Below, piece after piece: positions 1 to 64,000 of a DNA stretch of 64,000 nucleotides. Under the pieces are notes generated by a model, which was not told the origin of the DNA, searched no databases, and worked only from the letters and a program-made list of their open reading frames with translations. Position numbers and translations under genes: made by a program. The number at the start of each line of letters is the position of its first letter. The first letter of the stretch is position 1. This DNA is from an uncultured Gammaproteobacteria bacterium (lineage in GTDB: Bacteria; Patescibacteriota; Microgenomatia; Woykebacterales; RBG-16-39-9b), in assembly GCA_964360785.1 (NCBI GenBank), contig CAYHXX010000001.1, forward strand, positions 260,187 to 324,186. The letters are read 5' to 3'.

Positions 1-101
1 AGCCGTAGTTGGGGAAATCTACCAAAGAAAAATATTATCGGGAAAGCTTGGCTGCGTTACTGGCCACTAAACAAGATCGGTTTTGTCAAACACCCAAAAT
101 A

Positions 102-941
102 CTAGCCTACCAATCTTTTGTAAAGATTTTCTAACTCTTCATCGGTTTTGAACATTATCAAAAGCCGACCACCGGCTTTGGATTTGGAAAGTTTGGTTTT
201 ACAACCAAGTGAGTTTGCTATTTCTTGCTCATATCGAGCTACTTCAGGAGTGTGTTCATATTCTCTTTTTGTTCGTGGTTTTACATCCGCTCCGGCTTTC
301 AGCCGCCGCACTAGCTCCTCGGTAGCGTGCACCCCTAGATTTTCAGCCATCACCGTTTTGTAACCTTGCAAAATAAGGTTTATATCCTCAAGTCCAAGTA
401 AAGCTTTGGCGTGACCTTCGGTAATTGCGTTCTGCAACAAACCGTCTTTGAGGGCATCGGGAAGCTCAAGCAAACGCATCGTATTAGAAACGTAGGGGCC
501 ACTTTTTCCAACCCGCTGCCCTACTTCAGTAGCTGTCATAGAAAACTCTTCCATAAGCCTCTTGTAGGCTTGTGCGCGCTCCAAAGCATTGAGATCTACT
601 CTTTGGACATTTTCGACAATCGCCATCTCAAGCATTCCCTGAGGACTGGTTTCCCGAACCACAACTGGTACCTTGGTGAGACCTGCAAGCTTGGAGGCTC
701 GCCATCGACGTTCTCCGGCAATGATTTGGTAACCTGCTGGTGTTTTGGCAATAAGAAGTGGTTCAAGCACACCGTGCTCTCGAACGGACTCAGCCAATTC
801 AACTAAGGTTTCAGGTAAAATTTGCCCGCGGGGTTGGAGCGGATTTGGTTGGAGTGAATCAATATCAAGCTCGACTGATTCAGATTCTTGTACTTCCATT
901 TTAGCCTTTCTGAGTGTTTTCCTGTATTGAAAAACCTGCAA
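102..941 (-). CDS. parB: ParB/Spo0J-like chromosome partitioning protein; HTH and ParB nuclease-like N-domain
   Basis: 279 aa. The motif GERRWRAS is present and overall similarity is to the Spo0J/ParB family. No parA lies adjacent; the gene sits directly downstream of rpmA. Confidence 0.8.
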   Translation of the reverse strand: MQVFQYRKTLRKAKMEVQESESVELDIDSLQPNPLQPRGQILPETLVELAESVREHGVLEPLLIAKTPAGYQIIAGERRWRASKLAGLTKVPVVVRETSPQGMLEMAIVENVQRVDLNALERAQAYKRLMEEFSMTATEVGQRVGKSGPYVSNTMRLLELPDALKDGLLQNAITEGHAKALLGLEDINLILQGYKTVMAENLGVHATEELVRRLKAGADVKPRTKREYEHTPEVARYEQEIANSLGCKTKLSKSKAGGRLLIMFKTDEELENLYKRLVG

Positions 942-956
942 TTTCGGATCTTGTTT

Positions 957-1223
957 CTAAGAACTTGGTTCCGAAGGATTAACTTCAATTATCTTCTTTC
1001 CACGTCGGGTTTTTACATTTACCTTACCATCGACCTTGGCAAAAAGTGTGTGGTCACGACCACGACCAACGCCAGCTCCTTCATGAAAGGTTGTGCCCAT
1101 CTGTCGCACGATAATAGAACCGCTGGTAATTTTCTCACCACCATAGACTTTAAAACCGAGTCTTTTGCCGGCAACATTACCACCTTGTCTTGCTTTCGAA
1201 CCACCAGCTTTTTTATGCGCCAT
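957..1223 (-). CDS. rpmA: 50S ribosomal protein bL27
   Basis: 88 aa beginning MAHKKAGGS and containing the GxxGxxRGRDH core, a textbook L27. Confidence 0.92.
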
Positions 1224-1224
1224 C

Positions 1225-1536
1225 TTAGCCTTCTATCTTATCAATTTGTACTAAAGTAAGTTTCTGCCGATGCCCAGTTTTCTTGTGATAACCAGTCTTT
1301 GCTTTGTATTTGAAGATTGAGAGTTTTTCACCTTTTACCTGATCGACAACTGTTGCTTTAACTTTCGAAGAAAGGATCGGTTTCCCAATCTGAACTTTGT
1401 CTTCATTAACGGTCAAAAGTACATCGTCGAAATCAAAGCTCTTCCCAGGCTCTACTGCAAGTTTTTCAATTTTTAGTTTGTCACCTTCGGAAACCCTGTA
1501 TTGCTTCCCGCCGGTGCGTATTACAGCGTATTTCAT
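1225..1536 (-). CDS. rplU: 50S ribosomal protein bL21
   Basis: 103 aa beginning [15 protein letters not shown], the canonical L21 N-terminus. It lies immediately upstream of rpmA. Confidence 0.92.
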
Positions 1537-1614
1537 TTAGAAGTTCTCGAGTAAATATCGCGCATTCCCAATAATCTTAATGCTATCAATCGGGCTCCGC
1601 GCGTTACGCTCGTA

Positions 1615-1643
1615 ATGATATAGGCTTAAGGCTTTTCTGTCAA
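1615..1643 (-). promoter_or_regulatory. Candidate sigma70-type promoter for rplU-rpmA-parB: TTGACA-17-TATCAT on the minus strand
   Basis: On the minus strand, TTGACA (plus 1638-1643) is followed by a 17-nt spacer and TATCAT (plus 1615-1620). This leaves a roughly 70-nt GC-clamped leader before the rplU start codon. Confidence 0.3.
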
Positions 1644-1658
1644 CTGGTTCTCTCTGGA

Positions 1659-2735
1659 TCAGGATTTGTTATCAAGCTCAACCGACTCTGCCAAACCTAC
1701 CAAAATCAACATTGAAATCAAAGAACTACCACCAAAAGAAATAAACGGCAAGGTAATTCCAGTAACCGGCACTATGCCCATATTCATACCAGCATTTACA
1801 AAAAGTTGGATGACAATGACAGTTGCAGCTCCATAACAAAGTAGTTGGCCACTCTTCTTTCTTGCGCGATTTCCAATGACCACAAGTCTATACAGAAGTA
1901 GAGAAAACAGTACTAGAATTGTAAAGATTCCCAAAAAACCCAATTCCTCGGCAGTGGTTGCAAAAATGAAATCAGTTTTTTGCTCAGGCAAAAAGTTCAA
2001 ATGACTTTGTGTACCGCGCCCAAACCCCCGCCCAACAAATTGGCCACTACCTACAGCAATGATTGATTGAACGATGTTGTAACCAGAACCAAGAGGATCT
2101 TGGTAAGGATCTATAAATGTAGTAAGACGGGCTTTTTGATAATCCCGAAGTGAGGAGTACCCAATCGGCAAACAAACTGCAACTATAATTGCCATTGCCA
2201 ACAGTTTCTTCCACGAAAGTCCCGAAAGGTAAACTAGAGAAAACCAAATTACCAGGAGAACAAACGCGCTCCCGAGATCTGGTTGTAAGAATGTCAGCAC
2301 TGCTGGTACTAAAATAAGAAAGAGCGAAAAAATTACATTCCGTGCTTTTGCTACTGTGTGGGAAACAAAGAAGTTTGTTAGAACTAGTACAAGTATTGGC
2401 TTAGCTATCTCCGAAGCTTGCAGAGTGAAAAACCCAAAGTCTAGCCACCGAACAGAACCTCTAGTCTCAAGTCCCAAAACAAAAGTAATTATCAAGAGTG
2501 CTACTAAAGTAACGTAAAACCAACTCGATAAATGAAGCAGTGTCTTGTAGCCAACAAAAAGGCTAAGAAAAAGTAGACTTATCCCAAAAACAAAATAAAG
2601 GACTTGTCTCAGCACATAGCTAGTCTTGTCGAAATCCCCCACTGAGGCGCTATAAATCATCAAGACACCAAACCCAACTAAGGAAAAGGCTGAGATTAAC
2701 AGAATCCAATCAAGTTTCAGAAGAAAATTTTTCAC
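1659..2735 (-). CDS. SEDS-family peptidoglycan glycosyltransferase (RodA/FtsW-like)
   Basis: 358 aa, polytopic membrane protein. It carries the conserved SEDS block GSGxxxGxGxGxGxQ...LPExxTDFIFA..AEELGFLG. Confidence 0.75.
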   Translation of the reverse strand: MKNFLLKLDWILLISAFSLVGFGVLMIYSASVGDFDKTSYVLRQVLYFVFGISLLFLSLFVGYKTLLHLSSWFYVTLVALLIITFVLGLETRGSVRWLDFGFFTLQASEIAKPILVLVLTNFFVSHTVAKARNVIFSLFLILVPAVLTFLQPDLGSAFVLLVIWFSLVYLSGLSWKKLLAMAIIVAVCLPIGYSSLRDYQKARLTTFIDPYQDPLGSGYNIVQSIIAVGSGQFVGRGFGRGTQSHLNFLPEQKTDFIFATTAEELGFLGIFTILVLFSLLLYRLVVIGNRARKKSGQLLCYGAATVIVIQLFVNAGMNMGIVPVTGITLPFISFGGSSLISMLILVGLAESVELDNKS

Positions 2736-5659
2736 GAAGCTTCTTTACCAACTAAAGGTTTTATCGAAAGCTCTGCTCCCACACGAATTTCAGTTGCGAT
2801 AGTTTCTTTCTTGATATAGTCAGTAAATTGCTCTGGCCAGTTTGGAGCTTCAACCCTAATCTTGTCACTTACTGAGAGCCCAGCCTCTTTTCGTTTTTCT
2901 TGAATTGCACGCACCAAATCTCTTGCTTCTCCTTCGGCTTTTAGTTCTGGAGTAATTTCTGTATCCAAGACAACTTGTTCTTTGCTTTTTTTGTCGTTAA
3001 GGACTTCTTTAACATTTACTTCAGCTGCAATTACCTTCTCGATTTCACTCGGAAGTGGGTCTGAATTGTAGGTTATTTTCTGTAAAGGCTGGCGCACTTT
3101 TAGATTTGCTTCTTTTCTCAAAGCGTGTGCTTCACTTGAAATTAAAACTGCCCTCTGCATCTGGTCGATCAATGCTTCATCAACAAGAAACTTTGTCTCT
3201 GGCCAGGTTTGTAGATGGACAGATTCTTCATCTGTAAGGTTTGTAAACATTTCCTCTGTCATAAACGGAATCATTGGTGAAAGTATCTTGGAGAGATCAA
3301 CCAAAACCAGCCAGAGAGTTTGATAAGCAGCGCTCTTATCTGCTCCATTCTCAACTGCTGGGCCCACCCGATCTCTAATCCGGCGGACATACCAGTTTGA
3401 AAGGTCATCAACCACAAACTTTTCAGCAAGGGCTATAGATTCTGCAGATTTAAAAGCTGACAAATTATTTTCAATATTGATAATTGTTTCCGAAAGCCTT
3501 GAAAGAATATAGCGATCAAGTACATTTTGAGGATCAAACGGGTCTTTTGATGGCTCCCAACCATCGACTCGTGCGTAATTCACCAAAAAACTATAAACAT
3601 TCCAGAGACGGATATGAAAATAACGTCGAACTTCATCCGCAATATGATAACCAAAACTGACATTGTTCTCCGGATTGGATCTGAGGTAGAGCCAACGCAT
3701 AACGTCGACTCCCATTTTGTCTGCTGCTTCTTCAAACCAAATCGCATTGCCTTTTGACTTGTGCATTTCTTCACCCTTTTCGTCACGCACACTTCCGTGT
3801 CCCAACAAGGTTTTGAAAGGCGCAACGCCCGCCAAGGCCGATCCCATCGCAATCAGCGAATAAAACCAATTTTTGAATTGTCCGGGGAAAGATTCAGTAA
3901 TAAAATCAGCTGGGAACCAATCCTCCCAATATTTTTTGTCCTCGAAATATTTTAGTGTTGAGAAAGGAACTATCCCCGCATCGAGCCACGGGTTACCAAC
4001 ATCGGGGATACGGCTTGAGATTTCTCCACACTTGGAACATTTAATTTTCAGTTGGTCGACCCACGGGCGATGTGGAGAGTTGCCTTCAAATTCTGCCCAA
4101 CCTTCAATTGCTTTTTCCTTGAGCTCTTCTTTTGAACCAATGACGTCAAAATTGCCGCACTTTACACACTCCCAAATTGGTAGGGCCAAACCCCAATAAC
4201 GCTTTTTACTGATCAACCAATCGTGCAAATTGTTAAGCCAATCAAGTTCTCGATCATAACCCCATTTTGGGATCCAATTTACCTTTTTGATCGACTCTTT
4301 CATCAACTCCCGGTAGGTTTTCTTTTTGCTCGGGTCTTCACGATCAACGGCGATATACCATTCATCGACAACTCGCCAAACCAACTCCGTCTTACAGCGC
4401 CAACAAGTCGGATAGCGGTGTTTGTAGTTTTCAGTCTTAAATAGGAATTTTCCATTGTCCTTACTTTCCAGATATTCGATTATTAATTCCGGATGTTTCT
4501 TGGCATTTTGTCCGGAAAACTCACCAAAACCTTCAATATAGTTTGCCGCCTCATCAATAAGCTCTATCAAGGGAAGCTCTTGTTCTTTGTGAAGTTTAAA
4601 GTCTTCCTCTCCAGCACCTGGAGCAATGTGAACCAATCCAGTACCTTCTTCTGAAGTCACCAAGTCTTCTGCCGCAAGCACACAGTGAAAATTCTTTCCC
4701 TTTACTTCTGAAACGATTGGGAAAGTATCAAAGGCAGCAGTATATTCCCAATCCAACATTTCCTTACCTTTGATTGATTTTGATGGCTTTGCCTCCGTCC
4801 CAATCACTACCGCCACTCTTTCTCTCATAATCCAAAGCTTGTCCTCTCCGATATTTATTAATTCGTAAGTCTCGTTGGGATTTACAGCAACAGAAATGTT
4901 TCCCGGAATTGTCCAGGGTGTAGTTGTCCAAACCAGCAGGTACTCGTTTGGCCGATCAACCAAAGGCAATTTAAAATAAACAGCTTTGTGAACAATCTCC
5001 TTATACTCCTCAGTCAAAATCTCGTGTTGGGAAAGGGCAGTTCCACAGCGTGGACACCAAGGCACGCTATCGCGTCCCTTGTAGAGCCAACCTTTTTCAT
5101 GAACAGTTTTTAGATAGTGCCAGATCGAGTAATTGTTTTCGTCTGAGGAAGTGTGATAAGAATTGTCCCAATCCATAAAGTAACCAAGGCGCTTGGATTG
5201 GTCTGTCTGAACTCCTGAATATTTATTGACACGGTCTTTACAAAGATTTACAAATTTTGCAATTGATTCAAAAACATTCCCAGGAACCAAGTTTTCGATA
5301 TCTTTCTTTGTATGAAGTTCAAGTTCTTTTTCAACTTCGACTTCAACCCAAAGACCTTGTTCATCAAAACCATTTTGGAAGCGTTGCTTGTGGCCTTTGA
5401 GGTTAAAGAATCTTTGCCAAAGATCTTTATAAGTTCGACCCCAAGCATGATGAACACCCATAGGATTGTTCGCAGTGATCGGTCCATCAATAAAAGAGAA
5501 TCGCTTTTCAGAATTCTCATTCTTTTTTAGATATTTTTCTACTAGTGAGCTTTTTTGCCACTGCTGTAGTAGACTTTTCTCCATTTCGGGAAAATCAATC
5601 TTCGGTGAGACTTCTTTAAACATCGGGGTAATTAAACCAAAAAAGGAGTTTTTTAACAA
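2732..5659 (-). CDS. ileS: Isoleucine--tRNA ligase
   Basis: 975 aa class I aaRS with an HHAWGRT (HIGH-like) motif, a KSKGN (KMSKS-like) motif, editing-domain similarity and a C-terminal Zn-ribbon. The real start is probably the internal ATG at about 5623 (MFKEVSPKIDFPEMEK...), because the ORF-track start is a TTG. Confidence 0.9.
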   Translation of the reverse strand: MLKNSFFGLITPMFKEVSPKIDFPEMEKSLLQQWQKSSLVEKYLKKNENSEKRFSFIDGPITANNPMGVHHAWGRTYKDLWQRFFNLKGHKQRFQNGFDEQGLWVEVEVEKELELHTKKDIENLVPGNVFESIAKFVNLCKDRVNKYSGVQTDQSKRLGYFMDWDNSYHTSSDENNYSIWHYLKTVHEKGWLYKGRDSVPWCPRCGTALSQHEILTEEYKEIVHKAVYFKLPLVDRPNEYLLVWTTTPWTIPGNISVAVNPNETYELINIGEDKLWIMRERVAVVIGTEAKPSKSIKGKEMLDWEYTAAFDTFPIVSEVKGKNFHCVLAAEDLVTSEEGTGLVHIAPGAGEEDFKLHKEQELPLIELIDEAANYIEGFGEFSGQNAKKHPELIIEYLESKDNGKFLFKTENYKHRYPTCWRCKTELVWRVVDEWYIAVDREDPSKKKTYRELMKESIKKVNWIPKWGYDRELDWLNNLHDWLISKKRYWGLALPIWECVKCGNFDVIGSKEELKEKAIEGWAEFEGNSPHRPWVDQLKIKCSKCGEISSRIPDVGNPWLDAGIVPFSTLKYFEDKKYWEDWFPADFITESFPGQFKNWFYSLIAMGSALAGVAPFKTLLGHGSVRDEKGEEMHKSKGNAIWFEEAADKMGVDVMRWLYLRSNPENNVSFGYHIADEVRRYFHIRLWNVYSFLVNYARVDGWEPSKDPFDPQNVLDRYILSRLSETIINIENNLSAFKSAESIALAEKFVVDDLSNWYVRRIRDRVGPAVENGADKSAAYQTLWLVLVDLSKILSPMIPFMTEEMFTNLTDEESVHLQTWPETKFLVDEALIDQMQRAVLISSEAHALRKEANLKVRQPLQKITYNSDPLPSEIEKVIAAEVNVKEVLNDKKSKEQVVLDTEITPELKAEGEARDLVRAIQEKRKEAGLSVSDKIRVEAPNWPEQFTDYIKKETIATEIRVGAELSIKPLVGKEAS

Positions 5660-5814
5660 GGGGACACAGATGGACCAAGAACAAGTTACTTCAAGATAAT
5701 GCCGCCCTCGTTAGTATGTAACCAACGAAGGTTAGTATAGTAATTCATAGGTTAAAAATCAATCAGAATTGTTTTTGATTGGAATCAAAATCAACCTGTC
5801 TGCTTCGAACTACA

Positions 5815-6078
5815 TTAAAAATCGAAGCGGACCTGTTTGATGCGCATTCTACCCCCGCGTTTACCAATCGCAGAGTAAAACGCCTGTCCATGGCGACGGC
5901 GAACTTCTTCACCGCCTTTTTCACCTATTTTTGAGTAGAAGTCTACTCCATAAAGCGAGCTAGTCGATTTGCCTCCACGGCGCCCTATTTCTGAAAAATA
6001 AGAGGGACCGTACTTCTTTTTTACAATCAAACCTCCACGCCTGCCCGCTTCGGTTGTTGTGATCGACATTTCTTTCAC
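5815..6078 (-). CDS. KGG-repeat general stress protein (YciG/GsiB-like)
   Basis: 87 aa containing four repeats of the IG+RGG(K/E) type (EAGRRGG, EIGRRGG, KIGEKGG, AIGKRGG), typical of the KGG stress-protein repeat. Confidence 0.6.
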   Translation of the reverse strand: MKEMSITTTEAGRRGGLIVKKKYGPSYFSEIGRRGGKSTSSLYGVDFYSKIGEKGGEEVRRRHGQAFYSAIGKRGGRMRIKQVRFDF

Positions 6079-6167
6079 CCCCTTTCTGCTTTCACCTTAT
6101 CTCTACCACTCAACCAACCCCTTGTCAAGAACAGCAAACTACTCCTTACTATATCTCAATATATATA

Positions 6168-6533
6168 ATGATGCACTTGCATTTCTTGAGTGTCATGCTG
6201 TATGATTTTTTTATTCTTATGGAAGAAGTTTTAGGCAGTAAACCAGTCTTTACTCTCTCCGTAGCAGCGGAGATTTTGAGTGTTCACCCACGTACTCTCA
6301 TGATCTACGAAACCGAAAGTCTAGTAGTCCCGCTTCGTACCAAAACCAATCGCCGCCGTTATTCCCAAAATGACCTGAAGAGACTTCAATTTGTTCGTTA
6401 TCTCACAACTGTAAAGGGAATCAACCTCGCTGGGGTTGAGTCTATACTGGCACTACTACGTTGTGGTGAGAAAAATGGAATCAATCTGCAGAAACTCTGC
6501 TTTCCTGATTTTAGCGAACAAGACTTGGTCTAA
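6168..6533 (+). CDS. MerR-family transcriptional regulator, HspR-like
   Basis: An HTH segment (LSVAAEILSVHPRTLMIYE...RRRYSQNDLKRLQFVRYL...GINLAGV) matches the MerR/HspR DNA-binding domain. The true start may be an internal Met (MEEVLG...). Confidence 0.6.
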   Translation: MMHLHFLSVMLYDFFILMEEVLGSKPVFTLSVAAEILSVHPRTLMIYETESLVVPLRTKTNRRRYSQNDLKRLQFVRYLTTVKGINLAGVESILALLRCGEKNGINLQKLCFPDFSEQDLV

Positions 6534-8164
6534 CTTTTCATACAAGCTTCTATAAATCCGAGATAGAGTGGGTGTGGCGACAAAGGTCGGGATTGGAATT
6601 CCGGATGAGCTTGCGTTCCGACAAAAAATGGATGCTCTGGCAACTCGATCATTTCCACCAGTTTGCCGTTTGGACTGGTTCCAGAAATTACCATCCCTGC
6701 TTTTTCAAAATCTTCCCTATATTTGTTGTTAAATTCAAAGCGGTGACGGTGGCGTTCTGAAATTTCTGATTTTCCATAAAGCTTAGCTACATTAGAACCC
6801 GTTTTCAACTTACAAGTAAACGCTCCGAGCCTCATCGTTCCTCCATATTCTCTGCCAATCAAAAGCTTCTCTTGCTCCGGCATAATGTGTATCACAGGGT
6901 AGGGTGTATCCTTATCAATCTCCTCGGTATTGGCATTTTTCATTCCGAGAATATTGCGGGCAAACTCGATTACCATCATATGAAGCCCGTAGCAGAGACC
7001 AAGCAAAGGTTTATTATTGGTTCGGGCATACTCAACTACTTTGATCAAGCCTTCAATTCCCCGACTCCCAAAACCTCCAGGTATCACAATACCGTCAACG
7101 CTATCAAGGTTTTTAAGTTTCTTCTCGTCCTTTTCAAAATCCTCACTATCCATCCAGCGAAGTTTTGCAGCAGCACCCTTTGCCCAAGCAGCGTGTTTGA
7201 TCGATTCGATCACGGAAACGTAAACATCTTCAAGCTGGTAATCGCCGGTTCCAAAATATTTCCCAACTACAGCAATATTCAAAGGCTTCTTGGCTTTATC
7301 TCGGCTTGCTACCAAGTCTCGCCATGGCTTGAGATCTTTCTTGCCGGGGTCAAGTTTCAACTTTTCCAGTACTCGTTCGCCGAGATTTTGTTCATCCAAA
7401 ATTATTGGAATCTTATAAATAGTGTCCACATCAGGATTTGATATCACGTCCTCAGTGGCGACATTGCAAAAAAGCGCGAGTCTTTCTTTCCGTCGGTCAT
7501 CCAGTCGGTTTGCTGATCGGCCAATAATAATATCTGGTTGAATACCCATGGAGTTTAAAGTTCGTACAGACATCTGCACCGGCTTGGACTTCATCTCTCC
7601 CAAATGTCCGGGGATCGGAAGATAGGCCACATGGATCTGGAGAACGTCGTCAGGATTTTTCAATCGCATGATACGACTGGCTTCGAAAAAGATCGCATTT
7701 TGATATTCTCCGACTGTCCCACCAAGCTCGATCAGGACAATATCGGCATTCCTCGTGGTACCGGCTTCTTTGATACGGCGGGTTATTTCGTCAGTGATGT
7801 GTGGAATCGCCTCAACATCTTCCCCATCATATTCAAAACTTCTTTCCTTACGAATGACTTCTTGGTAAATCTGACCGGTGGTAATGTAGTTGCTGGCTGT
7901 CAGATCTTCGTCCAAAAATCTTTCATAATGTCCCAGATCCTGGTCTGATTCGATACCATCATCGGTGACAAAGACTTCACCGTGCTCCTGCGGCCGGATC
8001 GTGCCAGCGTCGACATTGAGATACATATCGATCTTCACAGGAGAGACTTTGTAACCCTTGCCCTTGAGAATCGCACCAAGCGAGGAGGTGGTAATCCCTT
8101 TCCCGATTCCGGAAATGACACCACCAGAAACAAATATGTATTTCGTATTGTGTTTTGCCATCAA
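6530..8164 (-). CDS. pyrG: CTP synthase
   Basis: 544 aa with an N-terminal synthase domain (IFVSGGVISGIGKGI) and a C-terminal class I glutamine amidotransferase domain (GLCYGLH). Confidence 0.92.
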   Translation of the reverse strand: MMAKHNTKYIFVSGGVISGIGKGITTSSLGAILKGKGYKVSPVKIDMYLNVDAGTIRPQEHGEVFVTDDGIESDQDLGHYERFLDEDLTASNYITTGQIYQEVIRKERSFEYDGEDVEAIPHITDEITRRIKEAGTTRNADIVLIELGGTVGEYQNAIFFEASRIMRLKNPDDVLQIHVAYLPIPGHLGEMKSKPVQMSVRTLNSMGIQPDIIIGRSANRLDDRRKERLALFCNVATEDVISNPDVDTIYKIPIILDEQNLGERVLEKLKLDPGKKDLKPWRDLVASRDKAKKPLNIAVVGKYFGTGDYQLEDVYVSVIESIKHAAWAKGAAAKLRWMDSEDFEKDEKKLKNLDSVDGIVIPGGFGSRGIEGLIKVVEYARTNNKPLLGLCYGLHMMVIEFARNILGMKNANTEEIDKDTPYPVIHIMPEQEKLLIGREYGGTMRLGAFTCKLKTGSNVAKLYGKSEISERHRHRFEFNNKYREDFEKAGMVISGTSPNGKLVEMIELPEHPFFVGTQAHPEFQSRPLSPHPLYLGFIEACMKS

Positions 8165-8268
8165 AAAAAGGCCCTTGGGGAAAGTCTAAATTTCGGGGCC
8201 CACCATTATTCTATCAGAAAACCAACAAGGTATGTCAAGAGAGATTTCTTAAATTTTGGCTGAATCGG

Positions 8269-9156
8269 TTAGTTCGATAATTTTATTGAAGCGATAATTG
8301 TTTCTGCTGTTTTTACTTCCGATAGGTTAAAGTACTCTGTTGGACTTAGTTTTTGGTAGGGGGAATCATCGGGATAACGTCCATGAAAACGCGCGCCCTT
8401 ATAAACATCAAAGAAAACTCCGCTCAATTCACCGAATACCGTATCTTCGTATAACAGACATCCTTCCCCGTTGTCCCCCAGCTTAGGATAGTCATTAATA
8501 TGGTTCAGCTGAATTTCCTTTCTCTGAAAATTTACACCTCTGCTCCTCAAAGACCCTCCCGAAACAGACCATTCCACAACGCTAATTTTATTACCACTTT
8601 CGGTTGTAAGTCCGATTGGTTTTATGCCATATACATTTACCTTGAATACATAGTCATTATTAGTACTATCCACGTTTTCCCCACAACCGCCACCCAAATC
8701 ACCGATTTCTTCGTTATCAACAAAATTTAAGAAAAAGCCATTTGGGCTTTTGACCACTACATAACCCAAACTTGATGGTGTTTTGGCTACATTATTTATG
8801 GTCCAATTGGTTGGATACTTAAAACTCATTCCATTTGAAGCACTGTAAGTTTTCCAATTCGAAGGGATCACAAAAGAGCTTGCCTGCTTGGCAGAAGAAC
8901 TAGCTGTTTTTTCGAGTTCTTTCTTGGCTTGTTCTAGTTTTTCAGCTGGTTTTATTGCCACAATTAAAATCACAAAAAGTATTGGCAGGATAAAAAACAA
9001 TGCTCCACAGCCGATCATTAGTTTTAGAAACAACGGCATACCTTTCTTCGGAACTGTAGTTGGAACTGGCGGTTGGGTAGTTCCAGGAATGGCTGGGACC
9101 CAAACAGCTTGTTCAGTTGTTTGAGGATTTACTGGTGCTGCATTTTGAGTATCCAT
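8269..9156 (-). CDS. Hypothetical N-terminally anchored surface protein. It has a proline-rich N-terminus and a single TM helix, and is an ectodomain paralog of the TFKFL family.
   Basis: 295 aa. The N-terminal 70 aa are nearly identical to the adjacent 9169..9723 gene (EQAVWVPAxPGxTQPPVPTxxPKKGMPLFLKLMIGCG). The ectodomain begins with the motif NWKTYSASNGMSFKYPTNW, which is shared with the other family members. Confidence 0.5.
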   Translation of the reverse strand: MDTQNAAPVNPQTTEQAVWVPAIPGTTQPPVPTTVPKKGMPLFLKLMIGCGALFFILPILFVILIVAIKPAEKLEQAKKELEKTASSSAKQASSFVIPSNWKTYSASNGMSFKYPTNWTINNVAKTPSSLGYVVVKSPNGFFLNFVDNEEIGDLGGGCGENVDSTNNDYVFKVNVYGIKPIGLTTESGNKISVVEWSVSGGSLRSRGVNFQRKEIQLNHINDYPKLGDNGEGCLLYEDTVFGELSGVFFDVYKGARFHGRYPDDSPYQKLSPTEYFNLSEVKTAETIIASIKLSN

Positions 9157-9168
9157 ATATTTTCTTGA

Positions 9169-9723
9169 CTACTGGCAAGTTGTTTTGCCTTCGCCAACCG
9201 CACTAACCACTCCTACCGTTGAGTCCCAACTGATTATCTTACCGCTTTGATCAGTATAGATACAGATTTTAGTATTTGCAGAATCAGCTAAGTATGTTGT
9301 TTCGACTAAAGCTACTGAACTCTGATATTTACTACTTAGCAGGTAGTTCTTATCCCCACAACCATTTGTGGTAGAAAATATCTGTTTGGCTGGGGTACCT
9401 TTTGCTTTTTCTGCTGTTACACAGTTATTAACTGATTCTGCAACTGAACGCAATGCTGCCTGAGAGGACCTTTCTTTAGCTTCATTGATTTTTGCAGCAG
9501 GGTTGATTGCAACAATAACTATCATGATCAAAATAAAAGGCACCCCAAAAGCAGCTATACAACCGCAGCCAATCATGAGTTTCAGAAATAGGGGCATACC
9601 TTTTTTTGGCATGGCTGTTGGAACTGGCGGTTGAGTCGATCCAGGAGTGGCTGGAACCCAAACTGCTTGCTCTACTGGTTGTTGTGGCTGTACAGGAACT
9701 GGATTTGTGTTCTGCTCGTCCAT
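9169..9723 (-). CDS. Hypothetical membrane-anchored protein; tandem paralog of 8269..9156
   Basis: 184 aa. It has the same N-terminal Pro-rich segment and TM helix as the downstream gene, followed by a different C-terminal domain. Confidence 0.5.
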   Translation of the reverse strand: MDEQNTNPVPVQPQQPVEQAVWVPATPGSTQPPVPTAMPKKGMPLFLKLMIGCGCIAAFGVPFILIMIVIVAINPAAKINEAKERSSQAALRSVAESVNNCVTAEKAKGTPAKQIFSTTNGCGDKNYLLSSKYQSSVALVETTYLADSANTKICIYTDQSGKIISWDSTVGVVSAVGEGKTTCQ

Positions 9724-9750
9724 AAATTCTTAATTTATACGTCTGCTTAT

Positions 9751-10065
9751 TTATTTGGCACTAGTTGTAGAGGACTTTGTTACTGCTTTGGTTGCTAGCT
9801 TTACCGCTGCATCGGAAGCTGATTTTCTTGTCGTTGTTATTTCACTCTCCAAGGTATTGACTCTACCTTCGAGTCTTTGTAAAGCAATCCACATCAAACC
9901 CAAGATTAACATTGTTGCGGTTAAAATCATGCCTACGGCGGCGAATACTTTGGTTGGGTCAAATTGGGTACGATCGTCACTCTTGGCAAGTAGCACTGGT
10001 TTTAGTTTATCCACATCAGGATCTTGGATCAGTGGAGGAGGACTTTGGACAGCTTGTTCGGGCAT
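9751..10065 (-). CDS. Small membrane protein; an N-terminal-module-only member of the MPE(Q/E)...KVFAAVG family
   Basis: 104 aa beginning MPEQAVQ, followed by a KVFAAVGMILT TM helix and a Ser/Thr/Lys-rich tail ending ...TTSAK. It has no ectodomain. Confidence 0.4.
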   Translation of the reverse strand: MPEQAVQSPPPLIQDPDVDKLKPVLLAKSDDRTQFDPTKVFAAVGMILTATMLILGLMWIALQRLEGRVNTLESEITTTRKSASDAAVKLATKAVTKSSTTSAK

Positions 10066-10115
10066 AGGTAAATTATAGAAGAAAATTTAGGTTCTAGTCA
10101 AATATCAATTACTCA

Positions 10116-11648
10116 TTACTTACAGATCTTTAGCTTTGTTCCGTCAGGAAGCAAAAAAGTTTTTGTTTCTACCCTCTCACTTGGACAGTTTATCTCCTCA
10201 CCATTTCTGATCAGTAATAAATCTGCTTCTTGCGAGTTTGAAACAAACCTAAGCTGCCCCTTTTGGGCGTAAAAAGACAGCGCGGACTTGTTAAACCAAA
10301 TAGTATCCAAACCCTCAAAAGCAAAGCTAGAGTTGGGCGTTTTTTTAATATACTCAATAGCCTCTACCAAATACCAGTTTTCTCTTGTCGGAGGACCAAT
10401 CAAATAACCGTTTTGTGCAAACAAAACAAGTTTATTTTTCTCATTCAAATCTACTATTACATTCTTTGGTAAGAATGACAATCCAAAAGAAACGGCTAAA
10501 AAAGTTAAAATAGAGTAGCCAATTAAGAGAATCGAAAGTACCAGTCTTTGTTTTTCTTTCAGGAAATTTAACCAAAAAGTACTCACAACAGCAACTGCTG
10601 AAAGTATTGGTAAAGTATAACGCGCATCCTTGTTTCGAAGGAAAGTGAAGATTAAAACTGCTCCAAAGATAAACGTGAGTAGATAAAGATTCTTTCTCAA
10701 ATTTATAGCATCGCGTTTATAATAAAGGAAAAACAGGCCTGTTAAGAAAAACAAAACCGGTACAAGATAAAGTTGAGAGTTAATTAAATTGAAGAAATAA
10801 TACAAATTTGACTCTAGACTTCCGACTAATGGATCGCCTTCCTTAATACCAGATTGCAGACTTGCAACAACATCAATTCTCAGGTTCCGCAAATTACTCA
10901 AATACCAAAAACCGCTAACCAAATAGGCAACTAGTCCTGAAAAAATAGCATTGCGAACCCTAAATAGCTCCCTCTTCTTATTAATAACTGATCTAAGAGT
11001 TAAAAATAATGCCGTAAAAAGCGGTAGGATCATAAACAGTAAAAAAGTCCATTTTGTCAGTAGTCCAAGTCCAAAAACAATTCCAAAAACTATGGATCTC
11101 TTCTCCGAAGAAAATTCTCGGGTTTTAATCAATAAAACTAGTGCAAGAGCAACCATCGCTGACAGTGGTGCATCTATCTGAAACTCTTTAAATTGAGAAA
11201 CGAACATTGGTGTAGCCAGAAGGAAAACGGTCGCTAACAAACCAACACTTTTACTCCAAAATTCTTTACCTAGTTCGTAAGTAGAGTAGCTTAGTATTAA
11301 AAGAAAAGTAAAATTACTCAAAATCGCAGTTGGAATTGAAAAGCCAAACAAGGAAAGGTAAATTGACGCATTCCAATAAACTAGCGGCGGATAAAAACGG
11401 TAAGTAAATATATATTCAAAAAGCTGACTCAGATTAAAACGGTTGAAGTAAGTCAGACTATTTGAAAGATGAGTTGCCATGTCCCAATGCGGAGGTCGAG
11501 TTTCGCTGTGAATCCAAATCTGGTTTGAGAAAACAATTGCAGTAACAATCAAGAAGATTAGAGAATAGTTTCTCCAATCGGTAAATAGAAGGTTAAACTT
11601 GGAAAAGATTTGAAATTGCTGATTTGTTGAAGTTCTTGCTTTCTTCAC
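10116..11648 (-). CDS. GT-C fold membrane glycosyltransferase (ArnT/PMT_2-like, polyprenyl-phosphate-sugar dependent)
   Basis: 510 aa with about 12 predicted TM helices and an N-terminal loop carrying SETR..HWD acidic residues like the ArnT/PMT family. A C-terminal soluble domain is present. Confidence 0.5.
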   Translation of the reverse strand: MKKARTSTNQQFQIFSKFNLLFTDWRNYSLIFLIVTAIVFSNQIWIHSETRPPHWDMATHLSNSLTYFNRFNLSQLFEYIFTYRFYPPLVYWNASIYLSLFGFSIPTAILSNFTFLLILSYSTYELGKEFWSKSVGLLATVFLLATPMFVSQFKEFQIDAPLSAMVALALVLLIKTREFSSEKRSIVFGIVFGLGLLTKWTFLLFMILPLFTALFLTLRSVINKKRELFRVRNAIFSGLVAYLVSGFWYLSNLRNLRIDVVASLQSGIKEGDPLVGSLESNLYYFFNLINSQLYLVPVLFFLTGLFFLYYKRDAINLRKNLYLLTFIFGAVLIFTFLRNKDARYTLPILSAVAVVSTFWLNFLKEKQRLVLSILLIGYSILTFLAVSFGLSFLPKNVIVDLNEKNKLVLFAQNGYLIGPPTRENWYLVEAIEYIKKTPNSSFAFEGLDTIWFNKSALSFYAQKGQLRFVSNSQEADLLLIRNGEEINCPSERVETKTFLLPDGTKLKICK

Positions 11649-11654
11649 TTTTGG

Positions 11655-12725
11655 TTAGCGTTGACGCATAAAGGCTGGCACGTCATACTCATCTTCCGCT
11701 TCTTCCGAAGCTGGTTCAATTATCTCGGGGAGCGAAGCGGCCGCATCTCGAGCTTCGGTCGAGCGAAGTTTTTCTTCAGAAAACCCAGTGGCAATCACCG
11801 TGATCTTTACTTGATCCATCATCGACTCATCAATTGCAGCTCCAAAAATTATGTTGGCATCAGCATCGGCTGCTGCAGATATAATTTTGGCAGCCTCATC
11901 CACCTCATACATAGAGATATCTGGTCCGCCAGTAACATTGAACAAGACCCCTTTAGCGCCCTCAATAGAAAGTTCCAAAAGCGGTGAGGAGATTGCCGAA
12001 CGGGCGGCAGAGGCAGCACGGCCTTCACCTGTACCAAAACCAATACCCATCAAGGCGCTTCCAGCGTTGGTCATAATACTGCGAACATCGGCAAAATCAA
12101 CATTGATCAATCCTGGCAAAACTATAATATCGGAAATTCCCTGAACACCTTGTCCCAAAACACTGTCAGCAACCTTAAAAGCTTCGAGCAAACTCATTTT
12201 TTTATCAACAACATCCAAAAGTCTTTGGTTGGGAATTACAATCATGGTGTCGACTTTGTCTTTAAGACCATCGACACCCTCTTCGGCAACTACCCGACGA
12301 TGGGCACCTTCAAAAGAGAACGGTTTGGTGACGACTGCAACTGTGAGAGCCCCACTCTTGCGGGCAATATCAGCAATTACTGGACAACCACCAGTTCCAG
12401 TACCACCGCCCATACCACCAGTGACAAAGACCATATCGGCATCGGCTACTACTGCTTGGAGTTTTTCAAGAGATTCCTCGGCTGCTTTGCGACCAATTTC
12501 TGGATCACCACCACTCCCTAAACCACGTGTAAGTTGATCACCGATTTGTACTTTTGTTGGAGCCTGGCACGTCAAAAGCGCCTGGGCATCAGAATTGACA
12601 CCAATAAAATCAACGCCTTGTATTTGTTGCAAGTTGATCATAGAGTTGAGAGCGTTACAACCAGCCCCACCAACTCCGACAACTTTTATCTTTGCAAATC
12701 TGTTTACTTCAGGTTTGATAAGCAT
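11655..12725 (-). CDS. ftsZ: Cell division GTPase FtsZ
   Basis: Carries the GGGTGTG tubulin signature and the N-terminal GVGGAGCNA motif. 356 aa. Confidence 0.95.
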   Translation of the reverse strand: MLIKPEVNRFAKIKVVGVGGAGCNALNSMINLQQIQGVDFIGVNSDAQALLTCQAPTKVQIGDQLTRGLGSGGDPEIGRKAAEESLEKLQAVVADADMVFVTGGMGGGTGTGGCPVIADIARKSGALTVAVVTKPFSFEGAHRRVVAEEGVDGLKDKVDTMIVIPNQRLLDVVDKKMSLLEAFKVADSVLGQGVQGISDIIVLPGLINVDFADVRSIMTNAGSALMGIGFGTGEGRAASAARSAISSPLLELSIEGAKGVLFNVTGGPDISMYEVDEAAKIISAAADADANIIFGAAIDESMMDQVKITVIATGFSEEKLRSTEARDAAASLPEIIEPASEEAEDEYDVPAFMRQR

Positions 12726-12755
12726 ACGAAAACGTTCCTAATTTCTAGTGCACCG

Positions 12756-12784
12756 AGAATACACCAAGTATACAAAAGTGTCAA
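12756..12784 (-). promoter_or_regulatory. Candidate ftsZ-proximal promoter TTGACA-17-TATTCT on the minus strand
   Basis: In the ftsA-ftsZ intergenic region the minus strand reads TTGACAc-ttttgtatacttggtg-TATTCT, about 30 nt upstream of the ftsZ ATG. Confidence 0.25.
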
Positions 12785-12806
12785 ATTTTTTACGCTATAA
12801 TTTTTC

Positions 12807-14093
12807 CTAGGGGATAAAAGACTTTACCCAATTGAATGCTTTTTTGAAGATATCGAGAAATGCTCCTGTCCGAACTATGGGCAAACTCATACCAGCTGAG
12901 TTCGGGCTAAGTTTCTCACCGTACAAAATTGTACCAATCAGAGCAGCGTATGCGGGAGAGGAAATTTCTTCAATCAGGCCAGTGACGCCAGTCGGATAAG
13001 CAACTCGCACTGGCATTCTCAAGACTTCTTTTCCAATTTGTGTAACTCCAACCGTTTCGGCTCCTCCACCAGTAACTACTACACCTGCTGGCAGAAGACC
13101 TGCGTAACCTGAGCGCTTTATTTCCATACCAATTAGAGTAAAGATTTCAGTCAATCGTGGTTTGATGATCCCATCGGTCAAAGTCTTTTTGGAAAGAGCT
13201 CCTAAGTCATCGGTGAGCTCAAGTTTTGATAGGTCCATACTATCGCGACGTTTAGAATCCCTCTCCTCTTCGTCTTCGACAGAAACTTCATGCTTTTTCT
13301 TTTCAATTCGGGAAAGTTCCAATTTTATCTTTTCGGCATCGTCGAGTGAACCACGAATCCCAATAGCTAAATCGTTGGTGATATTTTTACCACCGATTGG
13401 TATCACAACTGAGTGGACAATCGCCCCATCAACAAAAAGTGTCAGATCTGTTGTTCCGCCTCCCATATCCACAAGTGCAACCCCAAGCTCTTTTTCAGTA
13501 TCAGTCAAAGTACTTACCGACGAAGCTAGTCCTGAAAAAACCAACCCTTCAACATCTACACCAACTTGCTGAACGCATTTGGCGAGATTCCGCATTGCAG
13601 TGGTAGCACCAGTGACAATATGAGTTTCAACCTCCAACCTGATACCAGTCATCCCGATTGGATCTTTGATACCTTCTTGGGAATCAACAATAAAATCTCG
13701 AGGGATCACGTGTATTACTTCGCGAGACGAAGGTATCGAAATTGCTCGAGCAGCCTCCGTAACTCGACGTACATCCTCTTCTGTAATTTCATTTTCTCCA
13801 CCGGCTACGGCCACAACCCCACGAGAATTTACACTACTGATGTGAGAACCACCAACAACAATAAAGGCTGATGAAACCGAAACCCCCGCCATTCGTTCTG
13901 CGGATTCAACCCCTTCACCGATAGCTTTTACAGCCTCGTCGATATCAACTATTTGTCCTTTGCGAATACCACGAGAAGCCACATTGGAAACACCAATCAC
14001 AGTAAGAGTATCTTCTTTTGAAATATTGGCTATTAACGTTGCTATTTTTGAGGATCCGACATCTATTCCAACAAGAATTCGTTCTTTTGACAC
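12807..14093 (-). CDS. ftsA: Cell division protein FtsA (actin-like ATPase)
   Basis: 428 aa beginning ILVGIDVGSSKI (phosphate-1 motif) with an FtsA/MreB fold. It lies immediately upstream of ftsZ. Confidence 0.9.
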   Translation of the reverse strand: MSKERILVGIDVGSSKIATLIANISKEDTLTVIGVSNVASRGIRKGQIVDIDEAVKAIGEGVESAERMAGVSVSSAFIVVGGSHISSVNSRGVVAVAGGENEITEEDVRRVTEAARAISIPSSREVIHVIPRDFIVDSQEGIKDPIGMTGIRLEVETHIVTGATTAMRNLAKCVQQVGVDVEGLVFSGLASSVSTLTDTEKELGVALVDMGGGTTDLTLFVDGAIVHSVVIPIGGKNITNDLAIGIRGSLDDAEKIKLELSRIEKKKHEVSVEDEEERDSKRRDSMDLSKLELTDDLGALSKKTLTDGIIKPRLTEIFTLIGMEIKRSGYAGLLPAGVVVTGGGAETVGVTQIGKEVLRMPVRVAYPTGVTGLIEEISSPAYAALIGTILYGEKLSPNSAGMSLPIVRTGAFLDIFKKAFNWVKSFIP

Positions 14094-14138
14094 GTTGTTT
14101 AACCTTTGGGTCGCTAGGCAGTTAAGGTTCTAAAGAAC

Positions 14139-14615
14139 CTAGTATTCGACCACGATTTTTTCAAAGCGAAAATCAACCTTTTTTATGGCTTTATTATCTA
14201 TTTTAGCTTTAGTTAAAAGAGTTTGTAAAGTACTGACCTGATCAGTCAAGCTTTTTTTGCTAGCAAAGATTATTGTCGGACCCTTTTTCGCTTTGACCAA
14301 TATATCCCCCTCAGTGGTATTTGTCAGAGATTCAATCTCAAAAACCTTGTCGTTATCAATAAGTTGTTTTAGTTCCTCTTCTTTTGAACTTGCTTTTATC
14401 TTTACCTCTTTTCTGACTTCGGGTTTGATACGAGTAAGGACTTCGGAAAATATTTTTTCATAAGAAAAGTTTGAGGATAAAAGTATCCATACTACGGTAC
14501 CGAGCAAAACTGAAATTATCAGCAAGATACTTACCCAGCGAAGTATCTGATCACGCCAGGCATGTTTTTTCTTGACAGTAAAAACTGGGACGGAAGTTTT
14601 GTTTGCGGTTGCCAT
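14139..14615 (-). CDS. Short FtsQ/DivIB-like cell division protein (single TM plus periplasmic domain)
   Basis: 158 aa with an N-terminal TM helix, located between murG and ftsA, the canonical ftsQ slot. It is shorter than typical FtsQ. Confidence 0.45.
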   Translation of the reverse strand: MATANKTSVPVFTVKKKHAWRDQILRWVSILLIISVLLGTVVWILLSSNFSYEKIFSEVLTRIKPEVRKEVKIKASSKEEELKQLIDNDKVFEIESLTNTTEGDILVKAKKGPTIIFASKKSLTDQVSTLQTLLTKAKIDNKAIKKVDFRFEKIVVEY

Positions 14616-14620
14616 GGAAG

Positions 14621-15721
14621 CTATTTTAAGATTTCAAAAACTTGCTGTGCCAAGAGTGCGGCTGCATTGAGATTTAGACTTTTTCGAGCTTTCTTGGCAT
14701 TGTCGTAATACTTTTTGTAATTATCCGCAATTAGATTTATCGCTGCTAACAACCTTTTTGGAGTTAATCTTTCTTCTGGAAGTATTATGGCGGCGTCTAT
14801 TTTTTCCATCAATTGAGCATTCTTTGTCTGCTCATCCCCTGCAGCTATCGCCAGAGGAACAAAAACCGCAGGTACTCCAAGAGCCATAGTCTCAAAAACA
14901 GTATTTGCCCCTGAGCGCCCAACCAAAATACTCGTTTTTGAAAACACATCCACCGATTCTTGTGTGTCAAACCACTTGGCCAGCTGATAGCGACTCCGAA
15001 GCCTGGATGAGAGTTGACTAGCAAAGGCGGTCAGGGTCTCAAAATCTTTATTTACCTCCGAACTACCGCTTTGGTGAATCACTTGGTACTTCTCAAGCAA
15101 GTCCTTCAGGATTTCCAGAACCATCTCATTGATTATATGAGCACCTTGATTTCCGCCGGTTATATAAATTGTTGGTCTGGAAACTCGCTTCTTTTCAAGG
15201 TTTAATAAATCTGCTCTGATAGGATTACCAACCAAAACTGTTTTATTCTTTGGAAAATGCTCTAGTGATTCCTCCCAGGAAACCGCAATTTTTTTCGAAA
15301 ACCTTGCTATCAACTTGTTTGAAAGACCGCTTCTGAGAGTTTGCTCGTGAGTAATTATTGGTATCCCCAGAATCCAACCAGCAGCAACTACAGGCGCAGC
15401 TACATAGCTACCGAATGACAGTATTGCTTGTGGTCGCTCTCGCGAAAGTATACCCAGCGCCTGGATCAAACCAAGTGGTACTTTGGCCAAGCTTCCCAAT
15501 GTATAACGCGTAAACCGTCTCTGCAATCTCCCTGGTCGGATAGCATAAAATTTTATCCCCAAATTTGGTACAACGATAGATTCAGCTGAAGGAGCTCTGT
15601 CACCTTCGGTGGCGTGAGCTCTGCCGATAAAAATTATTTCGATTTCAGGATTTTTTCGCAGTTCATCTATTGTCGCCAGAGCGGGAGTAAGATGACCACC
15701 TGTAACTACAATCTTCTGCAT
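14621..15721 (-). CDS. murG: Undecaprenyldiphospho-muramoylpentapeptide beta-N-acetylglucosaminyltransferase
   Basis: 366 aa GT28 protein beginning IVVTGGHLTPALA, sitting in dcw context. Confidence 0.85.
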   Translation of the reverse strand: MQKIVVTGGHLTPALATIDELRKNPEIEIIFIGRAHATEGDRAPSAESIVVPNLGIKFYAIRPGRLQRRFTRYTLGSLAKVPLGLIQALGILSRERPQAILSFGSYVAAPVVAAGWILGIPIITHEQTLRSGLSNKLIARFSKKIAVSWEESLEHFPKNKTVLVGNPIRADLLNLEKKRVSRPTIYITGGNQGAHIINEMVLEILKDLLEKYQVIHQSGSSEVNKDFETLTAFASQLSSRLRSRYQLAKWFDTQESVDVFSKTSILVGRSGANTVFETMALGVPAVFVPLAIAAGDEQTKNAQLMEKIDAAIILPEERLTPKRLLAAINLIADNYKKYYDNAKKARKSLNLNAAALLAQQVFEILK

Positions 15722-15750
15722 ACAATAATAGATTATACTACAGGAAAATT

Positions 15751-16911
15751 TTAATTTTGCTTGGTTTCGTTCGCAGTGTGTTTAGAAAGTTGGAGAAGTA
15801 CTGCAACTGCTAGAAATATTGAGATTAAGGAACTACCACCATAAGATATAAAGGGAAGTGGTACACCCGTCAAAGGTAGCATTGCTAGCATACCAGAAAG
15901 GTTAATAAAAACCTGTAAACCAATCCAAATACCAATCCCAGAAGCTAGCAACTGTCCGAATCTATCCGGCAGATGAGAAGCAATTTTAAAGGCGCGGAAG
16001 ACTACCAAAAACAGTAGACAAATAAATATCAGAGAACCAAAAAAACCCAGTTCATTACCAATAACGGCAAAGATTGAGTCTGTCGTGATCTCAGGGATAT
16101 ACCCATACTTTTGTCGTGATTGTCCTAACCCTACTCCAAACCAACCACCAGACCCCAACGCGATCAAGATTTGGTTAATATGATAGGCAGCTCCTTGGGG
16201 ATCAGAACCTGGATTTAAAAAAGTTAAGAATCTTTCTCTGCGATAACCAGATGAAAAAATAAACCCCAGGATTGAAAGTAAACCTGCAGGTATCAGGAGA
16301 AAAAAGTGTGCTAACGGGGCGCCAGAGAGGAAGTACACCAATAAACCAGTCAGACTAATGATGATTGCTGTTCCCAGATCACGCTGGAGTATCAAGACCC
16401 CAAGTAAGAATCCAGTCAAAATGACAAATGGCCAGAATTTCACTTTTTTTGATAAGAATGCAGACAAATATATAATGTACCCAAGTTTCGCAAATTCTGA
16501 TGGCTGTATGGAAAAAAGCTGCCCCACCCCAATCCAACGTTGCGCTCCGTAGATATTAAGACCAATACCAGGCACAAATACTGCTATCAGCAATACAATC
16601 GATCCCAACATTATTACCGGTGCTAACTTCTCCCAAATCTTATAAGGGAACAAATAAACCAAAAAAGCAACAGCCGCGCCTCCAACTGCCCAGATAATTT
16701 GCAGCCTTGCAAGTCGTGTCGGATCACCAAAATCTCTTTCTGAAGTAACTGGTGAGGCATTGTAAATCATCAGCAATCCAAACAACACCAAAAAAACTGT
16801 TGCGGTTAACAGTAAGAAATCTGGTCGGTGTGCTTGCGTTTTTTGGGTATGCTGAATATGTTTTGCTTCCATGTCTAATGAAATTAAAGTATAACTCAAT
16901 TCTGAAAACAT
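15751..16911 (-). CDS. ftsW: SEDS-family lipid II flippase/polymerase FtsW
   Basis: 386 aa polytopic protein carrying the SEDS motif and placed in the ftsW position between murD and murG. Confidence 0.8.
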   Translation of the reverse strand: MFSELSYTLISLDMEAKHIQHTQKTQAHRPDFLLLTATVFLVLFGLLMIYNASPVTSERDFGDPTRLARLQIIWAVGGAAVAFLVYLFPYKIWEKLAPVIMLGSIVLLIAVFVPGIGLNIYGAQRWIGVGQLFSIQPSEFAKLGYIIYLSAFLSKKVKFWPFVILTGFLLGVLILQRDLGTAIIISLTGLLVYFLSGAPLAHFFLLIPAGLLSILGFIFSSGYRRERFLTFLNPGSDPQGAAYHINQILIALGSGGWFGVGLGQSRQKYGYIPEITTDSIFAVIGNELGFFGSLIFICLLFLVVFRAFKIASHLPDRFGQLLASGIGIWIGLQVFINLSGMLAMLPLTGVPLPFISYGGSSLISIFLAVAVLLQLSKHTANETKQN

Positions 16912-16957
16912 TAGTTGGGAGGTAAAAGAAAGATAATTGACTTTGATCTAGTTTTCT

Positions 16958-17443
16958 TTGATAATGATTTTAATGCCTTCAGAAGACGCTGCCAATAAAG
17001 ATTCCAACCTCAAGATCATTGCATTTGTTGCTATTTTTCTCATTATTGCTCTAGTTGCAGTGCTTTTTTACTATCAAAGTTTCCAAAACGGAAACAAAAC
17101 AACAAGCAAAACCACCACTTCCAATACCAATGATTGGGTCACTTACACTAGCAAAACCCACGGATACTCGATCAGCTACCCAAAGTCCTGGCAAAAAGTG
17201 GTAGCGGCAACTTCAACTGACTCCAGTGGTCCAGAAATAATTTTGCTCAACTTGACCGACAATGAAGGTCGGGACAACGGCAAGCCAAATATCATCATCA
17301 CCGCAGGAGCCCCGGCGGATGTCTGTAGCGAAATTAAAGATCAAACTTGCAGGGAGCTAGGAAACAATGTTTTTGCCTCAATTCAGGCAAATGGCGATCA
17401 AGCCATCATTGACCAGGTTCTCAATACTTTTAAAACTAATTAA
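16958..17443 (+). CDS. Hypothetical anchored or secreted protein; a member of the TFK(F/T) ectodomain family
   Basis: 161 aa. The likely start is the internal MPSEDA at about 16973. A TM helix is followed by a Thr-rich linker (TTSKTTTSNTN), the ectodomain motif DWVTYTSKTHGYSISYPKSW and the C-terminus NTFKTN. Confidence 0.45.
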   Translation: MIMILMPSEDAANKDSNLKIIAFVAIFLIIALVAVLFYYQSFQNGNKTTSKTTTSNTNDWVTYTSKTHGYSISYPKSWQKVVAATSTDSSGPEIILLNLTDNEGRDNGKPNIIITAGAPADVCSEIKDQTCRELGNNVFASIQANGDQAIIDQVLNTFKTN

Positions 17444-17451
17444 ATAAACTT

Positions 17452-17679
17452 ATGCCAGAACAAAATGTCCAAGTAACCCCAAGTGCACCAAAATTCAACA
17501 CCCACAAGGTGTTTGCTGCCATTGGGATCATTTTAACAGTAGCAATTATTGCAGTAGCTGCTATTTGGTATTTTACCGATAGTAGCAGCAGCTCTGATGA
17601 TGAAAGTGGTACTACAGTGAAGGTTTCAACAAGTTCAGCCAAACCTGCAACTAAGTCTGCGACTAGTGCTGCGAAATAA
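17452..17679 (+). CDS. Small membrane protein; an N-terminal-module-only family member
   Basis: 75 aa beginning MPEQNVQ, with an HKVFAAIGIILT TM helix and an S-rich tail ending SAAK. It ends where the ectodomain would begin. Confidence 0.4.
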   Translation: MPEQNVQVTPSAPKFNTHKVFAAIGIILTVAIIAVAAIWYFTDSSSSSDDESGTTVKVSTSSAKPATKSATSAAK

Positions 17680-17684
17680 ACAAA

Positions 17685-18446
17685 ATGCTCGAGCAACCTG
17701 TCCCAAACCCACTAGCCAAAAACCCAAACATCCACACACATAAAGTCTTTGCCGCAGTTGGATTAATTCTCATTGGAGTAATCCTTGCCGTAGCTGGAAT
17801 TTGGTGGTATGTGAACAACCAATCGGAAACGACAACCTTAGAGACTGCAGATACTTCAACCAAAGTCTCAACCTCTTCAGCCAAGAAAACTGCAGAATCA
17901 GTTGAAAAAACAGTGGAGGATGAAATTGCTGAGTGGAAAACTTTTACTAATTCTAGTTTTAAATATTCTCTCAAGTATCCCGAGGGTATAAATCCTTTCT
18001 CAAATTCGCCTATGGGCGGGGATACTGCTGATGTTTCAGGAGATGTGATATTTACCAATGACCCAAAGGTTACAACTGAGACACGAGGCGTGGAGGGAAC
18101 GATTGGGAAAGATTTCTATCTGCTACAGATTTACCTGATAGATAAGAACGGAAATTCTTACTACACGGGTAAGACTTTAGCAGAAATCGCTCAAGGAGAT
18201 TACAACAAAAATAAAACTAGCGCGCAGAGTATCACAGAACTAACCCAAACCACAGTTGGGGGTAAAAGTGCGTATTCTTTTCAAAAGACCAAGGCCACTG
18301 CTTTTGATTATCTTGCCGGTGGTTGGTTGCTGACCCAAGAAACCATAAAGATACTTGAAGTCGAGAATAACGGATCGATATATTACCTGATTTATCGTCC
18401 AAACGACACAATTGAAGAAATCCTTACGACCTTCAAATTCCTCTAG
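17685..18446 (+). CDS. Hypothetical N-terminally anchored surface protein of the TFKFL family
   Basis: 253 aa with the N-terminus MLEQPVPNPLAKNPNIHTHKVFAAVGLILIG, the linker TTTLETADTSTKVSTSSAKK, an ectodomain starting EWKTFTNSSFKYSLKYPEG, and the C-terminus ILTTFKFL. Confidence 0.5.
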   Translation: MLEQPVPNPLAKNPNIHTHKVFAAVGLILIGVILAVAGIWWYVNNQSETTTLETADTSTKVSTSSAKKTAESVEKTVEDEIAEWKTFTNSSFKYSLKYPEGINPFSNSPMGGDTADVSGDVIFTNDPKVTTETRGVEGTIGKDFYLLQIYLIDKNGNSYYTGKTLAEIAQGDYNKNKTSAQSITELTQTTVGGKSAYSFQKTKATAFDYLAGGWLLTQETIKILEVENNGSIYYLIYRPNDTIEEILTTFKFL

Positions 18447-19813
18447 AGTTTCTTAACTTCTTCTTTAAATAATTGTCCGCGGTTCTTATAGTTTTTGAAC
18501 ATTCCAAAACTGGCACATGCTGGACTTAACAACACTACATCACCTTCTTTGGCAACCTCTTTTACTTGGGAAATTATTTCCGCCATATCCTTAGCTCCCA
18601 CTTTAACCACACCCTTAAAATCTCCAGCTTTTTGAATCGCTTCTTTGATTTTTGGCCCCATTTGGCCGATCAAGATAATTGCTTTGATATTTTTTGCAGC
18701 GGCAATTTCTTTTCCAAGTTCAGTGTAATCCGAACCTTTGTCACTACCACCGAGAATTAAAATTTCCAGTTGGGTGAAACTTTTCAAAGCAGCGATTGCT
18801 GTTTCTGGAGTCGTCGAGAAAGAATCGTTGTAGTATTTCACACCGTTTACTTCACCGACAAACTCAAGTCGGTGCTCGAGTCCTTTAAATTGCCGGACAC
18901 TTTCAGATATTGGAGTAACACCAATCCCAAACGGAGTCACGGCTGCGACCGCTGCAACAATATTTTCTAGATTATGACTGCCGATCAAGCCAACTTCGGA
19001 GCTGGCTATTACCCTTTCAGCCGCCGCCCCGACTCGTCGATAAATTTGGCCGTTGGCGACAAAAACCCCATTGGAGAGCTCCTCTTTGATACTAACTTGT
19101 AGTTTCCTTCCCTCTCCAATATTTAAAAATTCTTGCGTGAGCGGATGATCGATATTTACAATCGTAAAATCCTGTGGGTTTTGGAACTTGGCAATGTTGT
19201 ATTTGGCTTCTTTGTACTCGATGACATCTTTGTGCCAATCAAGATGTTCACTCACCACCATCAGTACAACAGCAACATGTGGGCTTTTCTCAAGATCGAT
19301 AAGCTGGAAACTTGATAGCTCAAGTACGACAATATCTGTTGAGGAGAGTTGTGGTAACAAATCAAGCGCCGGCGTTCCAATATTCCCTCCCAGAAAGGCT
19401 TTCTTTCCCGCTCTCTTTAAAATTTCCGTAATTAAACTTGCAGTGGTACCTTTTCCTTTGGTTCCGGTTACCCCGATTATCGGTGCTGGGCACAGGTCAA
19501 AGAATATTTTGGTATTGCTGGTGATGAGCTTTCCTTCTTTTTTGAAATTCTGAAGTTCAGCTAGATCCGGACGGATTCCCGGAGTTCTGACAAGAACCTC
19601 AAATTTGGAAAGGTTTGTGAGGCATTCTGGGCCTAAAGTCATCTCAATTGAGAGTTGCCTAAACTTTTCTACAATTTCCGGATCCAGCTGACTAACAGTC
19701 TTCTGGTCGAGAACTGTTACATAGGCTCCCTGCTTTTTCAGAAAGGCTGTACTGGAGAGTCCTTCTACTCCTGCCCCCAGAACACCAACAAGTTTTTCTT
19801 TGAAATTTAGCAT
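18443..19813 (-). CDS. murD: UDP-N-acetylmuramoylalanine--D-glutamate ligase
   Basis: 456 aa Mur ligase fold with an N-terminal Rossmann-type GAGVEG motif and a GTKGKGTT P-loop. Confidence 0.85.
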   Translation of the reverse strand: MLNFKEKLVGVLGAGVEGLSSTAFLKKQGAYVTVLDQKTVSQLDPEIVEKFRQLSIEMTLGPECLTNLSKFEVLVRTPGIRPDLAELQNFKKEGKLITSNTKIFFDLCPAPIIGVTGTKGKGTTASLITEILKRAGKKAFLGGNIGTPALDLLPQLSSTDIVVLELSSFQLIDLEKSPHVAVVLMVVSEHLDWHKDVIEYKEAKYNIAKFQNPQDFTIVNIDHPLTQEFLNIGEGRKLQVSIKEELSNGVFVANGQIYRRVGAAAERVIASSEVGLIGSHNLENIVAAVAAVTPFGIGVTPISESVRQFKGLEHRLEFVGEVNGVKYYNDSFSTTPETAIAALKSFTQLEILILGGSDKGSDYTELGKEIAAAKNIKAIILIGQMGPKIKEAIQKAGDFKGVVKVGAKDMAEIISQVKEVAKEGDVVLLSPACASFGMFKNYKNRGQLFKEEVKKL

Positions 19814-20853
19814 TATCGGTTGATAAGGGCAATGAAAATACCAAAAAAAGCAAACACTGCTCCTGCGAGCCAGAACCGCATCGTGACTTTGGTTTCATCC
19901 CAACCTTTAGCTTCAAAATGATGGTGGATCGGCGAGGCCAGAAATACTTTCTTGCCGCTTCTCGTGGCTTTTGACGCCCACTGGATTAGGACTGAAACAG
20001 TTTCTAAGGTAAAGACAAAACCTATCAGTGGTAGCAGTAGTACAGAATTGGATACCAGGGCAATAACCGCTAGCATCGCTCCCAATGCAAGCGCCCCAGT
20101 ATCACCAAGCCAAACACGAGCGGGGTAAATATTGAAGTACATAAAAGCAAGAAGAGAACCAACAATCACTGCGATAAACAAAGATACATCAACAAAGCCA
20201 GTAGTCGAAACCAGAAACCAAAACGCAACCAATGCAATTATCATGAGTCCTGTAACCAGTCCGTCAAGACCATCAGTGATATTGACTGCATTTGAAGTAC
20301 CAACAATCACTAGTGCAGCAAACGGAACATACCAAAGACCAAGTTCGAAATTCTTCGCAATTATCGGTAAATAAACTGAGGACAAATTCATCTTGTCATA
20401 GAGAAGAAAGGCAATACCAAAACCAAGCAGCCACTGAAGTATAAATTTATAACGGATCCGCAAACCCCATGCGCCCTTCATCGAAAAACCGTAAAATTTA
20501 CGAACATCGTCATAAAGCCCAAGTAATCCAAACGAAATCAAGGTCAAGTACAAAATCGCTGCCACCCAATTCACCCCGTACATTTTTGTCACGATGTCAT
20601 ATCCAGGAACTAGCTTGTAGAAAATCGCAGAAAGTAAGATTGTAACGAGAATAACTAAAATTCCTCCTGCATTTGGTGTTCCGACCTTCCAACCATGAAG
20701 TCTATTTACAATGGAGGTAACTGCTCCGAAGATATCGTGCTGATTTTCGCGTTGGCGTTGGAACTTGAGTTTGTAAAGTAGATTGATAAAAGGAACTGCA
20801 GAAATGAAGGTGACACCGAAAGTAAAAAGTAAGATCGCTAAAAGATCAACCAT
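19813..20853 (-). CDS. mraY: Phospho-N-acetylmuramoyl-pentapeptide transferase
   Basis: 346 aa polytopic protein with conserved NAVNxTDGLDGL and HHHFE motifs. Confidence 0.9.
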   Translation of the reverse strand: MVDLLAILLFTFGVTFISAVPFINLLYKLKFQRQRENQHDIFGAVTSIVNRLHGWKVGTPNAGGILVILVTILLSAIFYKLVPGYDIVTKMYGVNWVAAILYLTLISFGLLGLYDDVRKFYGFSMKGAWGLRIRYKFILQWLLGFGIAFLLYDKMNLSSVYLPIIAKNFELGLWYVPFAALVIVGTSNAVNITDGLDGLVTGLMIIALVAFWFLVSTTGFVDVSLFIAVIVGSLLAFMYFNIYPARVWLGDTGALALGAMLAVIALVSNSVLLLPLIGFVFTLETVSVLIQWASKATRSGKKVFLASPIHHHFEAKGWDETKVTMRFWLAGAVFAFFGIFIALINR

Positions 20854-20880
20854 GGTCAGATAATTCTACCAAATTTAAAG

Positions 20881-22083
20881 CTAGCGGTAAACTTCGTAAC
20901 GTTTGAAGGCTACTTCATCAGGGTCAACTTGTTTGCCTTCCATTATCAGTGGAATACGTTCCAGATGTTTTAGCAACGAGCCTTTGAGATAAATCAAATC
21001 ACCAGATTTGACCAAACTAGAAAGCACTCCAGCTGCTTCGAAAACATCATTTACCCAAATTACTGTCCCCCTTTTCATATTTTTCTCAGCTTCCGTAACG
21101 ATATATTTGGTCACCGGCCCAACTGCAATAAGATAATTAGGTTTTACGAGTCCAACTTCTGCACCAACCTGACGATGACCCTTCTCCTCCCATTCGCCCA
21201 GCTCCCCCATTTCCCCAATAACTGCAATCTTTCTTTTGGCGGGATATTCGTCAAGAGCCTGTAATCCAGCAATTGCAGAGGCTGGGTTGGCTCGACGAGA
21301 ATCATTGAGTATTACCGTACCTTTTGGACCCTGTTCAATACTCATGCGACCCTCCATGGGCTTCAAAGACTCTAGTCCTCGTGCGATCAACGAAATATCC
21401 ATGTTAGATAGTATCCCAACAGCTGCCGCCGCCAGACAATTTTCAACAAAGGCAGTTCCAATCAGACTCGTACGGGCTTTGATCATCTGATCTTTATAAT
21501 GAAGATTGAACTCCAGGCCAGTAGCAGTGAGTTTGATTCTATTTGCCCAAACCGAAACTCGGTTTTTGTCAAAGCCGTAGAAAAATACTTTTCCTTTACA
21601 ATCATCGCCCATTCTTCGAACTTCTGGAATTTCATAGTTCAGAACAGCAAACCCATCTTTCGGTACTGCCTTCACTAGTTTTGCTTTTTCTTTGATAATA
21701 TTCTCGAGTGACCCAAGATGTGCCTTGTCTGCATGGACTGGGGAAATACCGGTAACAACCGCAATTTTTGGCTTCGCCAAAGACAAATGTCTATTCATCT
21801 CACCAACACGATCGACTCCATATTCCAAAATTAATTTTTCTTGGTTCGTTAGCTTTAGTATTGTGATCGGAATGTTAAAAGTTGTATCAAGATTTATATC
21901 AGTAGTTAAGGCTTTGAATTTTTGCGATAGCACTGCTTCAATCGCCGCAACCGTATTGGTTTTACCATAACTGCCAGTCACACCAATCACAGTAGCTTTG
22001 CCGTGACTCTGCAACCAAAGTTTTGCCAATAATCGTCGGGAAGTGTGAAAAAAAGGACGCGCAATATTTTTAATTCTACTCAT
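20881..22083 (-). CDS. murF: UDP-N-acetylmuramoyl-tripeptide--D-alanyl-D-alanine ligase
   Basis: 400 aa Mur ligase with a GVTGSYGKT P-loop, located upstream of mraY as in canonical dcw. Confidence 0.8.
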   Translation of the reverse strand: MSRIKNIARPFFHTSRRLLAKLWLQSHGKATVIGVTGSYGKTNTVAAIEAVLSQKFKALTTDINLDTTFNIPITILKLTNQEKLILEYGVDRVGEMNRHLSLAKPKIAVVTGISPVHADKAHLGSLENIIKEKAKLVKAVPKDGFAVLNYEIPEVRRMGDDCKGKVFFYGFDKNRVSVWANRIKLTATGLEFNLHYKDQMIKARTSLIGTAFVENCLAAAAVGILSNMDISLIARGLESLKPMEGRMSIEQGPKGTVILNDSRRANPASAIAGLQALDEYPAKRKIAVIGEMGELGEWEEKGHRQVGAEVGLVKPNYLIAVGPVTKYIVTEAEKNMKRGTVIWVNDVFEAAGVLSSLVKSGDLIYLKGSLLKHLERIPLIMEGKQVDPDEVAFKRYEVYR

Positions 22084-22108
22084 GCGCGAATATTATACAC
22101 AAAAAAGT

Positions 22109-23227
22109 TCATTTGTAGAACCTGGTCACCCGACTTGCGAGGTTGACAACCACTTCATATGGGGAAGTTTGCAGTTTATCCGCAACACCTTCAACTGTGA
22201 TTTCTTCATTACCACTTTTTCCAATCAAAATCACTTCTTCACCGGCTCGAATATCTTCCGGGATATCTGTAATATCAATTGCTGCTTGGTCCATCGATAC
22301 TCGACCCGCCAGTGGTGCTCTGTGACCTTTGATCAAAACTTCACCCCAGTTATAGGGTGCCCGACGAAAACCGTCACCATAACCAACCGCCAGTGTGGCA
22401 ATACGAGAAGGATGACTAACTTTAAAGGCCCGACCGTAACCAACCGTTTCCCCAACTTGAAGTTCATGGGTTTGGACAACCTCAGTTTTGAAAGTTAGTA
22501 CTCTTTTCATTTCCGGTGAAAAAACTGATTTTGAATCCCGATTCAAACCTAGCATTGCAAGGCCCGGCCTTACCATATTGAAATGACCTTCCGGTAAATT
22601 GAAAATTCCGGCTGAGGCGGCGGCACTTTTGACTGGAATATTTATTCCTTCTTTTTCTAATTCGGCGAGAACTTTATTAAATCTTTCCAACTGAACTTTG
22701 GAAAATTCAATGTCACCATCAGCATCTGCAAAATGGGTAAAAATCCCTTCAATCTGTAAATTTGGTAGATCCTGAAGTTTTTTGACAAAGTAGAGTACTT
22801 GGTCTGGTTCCAGACCAAGCCGGTGCATACCAGTGTCGACTTTAACCCAAACCTTGGCAATTTTTTCTCTCCGTCTGGCTGCGGTAACCAGAGCTTTGGC
22901 AACGTCGAGATTTTTAACCGTGGCGGTAACATCGAAGTTAATCATGTCCTCGTAATTTTCCGCCGGGGTATAGCCCAAAATTAGAATTGGAGTTTTTATT
23001 CCGCTGCTACGCAACTCTCGCGCCTCGTAAAAAGAAGAGACGCCGAAGTAGTCAACCTTTGCCTCCTGAGCAATCTTCGCAACTCCCAACGCCCCATGAC
23101 CATAAGCATTGGCCTTGACCACAGCCATAATTTTCACACCATCACCAACGTGTTTTTTGATTACAGAAAGATTGTTTTTGATTGCGGAGGAACCAATTTC
23201 AACCCAAGCAAGACGTGGGATAGACAT
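22109..23227 (-). CDS. alr: Alanine racemase
   Basis: 372 aa with the PLP-binding motif AVVKANAYGHG. Confidence 0.88.
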   Translation of the reverse strand: MSIPRLAWVEIGSSAIKNNLSVIKKHVGDGVKIMAVVKANAYGHGALGVAKIAQEAKVDYFGVSSFYEARELRSSGIKTPILILGYTPAENYEDMINFDVTATVKNLDVAKALVTAARRREKIAKVWVKVDTGMHRLGLEPDQVLYFVKKLQDLPNLQIEGIFTHFADADGDIEFSKVQLERFNKVLAELEKEGINIPVKSAAASAGIFNLPEGHFNMVRPGLAMLGLNRDSKSVFSPEMKRVLTFKTEVVQTHELQVGETVGYGRAFKVSHPSRIATLAVGYGDGFRRAPYNWGEVLIKGHRAPLAGRVSMDQAAIDITDIPEDIRAGEEVILIGKSGNEEITVEGVADKLQTSPYEVVVNLASRVTRFYK

Positions 23228-23249
23228 TTTTCAATTATACCAGAGGAAT

Positions 23250-24050
23250 TTAGAGGAATTTGAAGGTTGTTACAATGGTGTCTAAAACTGAAGTGTCCAA
23301 ATCTTGCTGATTACCTGGAAAGGACTGTATAAGGTAAAAAACCCTTTTGTCCTTAACAGCTAGTATCTCATACTTATTTGTATTCCACTCCCCCTTCCAA
23401 GTTGATCGCATAGCGTTTTGGTGATCTAGCAGAATATAGTCTAGTACTGAAACACCCTCTTTACTAATCCTCCTATCTTCAGCAACTTCATCGAAGGTGT
23501 CATAGGATTCTAGGCTGGCGGTATCATAAGTTATACTCACATCCGTTCCGCTGAGGTAGTAATCTCCAGACACATTTGGCTCTTGGTTAAATTTATAGTC
23601 ACCACTTAATAACCTTATACCGTTTTTATACTCATTTCCAACTGTGAAGTCAGGTGGATAGCTAAAACTAAAATACATTGTTTTGTATTCTTTCCAATTT
23701 GATGAATCCAATTTTTCTGACGAAACATTTCCCTTTTTACCAAAAATTTCTGAGGTTTTATAGTTCTTGGAATTTGCTGAGGAAGTTGAGACTTTGGTTG
23801 TGGTAATTTCATCTTCGGGTATTTTGCTTCCAGACTGGTTCTCGACGTACCACCAAATACCAGCTGTTGCAACGATTGCACCGATCAGAATCAGTCCAAC
23901 TGAAGCAAAAACTTTATGTGTATATACGTTTGGATTTTTGGCTAGTGGGTTTGGTACAGGTTTATCAAGTAGAGATGGAGAGTTTGATGGTGGAATTGCA
24001 ATCGGTGTACTTGCAGATTCTTCAGGCATTAAGATAATTATAACTCGCAA
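23250..24050 (-). CDS. Hypothetical N-terminally anchored surface protein of the TFKFL family
   Basis: The likely start is the internal MPEESAST at about 24029. It has PVPNPLAKNPNVYTHKVFASVGLILIG, the linker TTTKVSTSSANS, the ectodomain motif NWKEYKTMYFSFSYPPDF and the C-terminus IVTTFKFL. Confidence 0.5.
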   Translation of the reverse strand: MRVIIILMPEESASTPIAIPPSNSPSLLDKPVPNPLAKNPNVYTHKVFASVGLILIGAIVATAGIWWYVENQSGSKIPEDEITTTKVSTSSANSKNYKTSEIFGKKGNVSSEKLDSSNWKEYKTMYFSFSYPPDFTVGNEYKNGIRLLSGDYKFNQEPNVSGDYYLSGTDVSITYDTASLESYDTFDEVAEDRRISKEGVSVLDYILLDHQNAMRSTWKGEWNTNKYEILAVKDKRVFYLIQSFPGNQQDLDTSVLDTIVTTFKFL

Positions 24051-24130
24051 GAACTACCGAAGCAAGATATAACCAGAAAGGTTATCGATTATTGTTAATA
24101 ATTGTCAATTCAAACCTGAGTGTCAGACAC

Positions 24131-24505
24131 TTAGGCGTGTTTTTCGATCCAAGAAGCGATTTTTTCGATAGTTGGTTTTGAATTCTCAACCCACAAAGCA
24201 AAATCAACGATATCCCTGTTTGTCGCGGTGAATTTTCTTTTATTTAAGATGAGAAATTCAATCATGGAAATAGTTGCTGTTCTTTTGTTACCGTCAACAA
24301 ACATGTGATTAAGCAGCAACGAGTGAACTAAAGCAGCTGCTTTTATCTCAAGGGTTGGATAAAGATCTTTACCAACAAAAGTTTGCTGAGGCCGCATTAC
24401 CGCCGACTCCAAAAGACCAAGATCACGTAAACCTTGAGATCCTCCGGTTACTTCAACTATCTCGTAGTGAATCTGGATGACGTTCTCTGGAGTTAAATAT
24501 TTCAT
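24131..24505 (-). CDS. doc: Doc (death-on-curing) Fic-fold toxin
   Basis: 124 aa with the Doc variant Fic motif HMFVDGNKRTA. It overlaps the upstream antitoxin gene by 4 nt. Confidence 0.8.
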   Translation of the reverse strand: MKYLTPENVIQIHYEIVEVTGGSQGLRDLGLLESAVMRPQQTFVGKDLYPTLEIKAAALVHSLLLNHMFVDGNKRTATISMIEFLILNKRKFTATNRDIVDFALWVENSKPTIEKIASWIEKHA

Positions 24506-24705
24506 TTCGAAGCAAGCTCTTCGAGGGCGCCGCGGTACTCTTTGATCAAGTTTTGTGTCAAGTCGTGAATTTTTGGATCGGCGTTGAAAATAGGTTCAAT
24601 TGTGAATGACAAGGAATCACCAACTTTAAGGTTTTTTGCTTTGATTTCTGATTTTGGGATTGTTACGGCAAGCGAGTTGCCGACTTTGATAACTTTTTGA
24701 ATCAT
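24502..24705 (-). CDS. AbrB/MazE-fold (SpoVT_AbrB) antitoxin partner of Doc
   Basis: 67 aa containing KVGNSLAVTIPK, a swapped-hairpin AbrB/MazE signature. It is translationally coupled to doc. Confidence 0.7.
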   Translation of the reverse strand: MIQKVIKVGNSLAVTIPKSEIKAKNLKVGDSLSFTIEPIFNADPKIHDLTQNLIKEYRGALEELASK

Positions 24706-24714
24706 GTTAGTACA

Positions 24715-24743
24715 ATGTTAGAACAAAAAGAGCGAGTTGTCAA
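24715..24743 (-). promoter_or_regulatory. Candidate promoter for the antitoxin-doc operon (TTGACA-17-TAACAT, minus strand), with GTTAG direct repeats
   Basis: The minus strand reads TTGACAactcgctctttttgttcTAACAT, followed by tgtactaac and the ATG. TGTTAG is repeated twice next to the start, which may be an operator. Confidence 0.25.
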
Positions 24744-24762
24744 ACTCTGAAATGAGAAAGTT

Positions 24763-25431
24763 TTAAAGGAATTTGAAGGTGGAAAGGATTTGATCTAGCT
24801 CTTTGGAATAATTGGTTCCAGAAGTACTTCCATCATACTCAATAAGGAAAGCATCACTTGATATCTTAATAATATAGCTCACTTTATTTTCGTTATCCTT
24901 AGTAAACTTAAGAGCGGTTTTACCATCGATAACTTTAGTACCAGATTTTGTAAAGTTTTTTTCAAGTATTACGATCTCAGAATCATAATTGCTGTTTAAT
25001 GTTGCTAAACGGAAACCAATGTGGTCATCAATGCCACAAGCTGATTTATCAGGTTTGGTTGGAAAGAACCAAACATTATCTTGCTCACAGACAGTAAAAC
25101 CCCAACTCTTAGGTAGCTTTACGGTAAAATTTTCAGTAAAATCTATACTTTGATCACTTGTAGAATATGTTCTCCAATCAGAAGGTATTTCTGAAGAAGT
25201 TCCTGGTTTTACCGGATTATCAATATTCGAACTTTTGGGAACTCCTTTTAGGAAATCTCCAAGTGGACCGCGATAAATAAAGGCCAATATCCCTCCAACA
25301 ATTATTAACGCGACTATTGCACAGAGAACTACAACTCCAGAAAGAGATTTTGGTTTGGACACATCTTGCGGAGTAGGCGTAGTATTTGTTTGTGGGTTTT
25401 CGACTGGAGCACTTGCAGGTTCTTCAGGCAT
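24763..25431 (-). CDS. Hypothetical N-terminally anchored surface protein of the TFKFL family
   Basis: 222 aa beginning MPEEPASAP, with a TM helix, the ectodomain motif DWRTYSTSDQSIDFTENFTVKLPKSW and the C-terminus ILSTFKFL. Confidence 0.5.
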   Translation of the reverse strand: MPEEPASAPVENPQTNTTPTPQDVSKPKSLSGVVVLCAIVALIIVGGILAFIYRGPLGDFLKGVPKSSNIDNPVKPGTSSEIPSDWRTYSTSDQSIDFTENFTVKLPKSWGFTVCEQDNVWFFPTKPDKSACGIDDHIGFRLATLNSNYDSEIVILEKNFTKSGTKVIDGKTALKFTKDNENKVSYIIKISSDAFLIEYDGSTSGTNYSKELDQILSTFKFL

Positions 25432-25507
25432 TTTCTTAATTATCTAGCAGTTGATATAAATTGTCAATTTAACCTGTAAACTATGGCTGAGGGTCAGGCC
25501 CTTGAAC

Positions 25508-26833
25508 TTAGATTTTCTTGACAATGTTTGCTCCAAGACTTTCAAGCCGACCTTCGAGATTTTCATAACCACGCTCAATCAGCTCGATATTTTCGATAAC
25601 ACTTTGCCCCTTGGCAACGAGTGCTGCCAAAGTTAAGGTTGCACCGGCGCGGATATCTTGCACCACGAGATTAGTTCCGTTCAACTGTGTTGGGCCAGTA
25701 ATTTTAGCAGCGTGAAAAGAGTTTTCCTTTCGATCCGCAGTATTGAAATTGTAAAATTCATCCGGATTTTCAACTTCCGGGTTAAAAAGTTCTATTTTCG
25801 CTCCCATTTTCTGAAGATCTGCAACATACCCAAAACGGTTTTCAAACACTCTTTCGTGTACAACTGACTGCCCCTCTGCTTGAGTCATCAGTGTAACCCA
25901 CAAAGCTTGCCAATCCGTCATAAAACCCGGATGGATGGCTGTTTCAACCGTAGTTGCAAGAAGCGTCCCTTTTGCAAAAAATCTTATGCCTTCTGGAAGA
26001 GTCTCATAACCACCACCGGCTGCAACCACTTTTGCTAAGAAAGCTTTCAAGTGCTCTTCATGGGCTTTCTCAACCAAAATATCCCCGCGGGTTGCAAGGG
26101 CTGCACAGGCAAAAGTAACTACATCGTTGCGGTCGGGCATAAGCTCAAAACTTGCCCCTTTCAAACTTGTAACTCCTTGGATGGTGATTTGTCGATGACC
26201 ACTACGTAGGATTTTCGCTCCCATCAGATTGAGGAAGTTGATAAGATCATTGATTTCTGGTTCCTCGGCTGCATTATTTAATACTGTGTTGCCCCGGGCA
26301 AGAGCGGCAGCCAAAATAAATGTCTCTGTTCCTGTGTGAGTATTTTTCTGAAAAGTGTATTCTGTCCCCACCAACCCGTTTGGCGCTTCCGCTTCGATAA
26401 AACCATTTTCAATTCGTATCTGTACTCTTAACGACTTTAGTGCTTCCACATGGCGATCCAGTGAGCGGGCACCGATATTATCCCCTCCTGGAAGCGGTAC
26501 ACGGGCTTTCTTGAACCTATGCAATAAAACTGGTAGAAACATCGAGGAAGCTCTAGTTTTTTGCCCAAACTCCTGCTTGATTTCGGAACCTTCCAAACCT
26601 TTTCCGCTGACAATCAATGTCTTGTTGTTTCCAACCTCCGCTGTTCCTCCCAAACTCTCAATCAACTGCTTGACTGAGATTACATCACGAATGAAACAAA
26701 TATTAGAAATAGTTGAAGGCTCATCACTCAAGAGTGCTGATAACATCAGTTTGAAAGAAGAATTTTTGGCTCCAAAAACTTTTACGCTACCTTTGAGCGG
26801 AACCCCACCTTCGACAATATATTTCACAACCAA
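25508..26833 (-). CDS. murA: UDP-N-acetylglucosamine 1-carboxyvinyltransferase
   Basis: 441 aa EPSP-synthase-like fold beginning GGVPLKGSVKVFGAKNS. Confidence 0.9.
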   Translation of the reverse strand: MVVKYIVEGGVPLKGSVKVFGAKNSSFKLMLSALLSDEPSTISNICFIRDVISVKQLIESLGGTAEVGNNKTLIVSGKGLEGSEIKQEFGQKTRASSMFLPVLLHRFKKARVPLPGGDNIGARSLDRHVEALKSLRVQIRIENGFIEAEAPNGLVGTEYTFQKNTHTGTETFILAAALARGNTVLNNAAEEPEINDLINFLNLMGAKILRSGHRQITIQGVTSLKGASFELMPDRNDVVTFACAALATRGDILVEKAHEEHLKAFLAKVVAAGGGYETLPEGIRFFAKGTLLATTVETAIHPGFMTDWQALWVTLMTQAEGQSVVHERVFENRFGYVADLQKMGAKIELFNPEVENPDEFYNFNTADRKENSFHAAKITGPTQLNGTNLVVQDIRAGATLTLAALVAKGQSVIENIELIERGYENLEGRLESLGANIVKKI

Positions 26834-27729
26834 TCTCCTAGATAACGAACCTCTTCATGCAACTCAATATCAAACTTCTCTTTTACAGTTTTCTTCATCA
26901 GATCGATAAGTTGTTTAATGTCCGAGGCAGTCGCGTTTCCTGTATTGATAATAAAATTACCATGTTGATCCGAGATTTTGGCTCCACCAATCATAGTACC
27001 TCTCAAACCGCTCTTTTCGATCAGCTCTCCAGCATGAGCTCCTTCGGGATTACGAAAAGTTGAACCGACCGAAGGCCCAGCCGGATGGTGGGTTTTGCGG
27101 ATCATAATATCGCGCACTTTTTCATCAATCTCCGCTTTTGTCATTTTTGGAAGTTGCAGTTTGGCCGAAAGTATTACCTCCCCAGAATCTTGGAAACGAC
27201 TAGTCCGATAAGTGAAATTGGCCGCATCTGAGTGGAGTTTCTTAACCTCGCCTTCTTTATTTATAACCGTAATCGAAACTACCAGGTCGCCAAAAAATTC
27301 TTTCTTGCCTGTGTCGCCGGCGTTCATAAAAATCGCTCCGCCGACAGTTGCCGGAACACGAGTCATCCGCTCCAGTCCTCCCAAACCTCTTTTACCAACT
27401 TCTCGAGAGAGATCAACCATTGAAACACCTGACTCGACCTCAACAAAATCATGGGGCAAAAATTTGATCGCCGCAGCCTTGTTGACGATGACCAATCCGT
27501 TTATTCCTCTGTCTGAAACCAATACATTAGCGCCATTTCCGATAACTGTATATGGTAGCCCAAGCTCAATCGCAGTTTTTACAGCCAGACTTAGTTCTGA
27601 CTCTGAACTCGCTTCAAAATAGAGCTGCGCCGGACCACCAACTTTCATATAAGTATGCAGCTTCATCGGTTCATTGATTTTAACCTTTTCTGAACCGAGC
27701 TTTTCCAGTAATTGTTGCGTGTTTTCCAT
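26824..27729 (-). CDS. murB: UDP-N-acetylenolpyruvoylglucosamine reductase
   Basis: 301 aa with FAD-binding PCMH domain motifs (GGPAQLYFE, GNGANVLV). Confidence 0.85.
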   Translation of the reverse strand: MENTQQLLEKLGSEKVKINEPMKLHTYMKVGGPAQLYFEASSESELSLAVKTAIELGLPYTVIGNGANVLVSDRGINGLVIVNKAAAIKFLPHDFVEVESGVSMVDLSREVGKRGLGGLERMTRVPATVGGAIFMNAGDTGKKEFFGDLVVSITVINKEGEVKKLHSDAANFTYRTSRFQDSGEVILSAKLQLPKMTKAEIDEKVRDIMIRKTHHPAGPSVGSTFRNPEGAHAGELIEKSGLRGTMIGGAKISDQHGNFIINTGNATASDIKQLIDLMKKTVKEKFDIELHEEVRYLGDWL

Positions 27730-29021
27730 TAGTTTGTTTTTAATTTTTCCAGCAAGATTCCAGAAAGTTTGTAAATATCCCCGGCTCCCATGTTGATTAC
27801 AATAGCACCATCATGTAGATTCTCAATTAAATAGTTTGCCGTGCTTTCAAAATCTCCAATGTAGCGAACTGAATCTTTCGAGACTTGCTCGACTACATCC
27901 CGACTGGAGATGTTTTCTTTATTTTCCTGTCTGGCGGCAAAAATATCTACTAGAATAATTTGATCAACTGGAAGGTTATTAAAAGTCTCAACAAAATCTT
28001 TTTCTAAATACTTCGTTCGGGAATACATGTGAGGCTGGTATACCAACCAAATTCTTTGATCTGGAAATTTTTCACGAGCAGCCTGTGCAGTCAACCTGAC
28101 CGCAGTCGGATGGTGTCCGTAATCATCAAAAACTTTTATTCCTTTTTCTTCACCTCTAAATTCAAACCGACGTCCAACTCCTCTGAAAGCTTCAAGTGAG
28201 GCTCTTGCAGGCTGCTCAGCAACTCCCAGCAATCTCGCAACCTCGAAGGCAAGGGTGGCGTTTTCTTGATTGAACTCCCCAATTAGCTTCAGGTTAAAAT
28301 TTCTAATTTCAAAATCCTTCCCAAGTTTGAGTTGGTCAGTTCTTTCTTTATCCAGCTCGACATTCTTGCCAATCACTACTTTTCCGTGAGGTTGAGTATT
28401 ATTTATGAATTGCGAGAAGCTTCTTCTTATCTGATCCAAATCCTTGAAATATTCTGGATGATCCATCTCAACTGCGGTTATGACACTAATATAAGGTGAG
28501 TAAAGTAAGAATTTCTCTTGATACTCATCAGCTTCAAGAACAAAATATGCACTCTTACCAATTCGATAATTTCTTCCCCAGTCACTTACAAGCGCACCAA
28601 CCAGTACGCTTGGATCAAAAGCTGCGTCTTCGAGAATTTTACCGATCATGGCAGTGGTAGTGGACTTACCATGGGTACCGGAAACTGCGATAACCTTTTT
28701 ATCCTTGAGAAGGTAGTCGGCGAGAAACTTTTCGCCGATAACAACTGGAATATTTCTTTTATTAGCCTCAGCAATTTCTGAATTTCTTGGGTCTAGGCTC
28801 TCAATTGCGGGGGAAACAACCACTATCTCAATACCTTCCAAATGCTTGGGATCGTGGTTTGAGAGTATTTCGACACTTTCTTTCTTTAAAGATGCTAGAA
28901 ATGGAGAAGTAGTATCTAAATCACAACCAGAGATCTGAAACCCAGCATTCTTTGCAAAAGCTGCAACAGCAGAAATTCCTGCGCCACCAATACCGACAAA
29001 ATGGATTTTTTTAGGTTCCAT
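27729..29021 (-). CDS. murC: UDP-N-acetylmuramate--L-alanine ligase
   Basis: 430 aa with the N-terminal motif IHFVGIGGAGISAVA and a GTHGKSTTT P-loop. Confidence 0.85.
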   Translation of the reverse strand: MEPKKIHFVGIGGAGISAVAAFAKNAGFQISGCDLDTTSPFLASLKKESVEILSNHDPKHLEGIEIVVVSPAIESLDPRNSEIAEANKRNIPVVIGEKFLADYLLKDKKVIAVSGTHGKSTTTAMIGKILEDAAFDPSVLVGALVSDWGRNYRIGKSAYFVLEADEYQEKFLLYSPYISVITAVEMDHPEYFKDLDQIRRSFSQFINNTQPHGKVVIGKNVELDKERTDQLKLGKDFEIRNFNLKLIGEFNQENATLAFEVARLLGVAEQPARASLEAFRGVGRRFEFRGEEKGIKVFDDYGHHPTAVRLTAQAAREKFPDQRIWLVYQPHMYSRTKYLEKDFVETFNNLPVDQIILVDIFAARQENKENISSRDVVEQVSKDSVRYIGDFESTANYLIENLHDGAIVINMGAGDIYKLSGILLEKLKTN

Positions 29022-29760
29022 TTGAACGCTCTTTCATTAGTTTGTTTGCCTTTTGGAGTTCTTCTGGGGTATTAACTCCCACCCACTCATTGTTTGGAAC
29101 TGCAAAACCTAGAACTTTTTCGTTTTGATCAAATGCAGCTTTGATCAGATCTGGCATTATGATTTCACCCTTACCAACTTTGCTGGGCTTCAGTTTTGAA
29201 TAATTAGCATTAAACCAGTCTCTTTCGACAAAGTAAGCAGCAGCATTTACTTCATTGATTTTCTTCTGTTCCTCGGTTGCTGCTTCCTTCTCGACTACGG
29301 CCACAACTTCTCCTCTTTCATCTCGGAGCACTCTGCCAAAAGCACCTGGGTCTTCTAAACAAACGGTTGTGAAGGAAATCTTGTAGTTGCCAGAGGCAGT
29401 AATAAATCTTTCTAAAGTTTCCTTTTTATAAAAAGCACTATCATCTCCTTGAATAATTAATATGTGTGTAAAACCTGGATCAACTTTTTCCTCACCCATC
29501 TTTGCAGCATGTGCTGTTCCCAAGCGGGGTTCTTGCAAGGCAAACTTAACTTTATCCGCAAAAATCTCCTTGATCAGTTCTGCTTTGTAGCCAACTACCA
29601 TAACTTGCTCGTTTATGTTAAGTGAGTCCAACAACTCTACTGTATAAGAAATCATTGGTTTTCCCAATATTTCATAAAGCACCTTTGGTTTCTCAGAGGG
29701 TTGGCCTGCATTCAGTCGTGTTCCTGACCCAGCGGCTAAAATTATGGCGGCAATTCTCAT
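29011..29760 (-). CDS. Sugar-1-phosphate nucleotidyltransferase; GlmU-like uridyltransferase domain only
   Basis: 249 aa with LAAGSGTRL...KVL..LGKPM...QEPRLGTAHA, matching the GlmU N-terminal pyrophosphorylase domain. It lacks the left-handed beta-helix acetyltransferase domain. Confidence 0.6.
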   Translation of the reverse strand: MRIAAIILAAGSGTRLNAGQPSEKPKVLYEILGKPMISYTVELLDSLNINEQVMVVGYKAELIKEIFADKVKFALQEPRLGTAHAAKMGEEKVDPGFTHILIIQGDDSAFYKKETLERFITASGNYKISFTTVCLEDPGAFGRVLRDERGEVVAVVEKEAATEEQKKINEVNAAAYFVERDWFNANYSKLKPSKVGKGEIIMPDLIKAAFDQNEKVLGFAVPNNEWVGVNTPEELQKANKLMKERSNGT

Positions 29761-31034
29761 ATTTGCTTGATCCTTTTCTCTATGGCTTTCTTTGTTTCTT
29801 CAAGATCACTCCATTTGTATTCTTTTCCTGCGATATTCATTGTTTTTTCATGACCTTTACCCAAAATTGCTACTGTGTCCCCTGTTGCAGCTAAGTTGCT
29901 CACAGCTTTGGAAATTGCTTCTGAGCGATTAATGACCTTCCAGTATTTAACATTTATATTACCACCTTCTTTTTCCACACCTTTGGCAATCTGTTCGATA
30001 ATTTTAGCTGGATTTTCTGTCCTTGGATCCTCTGAGGTTAGAATAATCAGGTCAGCAAGTTGTGCAGCGATCTGTCCCATCAGTGTTCTTTTGCTAGGGT
30101 CACGCTCCCCTGCAGCCCCAAAAACACAGATTAGTTTGTTTTTTGTAGTCTTCCTTAAAGTTTTGAGCGCCAACTCAATCGAATGAGGAGTGTGAGCAAA
30201 GTCTATAAAAACCCTAAAATCCTGCCCCCCCAATACTTCTTGCATCCTTCCCTCAACACCAGGAAAGCTGGATATAGCATTCACCAACTTTTTGTCCTCC
30301 AAACCCAAAATTTTACCAATAGCAAAAGTTGTAAGTATATTCAGTAAGTTAAACTCTCCCAAAAGCCGAGAGGAAACGGACAAAGTTTTTAGCTGTTTTT
30401 GCTTTGTACGGTAGTAGATTATGTAGTTGGAAAACTGATCAAACGACTCAATCTCTTCTCCAAAATAATCTGTACCCTGACCTCCAAAACTAACCAGCTG
30501 ACCTGTACCCATCATCTTGAGTTTTTCAAAACTTGGATCCTCGGCATTTAAGACTCTATATTTTACTTTTGAAAGAATTCTGGCCTTGGTAAGAACATAA
30601 TTTTTAAAACTCTTGTGATAATCGAGATGTTCTTGAGTAATATTTGTGATTACGCCGATAAGAAATGGGATAAAAGCAACCCGGTACTGATCCAAACCGT
30701 GAGAGGTGACTTCAAGGACCGCGTATTCCATGCCACTATCTACCATTTTACGCAAATATTTTTGAACAACAAACGCGCTTGGTGTGGTGACGTGAAACCC
30801 AGTTTCATAGGTATTTTCCCCGATCTTTGCTGCGAGTGTTGAGATCATGCCTACTTTTAAGCCAACTTCGTTAAGGACATGGTATGTCAGATTGACCGTC
30901 GTTGTCTTACCATCAGTCCCGGTAACTCCGATAACTTTTAGTTTACGTGCGGGAAAACGAAAAAAAAGTGCCGCAAAAAAGGCAACTATAAAATGGTAGA
31001 TATTCTTAGCAGGCCGAGGAATCCTGTCTTTCAT
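29757..31034 (-). CDS. murE: UDP-N-acetylmuramoyl-L-alanyl-D-glutamate--2,6-diaminopimelate (or L-Lys) ligase
   Basis: 425 aa Mur ligase with a GVTGTDGKTTT P-loop, placed after ftsI as in dcw clusters. Confidence 0.85.
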   Translation of the reverse strand: MKDRIPRPAKNIYHFIVAFFAALFFRFPARKLKVIGVTGTDGKTTTVNLTYHVLNEVGLKVGMISTLAAKIGENTYETGFHVTTPSAFVVQKYLRKMVDSGMEYAVLEVTSHGLDQYRVAFIPFLIGVITNITQEHLDYHKSFKNYVLTKARILSKVKYRVLNAEDPSFEKLKMMGTGQLVSFGGQGTDYFGEEIESFDQFSNYIIYYRTKQKQLKTLSVSSRLLGEFNLLNILTTFAIGKILGLEDKKLVNAISSFPGVEGRMQEVLGGQDFRVFIDFAHTPHSIELALKTLRKTTKNKLICVFGAAGERDPSKRTLMGQIAAQLADLIILTSEDPRTENPAKIIEQIAKGVEKEGGNINVKYWKVINRSEAISKAVSNLAATGDTVAILGKGHEKTMNIAGKEYKWSDLEETKKAIEKRIKQI

Positions 31035-31058
31035 TAAAGTTTTTCTAAATACTGGGAA

Positions 31059-31092
31059 ATTTTAGCATAGCTTCAGCTCCTATTCAAATCAA
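31059..31092 (-). promoter_or_regulatory. Candidate internal promoter upstream of murE (TTGATT-17-TATGCTAAAAT, minus strand)
   Basis: The ftsI-murE intergenic region on the minus strand reads TTGATTtgaataggagctgaagcTATGCTAAAAT. Confidence 0.25.
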
Positions 31093-31099
31093 CTTTTTT

Positions 31100-32878
31100 T
31101 TAATTATTTATCGCTATTCCCCAATAGCTGTAGAGATCGGAAGCGATCTTAAAGAAAGTGGGCTCGGCTGTTTCTGCCCCATAGATAGGAACCGGCTCAA
31201 CGTATTTTACTATCATGACAAACCTCGGATCTTCTACCGGCCCAAATCCGATAAACGAAGCCACCGTTTTACTTGGGTCGTACCTTCCATTCAGCGGGAT
31301 TTGTGCTGTGCCAGTCTTTCCACCAACTCTCATCCCTTTGGGAATAATTCTCTTCGCTTCCCCCTGTTCGACGGCGGAAAGCAGCATTTCTCGCATCTTG
31401 ACCGCGGTCTCTTTTTTGAGAACAGTTCGTAAAACCTTGGGAGAATTCTCAATTTCCTTATCCTTGGATATAATTTTCTTAACAACATACGGTCGCATCA
31501 GTTTTCCGTCATTAGCAATCACGGAAAAGGCATTTACCATTTGCAGGGCTGTAACAGACAAACCTTGACCAAAACCTCCAGTGGCCAAGTCGATCTCCCC
31601 CCAATCTTGGTTCTTTTTCAATAAACCGGTTTCCTCGCCTTGCAAATCAATACCCGTAGTAGTTCCAAACCCAAAATCCCTCACTGCTTTAATAAACTTC
31701 TCCTTTCCCAACTGCTGTGCCCAAAAAGCAGCCCCAATGTTGTCAGAATGCTGGAGTATCTGGGCCATTGTCGAGTTTGGAGAGTATTTGTTGTTCCAGG
31801 TTTGGACTTCATACTCGGCGATTTTTAGCGGGCCAGCACAAGGACAGATTGTTTCTGGTTTCACTATCCCCGAATCAAGCGCTGCCGCAGCTGTCACACC
31901 TTTGAAAGTTGAACCTGGCTCATAAACATCGCTGATTGCGTTGTTTTTCCGTATCTTATCTTCGAATTGATCCCATTTTAGTGGATCGTAACTAGGATAG
32001 TTTGCTAGAGCAAGTATTTCACCAGTCTTCGGATCCATTACAATTGCTGACGCATGCTTGGCACCATATTTCTTAGCGCCGTCAAAAAGATATTTTTCAA
32101 CTGTATATTGCACTGTCCGATCAATAGTTGTTTGGATATCCAAACCCTGTTTTGGTTGAGAACCCGCGTCTTCGAGAGAAATTATTGGTTTACCAGAGGC
32201 GTCAACTTCTTGAGTTAGCGTCCCTGATTGACCCTGCAACTGATCCTGGTAAAAACCCTCCAGCCCAAAATAGCCACGATCGTTGCCTTCACTATCCTTC
32301 CCAACAAACCCGAGTAGGAATCCGCCTAAAGAACCTTCTGGGTAAAATCTTCGATTCTGCTCCTCAAACCCTAGACCTTTAATATCAATTTTCTTGATCT
32401 CTTCTGCGGAATTTTGTGAAAGTTTACGAAATAGTGGTACCCACACTAGGCTTTGTTTGGATAGTTTGTCGGTCATGTCGTTCCTGAGGTTTGCTTCGAT
32501 TGTTTCTTTTTCTTTCTTGGAAAGTTTCTCGGGCTCAACTTTCTGAGAGATAGTCTCTTTGTAGAGAATGGGGGTAAGTTTATCAACTATTTCTTTTACC
32601 TTATCAACGTATTTTTGGCTTTTGCCAAGGTTCTTTTCTATCTCAGGAATCATCGCGAATAAAAGGTAGGCTTTCTGATTGCCCGCAAGGATATTACCAT
32701 CAGCTGAAAGTATCCTCCCGCGAGGAGAATCTATTCTAATTGTGGTCAGGTGTTGCTCAGTTGCGGCTTCTGCTAGTTCGTTGTAATTTAGAACTTGCCA
32801 ATAGAACAGTCTTCCTACGAGTGCAAAAAGGAGTAGAAAGAAGAATAGTTTTAGGAAATTAAGTCGCCAGGTTTTCAC
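31100..32878 (-). CDS. ftsI: Penicillin-binding protein 2B/FtsI-type peptidoglycan D,D-transpeptidase
   Basis: 592 aa with an N-terminal TM helix, a dimerisation domain and the transpeptidase motifs STFK, SDN and KTGT. Confidence 0.85.
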   Translation of the reverse strand: MKTWRLNFLKLFFFLLLFALVGRLFYWQVLNYNELAEAATEQHLTTIRIDSPRGRILSADGNILAGNQKAYLLFAMIPEIEKNLGKSQKYVDKVKEIVDKLTPILYKETISQKVEPEKLSKKEKETIEANLRNDMTDKLSKQSLVWVPLFRKLSQNSAEEIKKIDIKGLGFEEQNRRFYPEGSLGGFLLGFVGKDSEGNDRGYFGLEGFYQDQLQGQSGTLTQEVDASGKPIISLEDAGSQPKQGLDIQTTIDRTVQYTVEKYLFDGAKKYGAKHASAIVMDPKTGEILALANYPSYDPLKWDQFEDKIRKNNAISDVYEPGSTFKGVTAAAALDSGIVKPETICPCAGPLKIAEYEVQTWNNKYSPNSTMAQILQHSDNIGAAFWAQQLGKEKFIKAVRDFGFGTTTGIDLQGEETGLLKKNQDWGEIDLATGGFGQGLSVTALQMVNAFSVIANDGKLMRPYVVKKIISKDKEIENSPKVLRTVLKKETAVKMREMLLSAVEQGEAKRIIPKGMRVGGKTGTAQIPLNGRYDPSKTVASFIGFGPVEDPRFVMIVKYVEPVPIYGAETAEPTFFKIASDLYSYWGIAINN

Positions 32879-32981
32879 TAGGTCTACTTTCTGAGGTAAG
32901 AACTAATACCATGCTTATTACTATAACCTTTTTCAGCATGATATAACTGTCTTTATAATTTCGTGACAGATCTTTGTATTT

Positions 32982-33320
32982 TCACTGTCCCAAAGCAACG
33001 CTCGAACCTAGTCTGACAACTTCTACTTTACCTTGTTTGACCATACCAATCTCTGAAGCTTTACCTTCAATATAACCCAAGGAGGATTTTTGTGAGAGTT
33101 GGTTTTCCAAACTTGCATTTTCTTCTTTCAAATCTTCTATCTTTCTTTCTGAAAGTGAGACTCTTTCTCCAGAAATCGCCAACTGATTTGAGAAGTAAAT
33201 TCTCGCAGTCAACAATCCAATTGTTACGAGTAATAATGCTGTTACTAGTTTGGGGTAAACAAAGAAACTTTGGGTACGCGAAGCTACATTTTGAATTGTT
33301 TGTCGTTTTATTAATTTCAT
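32982..33320 (-). CDS. ftsL: FtsL-like cell division protein (bitopic, coiled coil)
   Basis: 112 aa with a single TM helix followed by a leucine-zipper-like coiled coil (IEDLKEENASLENQLSQ). It lies between rsmH and ftsI. Confidence 0.5.
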   Translation of the reverse strand: MKLIKRQTIQNVASRTQSFFVYPKLVTALLLVTIGLLTARIYFSNQLAISGERVSLSERKIEDLKEENASLENQLSQKSSLGYIEGKASEIGMVKQGKVEVVRLGSSVALGQ

Positions 33321-33398
33321 AGGCAGGATCCTCAGTTAACAGACAGCAGTCAACAGTTAGCAGTGATTCCAAACTGCTCTCTGTTCACGGCTAACGGC

Positions 33399-34334
33399 TT
33401 ACTGACGCTCGGCGACTCTCATCTTCACACTACGTGATCTTCTGTTTTCACTTAGCTCAGTTTCGCTCGGAACAACCGGTTTCTCAGTCAAAGACTTTAA
33501 TTCTTGTGAGTCACGGATAAATTCTTTTACTATCCGATCCTCCAGTGAGTGGAAGCTCAAAACTACCAACCGCGCACCAAGCTTCATCTGTTTCACCGCT
33601 TTCGGCAATGCAACCTTGAGTGCATTAAGTTCATCATTGACGGCTATTCGCAGAGCCATGAAAACTTTCGTTGCCGGGTCGATATCTCCTTTCCAGTTCT
33701 TACTAACCTCCTTGACTATTTTGGCCAAGTCCTCTGTTGTCTCAATCCTTCTTTCTAGTCTGCTTCTGACGATATTACGAGCAATAGGTCTTGCATTACT
33801 GACTTCGCCCAACCGAGAAAATAACTCATAAAGTTCTCCTTCGTTCAAACCATTAATAAGATCACTAGCCTTAACTGTTAGACTCTGGTCCATTCTCATA
33901 TCCAAGGGGCCTACCTTTGCAAAACTAAAACCCCTTTCAGGGGTGTCAAACATATAGCTAGAGACTCCCAAATCAAACAGCACACCCCCAACCTTTTCTA
34001 CTCCTACTTGAGATAGTGCAACGTCAAGGTTTTGGAAATTTTCCTTGATGATTTTTAAACTACTACCTGGTGCTACCCAAACCCCATCTGTCTCCACAAG
34101 ATCAAACTTCTTCCTTGCGTTTTCTATCGCGTCCTCATCTATGTCCAAAGCAATTACCTTTCCGGCAAATTTTAGAATCCCTTCTGTATGACCACCACCT
34201 CCCAAAGTACAGTCTAGGTAGGTTTCGTTTGGGATAATGTTCAGAGCCTCTAAAACCTCGCTGAAAAGAACACTTTTGTGGTAATTATCTTGATTCATTT
34301 TCTTAGATTCCTTCTTCTGAGAATTTCTCTGCAA
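33399..34334 (-). CDS. rsmH: 16S rRNA (cytosine1402-N4)-methyltransferase
   Basis: 311 aa with YHKSVLFSEVLEAL and DCTLGGGGH SAM-binding motifs, the MraW family. Confidence 0.9.
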   Translation of the reverse strand: MQRNSQKKESKKMNQDNYHKSVLFSEVLEALNIIPNETYLDCTLGGGGHTEGILKFAGKVIALDIDEDAIENARKKFDLVETDGVWVAPGSSLKIIKENFQNLDVALSQVGVEKVGGVLFDLGVSSYMFDTPERGFSFAKVGPLDMRMDQSLTVKASDLINGLNEGELYELFSRLGEVSNARPIARNIVRSRLERRIETTEDLAKIVKEVSKNWKGDIDPATKVFMALRIAVNDELNALKVALPKAVKQMKLGARLVVLSFHSLEDRIVKEFIRDSQELKSLTEKPVVPSETELSENRRSRSVKMRVAERQ

Positions 34335-34734
34335 TTTCCTCCCCTTTCTCGTTCAATTTTTTATTTAATAGAGTAAATTTCTTCTTTGACCAAATTTCTA
34401 CTCGGTTCAGAACACCCAGAATAACAATTTCTTTTTCCAACTTGGCGTAATCTACTAAATAATCAGGGATTGTTATTCTACCTAAACTGTCAAAAGTTAC
34501 TTCCGTAGCTGCGCTAAATAAATATCGAGAAAAATCTCGAGCATCTACTGCTGTCAGAGGAAGTTCCTTGATTCGACTGCTTAGCTCTTGCCAGTCAAGT
34601 TTGGAATAGAGAAATAGACAACCATCCAAACCAGTTGTGAGAATCGCTCCACTTTTGAGTTGGTCACGAAACTTCTTAGGTACGGATGTTCTGCTCTTGT
34701 AGTCTAAACTGTGAAAATATCGACCTAGAAACAA
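34303..34734 (-). CDS. mraZ: Transcriptional regulator MraZ
   Basis: 143 aa beginning MFLGRYFHSLDYKSR, with the duplicated MraZ/SpoVT-AbrB-like domain. It is the first gene of the dcw cluster. Confidence 0.85.
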   Translation of the reverse strand: MFLGRYFHSLDYKSRTSVPKKFRDQLKSGAILTTGLDGCLFLYSKLDWQELSSRIKELPLTAVDARDFSRYLFSAATEVTFDSLGRITIPDYLVDYAKLEKEIVILGVLNRVEIWSKKKFTLLNKKLNEKGEEIAEKFSEEGI

Positions 34735-34777
34735 CTTTCTCTACAGAAAGAGCAGGTTTTTCAGCCTCAAAATATTA

Positions 34778-34812
34778 GTACTTCTTAAAAATTTAAAGTG
34801 CTTAAGAAGTAC
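34778..34812. promoter_or_regulatory. Perfect 11-bp inverted repeat (GTACTTCTTAA-N13-TTAAGAAGTAC) 44-78 bp upstream of mraZ
   Basis: Read directly from the sequence. It lies in the 300-bp mraZ/HAD intergenic region and is a candidate operator or hairpin in the Pmra region. Confidence 0.4.
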
Positions 34813-34823
34813 GCCGCTGTCCA

Positions 34824-34852
34824 GGTGGCAGGTAACGTGGGTTAGGGATGGT
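34824..34852 (-). promoter_or_regulatory. GTGG(G/C) repeat cluster; candidate MraZ boxes
   Basis: GGTGGCAGGTAACGTGGGTTAGGGATGG contains three GTGG/TGGG-type repeats at roughly 10-12 nt spacing, upstream of mraZ. Confidence 0.25.
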
Positions 34853-35038
34853 AATCTTCCACTCTTTACCACTTTTTTCCCTTTTTCACCACTGGACTAA
34901 TTCTAAGACCATATTTGAACCTAGTCAAGCCACTACATGTCCGATCGGGAAAAGTTACAGGATACAAAATGTTGTGTTGGAATCCCAAAGTCTTAAATGT
35001 TATCATTTTTCTTATAAAATTATTTCTGAAATTAACTT

Positions 35039-35485
35039 ATGTTTAAGGTTGCAATTTTTGACTACGGACACACTTTTCTTGACAACGAAAATGCACAACT
35101 CTACAAAGGCGCAGAGAAGGTGCTCGAATATCTTGATGAGAAAGGGGTAAAGCTTGCTCTGGTGAGTGGGACCAACCAAGAGGAGTTTCGCCGGCAGCAG
35201 TTAAACGAGTTCGGAATCTATCCTTATTTTAGTTATATCGACTTCTTACCACATTCTGACAACAAGAACTTTCAACCTATTCTTGAACAGTTTAAAGTGA
35301 AACCCGAAGAAGTACTTGTCATAGGTGATCGCATTACCAGCGAGATTACTGAAGCCAAAAAACTGGGCATAAAAACTTGCAGAATCTTAAGCGGACCTGA
35401 GAAAAATCATGTACCTGAAAACGAATTTGAAACTCCCGATTTTACAATTGAGGAGCTGATCGAAGTCATACATCTTTTTAGTTAG
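35039..35485 (+). CDS. HAD-superfamily hydrolase (phosphatase-like)
   Basis: 148 aa with motif I IFDYGHTF (DxG/D-type), motif II SGT and the C-terminal GDRITSE...K motif III/IV. Confidence 0.6.
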   Translation: MFKVAIFDYGHTFLDNENAQLYKGAEKVLEYLDEKGVKLALVSGTNQEEFRRQQLNEFGIYPYFSYIDFLPHSDNKNFQPILEQFKVKPEEVLVIGDRITSEITEAKKLGIKTCRILSGPEKNHVPENEFETPDFTIEELIEVIHLFS

Positions 35486-35541
35486 GTACTGCTTATTTGC
35501 ACCCGAACTTATTGCTGTCATAATATAGACATTAAGCGGAT

Positions 35542-36021
35542 ATGGAAAATTCAAAACAAGCTTCTTACAAACCATTGCTAGTCAAGATACTTCAATGGTT
35601 TTATTTATTACTCGCTCTTGGCTCTTTTACCGGAGTATTTTTCTACCAAAATCTATCTTTTGTACCATCACTAGGATTTGCAAACGAGTTTATCATTGGA
35701 ATATTTGTGGCTGTAATCTTCTATTGCCTACTACTGGCGTTATCTTTTTTTCTGCAAAACACAAACTTACTGATTCTGTCTCTGGTCTTGATTTTTTTCA
35801 GCACGATTGGTAGCTTATTGATGTTGGTGGTTGCGTTGCCAAACGCTCAAGAGGTAATTTCTGGAAATCTCCCGGAATGCGCAAAGAACTTAGCCTCTTG
35901 TACCGCAGGTGAGGGGATCGTGGTTGCCTCAGCTGCTCTGTTGGCAGTTTCCATACCAACCCTGCTACTAAATATTTTAACTATTGTCGGTGCGGTTAAG
36001 GGAATCGCTGCTACCGACTAG
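35542..36021 (+). CDS. Hypothetical polytopic membrane protein
   Basis: 159 aa with 4-5 hydrophobic helices. No recognisable motif. Confidence 0.35.
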   Translation: MENSKQASYKPLLVKILQWFYLLLALGSFTGVFFYQNLSFVPSLGFANEFIIGIFVAVIFYCLLLALSFFLQNTNLLILSLVLIFFSTIGSLLMLVVALPNAQEVISGNLPECAKNLASCTAGEGIVVASAALLAVSIPTLLLNILTIVGAVKGIAATD

Positions 36022-36056
36022 TTGAAAAGGAAAATAGGCCCGAGTAAAATAAAATT

Positions 36057-36326
36057 ATGATTGGCTTTGTTGCTGGGTTTATTCTGGCTCTTGGGTTAAT
36101 TGGACTAACCCGTGTTACTCAAAATGTACTGGCACTCGCAGTAATTGCTACAATTCTCAAGTTTGGTATTTCCTTCTTAGTAAACCCAAACTCCACCTGG
36201 GAAATTTATCTTTTTGGCCTAGCCGTAATATTTGTTGTTAGGTTAGTGGTATTTTGGCTTTTGGTGAGGTTTGAGGATTCATTTATTGTTAAGTTTCTTG
36301 CTATTATAGCCTTAACCTTATTTTAA
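36057..36326 (+). CDS. Hypothetical small membrane protein
   Basis: 89 aa with three hydrophobic segments. Confidence 0.3.
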   Translation: MIGFVAGFILALGLIGLTRVTQNVLALAVIATILKFGISFLVNPNSTWEIYLFGLAVIFVVRLVVFWLLVRFEDSFIVKFLAIIALTLF

Positions 36327-37634
36327 CTTTTCCGCAATAAACTTTGTAACCTCTTCAATCTTAATTCGATCTTGTTTCATGCTGTCACGTTCACGGATCG
36401 TTACAGCTTTATCTTCAAGGCTATCAAAATCAACAGTGATACAAAACGGAGTGCCAATCTCGTCGGCGCGACGGTAGCGGCGGCCGATTGAACTCGTTTC
36501 ATCGTAAGTAACCATCCAGTTCTCTTTTAGTTCGTGGAAAATATCTTTGGCAATTTTTTGCAGCTTTTCGTCTTTAACTAAAGGTAAAACCGAGGCTTTA
36601 ATTGGGGCTAGTTTGGGATGAAATTTCAAAACGGTGCGAATCTCACCTTCTGCTTCCTCTTCACTGTAGGCGTCAATAAAGAAGGCGAGGAAGGCCCGAC
36701 CAACTCCAACCGATGGTTCGATAACATAGGGTAAATACTTTTCTTTATCTTCCTCGTCAAAAAAGGTTAAATCTTTACCGGAAACCTTCATATGTTGCTT
36801 GAGATCGTAATCACCGCGAGAAGCAATACCCTCGAGCTCGCCAAAGCCCATGAATGGCCAGTTGTACCAAAGCTCGGCTGTTCCCTTTGAGTAATGGGCA
36901 AGGTCCTCTTTTGGCAGCTGAATCAGTTTGATATTTTCTTTTTTTATCCCTAGGTTTAGAAACCAATTCAAGCGCTCTTTTTGCCAATATTCGTGGGCTT
37001 TTTTCTCGGTTCCCGGCTTAACAAAGTATTCTAGTTCCATCATTTCAAACTCACGCACACGGAAAAGAAAATTCCCGGTTGTAATTTCGTTGCGAAAGCC
37101 TTTACCGATTTGGGCAATTCCAAAAGGAAGTTTCACACGAGAAGATTGCATGACATTATCGAAGTTAATGAAAATTCCTTGCGCGGTTTCTGGTCGCAGG
37201 TAAACAGTGCCAGATTCATCCTCAACTGGACCAATGAAGGTCTTGAACATTAAATTAAAATCTTTTGCTTTAGTGAAATCTTTTTTTCCGCAAGTAGGAC
37301 ACTTACCATCCTCAGGCATATGATCAACCCGAATTCTACTGTGACAATCTTTACACTCTACAAGCGGGTCGGTAAAATTTTTGATATGACCGGAAGCCTC
37401 CCAAACTTTTGGGTGATGAAGAATAGTTGAATCAAGACCAACGACATCTTCACGTTTTTGGACAATTGCTTTCCACCACTCTTCTTTAATATTTTTGGCT
37501 AGTAAGGTTCCCAAAGGCCCGAGATCCCAGGTTCCATTCAACCCTCCATAAATCTCGCTACCTTGAAAGACAAAACCACGTCTTTTTGCTAGCGAAACTA
37601 ATTTTTCCATCAATTGTTCATTTGGCTTGGACAT
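36318..37634 (-). CDS. glyQS: Glycine--tRNA ligase (dimeric class II)
   Basis: 438 aa with the N-terminal motif RRGFVFQGSEIYGGLNGTWDLGPLG, characteristic of alpha2-type GlyRS. Confidence 0.9.
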   Translation of the reverse strand: MSKPNEQLMEKLVSLAKRRGFVFQGSEIYGGLNGTWDLGPLGTLLAKNIKEEWWKAIVQKREDVVGLDSTILHHPKVWEASGHIKNFTDPLVECKDCHSRIRVDHMPEDGKCPTCGKKDFTKAKDFNLMFKTFIGPVEDESGTVYLRPETAQGIFINFDNVMQSSRVKLPFGIAQIGKGFRNEITTGNFLFRVREFEMMELEYFVKPGTEKKAHEYWQKERLNWFLNLGIKKENIKLIQLPKEDLAHYSKGTAELWYNWPFMGFGELEGIASRGDYDLKQHMKVSGKDLTFFDEEDKEKYLPYVIEPSVGVGRAFLAFFIDAYSEEEAEGEIRTVLKFHPKLAPIKASVLPLVKDEKLQKIAKDIFHELKENWMVTYDETSSIGRRYRRADEIGTPFCITVDFDSLEDKAVTIRERDSMKQDRIKIEEVTKFIAEKLK

Positions 37635-37664
37635 GATTTGAAGTATATGATTTCTCTGAACCTA

Positions 37665-37692
37665 TTGCAACCTAGACAAGCTATTGTACAAT
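37665..37692 (+). promoter_or_regulatory. Candidate sigma70 promoter for csrA: TTGCAA-16-TGTACAAT
   Basis: TTGCAA (37665-37670) is followed by a 16-nt spacer and TACAAT (37687-37692) preceded by TG. It is followed by an AAAGGAGG Shine-Dalgarno sequence 7 nt before the ATG. Confidence 0.35.
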
Positions 37693-37718
37693 GGGGCTGG
37701 GGAAAGGAGGATCGCCTT

Positions 37719-37958
37719 ATGCTGATTCTGATGCGTAAGGTGGGTCAGGGAATCTGGATTGAAGGTGATATCTGGGTGAAAGTGCTCAGTGTAGAGCGCG
37801 ACCGGGTAAGGCTCGGTATCACTGCTCCGGGCGATGTGAAGGTGATGCGTCAGGAACTGTTGCACGGGGGCGAAGAGAATCAGCCCTTCGCTGATAAGGC
37901 CCAAGGTGCAACTAACAGTAAACCAACGACCGAGGTAAGTACCAGACCTCCGTCTTGA
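37719..37958 (+). CDS. csrA: Carbon storage regulator CsrA (RNA-binding global regulator)
   Basis: 79 aa beginning MLILMRKVGQGIWIEGDIWVKVLSVERDRVRLGITAPGDVKVMRQEL, which aligns to the CsrA consensus MLILTRRVGE...V.V.VL.V.G..VR.GI.AP..V.V.R.E.. The gene is markedly GC-richer than its flanks and has a strong Shine-Dalgarno sequence, unlike neighbouring genes. Confidence 0.8.
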   Translation: MLILMRKVGQGIWIEGDIWVKVLSVERDRVRLGITAPGDVKVMRQELLHGGEENQPFADKAQGATNSKPTTEVSTRPPS

Positions 37959-37982
37959 CGAGCCCCTGATCCCCCACAACCA

Positions 37983-38023
37983 GAGCTCGGCGCACCCGCG
38001 ACGAGCTCTCAATTATTATTTAC
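37983..38023 (+). terminator. Intrinsic terminator after csrA (GAGCTCG-N12-CGAGCTC stem followed by a T-rich tract)
   Basis: The 7-bp GC-containing inverted repeat at 37983-38008 is followed by tcaaTTaTTaTTT. Confidence 0.4.
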
Positions 38024-38645
38024 AAAGACCACCTAAAAAACAAGATATTTTGATAGTAACTGTACCTTCGACGAGCGCGGCCACTACCAACAACAGAAAT
38101 ACAAGCGGATAGATGGAAATAAGTTTCTTTAGGTCTTCAACAAAAACTTCTCGTCGACTTTTATCTTTTTTATCCAAAATCCAGTTTATACCCAAACGTA
38201 AACCAAAACTCATCCCCAGAAAAGTCCCTAAGTATTCAAAAATTCCGTGAGGCACAATCAATAGAAAGATTTGAAAGGGATTTGCTAAAGCATTGATAGG
38301 CAAGTACCCAAACACAACACCCAAAACCATTCCATTTATATAGGTGACAAATATTGGTACCAAACCAAAGATTGCACCCAAGAAACTTGAAACAGTAGTG
38401 ATAGTGATATTTCGAACGAAAACATAAGAACTTAGATCTAGCCCAGGCTGAACATTTTTATCAATGGAAGAAGCATAGTTTTTCAGGGCTTGTTCAGCAA
38501 AACTCGGAACAAATATAGAGATAATCAAACCGGTAGTGACCCCACAGACAAAAATTACACCCGTTAGTAAAACCCAGCTTTTGTTTACCAATATCGTATT
38601 CTTGTAATAACCAAATACTTTTTTGAGGCTTGGAGTCAGATTCAT
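38016..38645 (-). CDS. SpoIIM/DUF95-family membrane protein
   Basis: 209 aa with 5-6 TM helices and the conserved LIVPHGIFE block of the stage II sporulation protein M-like family. Confidence 0.6.
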   Translation of the reverse strand: MNLTPSLKKVFGYYKNTILVNKSWVLLTGVIFVCGVTTGLIISIFVPSFAEQALKNYASSIDKNVQPGLDLSSYVFVRNITITTVSSFLGAIFGLVPIFVTYINGMVLGVVFGYLPINALANPFQIFLLIVPHGIFEYLGTFLGMSFGLRLGINWILDKKDKSRREVFVEDLKKLISIYPLVFLLLVVAALVEGTVTIKISCFLGGLCK

Positions 38646-38650
38646 GGAGT

Positions 38651-39466
38651 TTAGACTAGCAGAGAAAGCTTTTCAATTTCCACTGCAAATCTTTCCGCAC
38701 CTAGATCACGATCCAGGTGGTAGGCGGTGTAAATATTTAGTAGTTTACAGATTTCCTGCACATCGATATCTGAAAGTTTCAACTGGTCAATACGTTCTAT
38801 TGGCTCTGAGTTTATAAATCTTATAACTTTAATGCTATCTCCTTTGATTCTTTTGGAAACTAGAGATTCACTGCTACAAGTCTTATCGATCAAACCACCC
38901 AAATGTGGTGCAAGAAAGTTATTGCTTTCTTTTAATTTATTACCACATTTTATACAACGATAAAGTTCTGGCAGGTAACCCATCTCCCGTAGTAGTTTGA
39001 TCTGAAAACTAGCAACTAATACTTTATCTTTTTCAAAGCTCTTACTTTGATTGATCCCTTCCAGAAAAAGTAATAATTGGTTGTAGAGATTTGTGTTTTC
39101 TTGTCCTTCTGGTAGAAACTGGTCGATTAGTTCTAGCAATAAGTAAGCCAAACCCAATTTTCTTAAATCAGATTTTATTTTCTTAAAAGAAGTTAGAGTG
39201 GAAGCCTCAGTTACTACAGGAAGTTTCCCGTTTCCATGGGCAAAAAACTTTATCTGGTTGATAAGCTCCAGATTTCCGGCGCGACGAGAACTTACTTTGC
39301 GTACGCCTTTAGCAATTACAGAGATTTTTCCTTGGTATTTTGAGAAAATTGTCACGATTTTATCAGCTTCACCAATATTTTTTCTCTTGATGACCAAACC
39401 TTCACTAGAAAAACTTTTTCTCATTTTACAGTTTAATTGTAACCTCTTTATCCTCCCGCAAGTCAA
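38651..39466 (-). CDS. recO: DNA repair protein RecO
   Basis: The N-terminal OB-fold segment SEGLVIKRKNIGEADKIVTIFSKYQGKISVIAKGVRK and a C-terminal CxxC Zn-finger (CIKCGNK) match RecO. The likely start is the internal MRKSF at about 39424; the ORF-track start overlaps the upstream gene. Confidence 0.75.
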   Translation of the reverse strand: MTCGRIKRLQLNCKMRKSFSSEGLVIKRKNIGEADKIVTIFSKYQGKISVIAKGVRKVSSRRAGNLELINQIKFFAHGNGKLPVVTEASTLTSFKKIKSDLRKLGLAYLLLELIDQFLPEGQENTNLYNQLLLFLEGINQSKSFEKDKVLVASFQIKLLREMGYLPELYRCIKCGNKLKESNNFLAPHLGGLIDKTCSSESLVSKRIKGDSIKVIRFINSEPIERIDQLKLSDIDVQEICKLLNIYTAYHLDRDLGAERFAVEIEKLSLLV

Positions 39467-41339
39467 ATTGCTCCTTTATCACACCGTTTATCTTAATAAC
39501 CATGTCCACATACTCGACTCCGGGTTGTTTTTGTATCAACATTTTATAGTCCTCCCCAGGTTGAATCTTGAAAGGTAAGCGATATGTAAAACTGGACAAA
39601 GTCGAGTTGAGTGGGTAGGTTGCCGAATACCCCCGAAAAACTTCCTTGCCAAACTCCTGACCACTACTAAAATCCTTTGGAACTTTTTTACTGATCAAAA
39701 TACTGTTCTCAGGAACATAAATCCGCATCCAGTTTAGATAGATAGAATTGAGCCAACCGTCCGCTCTGGCGGTATTGGAAAGAGTCACATCGACTGTTTT
39801 AGTTACATTACCACTTTCATCTATTTTTATATCCTGGACAACCTTTTGCTTCATATACAGATTACCCTTCAACCCTCCGAAATTGGAATTGTTCAGATGA
39901 AAATAATCATATTTTGAATCATGTATTTGACCGGCGTAATTGTATTTTTCTACAAAATTCTGCGCTGGAGTGTTGTGGAAATAAAACAGGATATGTTTTT
40001 CCTTAGCTGTTTTGGCAAAGACTTCGAGGTACTTTGGGAATTCTTCAGTTTTTGAATTCATGATTTTCTCGAGAAGCGCATCCATGAGTTCTCCCACGAT
40101 ACCTTTTCTGTCAGGTTTACTTTGATTTATTTTCTCAGCATGAAGCTCAAGTTTGTAAACTACATCCGGGATCCCTAATCTATTCTTCTCAGCCGAAAAA
40201 GTCTCTTTGGTCTTCTTTGTGGTGATTGGACCAGTAACTGCTACGAAACTGCGTACAAACTCAGTATCCAAAGCAAAAATACCATCGACTTTAGGCATCT
40301 TTGGGATGGTGTTGTACATACTTTCAAATTTCTGTGCTGAAACTTTGTAGTCTGGAGAAATATTGGAATCTCTGATTGGCAAGCTGTTGTGACCAATATA
40401 CTTTCTGATAGCCTCGGGTGCTACCTCAGTGCGTTTATACTTTAAATCTAGCTGGTAGATATCATCACTGTCAGTAGAAATAATCTGTCCACCTTTTACT
40501 TTTACCAAAGCGTAAGCTGTAATAAAACCTCCGGTGGCACGTAATTCTTTATCGTTTTGTAACAAAATTAGATAGGTCTTCTCTTGCGGCTCACCAGCAA
40601 TCTCCGGGGCTGCCAAAAGCAGTGGTTTCACCTCCGGAATAATTTGGTTGGCTTGACTGACAGCGTTCTTCGCTTTCGTTAAAGCTTCTTTCACACTAAA
40701 ACCTTTTACCTTAAAACCACTCGGGTAACGATCAGGATTTATCTGATCAAGTTCTTCACCGATTTCCGCTAGTTTTGTGCTCGCCTCATCCACAAGAGGA
40801 ATTAGTTCCGGAACCACTTCTTTAACTATTTTCTGCGCTTTTTGCTCAGTAGTTATTTCCTCTTTCTCCTCTGATTTGAACCCAAGAACATCGGCAAATG
40901 GGTCAAGCGCCTTCAATCCGTGATCGCCTAGCTCCACTCCACTATCAAGAATATTTAAAAGATGCTCACCATCATTGTAGTAACCTGCAAGAATCGGAAT
41001 ATATTTGGTAAAAGAAAGTTTCGAAAATTCTTCCCTTGTCTTTTTTGACTCAGAATCTAGTTTTTGTAGCTCGTTCTCGGCTTTCTGTATGTCTTTTTCC
41101 TGTAGTGCATCCTCAACATTTTTGGCTTGGGTATAGGTTTCCTCAACTTGTTCACTCAGAACCTTTGCACGCGGGTAGATAATTGCTGCTAGTAAAGCGC
41201 CTACAACAAGCAACACACCTAGCGTTACAACTATCGTGAACAGTGCGCTTTTGAGAAAAAGTTTGAGCGAAAATTTTGCTGAAGTTTTATCCTCAACTTT
41301 TATTTCTTTTGGAGCAGTATCGATGTACTTTACACTCAT
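39426..41339 (-). CDS. Large N-terminally anchored extracytoplasmic protein, DUF4012-like, associated with polysaccharide loci
   Basis: 637 aa with a single N-terminal TM helix and a coiled-coil-rich N-terminal third followed by a large soluble domain. It sits immediately upstream of the initiating sugar transferase. Confidence 0.4.
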   Translation of the reverse strand: MSVKYIDTAPKEIKVEDKTSAKFSLKLFLKSALFTIVVTLGVLLVVGALLAAIIYPRAKVLSEQVEETYTQAKNVEDALQEKDIQKAENELQKLDSESKKTREEFSKLSFTKYIPILAGYYNDGEHLLNILDSGVELGDHGLKALDPFADVLGFKSEEKEEITTEQKAQKIVKEVVPELIPLVDEASTKLAEIGEELDQINPDRYPSGFKVKGFSVKEALTKAKNAVSQANQIIPEVKPLLLAAPEIAGEPQEKTYLILLQNDKELRATGGFITAYALVKVKGGQIISTDSDDIYQLDLKYKRTEVAPEAIRKYIGHNSLPIRDSNISPDYKVSAQKFESMYNTIPKMPKVDGIFALDTEFVRSFVAVTGPITTKKTKETFSAEKNRLGIPDVVYKLELHAEKINQSKPDRKGIVGELMDALLEKIMNSKTEEFPKYLEVFAKTAKEKHILFYFHNTPAQNFVEKYNYAGQIHDSKYDYFHLNNSNFGGLKGNLYMKQKVVQDIKIDESGNVTKTVDVTLSNTARADGWLNSIYLNWMRIYVPENSILISKKVPKDFSSGQEFGKEVFRGYSATYPLNSTLSSFTYRLPFKIQPGEDYKMLIQKQPGVEYVDMVIKINGVIKEQFDLREDKEVTIKL

Positions 41340-42037
41340 CAGGCAGTATTCCCTTCCCCTTTCATAACAGCTTTCGGGGTTTTACAAAGTATTAGCAAAT
41401 CGAGCAATAATGATTTTCTTTGTGCGTAACTCGCGTCCATTTCAATTCTTTTTTCAAAACCTACCTCACTACGCCCAGATACTTGCCACAACCCTGTCAT
41501 TCCTGGTTTTACTGTTAGGGCTTTCTTGATAAACTCTTTACAACTTGGAAACTTGTCCTTCTGCTCAGCTAACTCATCTGGGTAATATGCTCTCGGCCCA
41601 ACTAAACTCATTTGTCCAACCAACACGTTTAAAAATTGTGGCAACTCATCAATGCTTGCCCTTCTCAGAACTCTACCAACTGGTGTAACACGTGGATCGT
41701 TCGCCAGTTTGAAACTATTTCGTTTGTATTGGTCCAAAAGTTCCTTATATTTTGGATCTGTTCTAATAAGATCATGGGAGTTCTTAACCATAGTACGGAA
41801 TTTCAACATTCTAAAAACTTTTTCATCCTGACCTATTCTATCTGAATGTTCGACGAAAACAGAACCTTCAGAAGTTATCTTGATCAGAAAAGCTGAAATC
41901 ACAATAACTGGAGAAAAGAGCAATAGACCTACAAGAGAGCCAAATATATCAACACACCTTTTTACAAATTCATAAAGCATAAATTGGAAAGTCAAGCTTA
42001 AAAAATGGCAAAGGAAACACTCCTTTGCCTGCTTCAA
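41339..42037 (-). CDS. Initiating polyprenyl-phosphate sugar-phosphate transferase (bacterial sugar transferase, WbaP/PglC-like C-domain)
   Basis: Contains [10 protein letters not shown]...[21 protein letters not shown], the signature of the PF02397 family. The probable start is the internal MLYEF at about 41980. Confidence 0.85.
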
Positions 42038-42054
42038 AAGTAACTCAAATTATA

Positions 42055-43140
42055 TCATAAATAACGCTGTTTTTCTGAATCTTTAAGTTGCTGAACAATT
42101 TTCTTTACGTCTTGGCTTCTTGCCTTCGGGCAGATCAATAGAGCATCTGGTGTATCCACAATTATCATGCTTTCCAAACCGATCGTAGCAACTAATTTAC
42201 CCTCGTTAGTTTGGAAGACCAAACAATCTACTGAATCTAGATCAACGTGCTCACCTCTTACTACATTTAATTCCTCGCTTTCTGCCAACTCGTCCTTAAA
42301 TACATTCCAGGCTCCAACGTCAGTCCAACCTAGAACTGCTGGAATTTCCAATTGGTCTTCCTTACCCAATTTCTCAAATAGAGCATGGTCGATCATAACC
42401 TTTGGGATTTTGCTATATTCCTGGGCAATAATTTCTGACTCAGTCTCTGCTCCAAATGCTTCTTGGATTTTTTTGAGACTTTCAAAGGTCTCTGGCGTAT
42501 ATCTTTCAAATAGTTCCATGATTTTCTTTAGAGGCCAAACAAAATACCCAGTATTCCAAAGGTAGTTTCCTGATTCTAAGAATTTCTCTGCTGTTTTATG
42601 GTCTGGCTTCTCTACGTGTCTAATAAATTCAAGGATATCGAAGCCATCAACCTCTTCTATTCTTCTACCAACCTCAATATACCCAAGATGAGGACTAGGA
42701 AAAGTCGGTCGAACGTCAACTTTTGCAATAACATTTTTTTCTTTGGCTAGTTTCTCAGCTGTTTTTAAAGCTTTTACAAAAGTATCTTTCTCCCGCACTA
42801 TGTGGTCCGCCCCCCAAATTGCAGCCATGGTTTCTCCAGGGAATTTCTTAGCCAGGTAAGCGCTGGCAAAACTAACTGCTGCGAGTGTATCTCGCATTTC
42901 TGGCTCTCCAAGAATATTCTCGCTTGGTAACTCTGGAACCTGTTTTTTTACCAGAGGAATAAACTTTTCCCCAGTCAAAACAAAAACATCTTCTGGTGAA
43001 AACCCTCTCAGGACCATAGCAACCATTTCCTGAAACAGTGAGCGTTCCCCAACCAGTTTTTGGAACTGCTTTGGCATTTCTTGACGAGACAGAGGCCACA
43101 TCCGTGTACCAGAACCTCCAGAAAAGATTACAATCTTCAA
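42055..43140 (-). CDS. manC: Mannose-1-phosphate guanylyltransferase (GDP-mannose pyrophosphorylase)
   Basis: 361 aa beginning MKIVIFSGGSGTRMWPLSR, with a nucleotidyltransferase domain and a C-terminal beta-helix-like region. Confidence 0.8.
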   Translation of the reverse strand: MKIVIFSGGSGTRMWPLSRQEMPKQFQKLVGERSLFQEMVAMVLRGFSPEDVFVLTGEKFIPLVKKQVPELPSENILGEPEMRDTLAAVSFASAYLAKKFPGETMAAIWGADHIVREKDTFVKALKTAEKLAKEKNVIAKVDVRPTFPSPHLGYIEVGRRIEEVDGFDILEFIRHVEKPDHKTAEKFLESGNYLWNTGYFVWPLKKIMELFERYTPETFESLKKIQEAFGAETESEIIAQEYSKIPKVMIDHALFEKLGKEDQLEIPAVLGWTDVGAWNVFKDELAESEELNVVRGEHVDLDSVDCLVFQTNEGKLVATIGLESMIIVDTPDALLICPKARSQDVKKIVQQLKDSEKQRYL

Positions 43141-44276
43141 GTTAATTTCCTTTCTTTCAAGATCTTACCAACATAATTAATGATATTTTCTTTAAATAGC
43201 TTTTTTGAAAACTTCTTTGCCTGGTTCTTACAATCTTCTGGATTAATTTTCATGGTTTCAAATTTTTTCACAGCTTCTATTATAGACTCTGGTTCTTGTT
43301 TATTGAAAAAAATACCTGTCTGACCATCTACTACTGTTTCCAGTGCTCCACCAGCAGCGTAAGTAATAACTGGTATTCCTGCAGCCATTGCTTCCACAGG
43401 TACTATACCAAAATCTTCAAACGTTGGGAAAATCAATGCCTTTGCATTTTGCAATAAGTTCGTAACTTCTGAGTCCGACAATCTACCGAGCAACTCGACA
43501 TTTGGTGCAGCTATCTTCTTCAACAATGAAAATTGTGGGCCTTCCCCAACTATTTTCAGCCTCAAACCTAATTTATTAAACGCCTTGACTGCAGTATCAA
43601 CTTTTTTATAGCCCCCCAAACGGGAAATGATTATATAGTAGTTTTCTTTCTTAGAGCTGTCAGTTTTTGAAAATCTCTCAACATCTACTGGCGGGTATAT
43701 AACAGTAGAGTCTCTGTGGTAGTGCTTTTCAATTCTTTTTTGAACTTCAAGAGAGTTCGTCAGGAAATAATCAATCTTTTGGGCTGCTCCAAAGTCCGCT
43801 CTCTTTAGGAATGCTTTAAATAGAGGTACCAAAATCATGTATAGTGGCGCCAACAATCTATCAAACCAGCGTCGGTAATAACGTGACAACTCTGTGTCAT
43901 ATCCCCAAAGAAACCTTGGTACAGTGTGAAGATAGCAAATATGGACCGCTCCTTTTTTTCCTCTGACAAATTTTGAAGCATAAGAACAGGTGCTAATTAT
44001 CAAATCAGCATCTTCCAAATTCTGAAACCGAAAGGCCAGTGGGTAGAGAAAAAAATAATGTTTTGTGAGGTACTTGTTAAATGGCAGTTTACTTATAAAA
44101 TTGGTTTTTATTTTCTTTGAGGGGATCTTCAACCAACTCTCCATCAGCTTCTTATCGTAAATACTTGTATAGACAGTTGCGTCGGGATAGAGCTCGTAAA
44201 GAGCTTCCAGAACCCGTTCCCCACCGCCATATTGATTGAGATAATCATGAACTAATGCTATTTTTAATTGTTTCAT
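43137..44276 (-). CDS. Glycosyltransferase family 4 (GT-B, retaining)
   Basis: 379 aa. The C-terminal half carries the E..GIVPVEAMAAGIPVI GT4 donor-binding motif. Confidence 0.8.
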   Translation of the reverse strand: MKQLKIALVHDYLNQYGGGERVLEALYELYPDATVYTSIYDKKLMESWLKIPSKKIKTNFISKLPFNKYLTKHYFFLYPLAFRFQNLEDADLIISTCSYASKFVRGKKGAVHICYLHTVPRFLWGYDTELSRYYRRWFDRLLAPLYMILVPLFKAFLKRADFGAAQKIDYFLTNSLEVQKRIEKHYHRDSTVIYPPVDVERFSKTDSSKKENYYIIISRLGGYKKVDTAVKAFNKLGLRLKIVGEGPQFSLLKKIAAPNVELLGRLSDSEVTNLLQNAKALIFPTFEDFGIVPVEAMAAGIPVITYAAGGALETVVDGQTGIFFNKQEPESIIEAVKKFETMKINPEDCKNQAKKFSKKLFKENIINYVGKILKERKLT

Positions 44277-44333
44277 AACAGGTTTTTATTATACTCTTTG
44301 AAGGGAACTTACTGAACTTAAATTATATAAAAT

Positions 44334-45341
44334 TTAGAGGTCTTTCGACTCTGCTGAAGTTGTAGTTGTTTTTTCTTGGGTCTCAGGCAGAGTATTACTC
44401 GTACGTGGTAGTAAATCTCCGGTCTGTACTCCCAGCTTTTGACTAAATCTCTTTAGATCATCAAATCCGGTAACTGCGAGACGAGGTAATGAAAGATAAT
44501 CACTTTTCCTGAGAATATCTCCGGGCAAAGTGCCGAAAGCAAGCTTATAACCTGCCTCACGAACCAAATTAATTATATTTTGATCAAAATCCCCATACGG
44601 GTAAGCAAAATAGTTTACCTTTTTACTGAGAATCTCCTCCAAAATCCTTTTACTTTCAAAAATCTCACTTCTCTGCTCTTCTGGAGTTAGTTTAGTAAGC
44701 ATAAGGTGACTCATTGAGTGTGCTTGTACATCCACTAAACCGGAGTTGTGGATTTCCCGAAGCATTTGTGTATCCATATACCCAGGAAATTTTGAATAAC
44801 CAACAACATAAAAACTAACAGCCCGCATATTGTATTTTTTTAATAAGGGAAAGGCGTTGGTATAGAAATCTCTAAAACCATCGTCAAAGGTTAAGATTAC
44901 CGATTTTGGTGGTAAGGGTTCTCTATTTTCAAAACTAGCAGCCAAATCATTCAAACTTAAAGTTTGAAAACCTTTGTCATGAAGGTACGAGAGCTGCTCT
45001 TCCAAACTTTTGGGTGAGACGGAAAACTCAATATCTGATCTGTCGGCTACCAAGAGAACATCTCTAACATGATGGTAGGTCAGAATAGGAACTTTAACTT
45101 CAAACTCTTCAGTTCCAACTTGCTTTTCAGAGACTGAGCTAACAACAGCGTTTGTCTGAAGTTTTGGTAAAGTAGTATCCATGGAAGGGAACGTATTGAA
45201 CGTTTGTGCCTGTATTTCTGAAGGAATTATCGCGGTGCCCTTGGAAATAAACAGTTGATTAGCTGCTGAAATAGCTCCAAAAACAACTATCAATATCACC
45301 AATATTATTTGAATGAAATTGCTCTGGTTTTTGTTTTCCAT
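44334..45341 (-). CDS. Polysaccharide deacetylase (CE4/NodB homology) with N-terminal TM anchor
   Basis: 335 aa with the motif TFDDGF and downstream H-containing motifs of the CE4 family. Confidence 0.8.
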   Translation of the reverse strand: MENKNQSNFIQIILVILIVVFGAISAANQLFISKGTAIIPSEIQAQTFNTFPSMDTTLPKLQTNAVVSSVSEKQVGTEEFEVKVPILTYHHVRDVLLVADRSDIEFSVSPKSLEEQLSYLHDKGFQTLSLNDLAASFENREPLPPKSVILTFDDGFRDFYTNAFPLLKKYNMRAVSFYVVGYSKFPGYMDTQMLREIHNSGLVDVQAHSMSHLMLTKLTPEEQRSEIFESKRILEEILSKKVNYFAYPYGDFDQNIINLVREAGYKLAFGTLPGDILRKSDYLSLPRLAVTGFDDLKRFSQKLGVQTGDLLPRTSNTLPETQEKTTTTSAESKDL

Positions 45342-45356
45342 AAGTAGGACTTAAGT

Positions 45357-46298
45357 CTAACTACATTTTGACTTTGAAAACTGATCTATTTGTTCGGCGT
45401 TGAGAGTAATAACCTTGAAACTCAAAGTACAGTCTTTCTTCTCAGCCAACAAAAAATGAAAGGCAGAAATCTGTTTGTCAGTAAACCACTCTGGTTTACC
45501 AACTTTGTACAACGGTGCTCCCCCTCCTCCACTTACGATATAAAAAACACCATTGTCTTGGCAAGTATTAGATTTTATAGAGCAAGTTCTTTGATAATTA
45601 TGATCATGTCCCGAAAAAACAAAATCAACATTATTTTTCTCCAATATTGGAACTATTTTTTCTTGTACTTTTTTGTCACCACCATGCATACCAGTACTGT
45701 AGGGCGGATGGTGGAAATAAACTATCCTCCATTTGCTACTCGAGTCTGCGAGTGTGCTTTCTAACCAAGGAAACATTTTATTTAGATTCTCCTCAAGCGG
45801 ATCATTTGTGTCCAGAGCGACAAAAAGAATATCCTTGTACTCAAACGAGTAGTATCTTTCATTCCCAGGCAAATCAAAGGTATCGACAAAGGGCTGGCCC
45901 TTGTTTGTCTGGTAATCGTGGTTTCCCAGCACAGGGTAAAAACTGCTTTTTACTAAAAGATTGCCATAGATATCCAGTACATTCTTTTGTATCTCTGCAT
46001 AACTTCCACTATAGTAAGCCAGATCACCAGTGTGAATTATCAGATCGGCTTTCTGCGCTGCCAACAGAGTAGCAATTTGTTTCTGCTCGTTACTTCCAAC
46101 CCCACTATCGCCAAAAACCAAGAAACTAAAATCTTGAGAAGGTGTTTGTGGCAAGGAAACATTTGCTTGTGGCAAAAGCGGCGTTTCAGGGACACGGTTA
46201 CCAAAATAAAAGTAAATTCCCACACCAATTAAGATATAAAATATTAAGAACGCTAAAAAGCTTAGTTCTTTTTTCGACGGAATTTTTGGCAGTTTCAT
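45357..46298 (-). CDS. Calcineurin-like metallophosphoesterase, membrane-anchored
   Basis: 313 aa with GDSGVG...GDLAY...GNHDY...GHDH metallophosphatase motifs. Confidence 0.75.
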   Translation of the reverse strand: MKLPKIPSKKELSFLAFLIFYILIGVGIYFYFGNRVPETPLLPQANVSLPQTPSQDFSFLVFGDSGVGSNEQKQIATLLAAQKADLIIHTGDLAYYSGSYAEIQKNVLDIYGNLLVKSSFYPVLGNHDYQTNKGQPFVDTFDLPGNERYYSFEYKDILFVALDTNDPLEENLNKMFPWLESTLADSSSKWRIVYFHHPPYSTGMHGGDKKVQEKIVPILEKNNVDFVFSGHDHNYQRTCSIKSNTCQDNGVFYIVSGGGGAPLYKVGKPEWFTDKQISAFHFLLAEKKDCTLSFKVITLNAEQIDQFSKSKCS

Positions 46299-46309
46299 AT
46301 ATTAAGAAA

Positions 46310-47452
46310 TTACTTATTTTGTTCTAACACTTGATTGTAGACCCCAAGAGTCTCTTCAGCCATCTTTTTCCATGAGTATTTTCTGACCTGTTGATAGCCT
46401 AGTGCAACCATATTGTTTCTGATCTTTGGCTCTTTGGTTAAGGAATTAATCTTTCGAACTAGTTCTTTTGGATCCCTTGGGTCAAAATAGATAGCTGCAT
46501 CTGCGTATACCTCTGGTAAACTAGTTGCTTTTGCTGCGATAACCGGACACCCTACTCCCATTGCTTCTAGTCCCGGCAAACCAAACCCTTCTGAAAGAGA
46601 GGGGAAAACGAAACATAGGGCTTGGTTAAGAAGTACTTTCAACTCTTCATCTGGGACAAAACCGGGTGTGATAAGTCTACTGCGAACTCCCAGTTCTTCG
46701 GCTTCTCGAATTACCCGATCCAAAAAACTGTTACGTGGGGAAACGCAAACAAATTTCAGATCAGTGGGAATTTGCGCTAGAGATTCGAGTAACACTTTTA
46801 TATTTTTGTAAGGATAGGTGTTACCAACAAAAATTACATATGGACTTTTAACTGAGTATTTTCCAAAAACCTCTTTTATTTTTCCCTCACTTGGAGAGAG
46901 TTGTGGTTCATAAAACTCGTCGGCCCCTTCTGGAGTGACTGCAATTTTTTTGGAGTCAACTTTCATATTTGTTACCAACTGTGTCTTAACATATTGACTT
47001 GGTGTAAAAACAATCTTTGCCCTAGTAACCGCCTGTCTCAAAGTTAACTTGTAAATGTTTTGTTTTGTCAGATAAACTGGTGCAATTTTCGTTGAAGCTG
47101 CAGACGAACCAAAATTGCTTTTTGTCAGATCATGAATAGTGACAACAAATTTGCCTGGATAAAGAAGCGGCACGTTGAAATGGGGAAAATGTACTAAGTC
47201 AAGTTTCTCTTTTACTAGTATTGCCGGCATGATTACCTGTTCTTTAACACTGTACCAACGAGCATCCGCTTTTATCTTTGTGAAGTTAGGGTTTTTAGGA
47301 TTGTAGAGATGAAAATTTGAAGTTCGTAAGAAAACAAAATACTCATTCTTCTGATCAATTAGTTCCAGATTTTCAAGTAGCTTTTCAACATAACGTCCAA
47401 TACCAGTACCTTCTGGACCGTAAAAACGAGCATCTATACCAATTCTATCCAT
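46310..47452 (-). CDS. Glycosyltransferase family 4
   Basis: 380 aa GT-B protein. The C-terminal motif EGFGLPGLEAMGVGCPVIA is typical of GT4. Confidence 0.8.
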   Translation of the reverse strand: MDRIGIDARFYGPEGTGIGRYVEKLLENLELIDQKNEYFVFLRTSNFHLYNPKNPNFTKIKADARWYSVKEQVIMPAILVKEKLDLVHFPHFNVPLLYPGKFVVTIHDLTKSNFGSSAASTKIAPVYLTKQNIYKLTLRQAVTRAKIVFTPSQYVKTQLVTNMKVDSKKIAVTPEGADEFYEPQLSPSEGKIKEVFGKYSVKSPYVIFVGNTYPYKNIKVLLESLAQIPTDLKFVCVSPRNSFLDRVIREAEELGVRSRLITPGFVPDEELKVLLNQALCFVFPSLSEGFGLPGLEAMGVGCPVIAAKATSLPEVYADAAIYFDPRDPKELVRKINSLTKEPKIRNNMVALGYQQVRKYSWKKMAEETLGVYNQVLEQNK

Positions 47453-47454
47453 AG

Positions 47455-48282
47455 TTAATGCTTAGCTAACTTTGTAATAATAGCAGCTGGGTAACTCAAC
47501 AAAATGAATGGTAACAGAATCAAAACGTGCAACCAAGTTTTGTGTTTAGAAAAATAATAAATTAAGCTTTTGTTCCAAATAGTCTGCCTTTTCCAAAAAC
47601 TTAATTGTTTTGTACTCTGACCCACCAAATGTGTAACTGCCGCTTCTGGGTAATAAATAATTTTGTAACCTTTATCCTTTATCCTTTTCAACAAGTCTGT
47701 GTCCTCGAACCACAAAAAGAAATTTTCGTCAAAACCGCCTAGTTTAATTAACGTTTCTCTCCGAATCAGAATAGCCGCTCCCATTAAGTGATTGGCCTCT
47801 TGAGTTTTTGTATAATCAAATTTTTGGTAAACAAGTTTTTTAAAAAAAGGTACTCTGTGTAATTTCAAGCTGATAATAGACTGATTAAGTAGGTTGGGAA
47901 AGTCAGTCGCTTCATTTAAAACTTTTCCTGACTCATCAGTCAGTTTTGGCCCAATCACAAAAACTTCACGATTTCCTTCAAGAAATCCTAGCATAGTTTC
48001 TACTGAATCTTTTTTAACCTCTGTATCTGGATTAAGAAGTAAAATAAATTCCCCATTTGCTATTTTTATCCCTTGATTAGAGGCTTTACCGTATCCTCGA
48101 TTGTCAGAATTAACAATGGCTTTTACTTCCGGATGCTTTTTTAGTATTTGGAATGTTGAATCTGAAGAATTATTGTCAAGGGCAATCACTTCTTTATCCA
48201 TCTTAATGTTTTTGAGCGAGTCCAAACATTTCTGAATTGTATTGGCTGAATTCCAAGTAACAATGATGATTGAGAGTTTCAC
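47455..48282 (-). CDS. Glycosyltransferase family 2
   Basis: 275 aa beginning SIIIVTWNS with a DxD-type GT-A fold. Confidence 0.8.
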   Translation of the reverse strand: MKLSIIIVTWNSANTIQKCLDSLKNIKMDKEVIALDNNSSDSTFQILKKHPEVKAIVNSDNRGYGKASNQGIKIANGEFILLLNPDTEVKKDSVETMLGFLEGNREVFVIGPKLTDESGKVLNEATDFPNLLNQSIISLKLHRVPFFKKLVYQKFDYTKTQEANHLMGAAILIRRETLIKLGGFDENFFLWFEDTDLLKRIKDKGYKIIYYPEAAVTHLVGQSTKQLSFWKRQTIWNKSLIYYFSKHKTWLHVLILLPFILLSYPAAIITKLAKH

Positions 48283-48286
48283 GATT

Positions 48287-49915
48287 TTAAGATAAAAGGT
48301 TAATTGCTTGGTTGAAATAAGGATCTTCTTCTTTTAAGAGTTTCTGCCACTTTTCTCTACAAAACTCTCCTTCTTTTTTCAGTCGTTTTGCTTTTTCTGA
48401 TGTTGTATCTAAACCCCGAGTTAACGATTCGTAATGATAAAGCTCGGCATAAGGCGTCCAAACAACTCGGTAACCCATCTGGTAAATCTTTAAACAAAGG
48501 TCGATGTCGTTAAAAGCAATTGGTAAGTTTTCCTCAAAGCCCCCAACTTTTTCAAACAGTTCCTTTTTGAGTAAAAGACAAGCGCCAGTCACAGCTCGAT
48601 AATTTTGAGGTGTAATTAATCTGTAAAAATAACCTGGATCAGTTCTTGGTTTTTGGACAAACACATGGCCAGCGAAATCCCCTACTCCCAGTATAGCACC
48701 GGCGTGCTGAATCGTATTGTTTGGATAATAGAGTTTTGCACCAACAATTCCCACACCTTTTTTTTCTGCCACTGCTAGCATTTCTTCCAGCCAGTTTGGG
48801 GTAATAATCTCTGTATCATTATTTAAAAACAATAAATACTCGGCACTACTCTTTTTAGCAGCGAAATTATTTAAAGTAGAAAAGCTAAAAGGAAAGTTGT
48901 AGTCGACAATCTTTAGATTATCAAATTTTGAAATTTCTTCGAAATAGTCCAGAGTTCTTTTCTCTTCACTTTGATTATTAACCACACAGATTTCGTAATT
49001 ATGATAAGTAGTCTTCATCACGATTGAGTCTAGACATTTTTTCAACACTTCGACTTTATCTCTAGTCGGTATAATGACGGTTATTTTTGGATGAATCTTT
49101 AATTGGTAACTAATGTTAAAAACATTATTAAATTTTGTGCTTTCAACAGAAGCTAGAACTCCCGTTTTTTCTAAACTAGCTTTAATTAAATCTGGGTTAA
49201 TTGTGTAAACTGTCTTTCCCTTCTGATTATGGTAAAGAATTTTATTTACATGAGAAGCTTTATTTTCCAGAGCAATCTGGAATATAACCTCTCCGAAGTT
49301 ATTTGGTTTAATATCTTTGATTAGATTAAATCTCTCTTTAAACAACTTATTTTTTATTATTATTCCGTTTCCAAGATAGTTGAAACTTTCAAAATATTCT
49401 GGCGACCAATCAGGTTTTAGAGAAGGAGAAAAGCGATTATTCAAGCTTCCAATGTAAACATCCTCATCAGTATAAAAGAGATTGGATTCAGAATTAGTAT
49501 TGACAGCAAAAGCAACTTCATAGAGTGCTTCGGGAGAAAGCAGGTCTCCTGATTGTAAAAAAACTATGTAATCGCCCCAGTTTTCTTTTTCGTAAAGCTT
49601 TTCCAGGCCCTCTTTCAACGAGGTCAGGTTCCAGTTTAAATAAATTTGCTTTTCCAAGGACTTCAAGGATAGGTCTTCATCTAGCTTATTTTTTTCGTTT
49701 GAAAATATCAGTACTGTAAACTTTGGCCTTTTTAAAAAACCTTCGATATTCTTTTTCAGTTTAATAAGCTCACCTGAATTTGGTTCGTTAGCTTTAAGCC
49801 AAGATCGGTAGGGAAAATTTTTTGAAGGAATTAATTTACTAAGTATTTTAATAAAAAATACTCTAAGACCCTTGTTTTTTATTGTTGAAAGACTCTTCCT
49901 GATTAAATTGGCCAT
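48287..49915 (-). CDS. Tandem GT2 glycosyltransferase with a degenerate first domain and an intact second domain
   Basis: 542 aa. The C-terminal domain has ITVIIPTRDK...NDTE. The N-terminal half resembles the first GT2 domain of the 913-aa protein (YTDEDVY...KPDWSPEYF) but has lost the DxD-region consensus. Confidence 0.7.
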   Translation of the reverse strand: MANLIRKSLSTIKNKGLRVFFIKILSKLIPSKNFPYRSWLKANEPNSGELIKLKKNIEGFLKRPKFTVLIFSNEKNKLDEDLSLKSLEKQIYLNWNLTSLKEGLEKLYEKENWGDYIVFLQSGDLLSPEALYEVAFAVNTNSESNLFYTDEDVYIGSLNNRFSPSLKPDWSPEYFESFNYLGNGIIIKNKLFKERFNLIKDIKPNNFGEVIFQIALENKASHVNKILYHNQKGKTVYTINPDLIKASLEKTGVLASVESTKFNNVFNISYQLKIHPKITVIIPTRDKVEVLKKCLDSIVMKTTYHNYEICVVNNQSEEKRTLDYFEEISKFDNLKIVDYNFPFSFSTLNNFAAKKSSAEYLLFLNNDTEIITPNWLEEMLAVAEKKGVGIVGAKLYYPNNTIQHAGAILGVGDFAGHVFVQKPRTDPGYFYRLITPQNYRAVTGACLLLKKELFEKVGGFEENLPIAFNDIDLCLKIYQMGYRVVWTPYAELYHYESLTRGLDTTSEKAKRLKKEGEFCREKWQKLLKEEDPYFNQAINLLS

Positions 49916-49945
49916 ACCTTTTTATTATATACAGAACTCTAGGTC

Positions 49946-49975
49946 TTGACTATTTTAAGAATCTTTTCTTATAAT
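49946..49975 (+). promoter_or_regulatory. Sigma70-type promoter TTGACT-17-TTATAAT for the plus-strand C-methyltransferase gene
   Basis: A near-consensus -35 (49946-49951) and -10 (49969-49975) with a 17-nt spacer, about 65 nt upstream of the ATG at 50040, in a divergent intergenic region. Confidence 0.4.
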
Positions 49976-50039
49976 GTTGATTATCTCCCCACTGCCAGCT
50001 TTCCTAAATAAGGAAATTTTATTACTTATAGTTTAACAA

Positions 50040-51302
50040 ATGAAAAACATCTCTTCTGAAAAAGGTCCTGAGGTTTATGAGCTTATCAACTGCCGCACTT
50101 GTGGACAAAAAACTTTAAAGACTTTTCTTCATCTCGGTCCCATGCCAATTCCTAATGGATTTGTAAAGCCTGATCAACTTGTTGAAGGAGAGGCTTACTT
50201 CCCCCTTGATGTAGCTTTCTGTAAAAATTGTGGATTGATGACCTTGGCTCACGTTGTTCGGCCAGACATTATGTTCAGTAATTATGTTTATATCCCAGGT
50301 ACTTCAACAACTATGGTTGACCATTTTGGTGAAATGGCCAAAGAAATCACCAAGCGCTTTAATCTCAATAAAGACTCACTAGTTATCGATGTTGGCAGTA
50401 ACGACGGGACTTTATTAAAACAGTTCAAATCTCTTGGGGTGAAGGTTCTTGGAATTGATCCCGCTGAAAATATTGCTAAAGAAGCAACCACACAAGGTAT
50501 AGAAACATTGGCTGAATTCTTTGGTGAAGAAGTGGCCAAGGACGTTTCTAAGAAAATAGGCCTGGCCGATGTTATTACTGGAACCAATGTTATCGCTCAT
50601 ATTGACAACTTGGTTGATGTCATGAGAGGAGTCGATGCACTCTTGAAAGACGATGGCGTCTTTATCGGCGAGTTTCCATACTTGGTTGATCTAGTTGAGC
50701 ATGGCGAGTTTGATACTATTTATCACGAACACCTCTCCTATTTTAGTATCCGCTCACTGCTCGCTCTAGCCGAAAGAACAAATTTTGAAATTTTTGATGC
50801 GCAAAGAACAAATGTCCACGGTGGTTCAATTCAAGTCTTTTTCAGAAAAAAAGGCAGGAATAAAGAACCCTTTGTCAGTGAGTTAGTAATTCTTGAGAAA
50901 GCCAAGCGACTCGACACTATCGCTCCCTTCGAAGATTTTGCAAGACGGACTTATTTAAAATGCGAAGAACTTAACGAAATTCTGAAGCAATTGAAATCCC
51001 AAGGCAAAAGAATCGTTGGTTATGGCGCAGCCGCAAAAGGCAACGTGCTAACCAACTTTTTCAGAATTGGACCAGAACTGTTAGATTATATAGTAGACTC
51101 AATTCCTTATAAGCAGGGTCTCTACACTCCGGGGCTTCATATTCCAATCTACCCAGAAACTAAACTTCTGGAAGACATGCCAGATTATGCTTTGATTTTT
51201 GCTTGGAATTTTGCAGACGAGATTGTTAAGAAAAATAGTGAGTACCGTAAAAAAGGTGGAAAGTTCATTACTACCATACCAACAATAAAGATACTTTACT
51301 AG
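50040..51302 (+). CDS. NDP-hexose C-methyltransferase-like enzyme (Zn-ribbon, SAM methyltransferase and C-methyltransferase C-domain)
   Basis: 420 aa with an N-terminal CxxC...CxxC Zn-ribbon (CRTCGQ...CKNCG), a class I SAM motif (VIDVGSNDG) and a C-terminal domain like the TylC3/C-methyltransferase family. Confidence 0.65.
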   Translation: MKNISSEKGPEVYELINCRTCGQKTLKTFLHLGPMPIPNGFVKPDQLVEGEAYFPLDVAFCKNCGLMTLAHVVRPDIMFSNYVYIPGTSTTMVDHFGEMAKEITKRFNLNKDSLVIDVGSNDGTLLKQFKSLGVKVLGIDPAENIAKEATTQGIETLAEFFGEEVAKDVSKKIGLADVITGTNVIAHIDNLVDVMRGVDALLKDDGVFIGEFPYLVDLVEHGEFDTIYHEHLSYFSIRSLLALAERTNFEIFDAQRTNVHGGSIQVFFRKKGRNKEPFVSELVILEKAKRLDTIAPFEDFARRTYLKCEELNEILKQLKSQGKRIVGYGAAAKGNVLTNFFRIGPELLDYIVDSIPYKQGLYTPGLHIPIYPETKLLEDMPDYALIFAWNFADEIVKKNSEYRKKGGKFITTIPTIKILY

Positions 51303-51336
51303 TTAAGTACTTTGGCAATTCTCCTACGCAGATTTT

Positions 51337-51888
51337 TTAACCGGGCTTAACTTTCCAAAAATCTTCTCCGAAAACATCCCAAGGAAGTCGTCTTTCATCC
51401 GGGTTTTCAATATTGAATTGCTGATTCACGAAGTAAAAGACATACAAAGATTCCGGTCCTAAATTAGCATACCCATGAGCCACCCCAGAGGGAATAAGAA
51501 GCATATGTGATTTACCCCCACCTAAAATTAATTTCACCTTCACATTTTTTGTTGGAGATGATTCTCTGGTGTCAACTAGTCCAACCGTCAGAACTCCGTC
51601 AGGTGGAATATACCAAAGGTCTTGCTGTTTAAAATGTAGGTGCCAAGCTTTTATTGACCCTGGCATGACTTTACTGAGGTTAATTTGTCTTAGTTGAAAA
51701 TTTTCTAACCCTTCAAAGGAACCGGAATCAGAGAGACGTCCTACTTCGCAAAGAAAACCATCTTCGGCGGTAAAATTCTTCAGTTCCCAAACCTTTACCC
51801 CATCAATTTGTTGGCTCTTTGAATAATCCTGTACTTTAATTTTTTCACGAAAATCTTTTAAGATATCTTTTTTTGTTAGTTCTTCCAT
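51337..51888 (-). CDS. RmlC-like cupin (dTDP-4-dehydrorhamnose 3,5-epimerase family)
   Basis: 183 aa cupin. It has a WHLHF..Q core and AHGY, resembling the RmlC RGLHFQ...AHGF motifs. The exact specificity is uncertain. Confidence 0.55.
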   Translation of the reverse strand: MEELTKKDILKDFREKIKVQDYSKSQQIDGVKVWELKNFTAEDGFLCEVGRLSDSGSFEGLENFQLRQINLSKVMPGSIKAWHLHFKQQDLWYIPPDGVLTVGLVDTRESSPTKNVKVKLILGGGKSHMLLIPSGVAHGYANLGPESLYVFYFVNQQFNIENPDERRLPWDVFGEDFWKVKPG

Positions 51889-51913
51889 AGTTTAATTATA
51901 GCTTATTTAATTT

Positions 51914-54655
51914 TTAAACTCTAATACTAAAATCTTCTTTATCCAGAGTTAAGTTGGGATTATAGAAAGGATCATTTTCAAGAAGTTTACCCCATTTTTT
52001 CTTCATATAGCTTACTTCAGAGGCATCAACACCTCTAGTTTCGATCTTTCCCAAAGATGTTGATTCATGATGAAAGAGGACTGCCTGAGGCACGTAGACC
52101 ATTTGAAAACCCTTTGCTCTTAGTTTTAGACAGTAATCAACATCATTAAAGAGTATTCTTAAATCCTCATCAAAACCACCGACCTCAAGATAGAGGTTTC
52201 TTTTGGTTAGAAAACAGGCTCCAGTGACAGCAGAATAATTTCTATTAACGTTAACTAAACCACCATAACCAATTTCGTCAGGATAACGGTAGTACGGGTG
52301 TCCAGCAATCCTGTCCGGTCCTAAACCCAGAATAACTCCGCAATGCTGAACTTTTTTATCTCCAAACAGTAGCTTGACCCCAACTCCACCAACATCTTTA
52401 CGCTGAATATGACCAACCATTATTGATAACCAATCCTTTTTAATCGGTTCAATATCGTTTCCCAAAAGAAGAATGTACTCACCTTTCGCCTCACTCACTG
52501 CGTAATTAAAAATTTTGGGTATATGAAATGGTCTGTCGTAATCCAGAATCCTAACTTTTGGGTTTATTTTTAACTTCTCAAAATACTCGTAGGTTTCTTT
52601 TTCTATACTTTGATTATTAATAATAATAATTTCAAAGTTTTGATATGTGTTTGATAAAACTCCATCAACACAGCGCCTTAAAAAATTTACTTTATCTTTA
52701 GTTGAAATAACTATGCTTACTAGTGGCTCTTCTTTAATTGAATAAATAATGTCATAAGATCCTAAAAAGGGTCCTGGTTTTATGATTCCTGGCGTACCCC
52801 TTCTTTGTAAAGCATCGTTAATAACATCTTTATGGACTTTGTAAGCGTATGTTTTACTTCTAGGATTACCTGCAGTTGATCCACTCCACATCCGAAAACT
52901 ATAGAGAATGTTAGGTATATGATAAACTTCCTTAGTTTGTTCAACAGTCCGAAGGATATAATCCCAATCTTGGGTACCCGGGTATTTTTCATTGAAGAGG
53001 CCAATCTTATCCGCCAAGGATTTTCTCAAAGCAAGAAAATGAGTCATATACATCATGCTCAGTAGTAAGTCTGGGGAGTAGTCTGGTTTAAAGAAAGGTC
53101 CTGAATGATTTTCGTTTTCGTCTATTTTATCTTCATCACTATAAATCAAATCCGCTTTCGGATGCTCGTTCAAGACTTTAACTGTTTCGAAAAGCGCATT
53201 TGGCCAATAAATGTCATCATGGTCAAGAACCCCAATGAATTCTCCTGTCACCATCTTCAAAGCAGTATTTGAAGCAACGGATATACCACCGTTTTTTTCC
53301 CGATAAATAACCTTTATTCTCTTATCTTTCTTCTTATACTCTTCGAGAATTAACTTTATATTTTCGTCATTGGAAGCATCATCAGCAATACAAAGTTCCC
53401 AATTTTTGTAGATTTGATTTATCACAGAATCGATTGCTCTTCTTAAAAATTTTTCAGGTGTGTTATAAACTGGCAACAAGATACTTATTTTTGGCTTACT
53501 TGTAAATTTTTCTTCCTGATCCTTCATTTCTTCAATCTTTTGGGTAGTCAAAGCGTTTTTCATTAACCAATCATTATACTGAACATCCATAACTTGCGAA
53601 TAACGAAACTTGTTATAAATAGCTCTTGGACCGTACTTAAAGAGAATTTTAAAGCCTTTTTTAATTTTATCTTGATTTAAGACCACTTTTACAATTTTCT
53701 TAAATAAAGTAAAACCTTGACCGAGTTTGTAAATTCTTGTTTTTTTATACGAGTCAATCAAGATCTGAATTTCTTTAACCTCACTATTTAGTCTTTCATT
53801 TTGTTTCTGAAGTTGAGTGAAATCAAATTCTTTCTGATGAATTCTTTCTGACAGTAAACTCAATGAATCGTAAACAAATTTTTCGTAAAGATTTTCATCT
53901 TTCTTGGATTTTAAATCGTCAATGTTTAACCTATCTACCAAATTCTTGTCTTTGGTAAGAAAGTAAATCTTTCGATAAGAAGGGTCAAAACTATCCCCTA
54001 GTTTCATAAAGTTTTTATTGTAATTTTCATAATAAGCCAACGTATCTTTATCGGTTGTTTCATACACTTCCTCTAAAAAGTTAATACCCATGAACAAAAT
54101 CCAGTTATTAAGATTGTTTTGCCCTATCTTTTTGAAATAAACCCCGTTCTCCTTACAAAATTTTTCAAGCTCGGTTTCCTTTGGCAAAGTACTTTCTAAG
54201 TGTTCTTTTAACCAAGGATGCATTCTACCTAAGTTCTCATAGTAAAGATCATTCAGATAACCCTCAGCTTGTTTAACGTGGGGTGAGTAAAACGGTGCAG
54301 TTAGAATTACCCCGTATTTTGAAACTCTTAGGAGCTCTTGGATAAACTTATATTTACTCTTTTTTGGAATATGCTCCAGTGTTTCTAAAGAAGTCACAAA
54401 ATCAAAAGCCTTATCATTAAAACCGATATTTAGCGCGTCACCTTGAATATAATTTGGTTCATTGTAATCGTTTGGAAGGGTATCAAAGATTTGAATATTG
54501 TAGTTTTTTGGTAAGAACTCGTAAAGTTTGCCCCCTCTACCGCCAACATCAATTATTTTAATATCTTTATTCTCACCAGCAATTTTTTGTAATATTTTGG
54601 AGACAAAAAAATTTCGGCTATAGAGATCCGGTTGTAGTTTGATTAAATCTTTCAT
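51914..54655 (-). CDS. Multidomain glycan polymerase/terminator: class I SAM methyltransferase, coiled coil, then two GT2 domains
   Basis: 913 aa. The N-terminus has a SAM fold (IIDVGGRGG...LETLEHIP). A coiled coil spans roughly residues 230-330. GT2 domain 1 has ISILLPVYNT...DDASND...DHDD and GT2 domain 2 has VSIVISTKDK...NND. Confidence 0.75.
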   Translation of the reverse strand: MKDLIKLQPDLYSRNFFVSKILQKIAGENKDIKIIDVGGRGGKLYEFLPKNYNIQIFDTLPNDYNEPNYIQGDALNIGFNDKAFDFVTSLETLEHIPKKSKYKFIQELLRVSKYGVILTAPFYSPHVKQAEGYLNDLYYENLGRMHPWLKEHLESTLPKETELEKFCKENGVYFKKIGQNNLNNWILFMGINFLEEVYETTDKDTLAYYENYNKNFMKLGDSFDPSYRKIYFLTKDKNLVDRLNIDDLKSKKDENLYEKFVYDSLSLLSERIHQKEFDFTQLQKQNERLNSEVKEIQILIDSYKKTRIYKLGQGFTLFKKIVKVVLNQDKIKKGFKILFKYGPRAIYNKFRYSQVMDVQYNDWLMKNALTTQKIEEMKDQEEKFTSKPKISILLPVYNTPEKFLRRAIDSVINQIYKNWELCIADDASNDENIKLILEEYKKKDKRIKVIYREKNGGISVASNTALKMVTGEFIGVLDHDDIYWPNALFETVKVLNEHPKADLIYSDEDKIDENENHSGPFFKPDYSPDLLLSMMYMTHFLALRKSLADKIGLFNEKYPGTQDWDYILRTVEQTKEVYHIPNILYSFRMWSGSTAGNPRSKTYAYKVHKDVINDALQRRGTPGIIKPGPFLGSYDIIYSIKEEPLVSIVISTKDKVNFLRRCVDGVLSNTYQNFEIIIINNQSIEKETYEYFEKLKINPKVRILDYDRPFHIPKIFNYAVSEAKGEYILLLGNDIEPIKKDWLSIMVGHIQRKDVGGVGVKLLFGDKKVQHCGVILGLGPDRIAGHPYYRYPDEIGYGGLVNVNRNYSAVTGACFLTKRNLYLEVGGFDEDLRILFNDVDYCLKLRAKGFQMVYVPQAVLFHHESTSLGKIETRGVDASEVSYMKKKWGKLLENDPFYNPNLTLDKEDFSIRV

Positions 54656-55864
54656 TTATTTACCTAAACTCCATTCGGCATCAAGTTTAATAATTCCCGA
54701 TTGGTTAACTTCAGTTGAAGCCACTTTGAAACTGGGGCCCTTGTCAATAAAATCATACGCAAAAGAAACATTATAGTCGAACAGACCAACTGTGAGAAGG
54801 TAGGTTCCAGATAGCATAGGAATTTTTCTAATTTTGTAATCAACAAAACCATCTCCATTTAACTTTTTAATGGGGAAACCCGAATCCTTGGTGTTAGGTC
54901 CAGTTATATGAACACCATCTTCTTTCCTGTGAAAAGCAATACCGATAACCGGATTAACAATTTCTTTATTAGTCTGATAATAAATTCTGACGGTGAGAGA
55001 AGTTCCAGTTTCAAAAAATTCTCTTTTCTTAAAACTTACGTCGAGAAACTCCACTTTTTTAATCTTAAACTCCTTTGCTTTTGTTTTGTAATCAAACTTA
55101 CTTTCACTTTTCTTCTTTTCATGTTCTTCCATATTTAACCGCAAATACTCTAAGACTGCTTTTTGAGGAGATCCTTCAAAATAAACCTGCCCTTTATTCA
55201 TTACAATTACCCGATCACAAAATTCCTGAATTCTGCCTAAATCGTGAGAGATGAAAACAATGGTCGCTCCTATCTTCTTAAATTCCTGAAATTTTGTAAA
55301 ACTCTTTTCCTGAAAGGAAGCGTCACCAACCGATAAAACTTCATCAACCAGAAGAACCTCTGGAGCAACATTAACGGCCACTGAAAACGCAAGACGGACT
55401 TGCATTCCTGCTGAATAGAATTTTAGCTGAGTATCAATAAATTTTTCCATTTCAGAAAAAGAAATAATGTCATCAAGTTTCTTATCAATTTCCTTTTTTG
55501 TTAAACCTAAAATTGACCCGTTTAGATAGATATTTTCTATTCCAGTCAGTTCAGGATGAAAACCAGTTCCCAATTCAAATAATGTCGAGACCTTACCAAT
55601 AACCTTAATCGTCCCGCTATCAGGGTTAATTATTCTTGCTAGTACTCTAAGCAAAGTGGTTTTACCCGACCCGTTACTACCGATAATTCCCAGCGATTCA
55701 CCTTTTTTTACGTTAAAGGAAACATTTTTTAATGCCCAGAACTGCTCTACGTAAGACTTCTTTTCTTTAAAAGCCTTTGTAACCAAACCTTTTAAGGTTT
55801 CCTCTTTACCGTGAGTAATCTTAAAAATCTTACTTATATTTTTAACTTCAATTGTATTTGCCAT
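54656..55864 (-). CDS. wzt: ABC transporter ATP-binding protein Wzt with C-terminal carbohydrate-binding extension
   Basis: 402 aa with Walker A GSNGSGKTTLL, the signature LSAGMQVRL and Walker B LLVDE. A roughly 150-aa beta-rich extension follows. Confidence 0.85.
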   Translation of the reverse strand: MANTIEVKNISKIFKITHGKEETLKGLVTKAFKEKKSYVEQFWALKNVSFNVKKGESLGIIGSNGSGKTTLLRVLARIINPDSGTIKVIGKVSTLFELGTGFHPELTGIENIYLNGSILGLTKKEIDKKLDDIISFSEMEKFIDTQLKFYSAGMQVRLAFSVAVNVAPEVLLVDEVLSVGDASFQEKSFTKFQEFKKIGATIVFISHDLGRIQEFCDRVIVMNKGQVYFEGSPQKAVLEYLRLNMEEHEKKKSESKFDYKTKAKEFKIKKVEFLDVSFKKREFFETGTSLTVRIYYQTNKEIVNPVIGIAFHRKEDGVHITGPNTKDSGFPIKKLNGDGFVDYKIRKIPMLSGTYLLTVGLFDYNVSFAYDFIDKGPSFKVASTEVNQSGIIKLDAEWSLGK

Positions 55865-56638
55865 TTAAATTTCTTCTGCAAATTTTCCCTCTAATTTTCC
55901 GAACAAATAAAAACCAATTAATAAGGAGCCAAAAGTCGAAACCAGGATAACAAGCATAATTTCTTTACCCGGAAAAACATTGTCAAGAACAATATTTCTG
56001 TAAGCAGTAAGAAAAGAGGCCATTGGGTTAAGGAGATAAAATCCTGCATACTTCTCAGGAATTAGAGAGATTGGATAAAAGATTGGGCTGGCAAAATACC
56101 ACACTGGCAATGAACTCTCAACCAAAATAGGAACATCTCGAAAGAAAACGCTTAGTGCTGCTAGCATCAAAGCTATTCCAAGAACAAACAACACTTGTAA
56201 AATTAACAAAATCGGAAAGAATAGCCAAAGCAAATTCGGTAATATTTGGAAAAAAAGTAACAGAATTATTAACACAACAAGCGAAAAGATCAGTTGTATT
56301 AAGTTTCCAATTACAATTGAAATGGGGAAGATTTCCCGAGCCAGATAAATTTTCTTTATTAGACCTCCATTATCAATAATAGATCTGGAAGATTGTATTA
56401 ACGAAGAAGCGAGAAACTGCCACGCTAGTATTCCAATTAGTAAGAAGATAGGAAAGTTTTTTACACCAGCTCTGATAACGAAAGAGAAAACGATAGCCAA
56501 AACAACCAAGTTCAGCAGGGGATTAAGAAAAGACCAAATAAATCCTAAAGCAGAACCCTTATAGCGAGTTTTTAAATCTCTGGCAACAAAATTTCGTACT
56601 ACGTCACGATAGCTGTAAATTTCCTTTAATTTTTTCAT
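55865..56638 (-). CDS. wzm: ABC-2 type polysaccharide exporter permease Wzm
   Basis: 257 aa with 6 TM helices. It is translationally abutted to wzt. Confidence 0.8.
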   Translation of the reverse strand: MKKLKEIYSYRDVVRNFVARDLKTRYKGSALGFIWSFLNPLLNLVVLAIVFSFVIRAGVKNFPIFLLIGILAWQFLASSLIQSSRSIIDNGGLIKKIYLAREIFPISIVIGNLIQLIFSLVVLIILLLFFQILPNLLWLFFPILLILQVLFVLGIALMLAALSVFFRDVPILVESSLPVWYFASPIFYPISLIPEKYAGFYLLNPMASFLTAYRNIVLDNVFPGKEIMLVILVSTFGSLLIGFYLFGKLEGKFAEEI

Positions 56639-56744
56639 ATCTTTTTACTGAATTGGTATTATATCGCTCTTTACAATACATGATCCTAGCGATGTAATCG
56701 AAGACTACTGTTACTCCCTCAAGTTGCGAACACGAGTGGCGTAA

Positions 56745-57626
56745 TCACGGGTGATTATAGTTTATTAATCCTGATGTTTCAATATAATCTGCACAAGCAC
56801 TTTTCCAATCTCTTAAAACCACCCCAAGTTTCGCTGATCTTTCATTTTTTAAAACTGTATAGTTTGGTGGTTTCGAATCTCTTTCGAAATCTTGCAGTTT
56901 AATTGGTTTTATTTTTACATTAGTCATTTTCGTTAATTCAAGAATAAGTTCTGCCCATTCAAACCTTGAGGCAAATCCCCCATTGACCAAATGAAAAATC
57001 CCACTTGGACTCTTGCGAATTAATTTCTCAAGCGCTTCTGCTAAATCGGGGGTATAAGTTGGAGTGGAAATTTCATCCTCTACTACTTTCAAGAAACCCT
57101 GCTCTCTCGCTCTGTTAACTATCTTATGCGGAAAATTTGTTGTTGAGGCAGGTCCATAAAGCCAAGCAACCCGGACAATAGAACAATCTGGACCCAAGAC
57201 CGTTTCTGCATAAGTCTCTCCCAGCCTTTTCGACTTTCCATAAGGGGTTATTGGATTGGGATAATCCATTTCTAAATACGGGCTTTTTTTCTGACCATCG
57301 AAAACCTCATTTGTACTAATATAGATTAATTTAGCATTAATATTCTTCACTGCTTCGGCAACGTTTCTCGTCCCCTCACCATTAATAACCATTGCTTTTT
57401 TAGGTTCTTTTGCACAACCATCAACATCCGTCCAAGCTCCAGCATGAATAACAAAGTCAGGTCTCTCGAGCACAGTCACCTCGACCGTTTGTTTTTTGTT
57501 TGTAAAATCCAAACTATTTTTATCGGTAGCTATTACTTGAAATTTTTTCTTAAAAACGCGGACTAATTCCTTCCCGAGTTGACCACCTGCTCCCGTAATT
57601 AGGATTTTCATTTTTGTCTTCAACAA
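56745..57626 (-). CDS. rmlD: dTDP-4-dehydrorhamnose reductase
   Basis: 293 aa with the Rossmann motif ILITGAGGQLG and RmlD substrate-binding-domain similarity. Confidence 0.8.
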   Translation of the reverse strand: MLKTKMKILITGAGGQLGKELVRVFKKKFQVIATDKNSLDFTNKKQTVEVTVLERPDFVIHAGAWTDVDGCAKEPKKAMVINGEGTRNVAEAVKNINAKLIYISTNEVFDGQKKSPYLEMDYPNPITPYGKSKRLGETYAETVLGPDCSIVRVAWLYGPASTTNFPHKIVNRAREQGFLKVVEDEISTPTYTPDLAEALEKLIRKSPSGIFHLVNGGFASRFEWAELILELTKMTNVKIKPIKLQDFERDSKPPNYTVLKNERSAKLGVVLRDWKSACADYIETSGLINYNHP

Positions 57627-57690
57627 ATATCGTCCGTGTACTCTAAAATATTAAAGTTTTTCAAAACTTGCATCAGGTCGATATATTTTT

Positions 57691-58692
57691 TTACCTTTCT
57701 TGGTATTGTTTTTTGTAATATTCTTCGTACGCACCACTTTTAAGCGGCTTCCACCACCATTCATTTTCCTGATACCACTTGATTGTCATTTTAATACCTT
57801 CTTCAAACGTTATTTTTGGTTCCCAAGAAAGTTCTTTTCTTAACTTAGTACTATCAATACTATAGCGACGATCGTGTCCAGGTCGGTCCTTAACCGGCTC
57901 AATGTAAGATTTATCTTTCCCAAAATTACTTACTAGTAGCTCGGCAATTTCTTTATTTGCTATTTTTTCTCCAGTACCAATGTTATAAACCTGTCCAACC
58001 TTACCTTCGTGCAAGATTGTATCGATTGCTTCGCAATGATCACTCGTGAAAATCCACTCGCGCACATTTAAACCATCGCCGTAAAGCGGGACTTTTTTAT
58101 TTTCAACCAAGTTAGTAATAAAAAGAGAGATTAATTTTTCTGGGTATTGGTTTGGTCCATAGAAATTACAGCTGTGAGTAACTACTACTGGAACCTTGTG
58201 GGTCTCAAAATAAGCCCGGCACAGCAAGTCTCCTCCGGCTTTTGACGCTGCATAGGGGCTATTTGGCTGGAAAGAGCTACTTTCAGTAAAACTCCCCTCT
58301 TCTATCGAACCAAAGACCTCATCCGTAGAGATCTGTACCATCTTTTTTACTTGGTTTTCTTTGACTGCATCGAGTAAACTCAGAGTTCCAATCACATCGG
58401 TTTTAGCAAAGTCATAAGCGTTAAGAATTGAACGATCGACATGAGTCTCAGCTGCGTAGTTGATAACTGTATCAACTCCTTTGGTAACTTCTTTAACTTT
58501 CTTGGTATCAGTAATGTCACCTTTAATAAATTGGTAATTGGAGTTATTTTCAACTTCTCTAAGATTACTTGGGTTACCAGCGTAAGTTAATTTGTCGTAA
58601 TTAATTATTTTGTAATCTGGATATTTTTTGAGAACGTGTTTAATAAAATGGGACCCCATAAATCCCGCCCCTCCTGTTATCAAGATCTTCAT
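57691..58692 (-). CDS. rmlB: dTDP-glucose 4,6-dehydratase
   Basis: 333 aa beginning MKILITGGAGFMGSHF with the extended SDR YxxxK motif (YAASKAG). Confidence 0.9.
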   Translation of the reverse strand: MKILITGGAGFMGSHFIKHVLKKYPDYKIINYDKLTYAGNPSNLREVENNSNYQFIKGDITDTKKVKEVTKGVDTVINYAAETHVDRSILNAYDFAKTDVIGTLSLLDAVKENQVKKMVQISTDEVFGSIEEGSFTESSSFQPNSPYAASKAGGDLLCRAYFETHKVPVVVTHSCNFYGPNQYPEKLISLFITNLVENKKVPLYGDGLNVREWIFTSDHCEAIDTILHEGKVGQVYNIGTGEKIANKEIAELLVSNFGKDKSYIEPVKDRPGHDRRYSIDSTKLRKELSWEPKITFEEGIKMTIKWYQENEWWWKPLKSGAYEEYYKKQYQER

Positions 58693-59459
58693 CTTTCCTT
58701 TCCCTGATTAAAATTGGTAAGTCCTTTTTCTGTTTCCTTACCTAAACGCTTTCTTGTCCAAAAGACGTTTGTTCTGTACAAACTTTCGAAAGTACCGGCA
58801 TCAGACCAAAAACCATCGAGCTCTGCCCAGCGCATTTTTCCAGAATCAATGTAACGATTATTAACGTCTGTAATTTCCATTTCGCCTCGATCAGAAGGTT
58901 TATTCATCCGGATGTAATCAAAAACCTTGTTATCATATACGTAAAGCCCAGTCACGGCTAGATTGTTTGCCGGCTTAGCTGGCTTCTCCTCAATTTGAAT
59001 TATTTTACTGTTGTCAGATTTATCAAAAACTGGAACCCCAAACCTTTGAGGGTCGGTAACTTCTTTAAGAAAAACTAAAGACCCTTCATCAAACTCTTTC
59101 ACCTCTTTTTTAATATCAGCGTCAGTACAGTTGTCTCCCAGAATAACAGCAACAGAGTCTTTACCAACGAAGTCCTCACAAAGTTTTAGTGCCTCAGCAA
59201 TACCACCTTCTCCTTCTTGATAGGCATACTCTAAATGGTCAACTCCAAAATCCTCACCATTTTTTAGCACGTGTAGGAAATCTCCGGCGTGTGGCCCACC
59301 CGTCACAATAATAATTTCTTTAATACCGGCATTAACCAATGTTTGAATTGGGTAGTAAACCATCGGTTTATCAAAAACCGGAAGTAAGTGTTTGTTTGTT
59401 GCGTGGGTTAGTGGGTAAAGTCGAGTCCCTTTACCACCAGCCAGTATGGCACCCTTCAT
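58689..59459 (-). CDS. rmlA: Glucose-1-phosphate thymidylyltransferase
   Basis: 256 aa beginning MKGAILAGGKGTRLYPLT...KHLLPVFDKPMVYYP, nearly colinear with RmlA though slightly short at the C-terminus. Confidence 0.85.
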   Translation of the reverse strand: MKGAILAGGKGTRLYPLTHATNKHLLPVFDKPMVYYPIQTLVNAGIKEIIIVTGGPHAGDFLHVLKNGEDFGVDHLEYAYQEGEGGIAEALKLCEDFVGKDSVAVILGDNCTDADIKKEVKEFDEGSLVFLKEVTDPQRFGVPVFDKSDNSKIIQIEEKPAKPANNLAVTGLYVYDNKVFDYIRMNKPSDRGEMEITDVNNRYIDSGKMRWAELDGFWSDAGTFESLYRTNVFWTRKRLGKETEKGLTNFNQGKER

Positions 59460-59533
59460 ATAGTGTTTAATTCTAACATATCACGCTACTGATCTTTACA
59501 GCGGTTATTTGTCATCAATTCTAATCACTTGTG

Positions 59534-60526
59534 TTAGTGGAAAAAGCTCTCTAATGAATTCTTGAAATTCTTTAAAGCTTTTGCCAGCTTCCAAGTACGA
59601 GAAATTTTAATTGAGTTTAATTCACTTTGAGCCAAACTAAGTTTGTTAACAACAGCTGTTTGTTCTTTAAGCTTTTGCCTAATTTCCTCGATTTCTCTTA
59701 CTTGACTTCTAAGACCGTCAATCTCATTGAAGACTGAAAAATGAGGATAGGAGGAAAGTACTTTAGGTTTATCTAAATCTTTAAATCTTTTTTTTGTTTG
59801 CCCACTAATTTCTGTTTGGAACTTCTCTTCAAACCTAAAGTAACTCCTAAGATCCTTTAATTTCGGAAAATAATTATCGTAAATTTTCTTTGGAACAAGC
59901 ATTTCGGGAATTATTTCAACTACTGGGTAATTCGTAGAAGTTTTAAATGCCACCACAGCTCCTACGTTCATAAAACTATAAAAGAGAGACCTAAAAAAAA
60001 TAAATTCCAAAGGGATAGGGTCCTTAGTTACCCATTCATAGTCAAAAAGATAAATCTCCTTATCCTTCCTACTTAGATTGTCCATGTTAAAATCTAGACA
60101 TGTGGTACTTAAGCATCTTACCTTTTCTTCTGGAAATTTACCGAAATTCTTAACCAGCCTTTCATCAGTGTTGCTTACCAATTGTGTTGGTAGCTTGTCC
60201 AACAAGGCTTTAAAGTCTTCAATTATCCTCTGTACCTCTTTTTCACCTTTGTCAATATACGCCTCATTAAATTCGTCTAAAAAAGTCCTACCTCTAATAA
60301 AATCAAAGACTAAACTCCCATCTTGAAACTTTGGTTCAACCAAACGGATCACACCTAACTTACCTTGCAAACTTTTGTAATTGGTTTCTAAGTTACGCAG
60401 GTGTCTTTTTGCGAGTGGGTTTTCAGCTCGCTTTCTAACAAAGGTTCTATCTTCACTAGTTTCTATAGTTGTTATTATTCGAAATCGTTCAGCTCGATTT
60501 GAATTTAGTTTTGCGTATTTAATCAT
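59534..60526 (-). CDS. Kinase-like protein with C-terminal coiled coil; candidate WbdD-like chain terminator or ruler subunit
   Basis: 330 aa containing LDFNMDN (DxxxxN) and LFDYEW, which resemble the Brenner and ID(W/Y)E motifs of APH/choline-kinase folds. The C-terminal 60 aa are heptad-rich. It overlaps the upstream methyltransferase gene by 8 nt. Confidence 0.4.
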   Translation of the reverse strand: MIKYAKLNSNRAERFRIITTIETSEDRTFVRKRAENPLAKRHLRNLETNYKSLQGKLGVIRLVEPKFQDGSLVFDFIRGRTFLDEFNEAYIDKGEKEVQRIIEDFKALLDKLPTQLVSNTDERLVKNFGKFPEEKVRCLSTTCLDFNMDNLSRKDKEIYLFDYEWVTKDPIPLEFIFFRSLFYSFMNVGAVVAFKTSTNYPVVEIIPEMLVPKKIYDNYFPKLKDLRSYFRFEEKFQTEISGQTKKRFKDLDKPKVLSSYPHFSVFNEIDGLRSQVREIEEIRQKLKEQTAVVNKLSLAQSELNSIKISRTWKLAKALKNFKNSLESFFH

Positions 60527-61433
60527 CGGTGTCCTTCTGGGCGAAGACTAGAAATGAGTTTGCAAAATCTCCAAATAACCCATTCTTAGCCAGACTCCCA
60601 CCAACTACATCTTCTGGGAAGAAGTACTCCCTAGACATGGAAAGATCCTTCGTTGGGAAAACCCCACTTGAAAAAGCTTTGTCCCTAACTGGTAGGAAGT
60701 GGTCGGAAAAAATTTCGATTGGTAATTTATAGTCTGGTAAAGGATAGTACCAGTCGAGTACTTTGTACTTTGCTTGTTTAAGTAAATTATTTAATTCCAA
60801 TTTACCATATGTTTTGATTTTCGAGTCCCCTAAATAGCCTGTTATTGAGTCGAATCCTACTCCTGTGTGATCCTCACGACATCCGGACCAATACTTCAAC
60901 CCTAATCTATTCTCGATCGCTAAGATTAGTTTGCCTGTCGGTCTTAAATAATTACCTAGATTTTTCAGAAATTTAAGTTGTGGTGCTTCTCCAGAAATAT
61001 ATACTCCAGCATATTCCAAAACGCCAACGCAAACAACATAATCAAATTTTTTTCTCACAGATAGATTTTCTATATTCCCTGATAAAACTGTCAAGTTCTC
61101 TTTGTGAACAAATCTTTGTTTGATAACTTTTGATCTTTTTTCTGTAAGTTCCAGAGCTGTTACAGATTTAAGCCTCTCACAAAATAAACCAGTTAAAGCC
61201 CCGCACCCTGCCCCAACTTCCAGTAATGATGATTCTTTGGGAAAAGGATACCAGTTCAAAAGATTCTGCCGTTGTGGGGATAAGTGATACCTCAATGGCC
61301 AGCTTAAATCAGTCTGTAGTAAACTGTTGATCTTTTCATCCGTTCCGGGACTGGAAAAAAGTTCCAAAAGCTCTTCTTCGGAAGAGTCCTGATAGTCTTT
61401 TTGCCTATCTGCTTTTTCATTTACCTTGTTCAT
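60519..61433 (-). CDS. Class I SAM-dependent methyltransferase
   Basis: 304 aa with motif I LEVGAGCGALTG and an acidic loop ALELTE. It is co-transcribed with the kinase-like gene. Confidence 0.65.
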   Translation of the reverse strand: MNKVNEKADRQKDYQDSSEEELLELFSSPGTDEKINSLLQTDLSWPLRYHLSPQRQNLLNWYPFPKESSLLEVGAGCGALTGLFCERLKSVTALELTEKRSKVIKQRFVHKENLTVLSGNIENLSVRKKFDYVVCVGVLEYAGVYISGEAPQLKFLKNLGNYLRPTGKLILAIENRLGLKYWSGCREDHTGVGFDSITGYLGDSKIKTYGKLELNNLLKQAKYKVLDWYYPLPDYKLPIEIFSDHFLPVRDKAFSSGVFPTKDLSMSREYFFPEDVVGGSLAKNGLFGDFANSFLVFAQKDTDD

Positions 61434-61462
61434 AGTTCAGCAAGTTTAGTTAAATTTATAAG

Positions 61463-62704
61463 TTACAGCTCAGACCAAGTATGTGATAAAATCGAAACAC
61501 CTCTTTGAGAGGTCTTGCTGTCAACGACAAATTTCCCAACTTTTCCGATTAAATCATATGGTTGGGTTTCAACTAAACCAAAAATAACAACATTATAGTA
61601 GTACTCACCCCTATTTAAGGGCAATTTATTAACCCTCAAAATTATCTTATTTTGAGCAACAACGTCAAATTTGTCCATTTTAGTATTTACCCCAAAACAA
61701 TACTCGTCTTTTTCTGAGTAAACCCCAATACCTATATTTATCGGACGTACTGACTTTTTTACCTTAAAATTGAAAACAAAGTTATAATCTTTACCTGACT
61801 CAAGTAGATTTACTTCTTTACCCTTTGAATCAAGTATCTGCAAGGAGTTAAATATTATTTCGCCACTACCCCAACGATTACCTTGCCCCCTACCTTTCAG
61901 ATACTCACCTCTGTTATCCATAGTATCTCTTTGGTACATATTCATAACTTTTCCTGTTTCTCCCACACCTATTACTCTCCCATTAGAAAGGTAAGCCACC
62001 CTGTCACTAAATTCTTCAATTGAACCAAGGTTATGGCTAACAAAAACAACCGTCTTTCCTTTAGCTTTAAATTCTTTGAACTTATCAAAACATTTTCTTT
62101 GAAAAAGAACATCTCCTACTGCTAAAACTTCGTCAACCAAAAGTATTTCTGGATCATTCTGAATAGCAATCGAGAAAGCTAACCTAACCTGCATTCCTGA
62201 GGAGAAATTCTTTAGTTTTTGGTCGAGAAAATTCTCAAGCTCAGAAAACTTTACAATTTCATCAAATTTACTGTCAGTCTGCTTTCGCGACATTCCCAAA
62301 ATAGCCGCATTCAGATAAATATTTTCCCGAGCCGTAAGCTCTGGATTAAACCCAACCCCAAGTTCGATAAATGGCGACAAAGATCCGTTAATCGTTACTT
62401 TTCCTGAAGTCGGCTGATATATACCTGCTAAAATTTTTAGCAACGTGGATTTCCCTGAACCATTGGCACCAATGAGACCAAAAAACTCACCTTTTTTTAT
62501 TTCGAATGAAACATCGTCAAGGGCTCTGAATTTTTCGTAACTCTTTGGATTGAAAATATTCACGAAATGCTGCTTTACTGTCGAAAGTTTTTCATGAGGC
62601 AACTTAAAAACTTTTGACACATTTTCAACCTTAATTATTGCTTTAGTTTCTTTTTCCACTAGATCTCCTCCGCAAAGTTCTTTGAAGAACTGTTGAATAA
62701 CCAA
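61463..62704 (-). CDS. wzt: Second ABC transporter ATP-binding protein Wzt, with C-terminal carbohydrate-binding extension
   Basis: 413 aa with Walker A GANGSGKSTLL, the signature SSGMQVRL and Walker B LLVDE. A roughly 160-aa C-terminal beta-rich domain is present. Confidence 0.85.
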   Translation of the reverse strand: MVIQQFFKELCGGDLVEKETKAIIKVENVSKVFKLPHEKLSTVKQHFVNIFNPKSYEKFRALDDVSFEIKKGEFFGLIGANGSGKSTLLKILAGIYQPTSGKVTINGSLSPFIELGVGFNPELTARENIYLNAAILGMSRKQTDSKFDEIVKFSELENFLDQKLKNFSSGMQVRLAFSIAIQNDPEILLVDEVLAVGDVLFQRKCFDKFKEFKAKGKTVVFVSHNLGSIEEFSDRVAYLSNGRVIGVGETGKVMNMYQRDTMDNRGEYLKGRGQGNRWGSGEIIFNSLQILDSKGKEVNLLESGKDYNFVFNFKVKKSVRPINIGIGVYSEKDEYCFGVNTKMDKFDVVAQNKIILRVNKLPLNRGEYYYNVVIFGLVETQPYDLIGKVGKFVVDSKTSQRGVSILSHTWSEL

Positions 62705-63441
62705 ATACCGAAAATGAAAACACTAGCTACGATTACTAAACTAACAAATGCCAATGGTAAACCCATCGCACTCCAGGTAGTTGTAAAATCCCTTGAGATT
62801 AGAACCCATCGAGCATCTTGAATTATTTGAGTCACTGGATTTAACATCACCAACCACTTAAGAGAGTCTGGGATAAAGGCCACGGGATAAATGATCGGAA
62901 CTGCATAAAACCCAACCTGCAGGACAACTTCCCAAATATGAGAGAAATCGCGAAACTTTGTGTAAAATGTCGAAAGAATTAGACTTAAACCAATAATAAA
63001 GATAATTAACTCAATTATTAAAGGAATTAGTAATAAAGCATGGAAATCTGGAATAATCCTTGAAAAGATTAAGAAGACAAAAATAATAATTAAGTTAAGT
63101 ATAAAAGTTAAAACCGAGGTAATAACAGCTGAAAGAACAATTACGAGTTTTGGAAAGTTAACTTTCCGGAGCAGTTCTCCTCTACCAACTATAGAATGCA
63201 TCCCACCCATAGTCGCCTCAGCAAAAAACGACCAAAACATGATACCTACCAATAGATACACTGGGTAATTAGCAATCCCCTTACCTAGGTTGAAGAAATA
63301 GGTGAAAACAACGTAAAGCACCCCAAAAAAAAGTAACGGCTTCACCAAGGACCAAATGTAACCTAAAATTGATCCTGAATATTTAAGTTTAAAATCAGTT
63401 AGGGCGAGTTGGAGTGTGAGATTAATGTAATTTTTCTTCAT
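62659..63441 (-). CDS. wzm: Second ABC-2 type exporter permease Wzm
   Basis: 260 aa, six TM helices. It overlaps the wzt start. Confidence 0.8.
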   Translation of the reverse strand: MKKNYINLTLQLALTDFKLKYSGSILGYIWSLVKPLLFFGVLYVVFTYFFNLGKGIANYPVYLLVGIMFWSFFAEATMGGMHSIVGRGELLRKVNFPKLVIVLSAVITSVLTFILNLIIIFVFLIFSRIIPDFHALLLIPLIIELIIFIIGLSLILSTFYTKFRDFSHIWEVVLQVGFYAVPIIYPVAFIPDSLKWLVMLNPVTQIIQDARWVLISRDFTTTWSAMGLPLAFVSLVIVASVFIFGIWLFNSSSKNFAEEI

Positions 63442-63496
63442 TTTGAGATGAATATAACAAGAAAGTATTTTAGTTTAACCAAGGCCAATTTGCAAT

Positions 63497-64000
63497 TTAT
63501 TCAATATTTATCAATACTTTCGCTAACTTCTCTGGATCATGACGAATCAAACTTCTCTTTAGATGGTCTCCACTTGTTTTCTCAATTGGATCGCTTGCCA
63601 GAAAATCATTTCTAATTATTCGGTACCCATCATCTTTCAAATCGTCTACAACTGGGCTATCTTTTTCTGACTTGTAGCGATCAATGATCTCGGATGGAAA
63701 GCTTTTATTGTTTATAAGAATGTAATCCAAACAGTCACCCAGATATTTTTCCATTTCTGCGACAAACTTGCTAGCAGTAAATCCGTTTGTCTGACCATAC
63801 TTTGTCATGAGGTTGAGAATATAGGCTTTCTTTGCCTTGGAACCACAAATAGTCTCTGCTACCTGCGATACCACTAAGTTCGGAATCAGGGAGGTATAGA
63901 GATCTCCTGGACCAATAACTATCAAATCAGCCTCAGAAATAGCCTTTAGGGTTTTCTCGTATGGCTCCACCTCTGGCTTAAGGGATAGTTTCTTTATTTT
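63497..64000 (-). CDS. YvcK/CofD-like (UPF0052, gluconeogenesis-factor family) protein. This is the C-terminal portion; the N-terminus lies beyond the window edge.
   Basis: ADLIVIGPGDLYTSLIPNLVV...AKKAYILNLMTKYGQTNGF matches the YvcK C-terminal half. The reading frame stays open to the window edge, so the gene is partial. Confidence 0.75.
   Translation of the reverse strand, partial: KIKKLSLKPEVEPYEKTLKAISEADLIVIGPGDLYTSLIPNLVVSQVAETICGSKAKKAYILNLMTKYGQTNGFTASKFVAEMEKYLGDCLDYILINNKSFPSEIIDRYKSEKDSPVVDDLKDDGYRIIRNDFLASDPIEKTSGDHLKRSLIRHDPEKLAKVLINIE

Follow-up and report, generated by a model that had tools for sequence, protein, structure and literature searches.

Two overlapping genes in a Wzm/Wzt locus, the first (ORF1) for a methyltransferase and the second (ORF2) for a kinase ending in a coiled coil, raise the question of whether a glycan chain terminator can be delivered as two polypeptides and, if so, to which of the known terminators such a pair is related. 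The genes lie within a 64,000-nucleotide stretch of DNA, referred to below as the window, and an initial annotation, which had the coordinates and strand of both reading frames right (Table 1), described them as a split version of WbdD. We find instead that the nearest relative is ORF6 of Klebsiella pneumoniae serotype O7 (KpO7 ORF6), an N-terminal methyltransferase-kinase terminator reported in J Biol Chem in 2024 (PMC11231755). On the basis of sequence comparison we consider it likely that ORF1 and ORF2 form a two-subunit chain terminator acting on a cell-surface glycan that depends on an ABC transporter for export and probably contains rhamnose.

Table 1. Positions within the window of the gene pair, its functional elements and its neighbors
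Feature	Position	Strand	Remarks
ORF1	60519..61433	(-)	304-aa class I SAM methyltransferase
ORF1 SAM-binding loop E72-V-G74-A-G76-C-G78	61200..61220	(-)	read from sequence
ORF1/ORF2 overlap ATGATTAA	60519..60526	(-)	8 nt; ORF2 start within ORF1 stop region
ORF2	59534..60526	(-)	330-aa kinase and coiled-coil protein; no Pfam/NCBIfam family
ORF2 kinase domain, residues 1-245	59792..60526	(-)	APH/choline-kinase-like protein-kinase fold
K32, invariant lysine of strand beta3, predicted ATP-phosphate contact	60431..60433	(-)	invariant in alignment A1; model strand 27-34
Catalytic loop D145-F-N-M-D-N150 (DxxxxN)	60077..60094	(-)	D145 and N150 invariant
D162-Y-E164-W165, metal-binding 'DFG-equivalent' motif	60032..60043	(-)	invariant in alignment A1
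Long helix 263-307, short coiled-coil 'ruler' (putative), ~45 aa	59606..59740	(-)	AF2 secondary structure
Motif S309-R-T-W-K-L314 and cationic amphipathic helix 310-329	59540..59602	(-)	conserved, follows the coiled coil
Wzm-A, ABC-2 permease	62659..63441	(-)	Pfam ABC2_membrane E 5.8e-14
Wzt-A, ABC transporter ATPase with C-terminal Wzt_C CBM, 398 aa	61463..62659	(-)	ABC_tran E 1.5e-25, Wzt_C E 1.3e-19
rmlA	58689..59459	(-)	dTDP-L-rhamnose synthesis; Pfam
rmlB	57691..58692	(-)	dTDP-L-rhamnose synthesis; Pfam
rmlD	56745..57626	(-)	dTDP-L-rhamnose synthesis; Pfam
Wzm-B	55865..56638	(-)	second system of the same operon
Wzt-B with CBM	54656..55864	(-)	second system of the same operon
913-aa protein	51914..54655	(-)	methyltransferase (another family), coiled coil, two GT2 modules

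The Split Between ORF1 and ORF2

The frames of ORF1 and ORF2 are one nucleotide apart at their junction and fused homologues are known, as might be expected if a frameshift introduced in sequencing or assembly had interrupted a single gene, or if that gene had recently become a pseudogene. We attach almost no credence to this explanation. The 1,900 nt of the two genes, junction included, show no differences among three independent, separately assembled replicates, and the sequencing frameshift that the initial annotation had raised as a concern for the overlap is thereby excluded. In addition, the junction is free of long homopolymers, the ATG of ORF2 has its own Shine-Dalgarno-like AAGGA 5 nt ahead of it (60532..60536), and the ORF2 N-terminus, MIKYAK, resembles the MIIYAK/MIIYSK of stand-alone homologues. 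The kinase stands alone in 129 of the 149 best representatives of its family, 11 others carrying it fused to a methyltransferase of the ORF1 family. Among 19 species-level loci, which under-sample the family in that they were collected with a 10-sequence alignment and one narrow pattern, the same gene order is split in 14 and fused in 5, with the methyltransferase always directly upstream. The split is confirmed as real, with no artefact involved, and the 8-nt overlap suggests that translation of the two genes is coupled. It had been put forward as a distinctive variant, which does not hold for a sub-family in which most members are arranged this way.

An exhaustive HMMER search returned 1,475 cluster representatives that match ORF2 at E<=1e-3, so that ORF2 is no chance reading frame; a word-indexed homology search with the same protein recovered only itself. 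The methyltransferase lies directly 5' of the kinase, or is fused to it, in 22 out of 22 related loci, and the point at which ORF1 and ORF2 are split maps to a ~7-aa linker of the fused homologues. The suggestion that the two proteins act as a pair is supported, and some relatives are single methyltransferase-kinase-coiled-coil polypeptides. Most of the related loci carry a Wzm and an ABC ATPase at a distance of 6 kb or less, and relatives of ORF2 (P0162, L007, L008, L020 and L021) have a kinase-coiled coil-GT2-GT2 layout.

ORF1 Belongs with the O7 Methyltransferase

That the first protein is a 304-aa SAM methyltransferase, as originally described, is evident from Pfam matches to Methyltransf_11/12/25 (E 2.5e-10 to 1.2e-8) and from the presence of the SAM loop. 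ORF1 has the Rossmann-like fold and E/DxGxGxG loop of class I enzymes; the loop residues are invariant in 44 homologues (alignment A2) and the glycines are counterparts of G91/G93 in KpO7 ORF6, positions that were mutated in that protein (PMC11231755). The ORF1-family profile (A2) matches KpO7 ORF6, for which we used a noisy sequence of residues 1-444 only, reconstructed from a supplementary figure, with 204.8 bits (E 7.5e-65) over residues 24-312, that is, over the whole methyltransferase. Shared signatures include YSDGD, LE(V/I)GAGCGA(L/I)T and IGVLEYA as well as the extended C-terminal set AIEN.(F/L)GLKY, EDH, P.PDYKLP and ANSFL that is found in the O7 family. By these sequence comparisons ORF1 and the KpO7 ORF6 methyltransferase domain are one family, and ORF1 is predicted to be a phosphate O-methyltransferase, although, as a point against a terminator, it could act on a hydroxyl instead of a phosphate.

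ORF2, a Predicted Kinase Remote from Known Families

Neither Pfam nor NCBIfam scans of ORF2 and 61 relatives identified a kinase family. The same scans gave coiled-coil noise and faint DUF4135 and ABC1 matches only. When the single ORF2 sequence was searched against the PDB with phmmer only a marginal match to the MNK1 N-lobe was obtained (E 0.013), and the family profile retrieved coiled-coil proteins only from the PDB sequences. The kinase fold proposed for the second protein is nevertheless borne out by the structural neighbors of an AF2 model (pLDDT 94.9, pTM 0.82), which is bilobal and has the beta3 Lys, the Asp-x4-Asn loop and the second metal-binding Asp of the APH/ChoK fold. The catalytic set is intact. 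The DxxxxN and DYEW motifs noted previously are present as D145-FNMD-N150 and D162-Y-E-W165, and K32, D145, N150, D162, E164, W165 and R179 are invariant across the 61 relatives (alignment A1).

The best structural neighbors are APH, macrolide phosphotransferase, AmiN and choline/ethanolamine kinases, and it might be argued from these that ORF2 is a small-molecule kinase, conferring aminoglycoside or macrolide resistance or phosphorylating choline as LicA-like enzymes do, next to which ORF1 lies only incidentally. Indeed, APH(3')-Ia (4EJ7), AmiN (6SUM) and LicA (4R77) resemble ORF2 in the bilobal protein-kinase-like fold, in the Asp-x4-Asn catalytic loop and in having a second Asp for metal binding. 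Sequence identity to such neighbors is, however, just 5-16%, the Pfam APH and Choline_kinase families are unmatched, and the HxD histidine is replaced, the sequence reading C-L-D. ORF2 also adds a coiled-coil tail and an obligate methyltransferase partner, present in all 22 related loci; fusions to the methyltransferase and to glycosyltransferases occur among its relatives, and the loci are polysaccharide loci. We therefore hold a small-molecule kinase to be highly improbable; an antibiotic or choline kinase identity was ruled out on locus context.

A connection with the O7 kinase emerges when profiles are compared. Alignment with hhalign of the ORF2-family profile (A1) and an O7-type profile (A3) gives 98.2%, E 5.4e-14, over 210 columns, and places D145 on the Asp of 'FIDA(L/V)P.N' in the O7-type proteins, which is D441 of KpO7 ORF6; the D441A mutant of the latter is inactive, with phosphorylation abolished (PMC11231755). 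D162-Y-E164-W165 matches the invariant D464-K-E466-W467 of A3, and the motifs are equally spaced in the two kinases (D-x4-N, 11-12 residues, D-x-E-W, then R at +17 from the Asp). The homology is remote, which counts against a terminator: it is visible just by profile-profile comparison, and with the ORF2 profile the single KpO7 ORF6 fragment reaches a score of only 0.5 bits. KpO7 ORF6 itself is absent among the matches listed in the homologue search. The sub-families are also distinct in their motifs, DLNLDN/IDYEW on the ORF2 side and FIDAxPxN/IDKEW on the O7 side, and, a further point against, in the strand that bears the invariant lysine (beta3 K32 as opposed to the beta2 'CKET' motif in O7). 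Judged by sequence, ORF2 is a sister sub-family of the O7 kinase, not an orthologue.

Similarities and differences with KpO7 ORF6 extend beyond the catalytic domains. AmiN and APH are the nearest solved folds for both kinases (PMC11231755), a coiled coil follows the kinase in each case, and a Wzm/Wzt-CBM locus of a rhamnose glycan is the common setting. KpO7 ORF6, which forms Rha-3-O-P-OMe in vitro, is one polypeptide, and all listed O7-type orthologues likewise have methyltransferase and kinase on a single chain, followed by a coiled coil (PMC11231755). ORF1 and ORF2, by contrast, are products of separate genes with the coiled coil on the kinase subunit. ORF2 is devoid of attached glycosyltransferase modules, its coiled coil is much shorter, and the Ig-like CBM that KpO7 ORF6 has between kinase and coiled coil was not found in the ORF2 model, in which kinase and long helix are linked by no more than a strand of three residues (255-257); this absence, too, counts against a terminator. 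The hosts differ too, a likely CPR/Patescibacteria bacterium for ORF1/ORF2 and an enterobacterium for KpO7 ORF6.

The Coiled Coil and C-Terminal Helix of ORF2

In the AF2 model the tail of ORF2 is a single 45-residue helix, ~6-7 nm in length if fully coiled, and then a second helix, 310-329. In the best heptad register 8 of the 13 a/d positions are hydrophobic, and the family profile over the tail matches only coiled-coil proteins of the PDB, GCN4-type. Given the helix, the register and these exclusive matches, the earlier label 'heptad-rich' for the C-terminus is fair, but the pattern is modest, extending over only ~5-6 heptads, and this weighs against a terminator; the segment is a putative ruler. 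The motif after the coiled coil is conserved as S/(R,K)/x/(W,Y)/(K,R)/(L,I) and the C-terminal helix has a net charge of +4 and a muH of 0.38-0.48. By analogy with the WbdD C-terminus (PMC11231755, PMC3482155) it is predicted to dock on the membrane or polymerase.

Relation to WbdD and to Polymerase Fusions

A true WbdD orthologue of the E. coli O9a/K. pneumoniae O3 family that has been split in two would account for the order methyltransferase, kinase, coiled coil, for the Wzt-CBM locus in which the pair is set, and for the membership of ORF1 and ORF2 in the broad class I methyltransferase and protein-kinase-like superfamilies. WbdD (PDB 4AZS family; PMC3482155) has the same order of activities, ending in a membrane-proximal C-terminus, and the methyl-phosphate cap that we propose as product, along with the logic of a ruler and a Wzt-CBM checkpoint, is as in WbdD. 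Yet beyond the superfamily level no specific similarity to WbdD, in sequence or fold, was found for ORF1 or ORF2, neither to its methyltransferase nor to its kinase, and the ORF1-family profile retrieved generic methyltransferases only from the PDB, with no WbdD. WbdD is, moreover, a single 708-aa polypeptide that forms a trimer with a long coiled coil, predicted coiled coils lying in its C-terminal region, residues 460-708, whereas the present pair is two proteins with a 45-residue helix followed by a 20-residue amphipathic one. There is thus only a very small chance that the pair is orthologous to WbdD, and the WbdD-like label, an easy mis-annotation, is corrected here.

K. pneumoniae O12 WbbB and full-length KpO7 ORF6 are single-polypeptide terminator-ruler-polymerases, a type that the kinase-coiled coil-GT2-GT2 relatives of ORF2 resemble, as does the 913-aa neighbor with its methyltransferase-coiled coil-GT2-GT2 layout. 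The kinase-ruler ORF2 differs from these in being separate from every glycosyltransferase in the window.

Proposed Function

The assignment of ORF1/ORF2 builds on computed results, namely the folds, the conserved catalytic residues, the homology with KpO7 ORF6 and the obligatory pairing or fusion of methyltransferase and kinase. We regard the pair as probably a true chain terminator, belonging to a sub-family that is split, has not been described before and falls within a known kind. ORF2 would be an ATP-dependent sugar kinase, oligomeric through its short coiled coil and held at the membrane or polymerase by its cationic amphipathic helix, that transfers phosphate to the sugar at the non-reducing end of the lipid-linked chain while this is being extended. 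ORF1, produced by translationally coupled synthesis and probably bound to ORF2, would methylate this terminal phosphate with SAM; the resulting methyl-phosphate cap would end elongation and, as the ligand of the Wzt-A CBM, license export by Wzm-A/Wzt-A. In this scheme the identity of the acceptor sugar, methyl-phosphate as the product, contact between ORF1 and ORF2, the ruler function and the polymerase and transporter served enter only by inference.

The chemistry of the pair is deduced from sequence, and it is conceivable that the glycan is modified but not terminated, with an internal or side-chain phosphate or O-methyl group, or that the kinase alone provides a (cyclic-)phosphate cap while ORF1 works on a hydroxyl. 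Phosphate-only caps exist, an example being the 2,3-cyclophospho-rhamnose of the C. difficile S-layer glycan (PMC6254364), and the polymerase of the operon already has a methyltransferase and coiled coil of its own. Nonetheless, we judge modification of this sort unlikely. The extended signature that marks the O7 phosphate methyltransferase (AIEN.GLKY, EDH, P.PDYKLP, ANSFL; 205 bits) recurs in ORF1, the coiled coil is always on the kinase, the kinase is N-terminal to the polymerase GT modules in fused relatives, as in the layout of terminators, and a CBM-bearing Wzt implies that a terminal epitope is recognized (PMC11231755).

The flanks of the terminator pair are as initially annotated, with a Wzt bearing a Wzt_C CBM upstream and rmlA, rmlB and rmlD downstream, and its placement in a Wzm/Wzt-CBM locus is likewise upheld. 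The operon also encodes another transporter, and its polymerase has a methyltransferase and a coiled coil of its own, so that only candidates can be named for the glycan that ORF1/ORF2 serve and for the partner polymerase and transporter. When compared with the CBMs of five related loci (L012, L008, L006/L009, L018), the Wzt-A CBM obtains higher scores than the Wzt-B CBM, and Wzt-A is the likely reader of the cap, a preference based on adjacency and on modest score differences.

A terminator of this kind would provide a testable function, as sugar kinase and chain terminator, for a widespread family that is blank in current domain libraries, and would extend the terminator/ruler/CBM-checkpoint model, so far largely one of Gram-negative O antigens, to CPR bacteria, ultra-small cells of groundwater, and to gut Clostridia. 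It would also mean that a methyl-phosphate terminator can have its methyltransferase and kinase activities on two different subunits, and the split pair would be a simpler system for studying what couples the two steps to each other and to the ruler. A broader proposal, possible but in our estimation doubtful, is that ORF2 is the founding member of a large family, so far without annotation, of glycan-terminator kinases that stand alone (~1,500 representatives). With a dedicated methyltransferase, these would be the prevalent checkpoint on chain length and export for glycans of the ABC-transporter-dependent type in CPR/Patescibacteria, Clostridia/Lachnospiraceae and further lineages outside the proteobacteria, and in this genome the free kinase-ruler would dock on the coiled coil of the methyltransferase-CC-GT2-GT2 polymerase. 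Docking would then proceed via the ORF2 coiled coil and a common post-coiled-coil motif (S-R/K-x-W/Y-K/R-L), and one polymerase could give rise to two differently capped glycan populations, each with its own Wzt CBM reader. Neither A1 nor A2, used as profiles, matches the 913-aa protein, likely a rhamnan polymerase, the GT2 region of which is homologous to the glycosyltransferase portion of the kinase-CC-GT fusions.

Organization of the Gene Pair

The methyltransferase gene ORF1 and the kinase-like gene ORF2 are encoded on the minus strand at the very positions given in the initial annotation, overlapping by 8 nt (ATGATTAA) and with an AAGGA element 5 nt 5' of the ORF2 ATG. The split is real, rather than a sequencing frameshift in a single gene, as the whole 1,900-nt region is identical across three separately assembled replicates and the junction contains no long homopolymer. 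The ORF2 N-terminus, 'MIKYAK', resembles those of stand-alone homologues ('MIIYAK', 'MIIYSK'). A Pfam scan assigns ORF1, which carries the loop E72-V-G-A-G-C-G78, to generic models for class I SAM methyltransferases (Methyltransf_11/12/25); ORF2 has zero matches in Pfam and NCBIfam.

Coordinates of the gene pair and of the surrounding polysaccharide locus
Feature	Position	Strand	Remarks
First Wzm/Wzt pair (Wzm-A/Wzt-A)	61463..63441	minus	
ORF1	60519..61433	minus	304 aa
ORF2	59534..60526	minus	330 aa
ORF2 K32	60431..60433		
ORF2 S309-L314	59585..59602		S-(R/K)-x-(W/Y)-(K/R)-(L/I) motif
Second Wzm/Wzt pair and 913-aa protein	51914..56638	minus	
913-aa protein	51914..54655		
RmlC-like epimerase	51337..51888	minus	
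NDP-hexose C-methyltransferase	50040..51302	plus	Methyltransf_13/14, E 5.8e-54
Rest of locus	41339..49915	minus	two GT2, two GT4, polysaccharide deacetylase, metallophosphoesterase, ManC, Bac_transf initiating transferase
DUF4012 protein	39426..41339		637 aa; just beyond locus

Kinase Fold and Helical Tail of ORF2

A word-indexed homology search with ORF2 returned nothing beyond ORF2 itself; when 1.84 billion representatives were scanned exhaustively with HMMER, 1,475 relatives passed E<=1e-3, 324 of them also E<=1e-10. Aligning 61 relatives shows R11, T19, K32, D145, N150, D162, E164, W165 and R179 to be invariant, and the DxxxxN and DYEW motifs noted previously are seen as D145-FNMD-N150 and D162-YEW165. 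The AlphaFold2 model built from this alignment is very confident (pLDDT 94.9, pTM 0.82) and places K32 on strand beta3 of a bilobal domain, residues 1-245. All Foldseek matches listed for the model are protein-kinase-like enzymes, the top 26 at E<=1e-3 and the best being APH(3')-Ia (E 2.3e-4), so that the kinase fold proposed initially holds; by structural comparison the predicted fold falls among small-molecule kinases.

The heptad-rich C-terminus is modeled as a single 45-residue helix (263-307) followed by a second helix (310-329). With 8 of 13 a/d positions hydrophobic in the best heptad register, and with only GCN4-type coiled coils matching this stretch when the family profile is compared with PDB sequences, the tail is consistent with a coiled coil of short length, as had been suggested. 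The last helix is cationic (charge +4), moderately amphipathic, and opens with the family-conserved motif S-(R/K)-x-(W/Y)-(K/R)-(L/I). In ORF2 relatives this motif comes right after the coiled coil; it recurs as 'TRIYKL' after the coiled coil of the unrelated 913-aa protein, and sits at the junction to the glycosyltransferase modules in kinase-coiled coil-glycosyltransferase fusions (representative P0162, locus L007). Its shared role may be to dock these proteins onto the membrane or a polymerase.

Relationship to WbdD and Klebsiella O7 ORF6

The pair had been described as a split WbdD-like terminator, WbdD being that of E. coli O9a. The kinase fold stands and the terminator reading is probable, but no specific relationship to WbdD is seen: the ORF2-family kinase profile fails to retrieve it from PDB sequences at E<=10, and it is absent from the best 60 matches of the ORF1-family methyltransferase profile. 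The kinase of WbdD most resembles eukaryotic kinases of the Src type (PMC3482155). Profile comparisons instead point to ORF6 of K. pneumoniae serotype O7 as the known relative. Its N-terminus combines a methyltransferase with an 'unannotated' domain of 223 residues, and the two jointly put methyl-phosphate on O3 of the terminal rhamnose. According to the authors, who reported only fused orthologues, the kinase is unlike WbdD in sequence and structure (PMC11231755, 2024). Using residues 1-444 rebuilt from the supplementary alignment of that paper, the ORF1-family profile scores 204.8 bits over the full methyltransferase domain, including its C-terminal extension. The one kinase fragment, which is noisy, reaches no more than 0.5 bits with the ORF2 profile; the ORF2 family and an alignment of 40 O7-type proteins match by hhalign with 98.2% probability (E 5.4e-14, 210 columns). 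ORF2 D145/N150/D162/E164/W165/R179 correspond to D446/N451/D464/E466/W467/R481 of the O7-type representative P0272 with the same motif geometry, D446, within 'FIDALPHN', being the Asp of 'FIDAVPQN' in O7 ORF6, i.e. D441.

Unlike the single O7 polypeptide, ORF1 and ORF2 are separate, lack attached glycosyltransferase modules and, in the model, the Ig-like module between kinase and coiled coil; the ORF2 helix is short, which, were it to act as a ruler, would imply short chains. The ORF2 kinase falls into a separate sub-family (DLNLDN/IDYEW) with its invariant N-lobe lysine on beta3, in contrast to O7-type proteins, which have no conserved beta3 lysine and carry theirs in beta2 'CKET' (P0272 K344). 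The ATP-binding lysine may have been relocated between the two sub-families.

Pairing and Fusion among Relatives

Among the best 149 ORF2 representatives 129 are stand-alone proteins, 11 are fusions of an ORF1-family methyltransferase to the kinase, and 7 carry extra sequence C-terminal to the kinase (P0162 and P0230 are kinase-coiled coil-GT2-GT2). We examined 19 loci from species-representative genomes of Woykebacteria, Saccharibacteria, Howlettbacteria, Omnitrophota, Lachnospiraceae, other Clostridia, Spirochaetes and Epsilonproteobacteria. In all 22 loci, counting three further ones, an ORF1-family methyltransferase is either fused to the kinase or encoded immediately upstream, and in most loci examined Wzm and a Wzt-type ATPase lie at most 6 kb away. 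ORF1 and ORF2 form a single functional unit, and the break between them coincides exactly with the ~7-residue linker of fused relatives. The arrangement had been thought a distinctive variant; with 14 of the 19 loci split and 5 fused it is the norm within its own sub-family and thus not peculiar to this genome. In one fused locus (L004, ERZ25039483 contig_17737, 3727..8032) the methyltransferase-kinase, Wzt and Wzm genes are all fragmented (494+133 aa; 192+141 aa; 112 aa), reflecting either errors in the assembly or decay of the locus.

Surrounding Locus

The neighbors of the pair are all on the minus strand. Wzm-A and Wzt-A, the latter with a Wzt_C carbohydrate-binding module (CBM; E 1.3e-19), lie directly upstream and rmlA, rmlB and rmlD directly downstream, confirming the flanks recorded earlier. 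Past rmlABD follow a second Wzm/Wzt(CBM) pair, the 913-aa protein (methyltransferase, coiled coil, two GT2 modules) and an RmlC-like gene, and the locus reaches the initiating Bac_transf gene at 41339. A single operon holds two complete Wzm/Wzt pairs, with Wzt_C modules on both Wzt proteins, and two candidate terminators, ORF1/ORF2 and the N-terminal methyltransferase, of a different family, of the 913-aa protein, which points to two glycans, or two glycan populations, with different caps. The C-methyltransferase and RmlC-like genes adjoining the gene of the 913-aa protein, the likely polymerase, hint that the glycan contains an unusual deoxy-sugar, C-methylated or otherwise. Wzt-A has a TTG start, 413 aa and a 46-nt overlap with wzm in the mechanical ORF list (61463..62704); gene calls on matching contigs start it at 62659 (398 aa). 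These contigs come from 0.1-µm-filtered Hainich groundwater metagenomes; GC content is 39.5%, and both proteins have their closest relatives in Candidatus Woykebacteria and further CPR bacteria.

Proposed Chain Termination

ORF1/ORF2 is probably a chain terminator. ORF2, oligomerized via its short coiled coil and anchored to membrane or polymerase through its amphipathic C-terminus, would phosphorylate the sugar at the non-reducing end of the lipid-linked glycan as it grows; ORF1, putatively in contact with ORF2, would then methylate the phosphate, and the methyl-phosphate cap would stop elongation and be recognized, for export, by the CBM of the neighboring Wzt-A. Given the neighboring rml genes and the O7 homology, rhamnose is the likely acceptor. 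Adjacency argues for Wzt-A, not Wzt-B of the second pair, as partner, as does a CBM modestly more similar than that of Wzt-B to those of five related methyltransferase-kinase loci. The mechanism class is already known; of the split arrangement and the ORF2 kinase sub-family no description was found in the searchable literature.

The S-layer glycan of C. difficile SLCT-11 terminates in 2,3-cyclophospho-rhamnose, and the text of that paper never mentions a kinase (PMC6254364). As ORF2-type kinases are common in glycan loci of Clostridia and Lachnospiraceae (L013, L016, L019, L020, L022-L027), a related kinase might make this cap.
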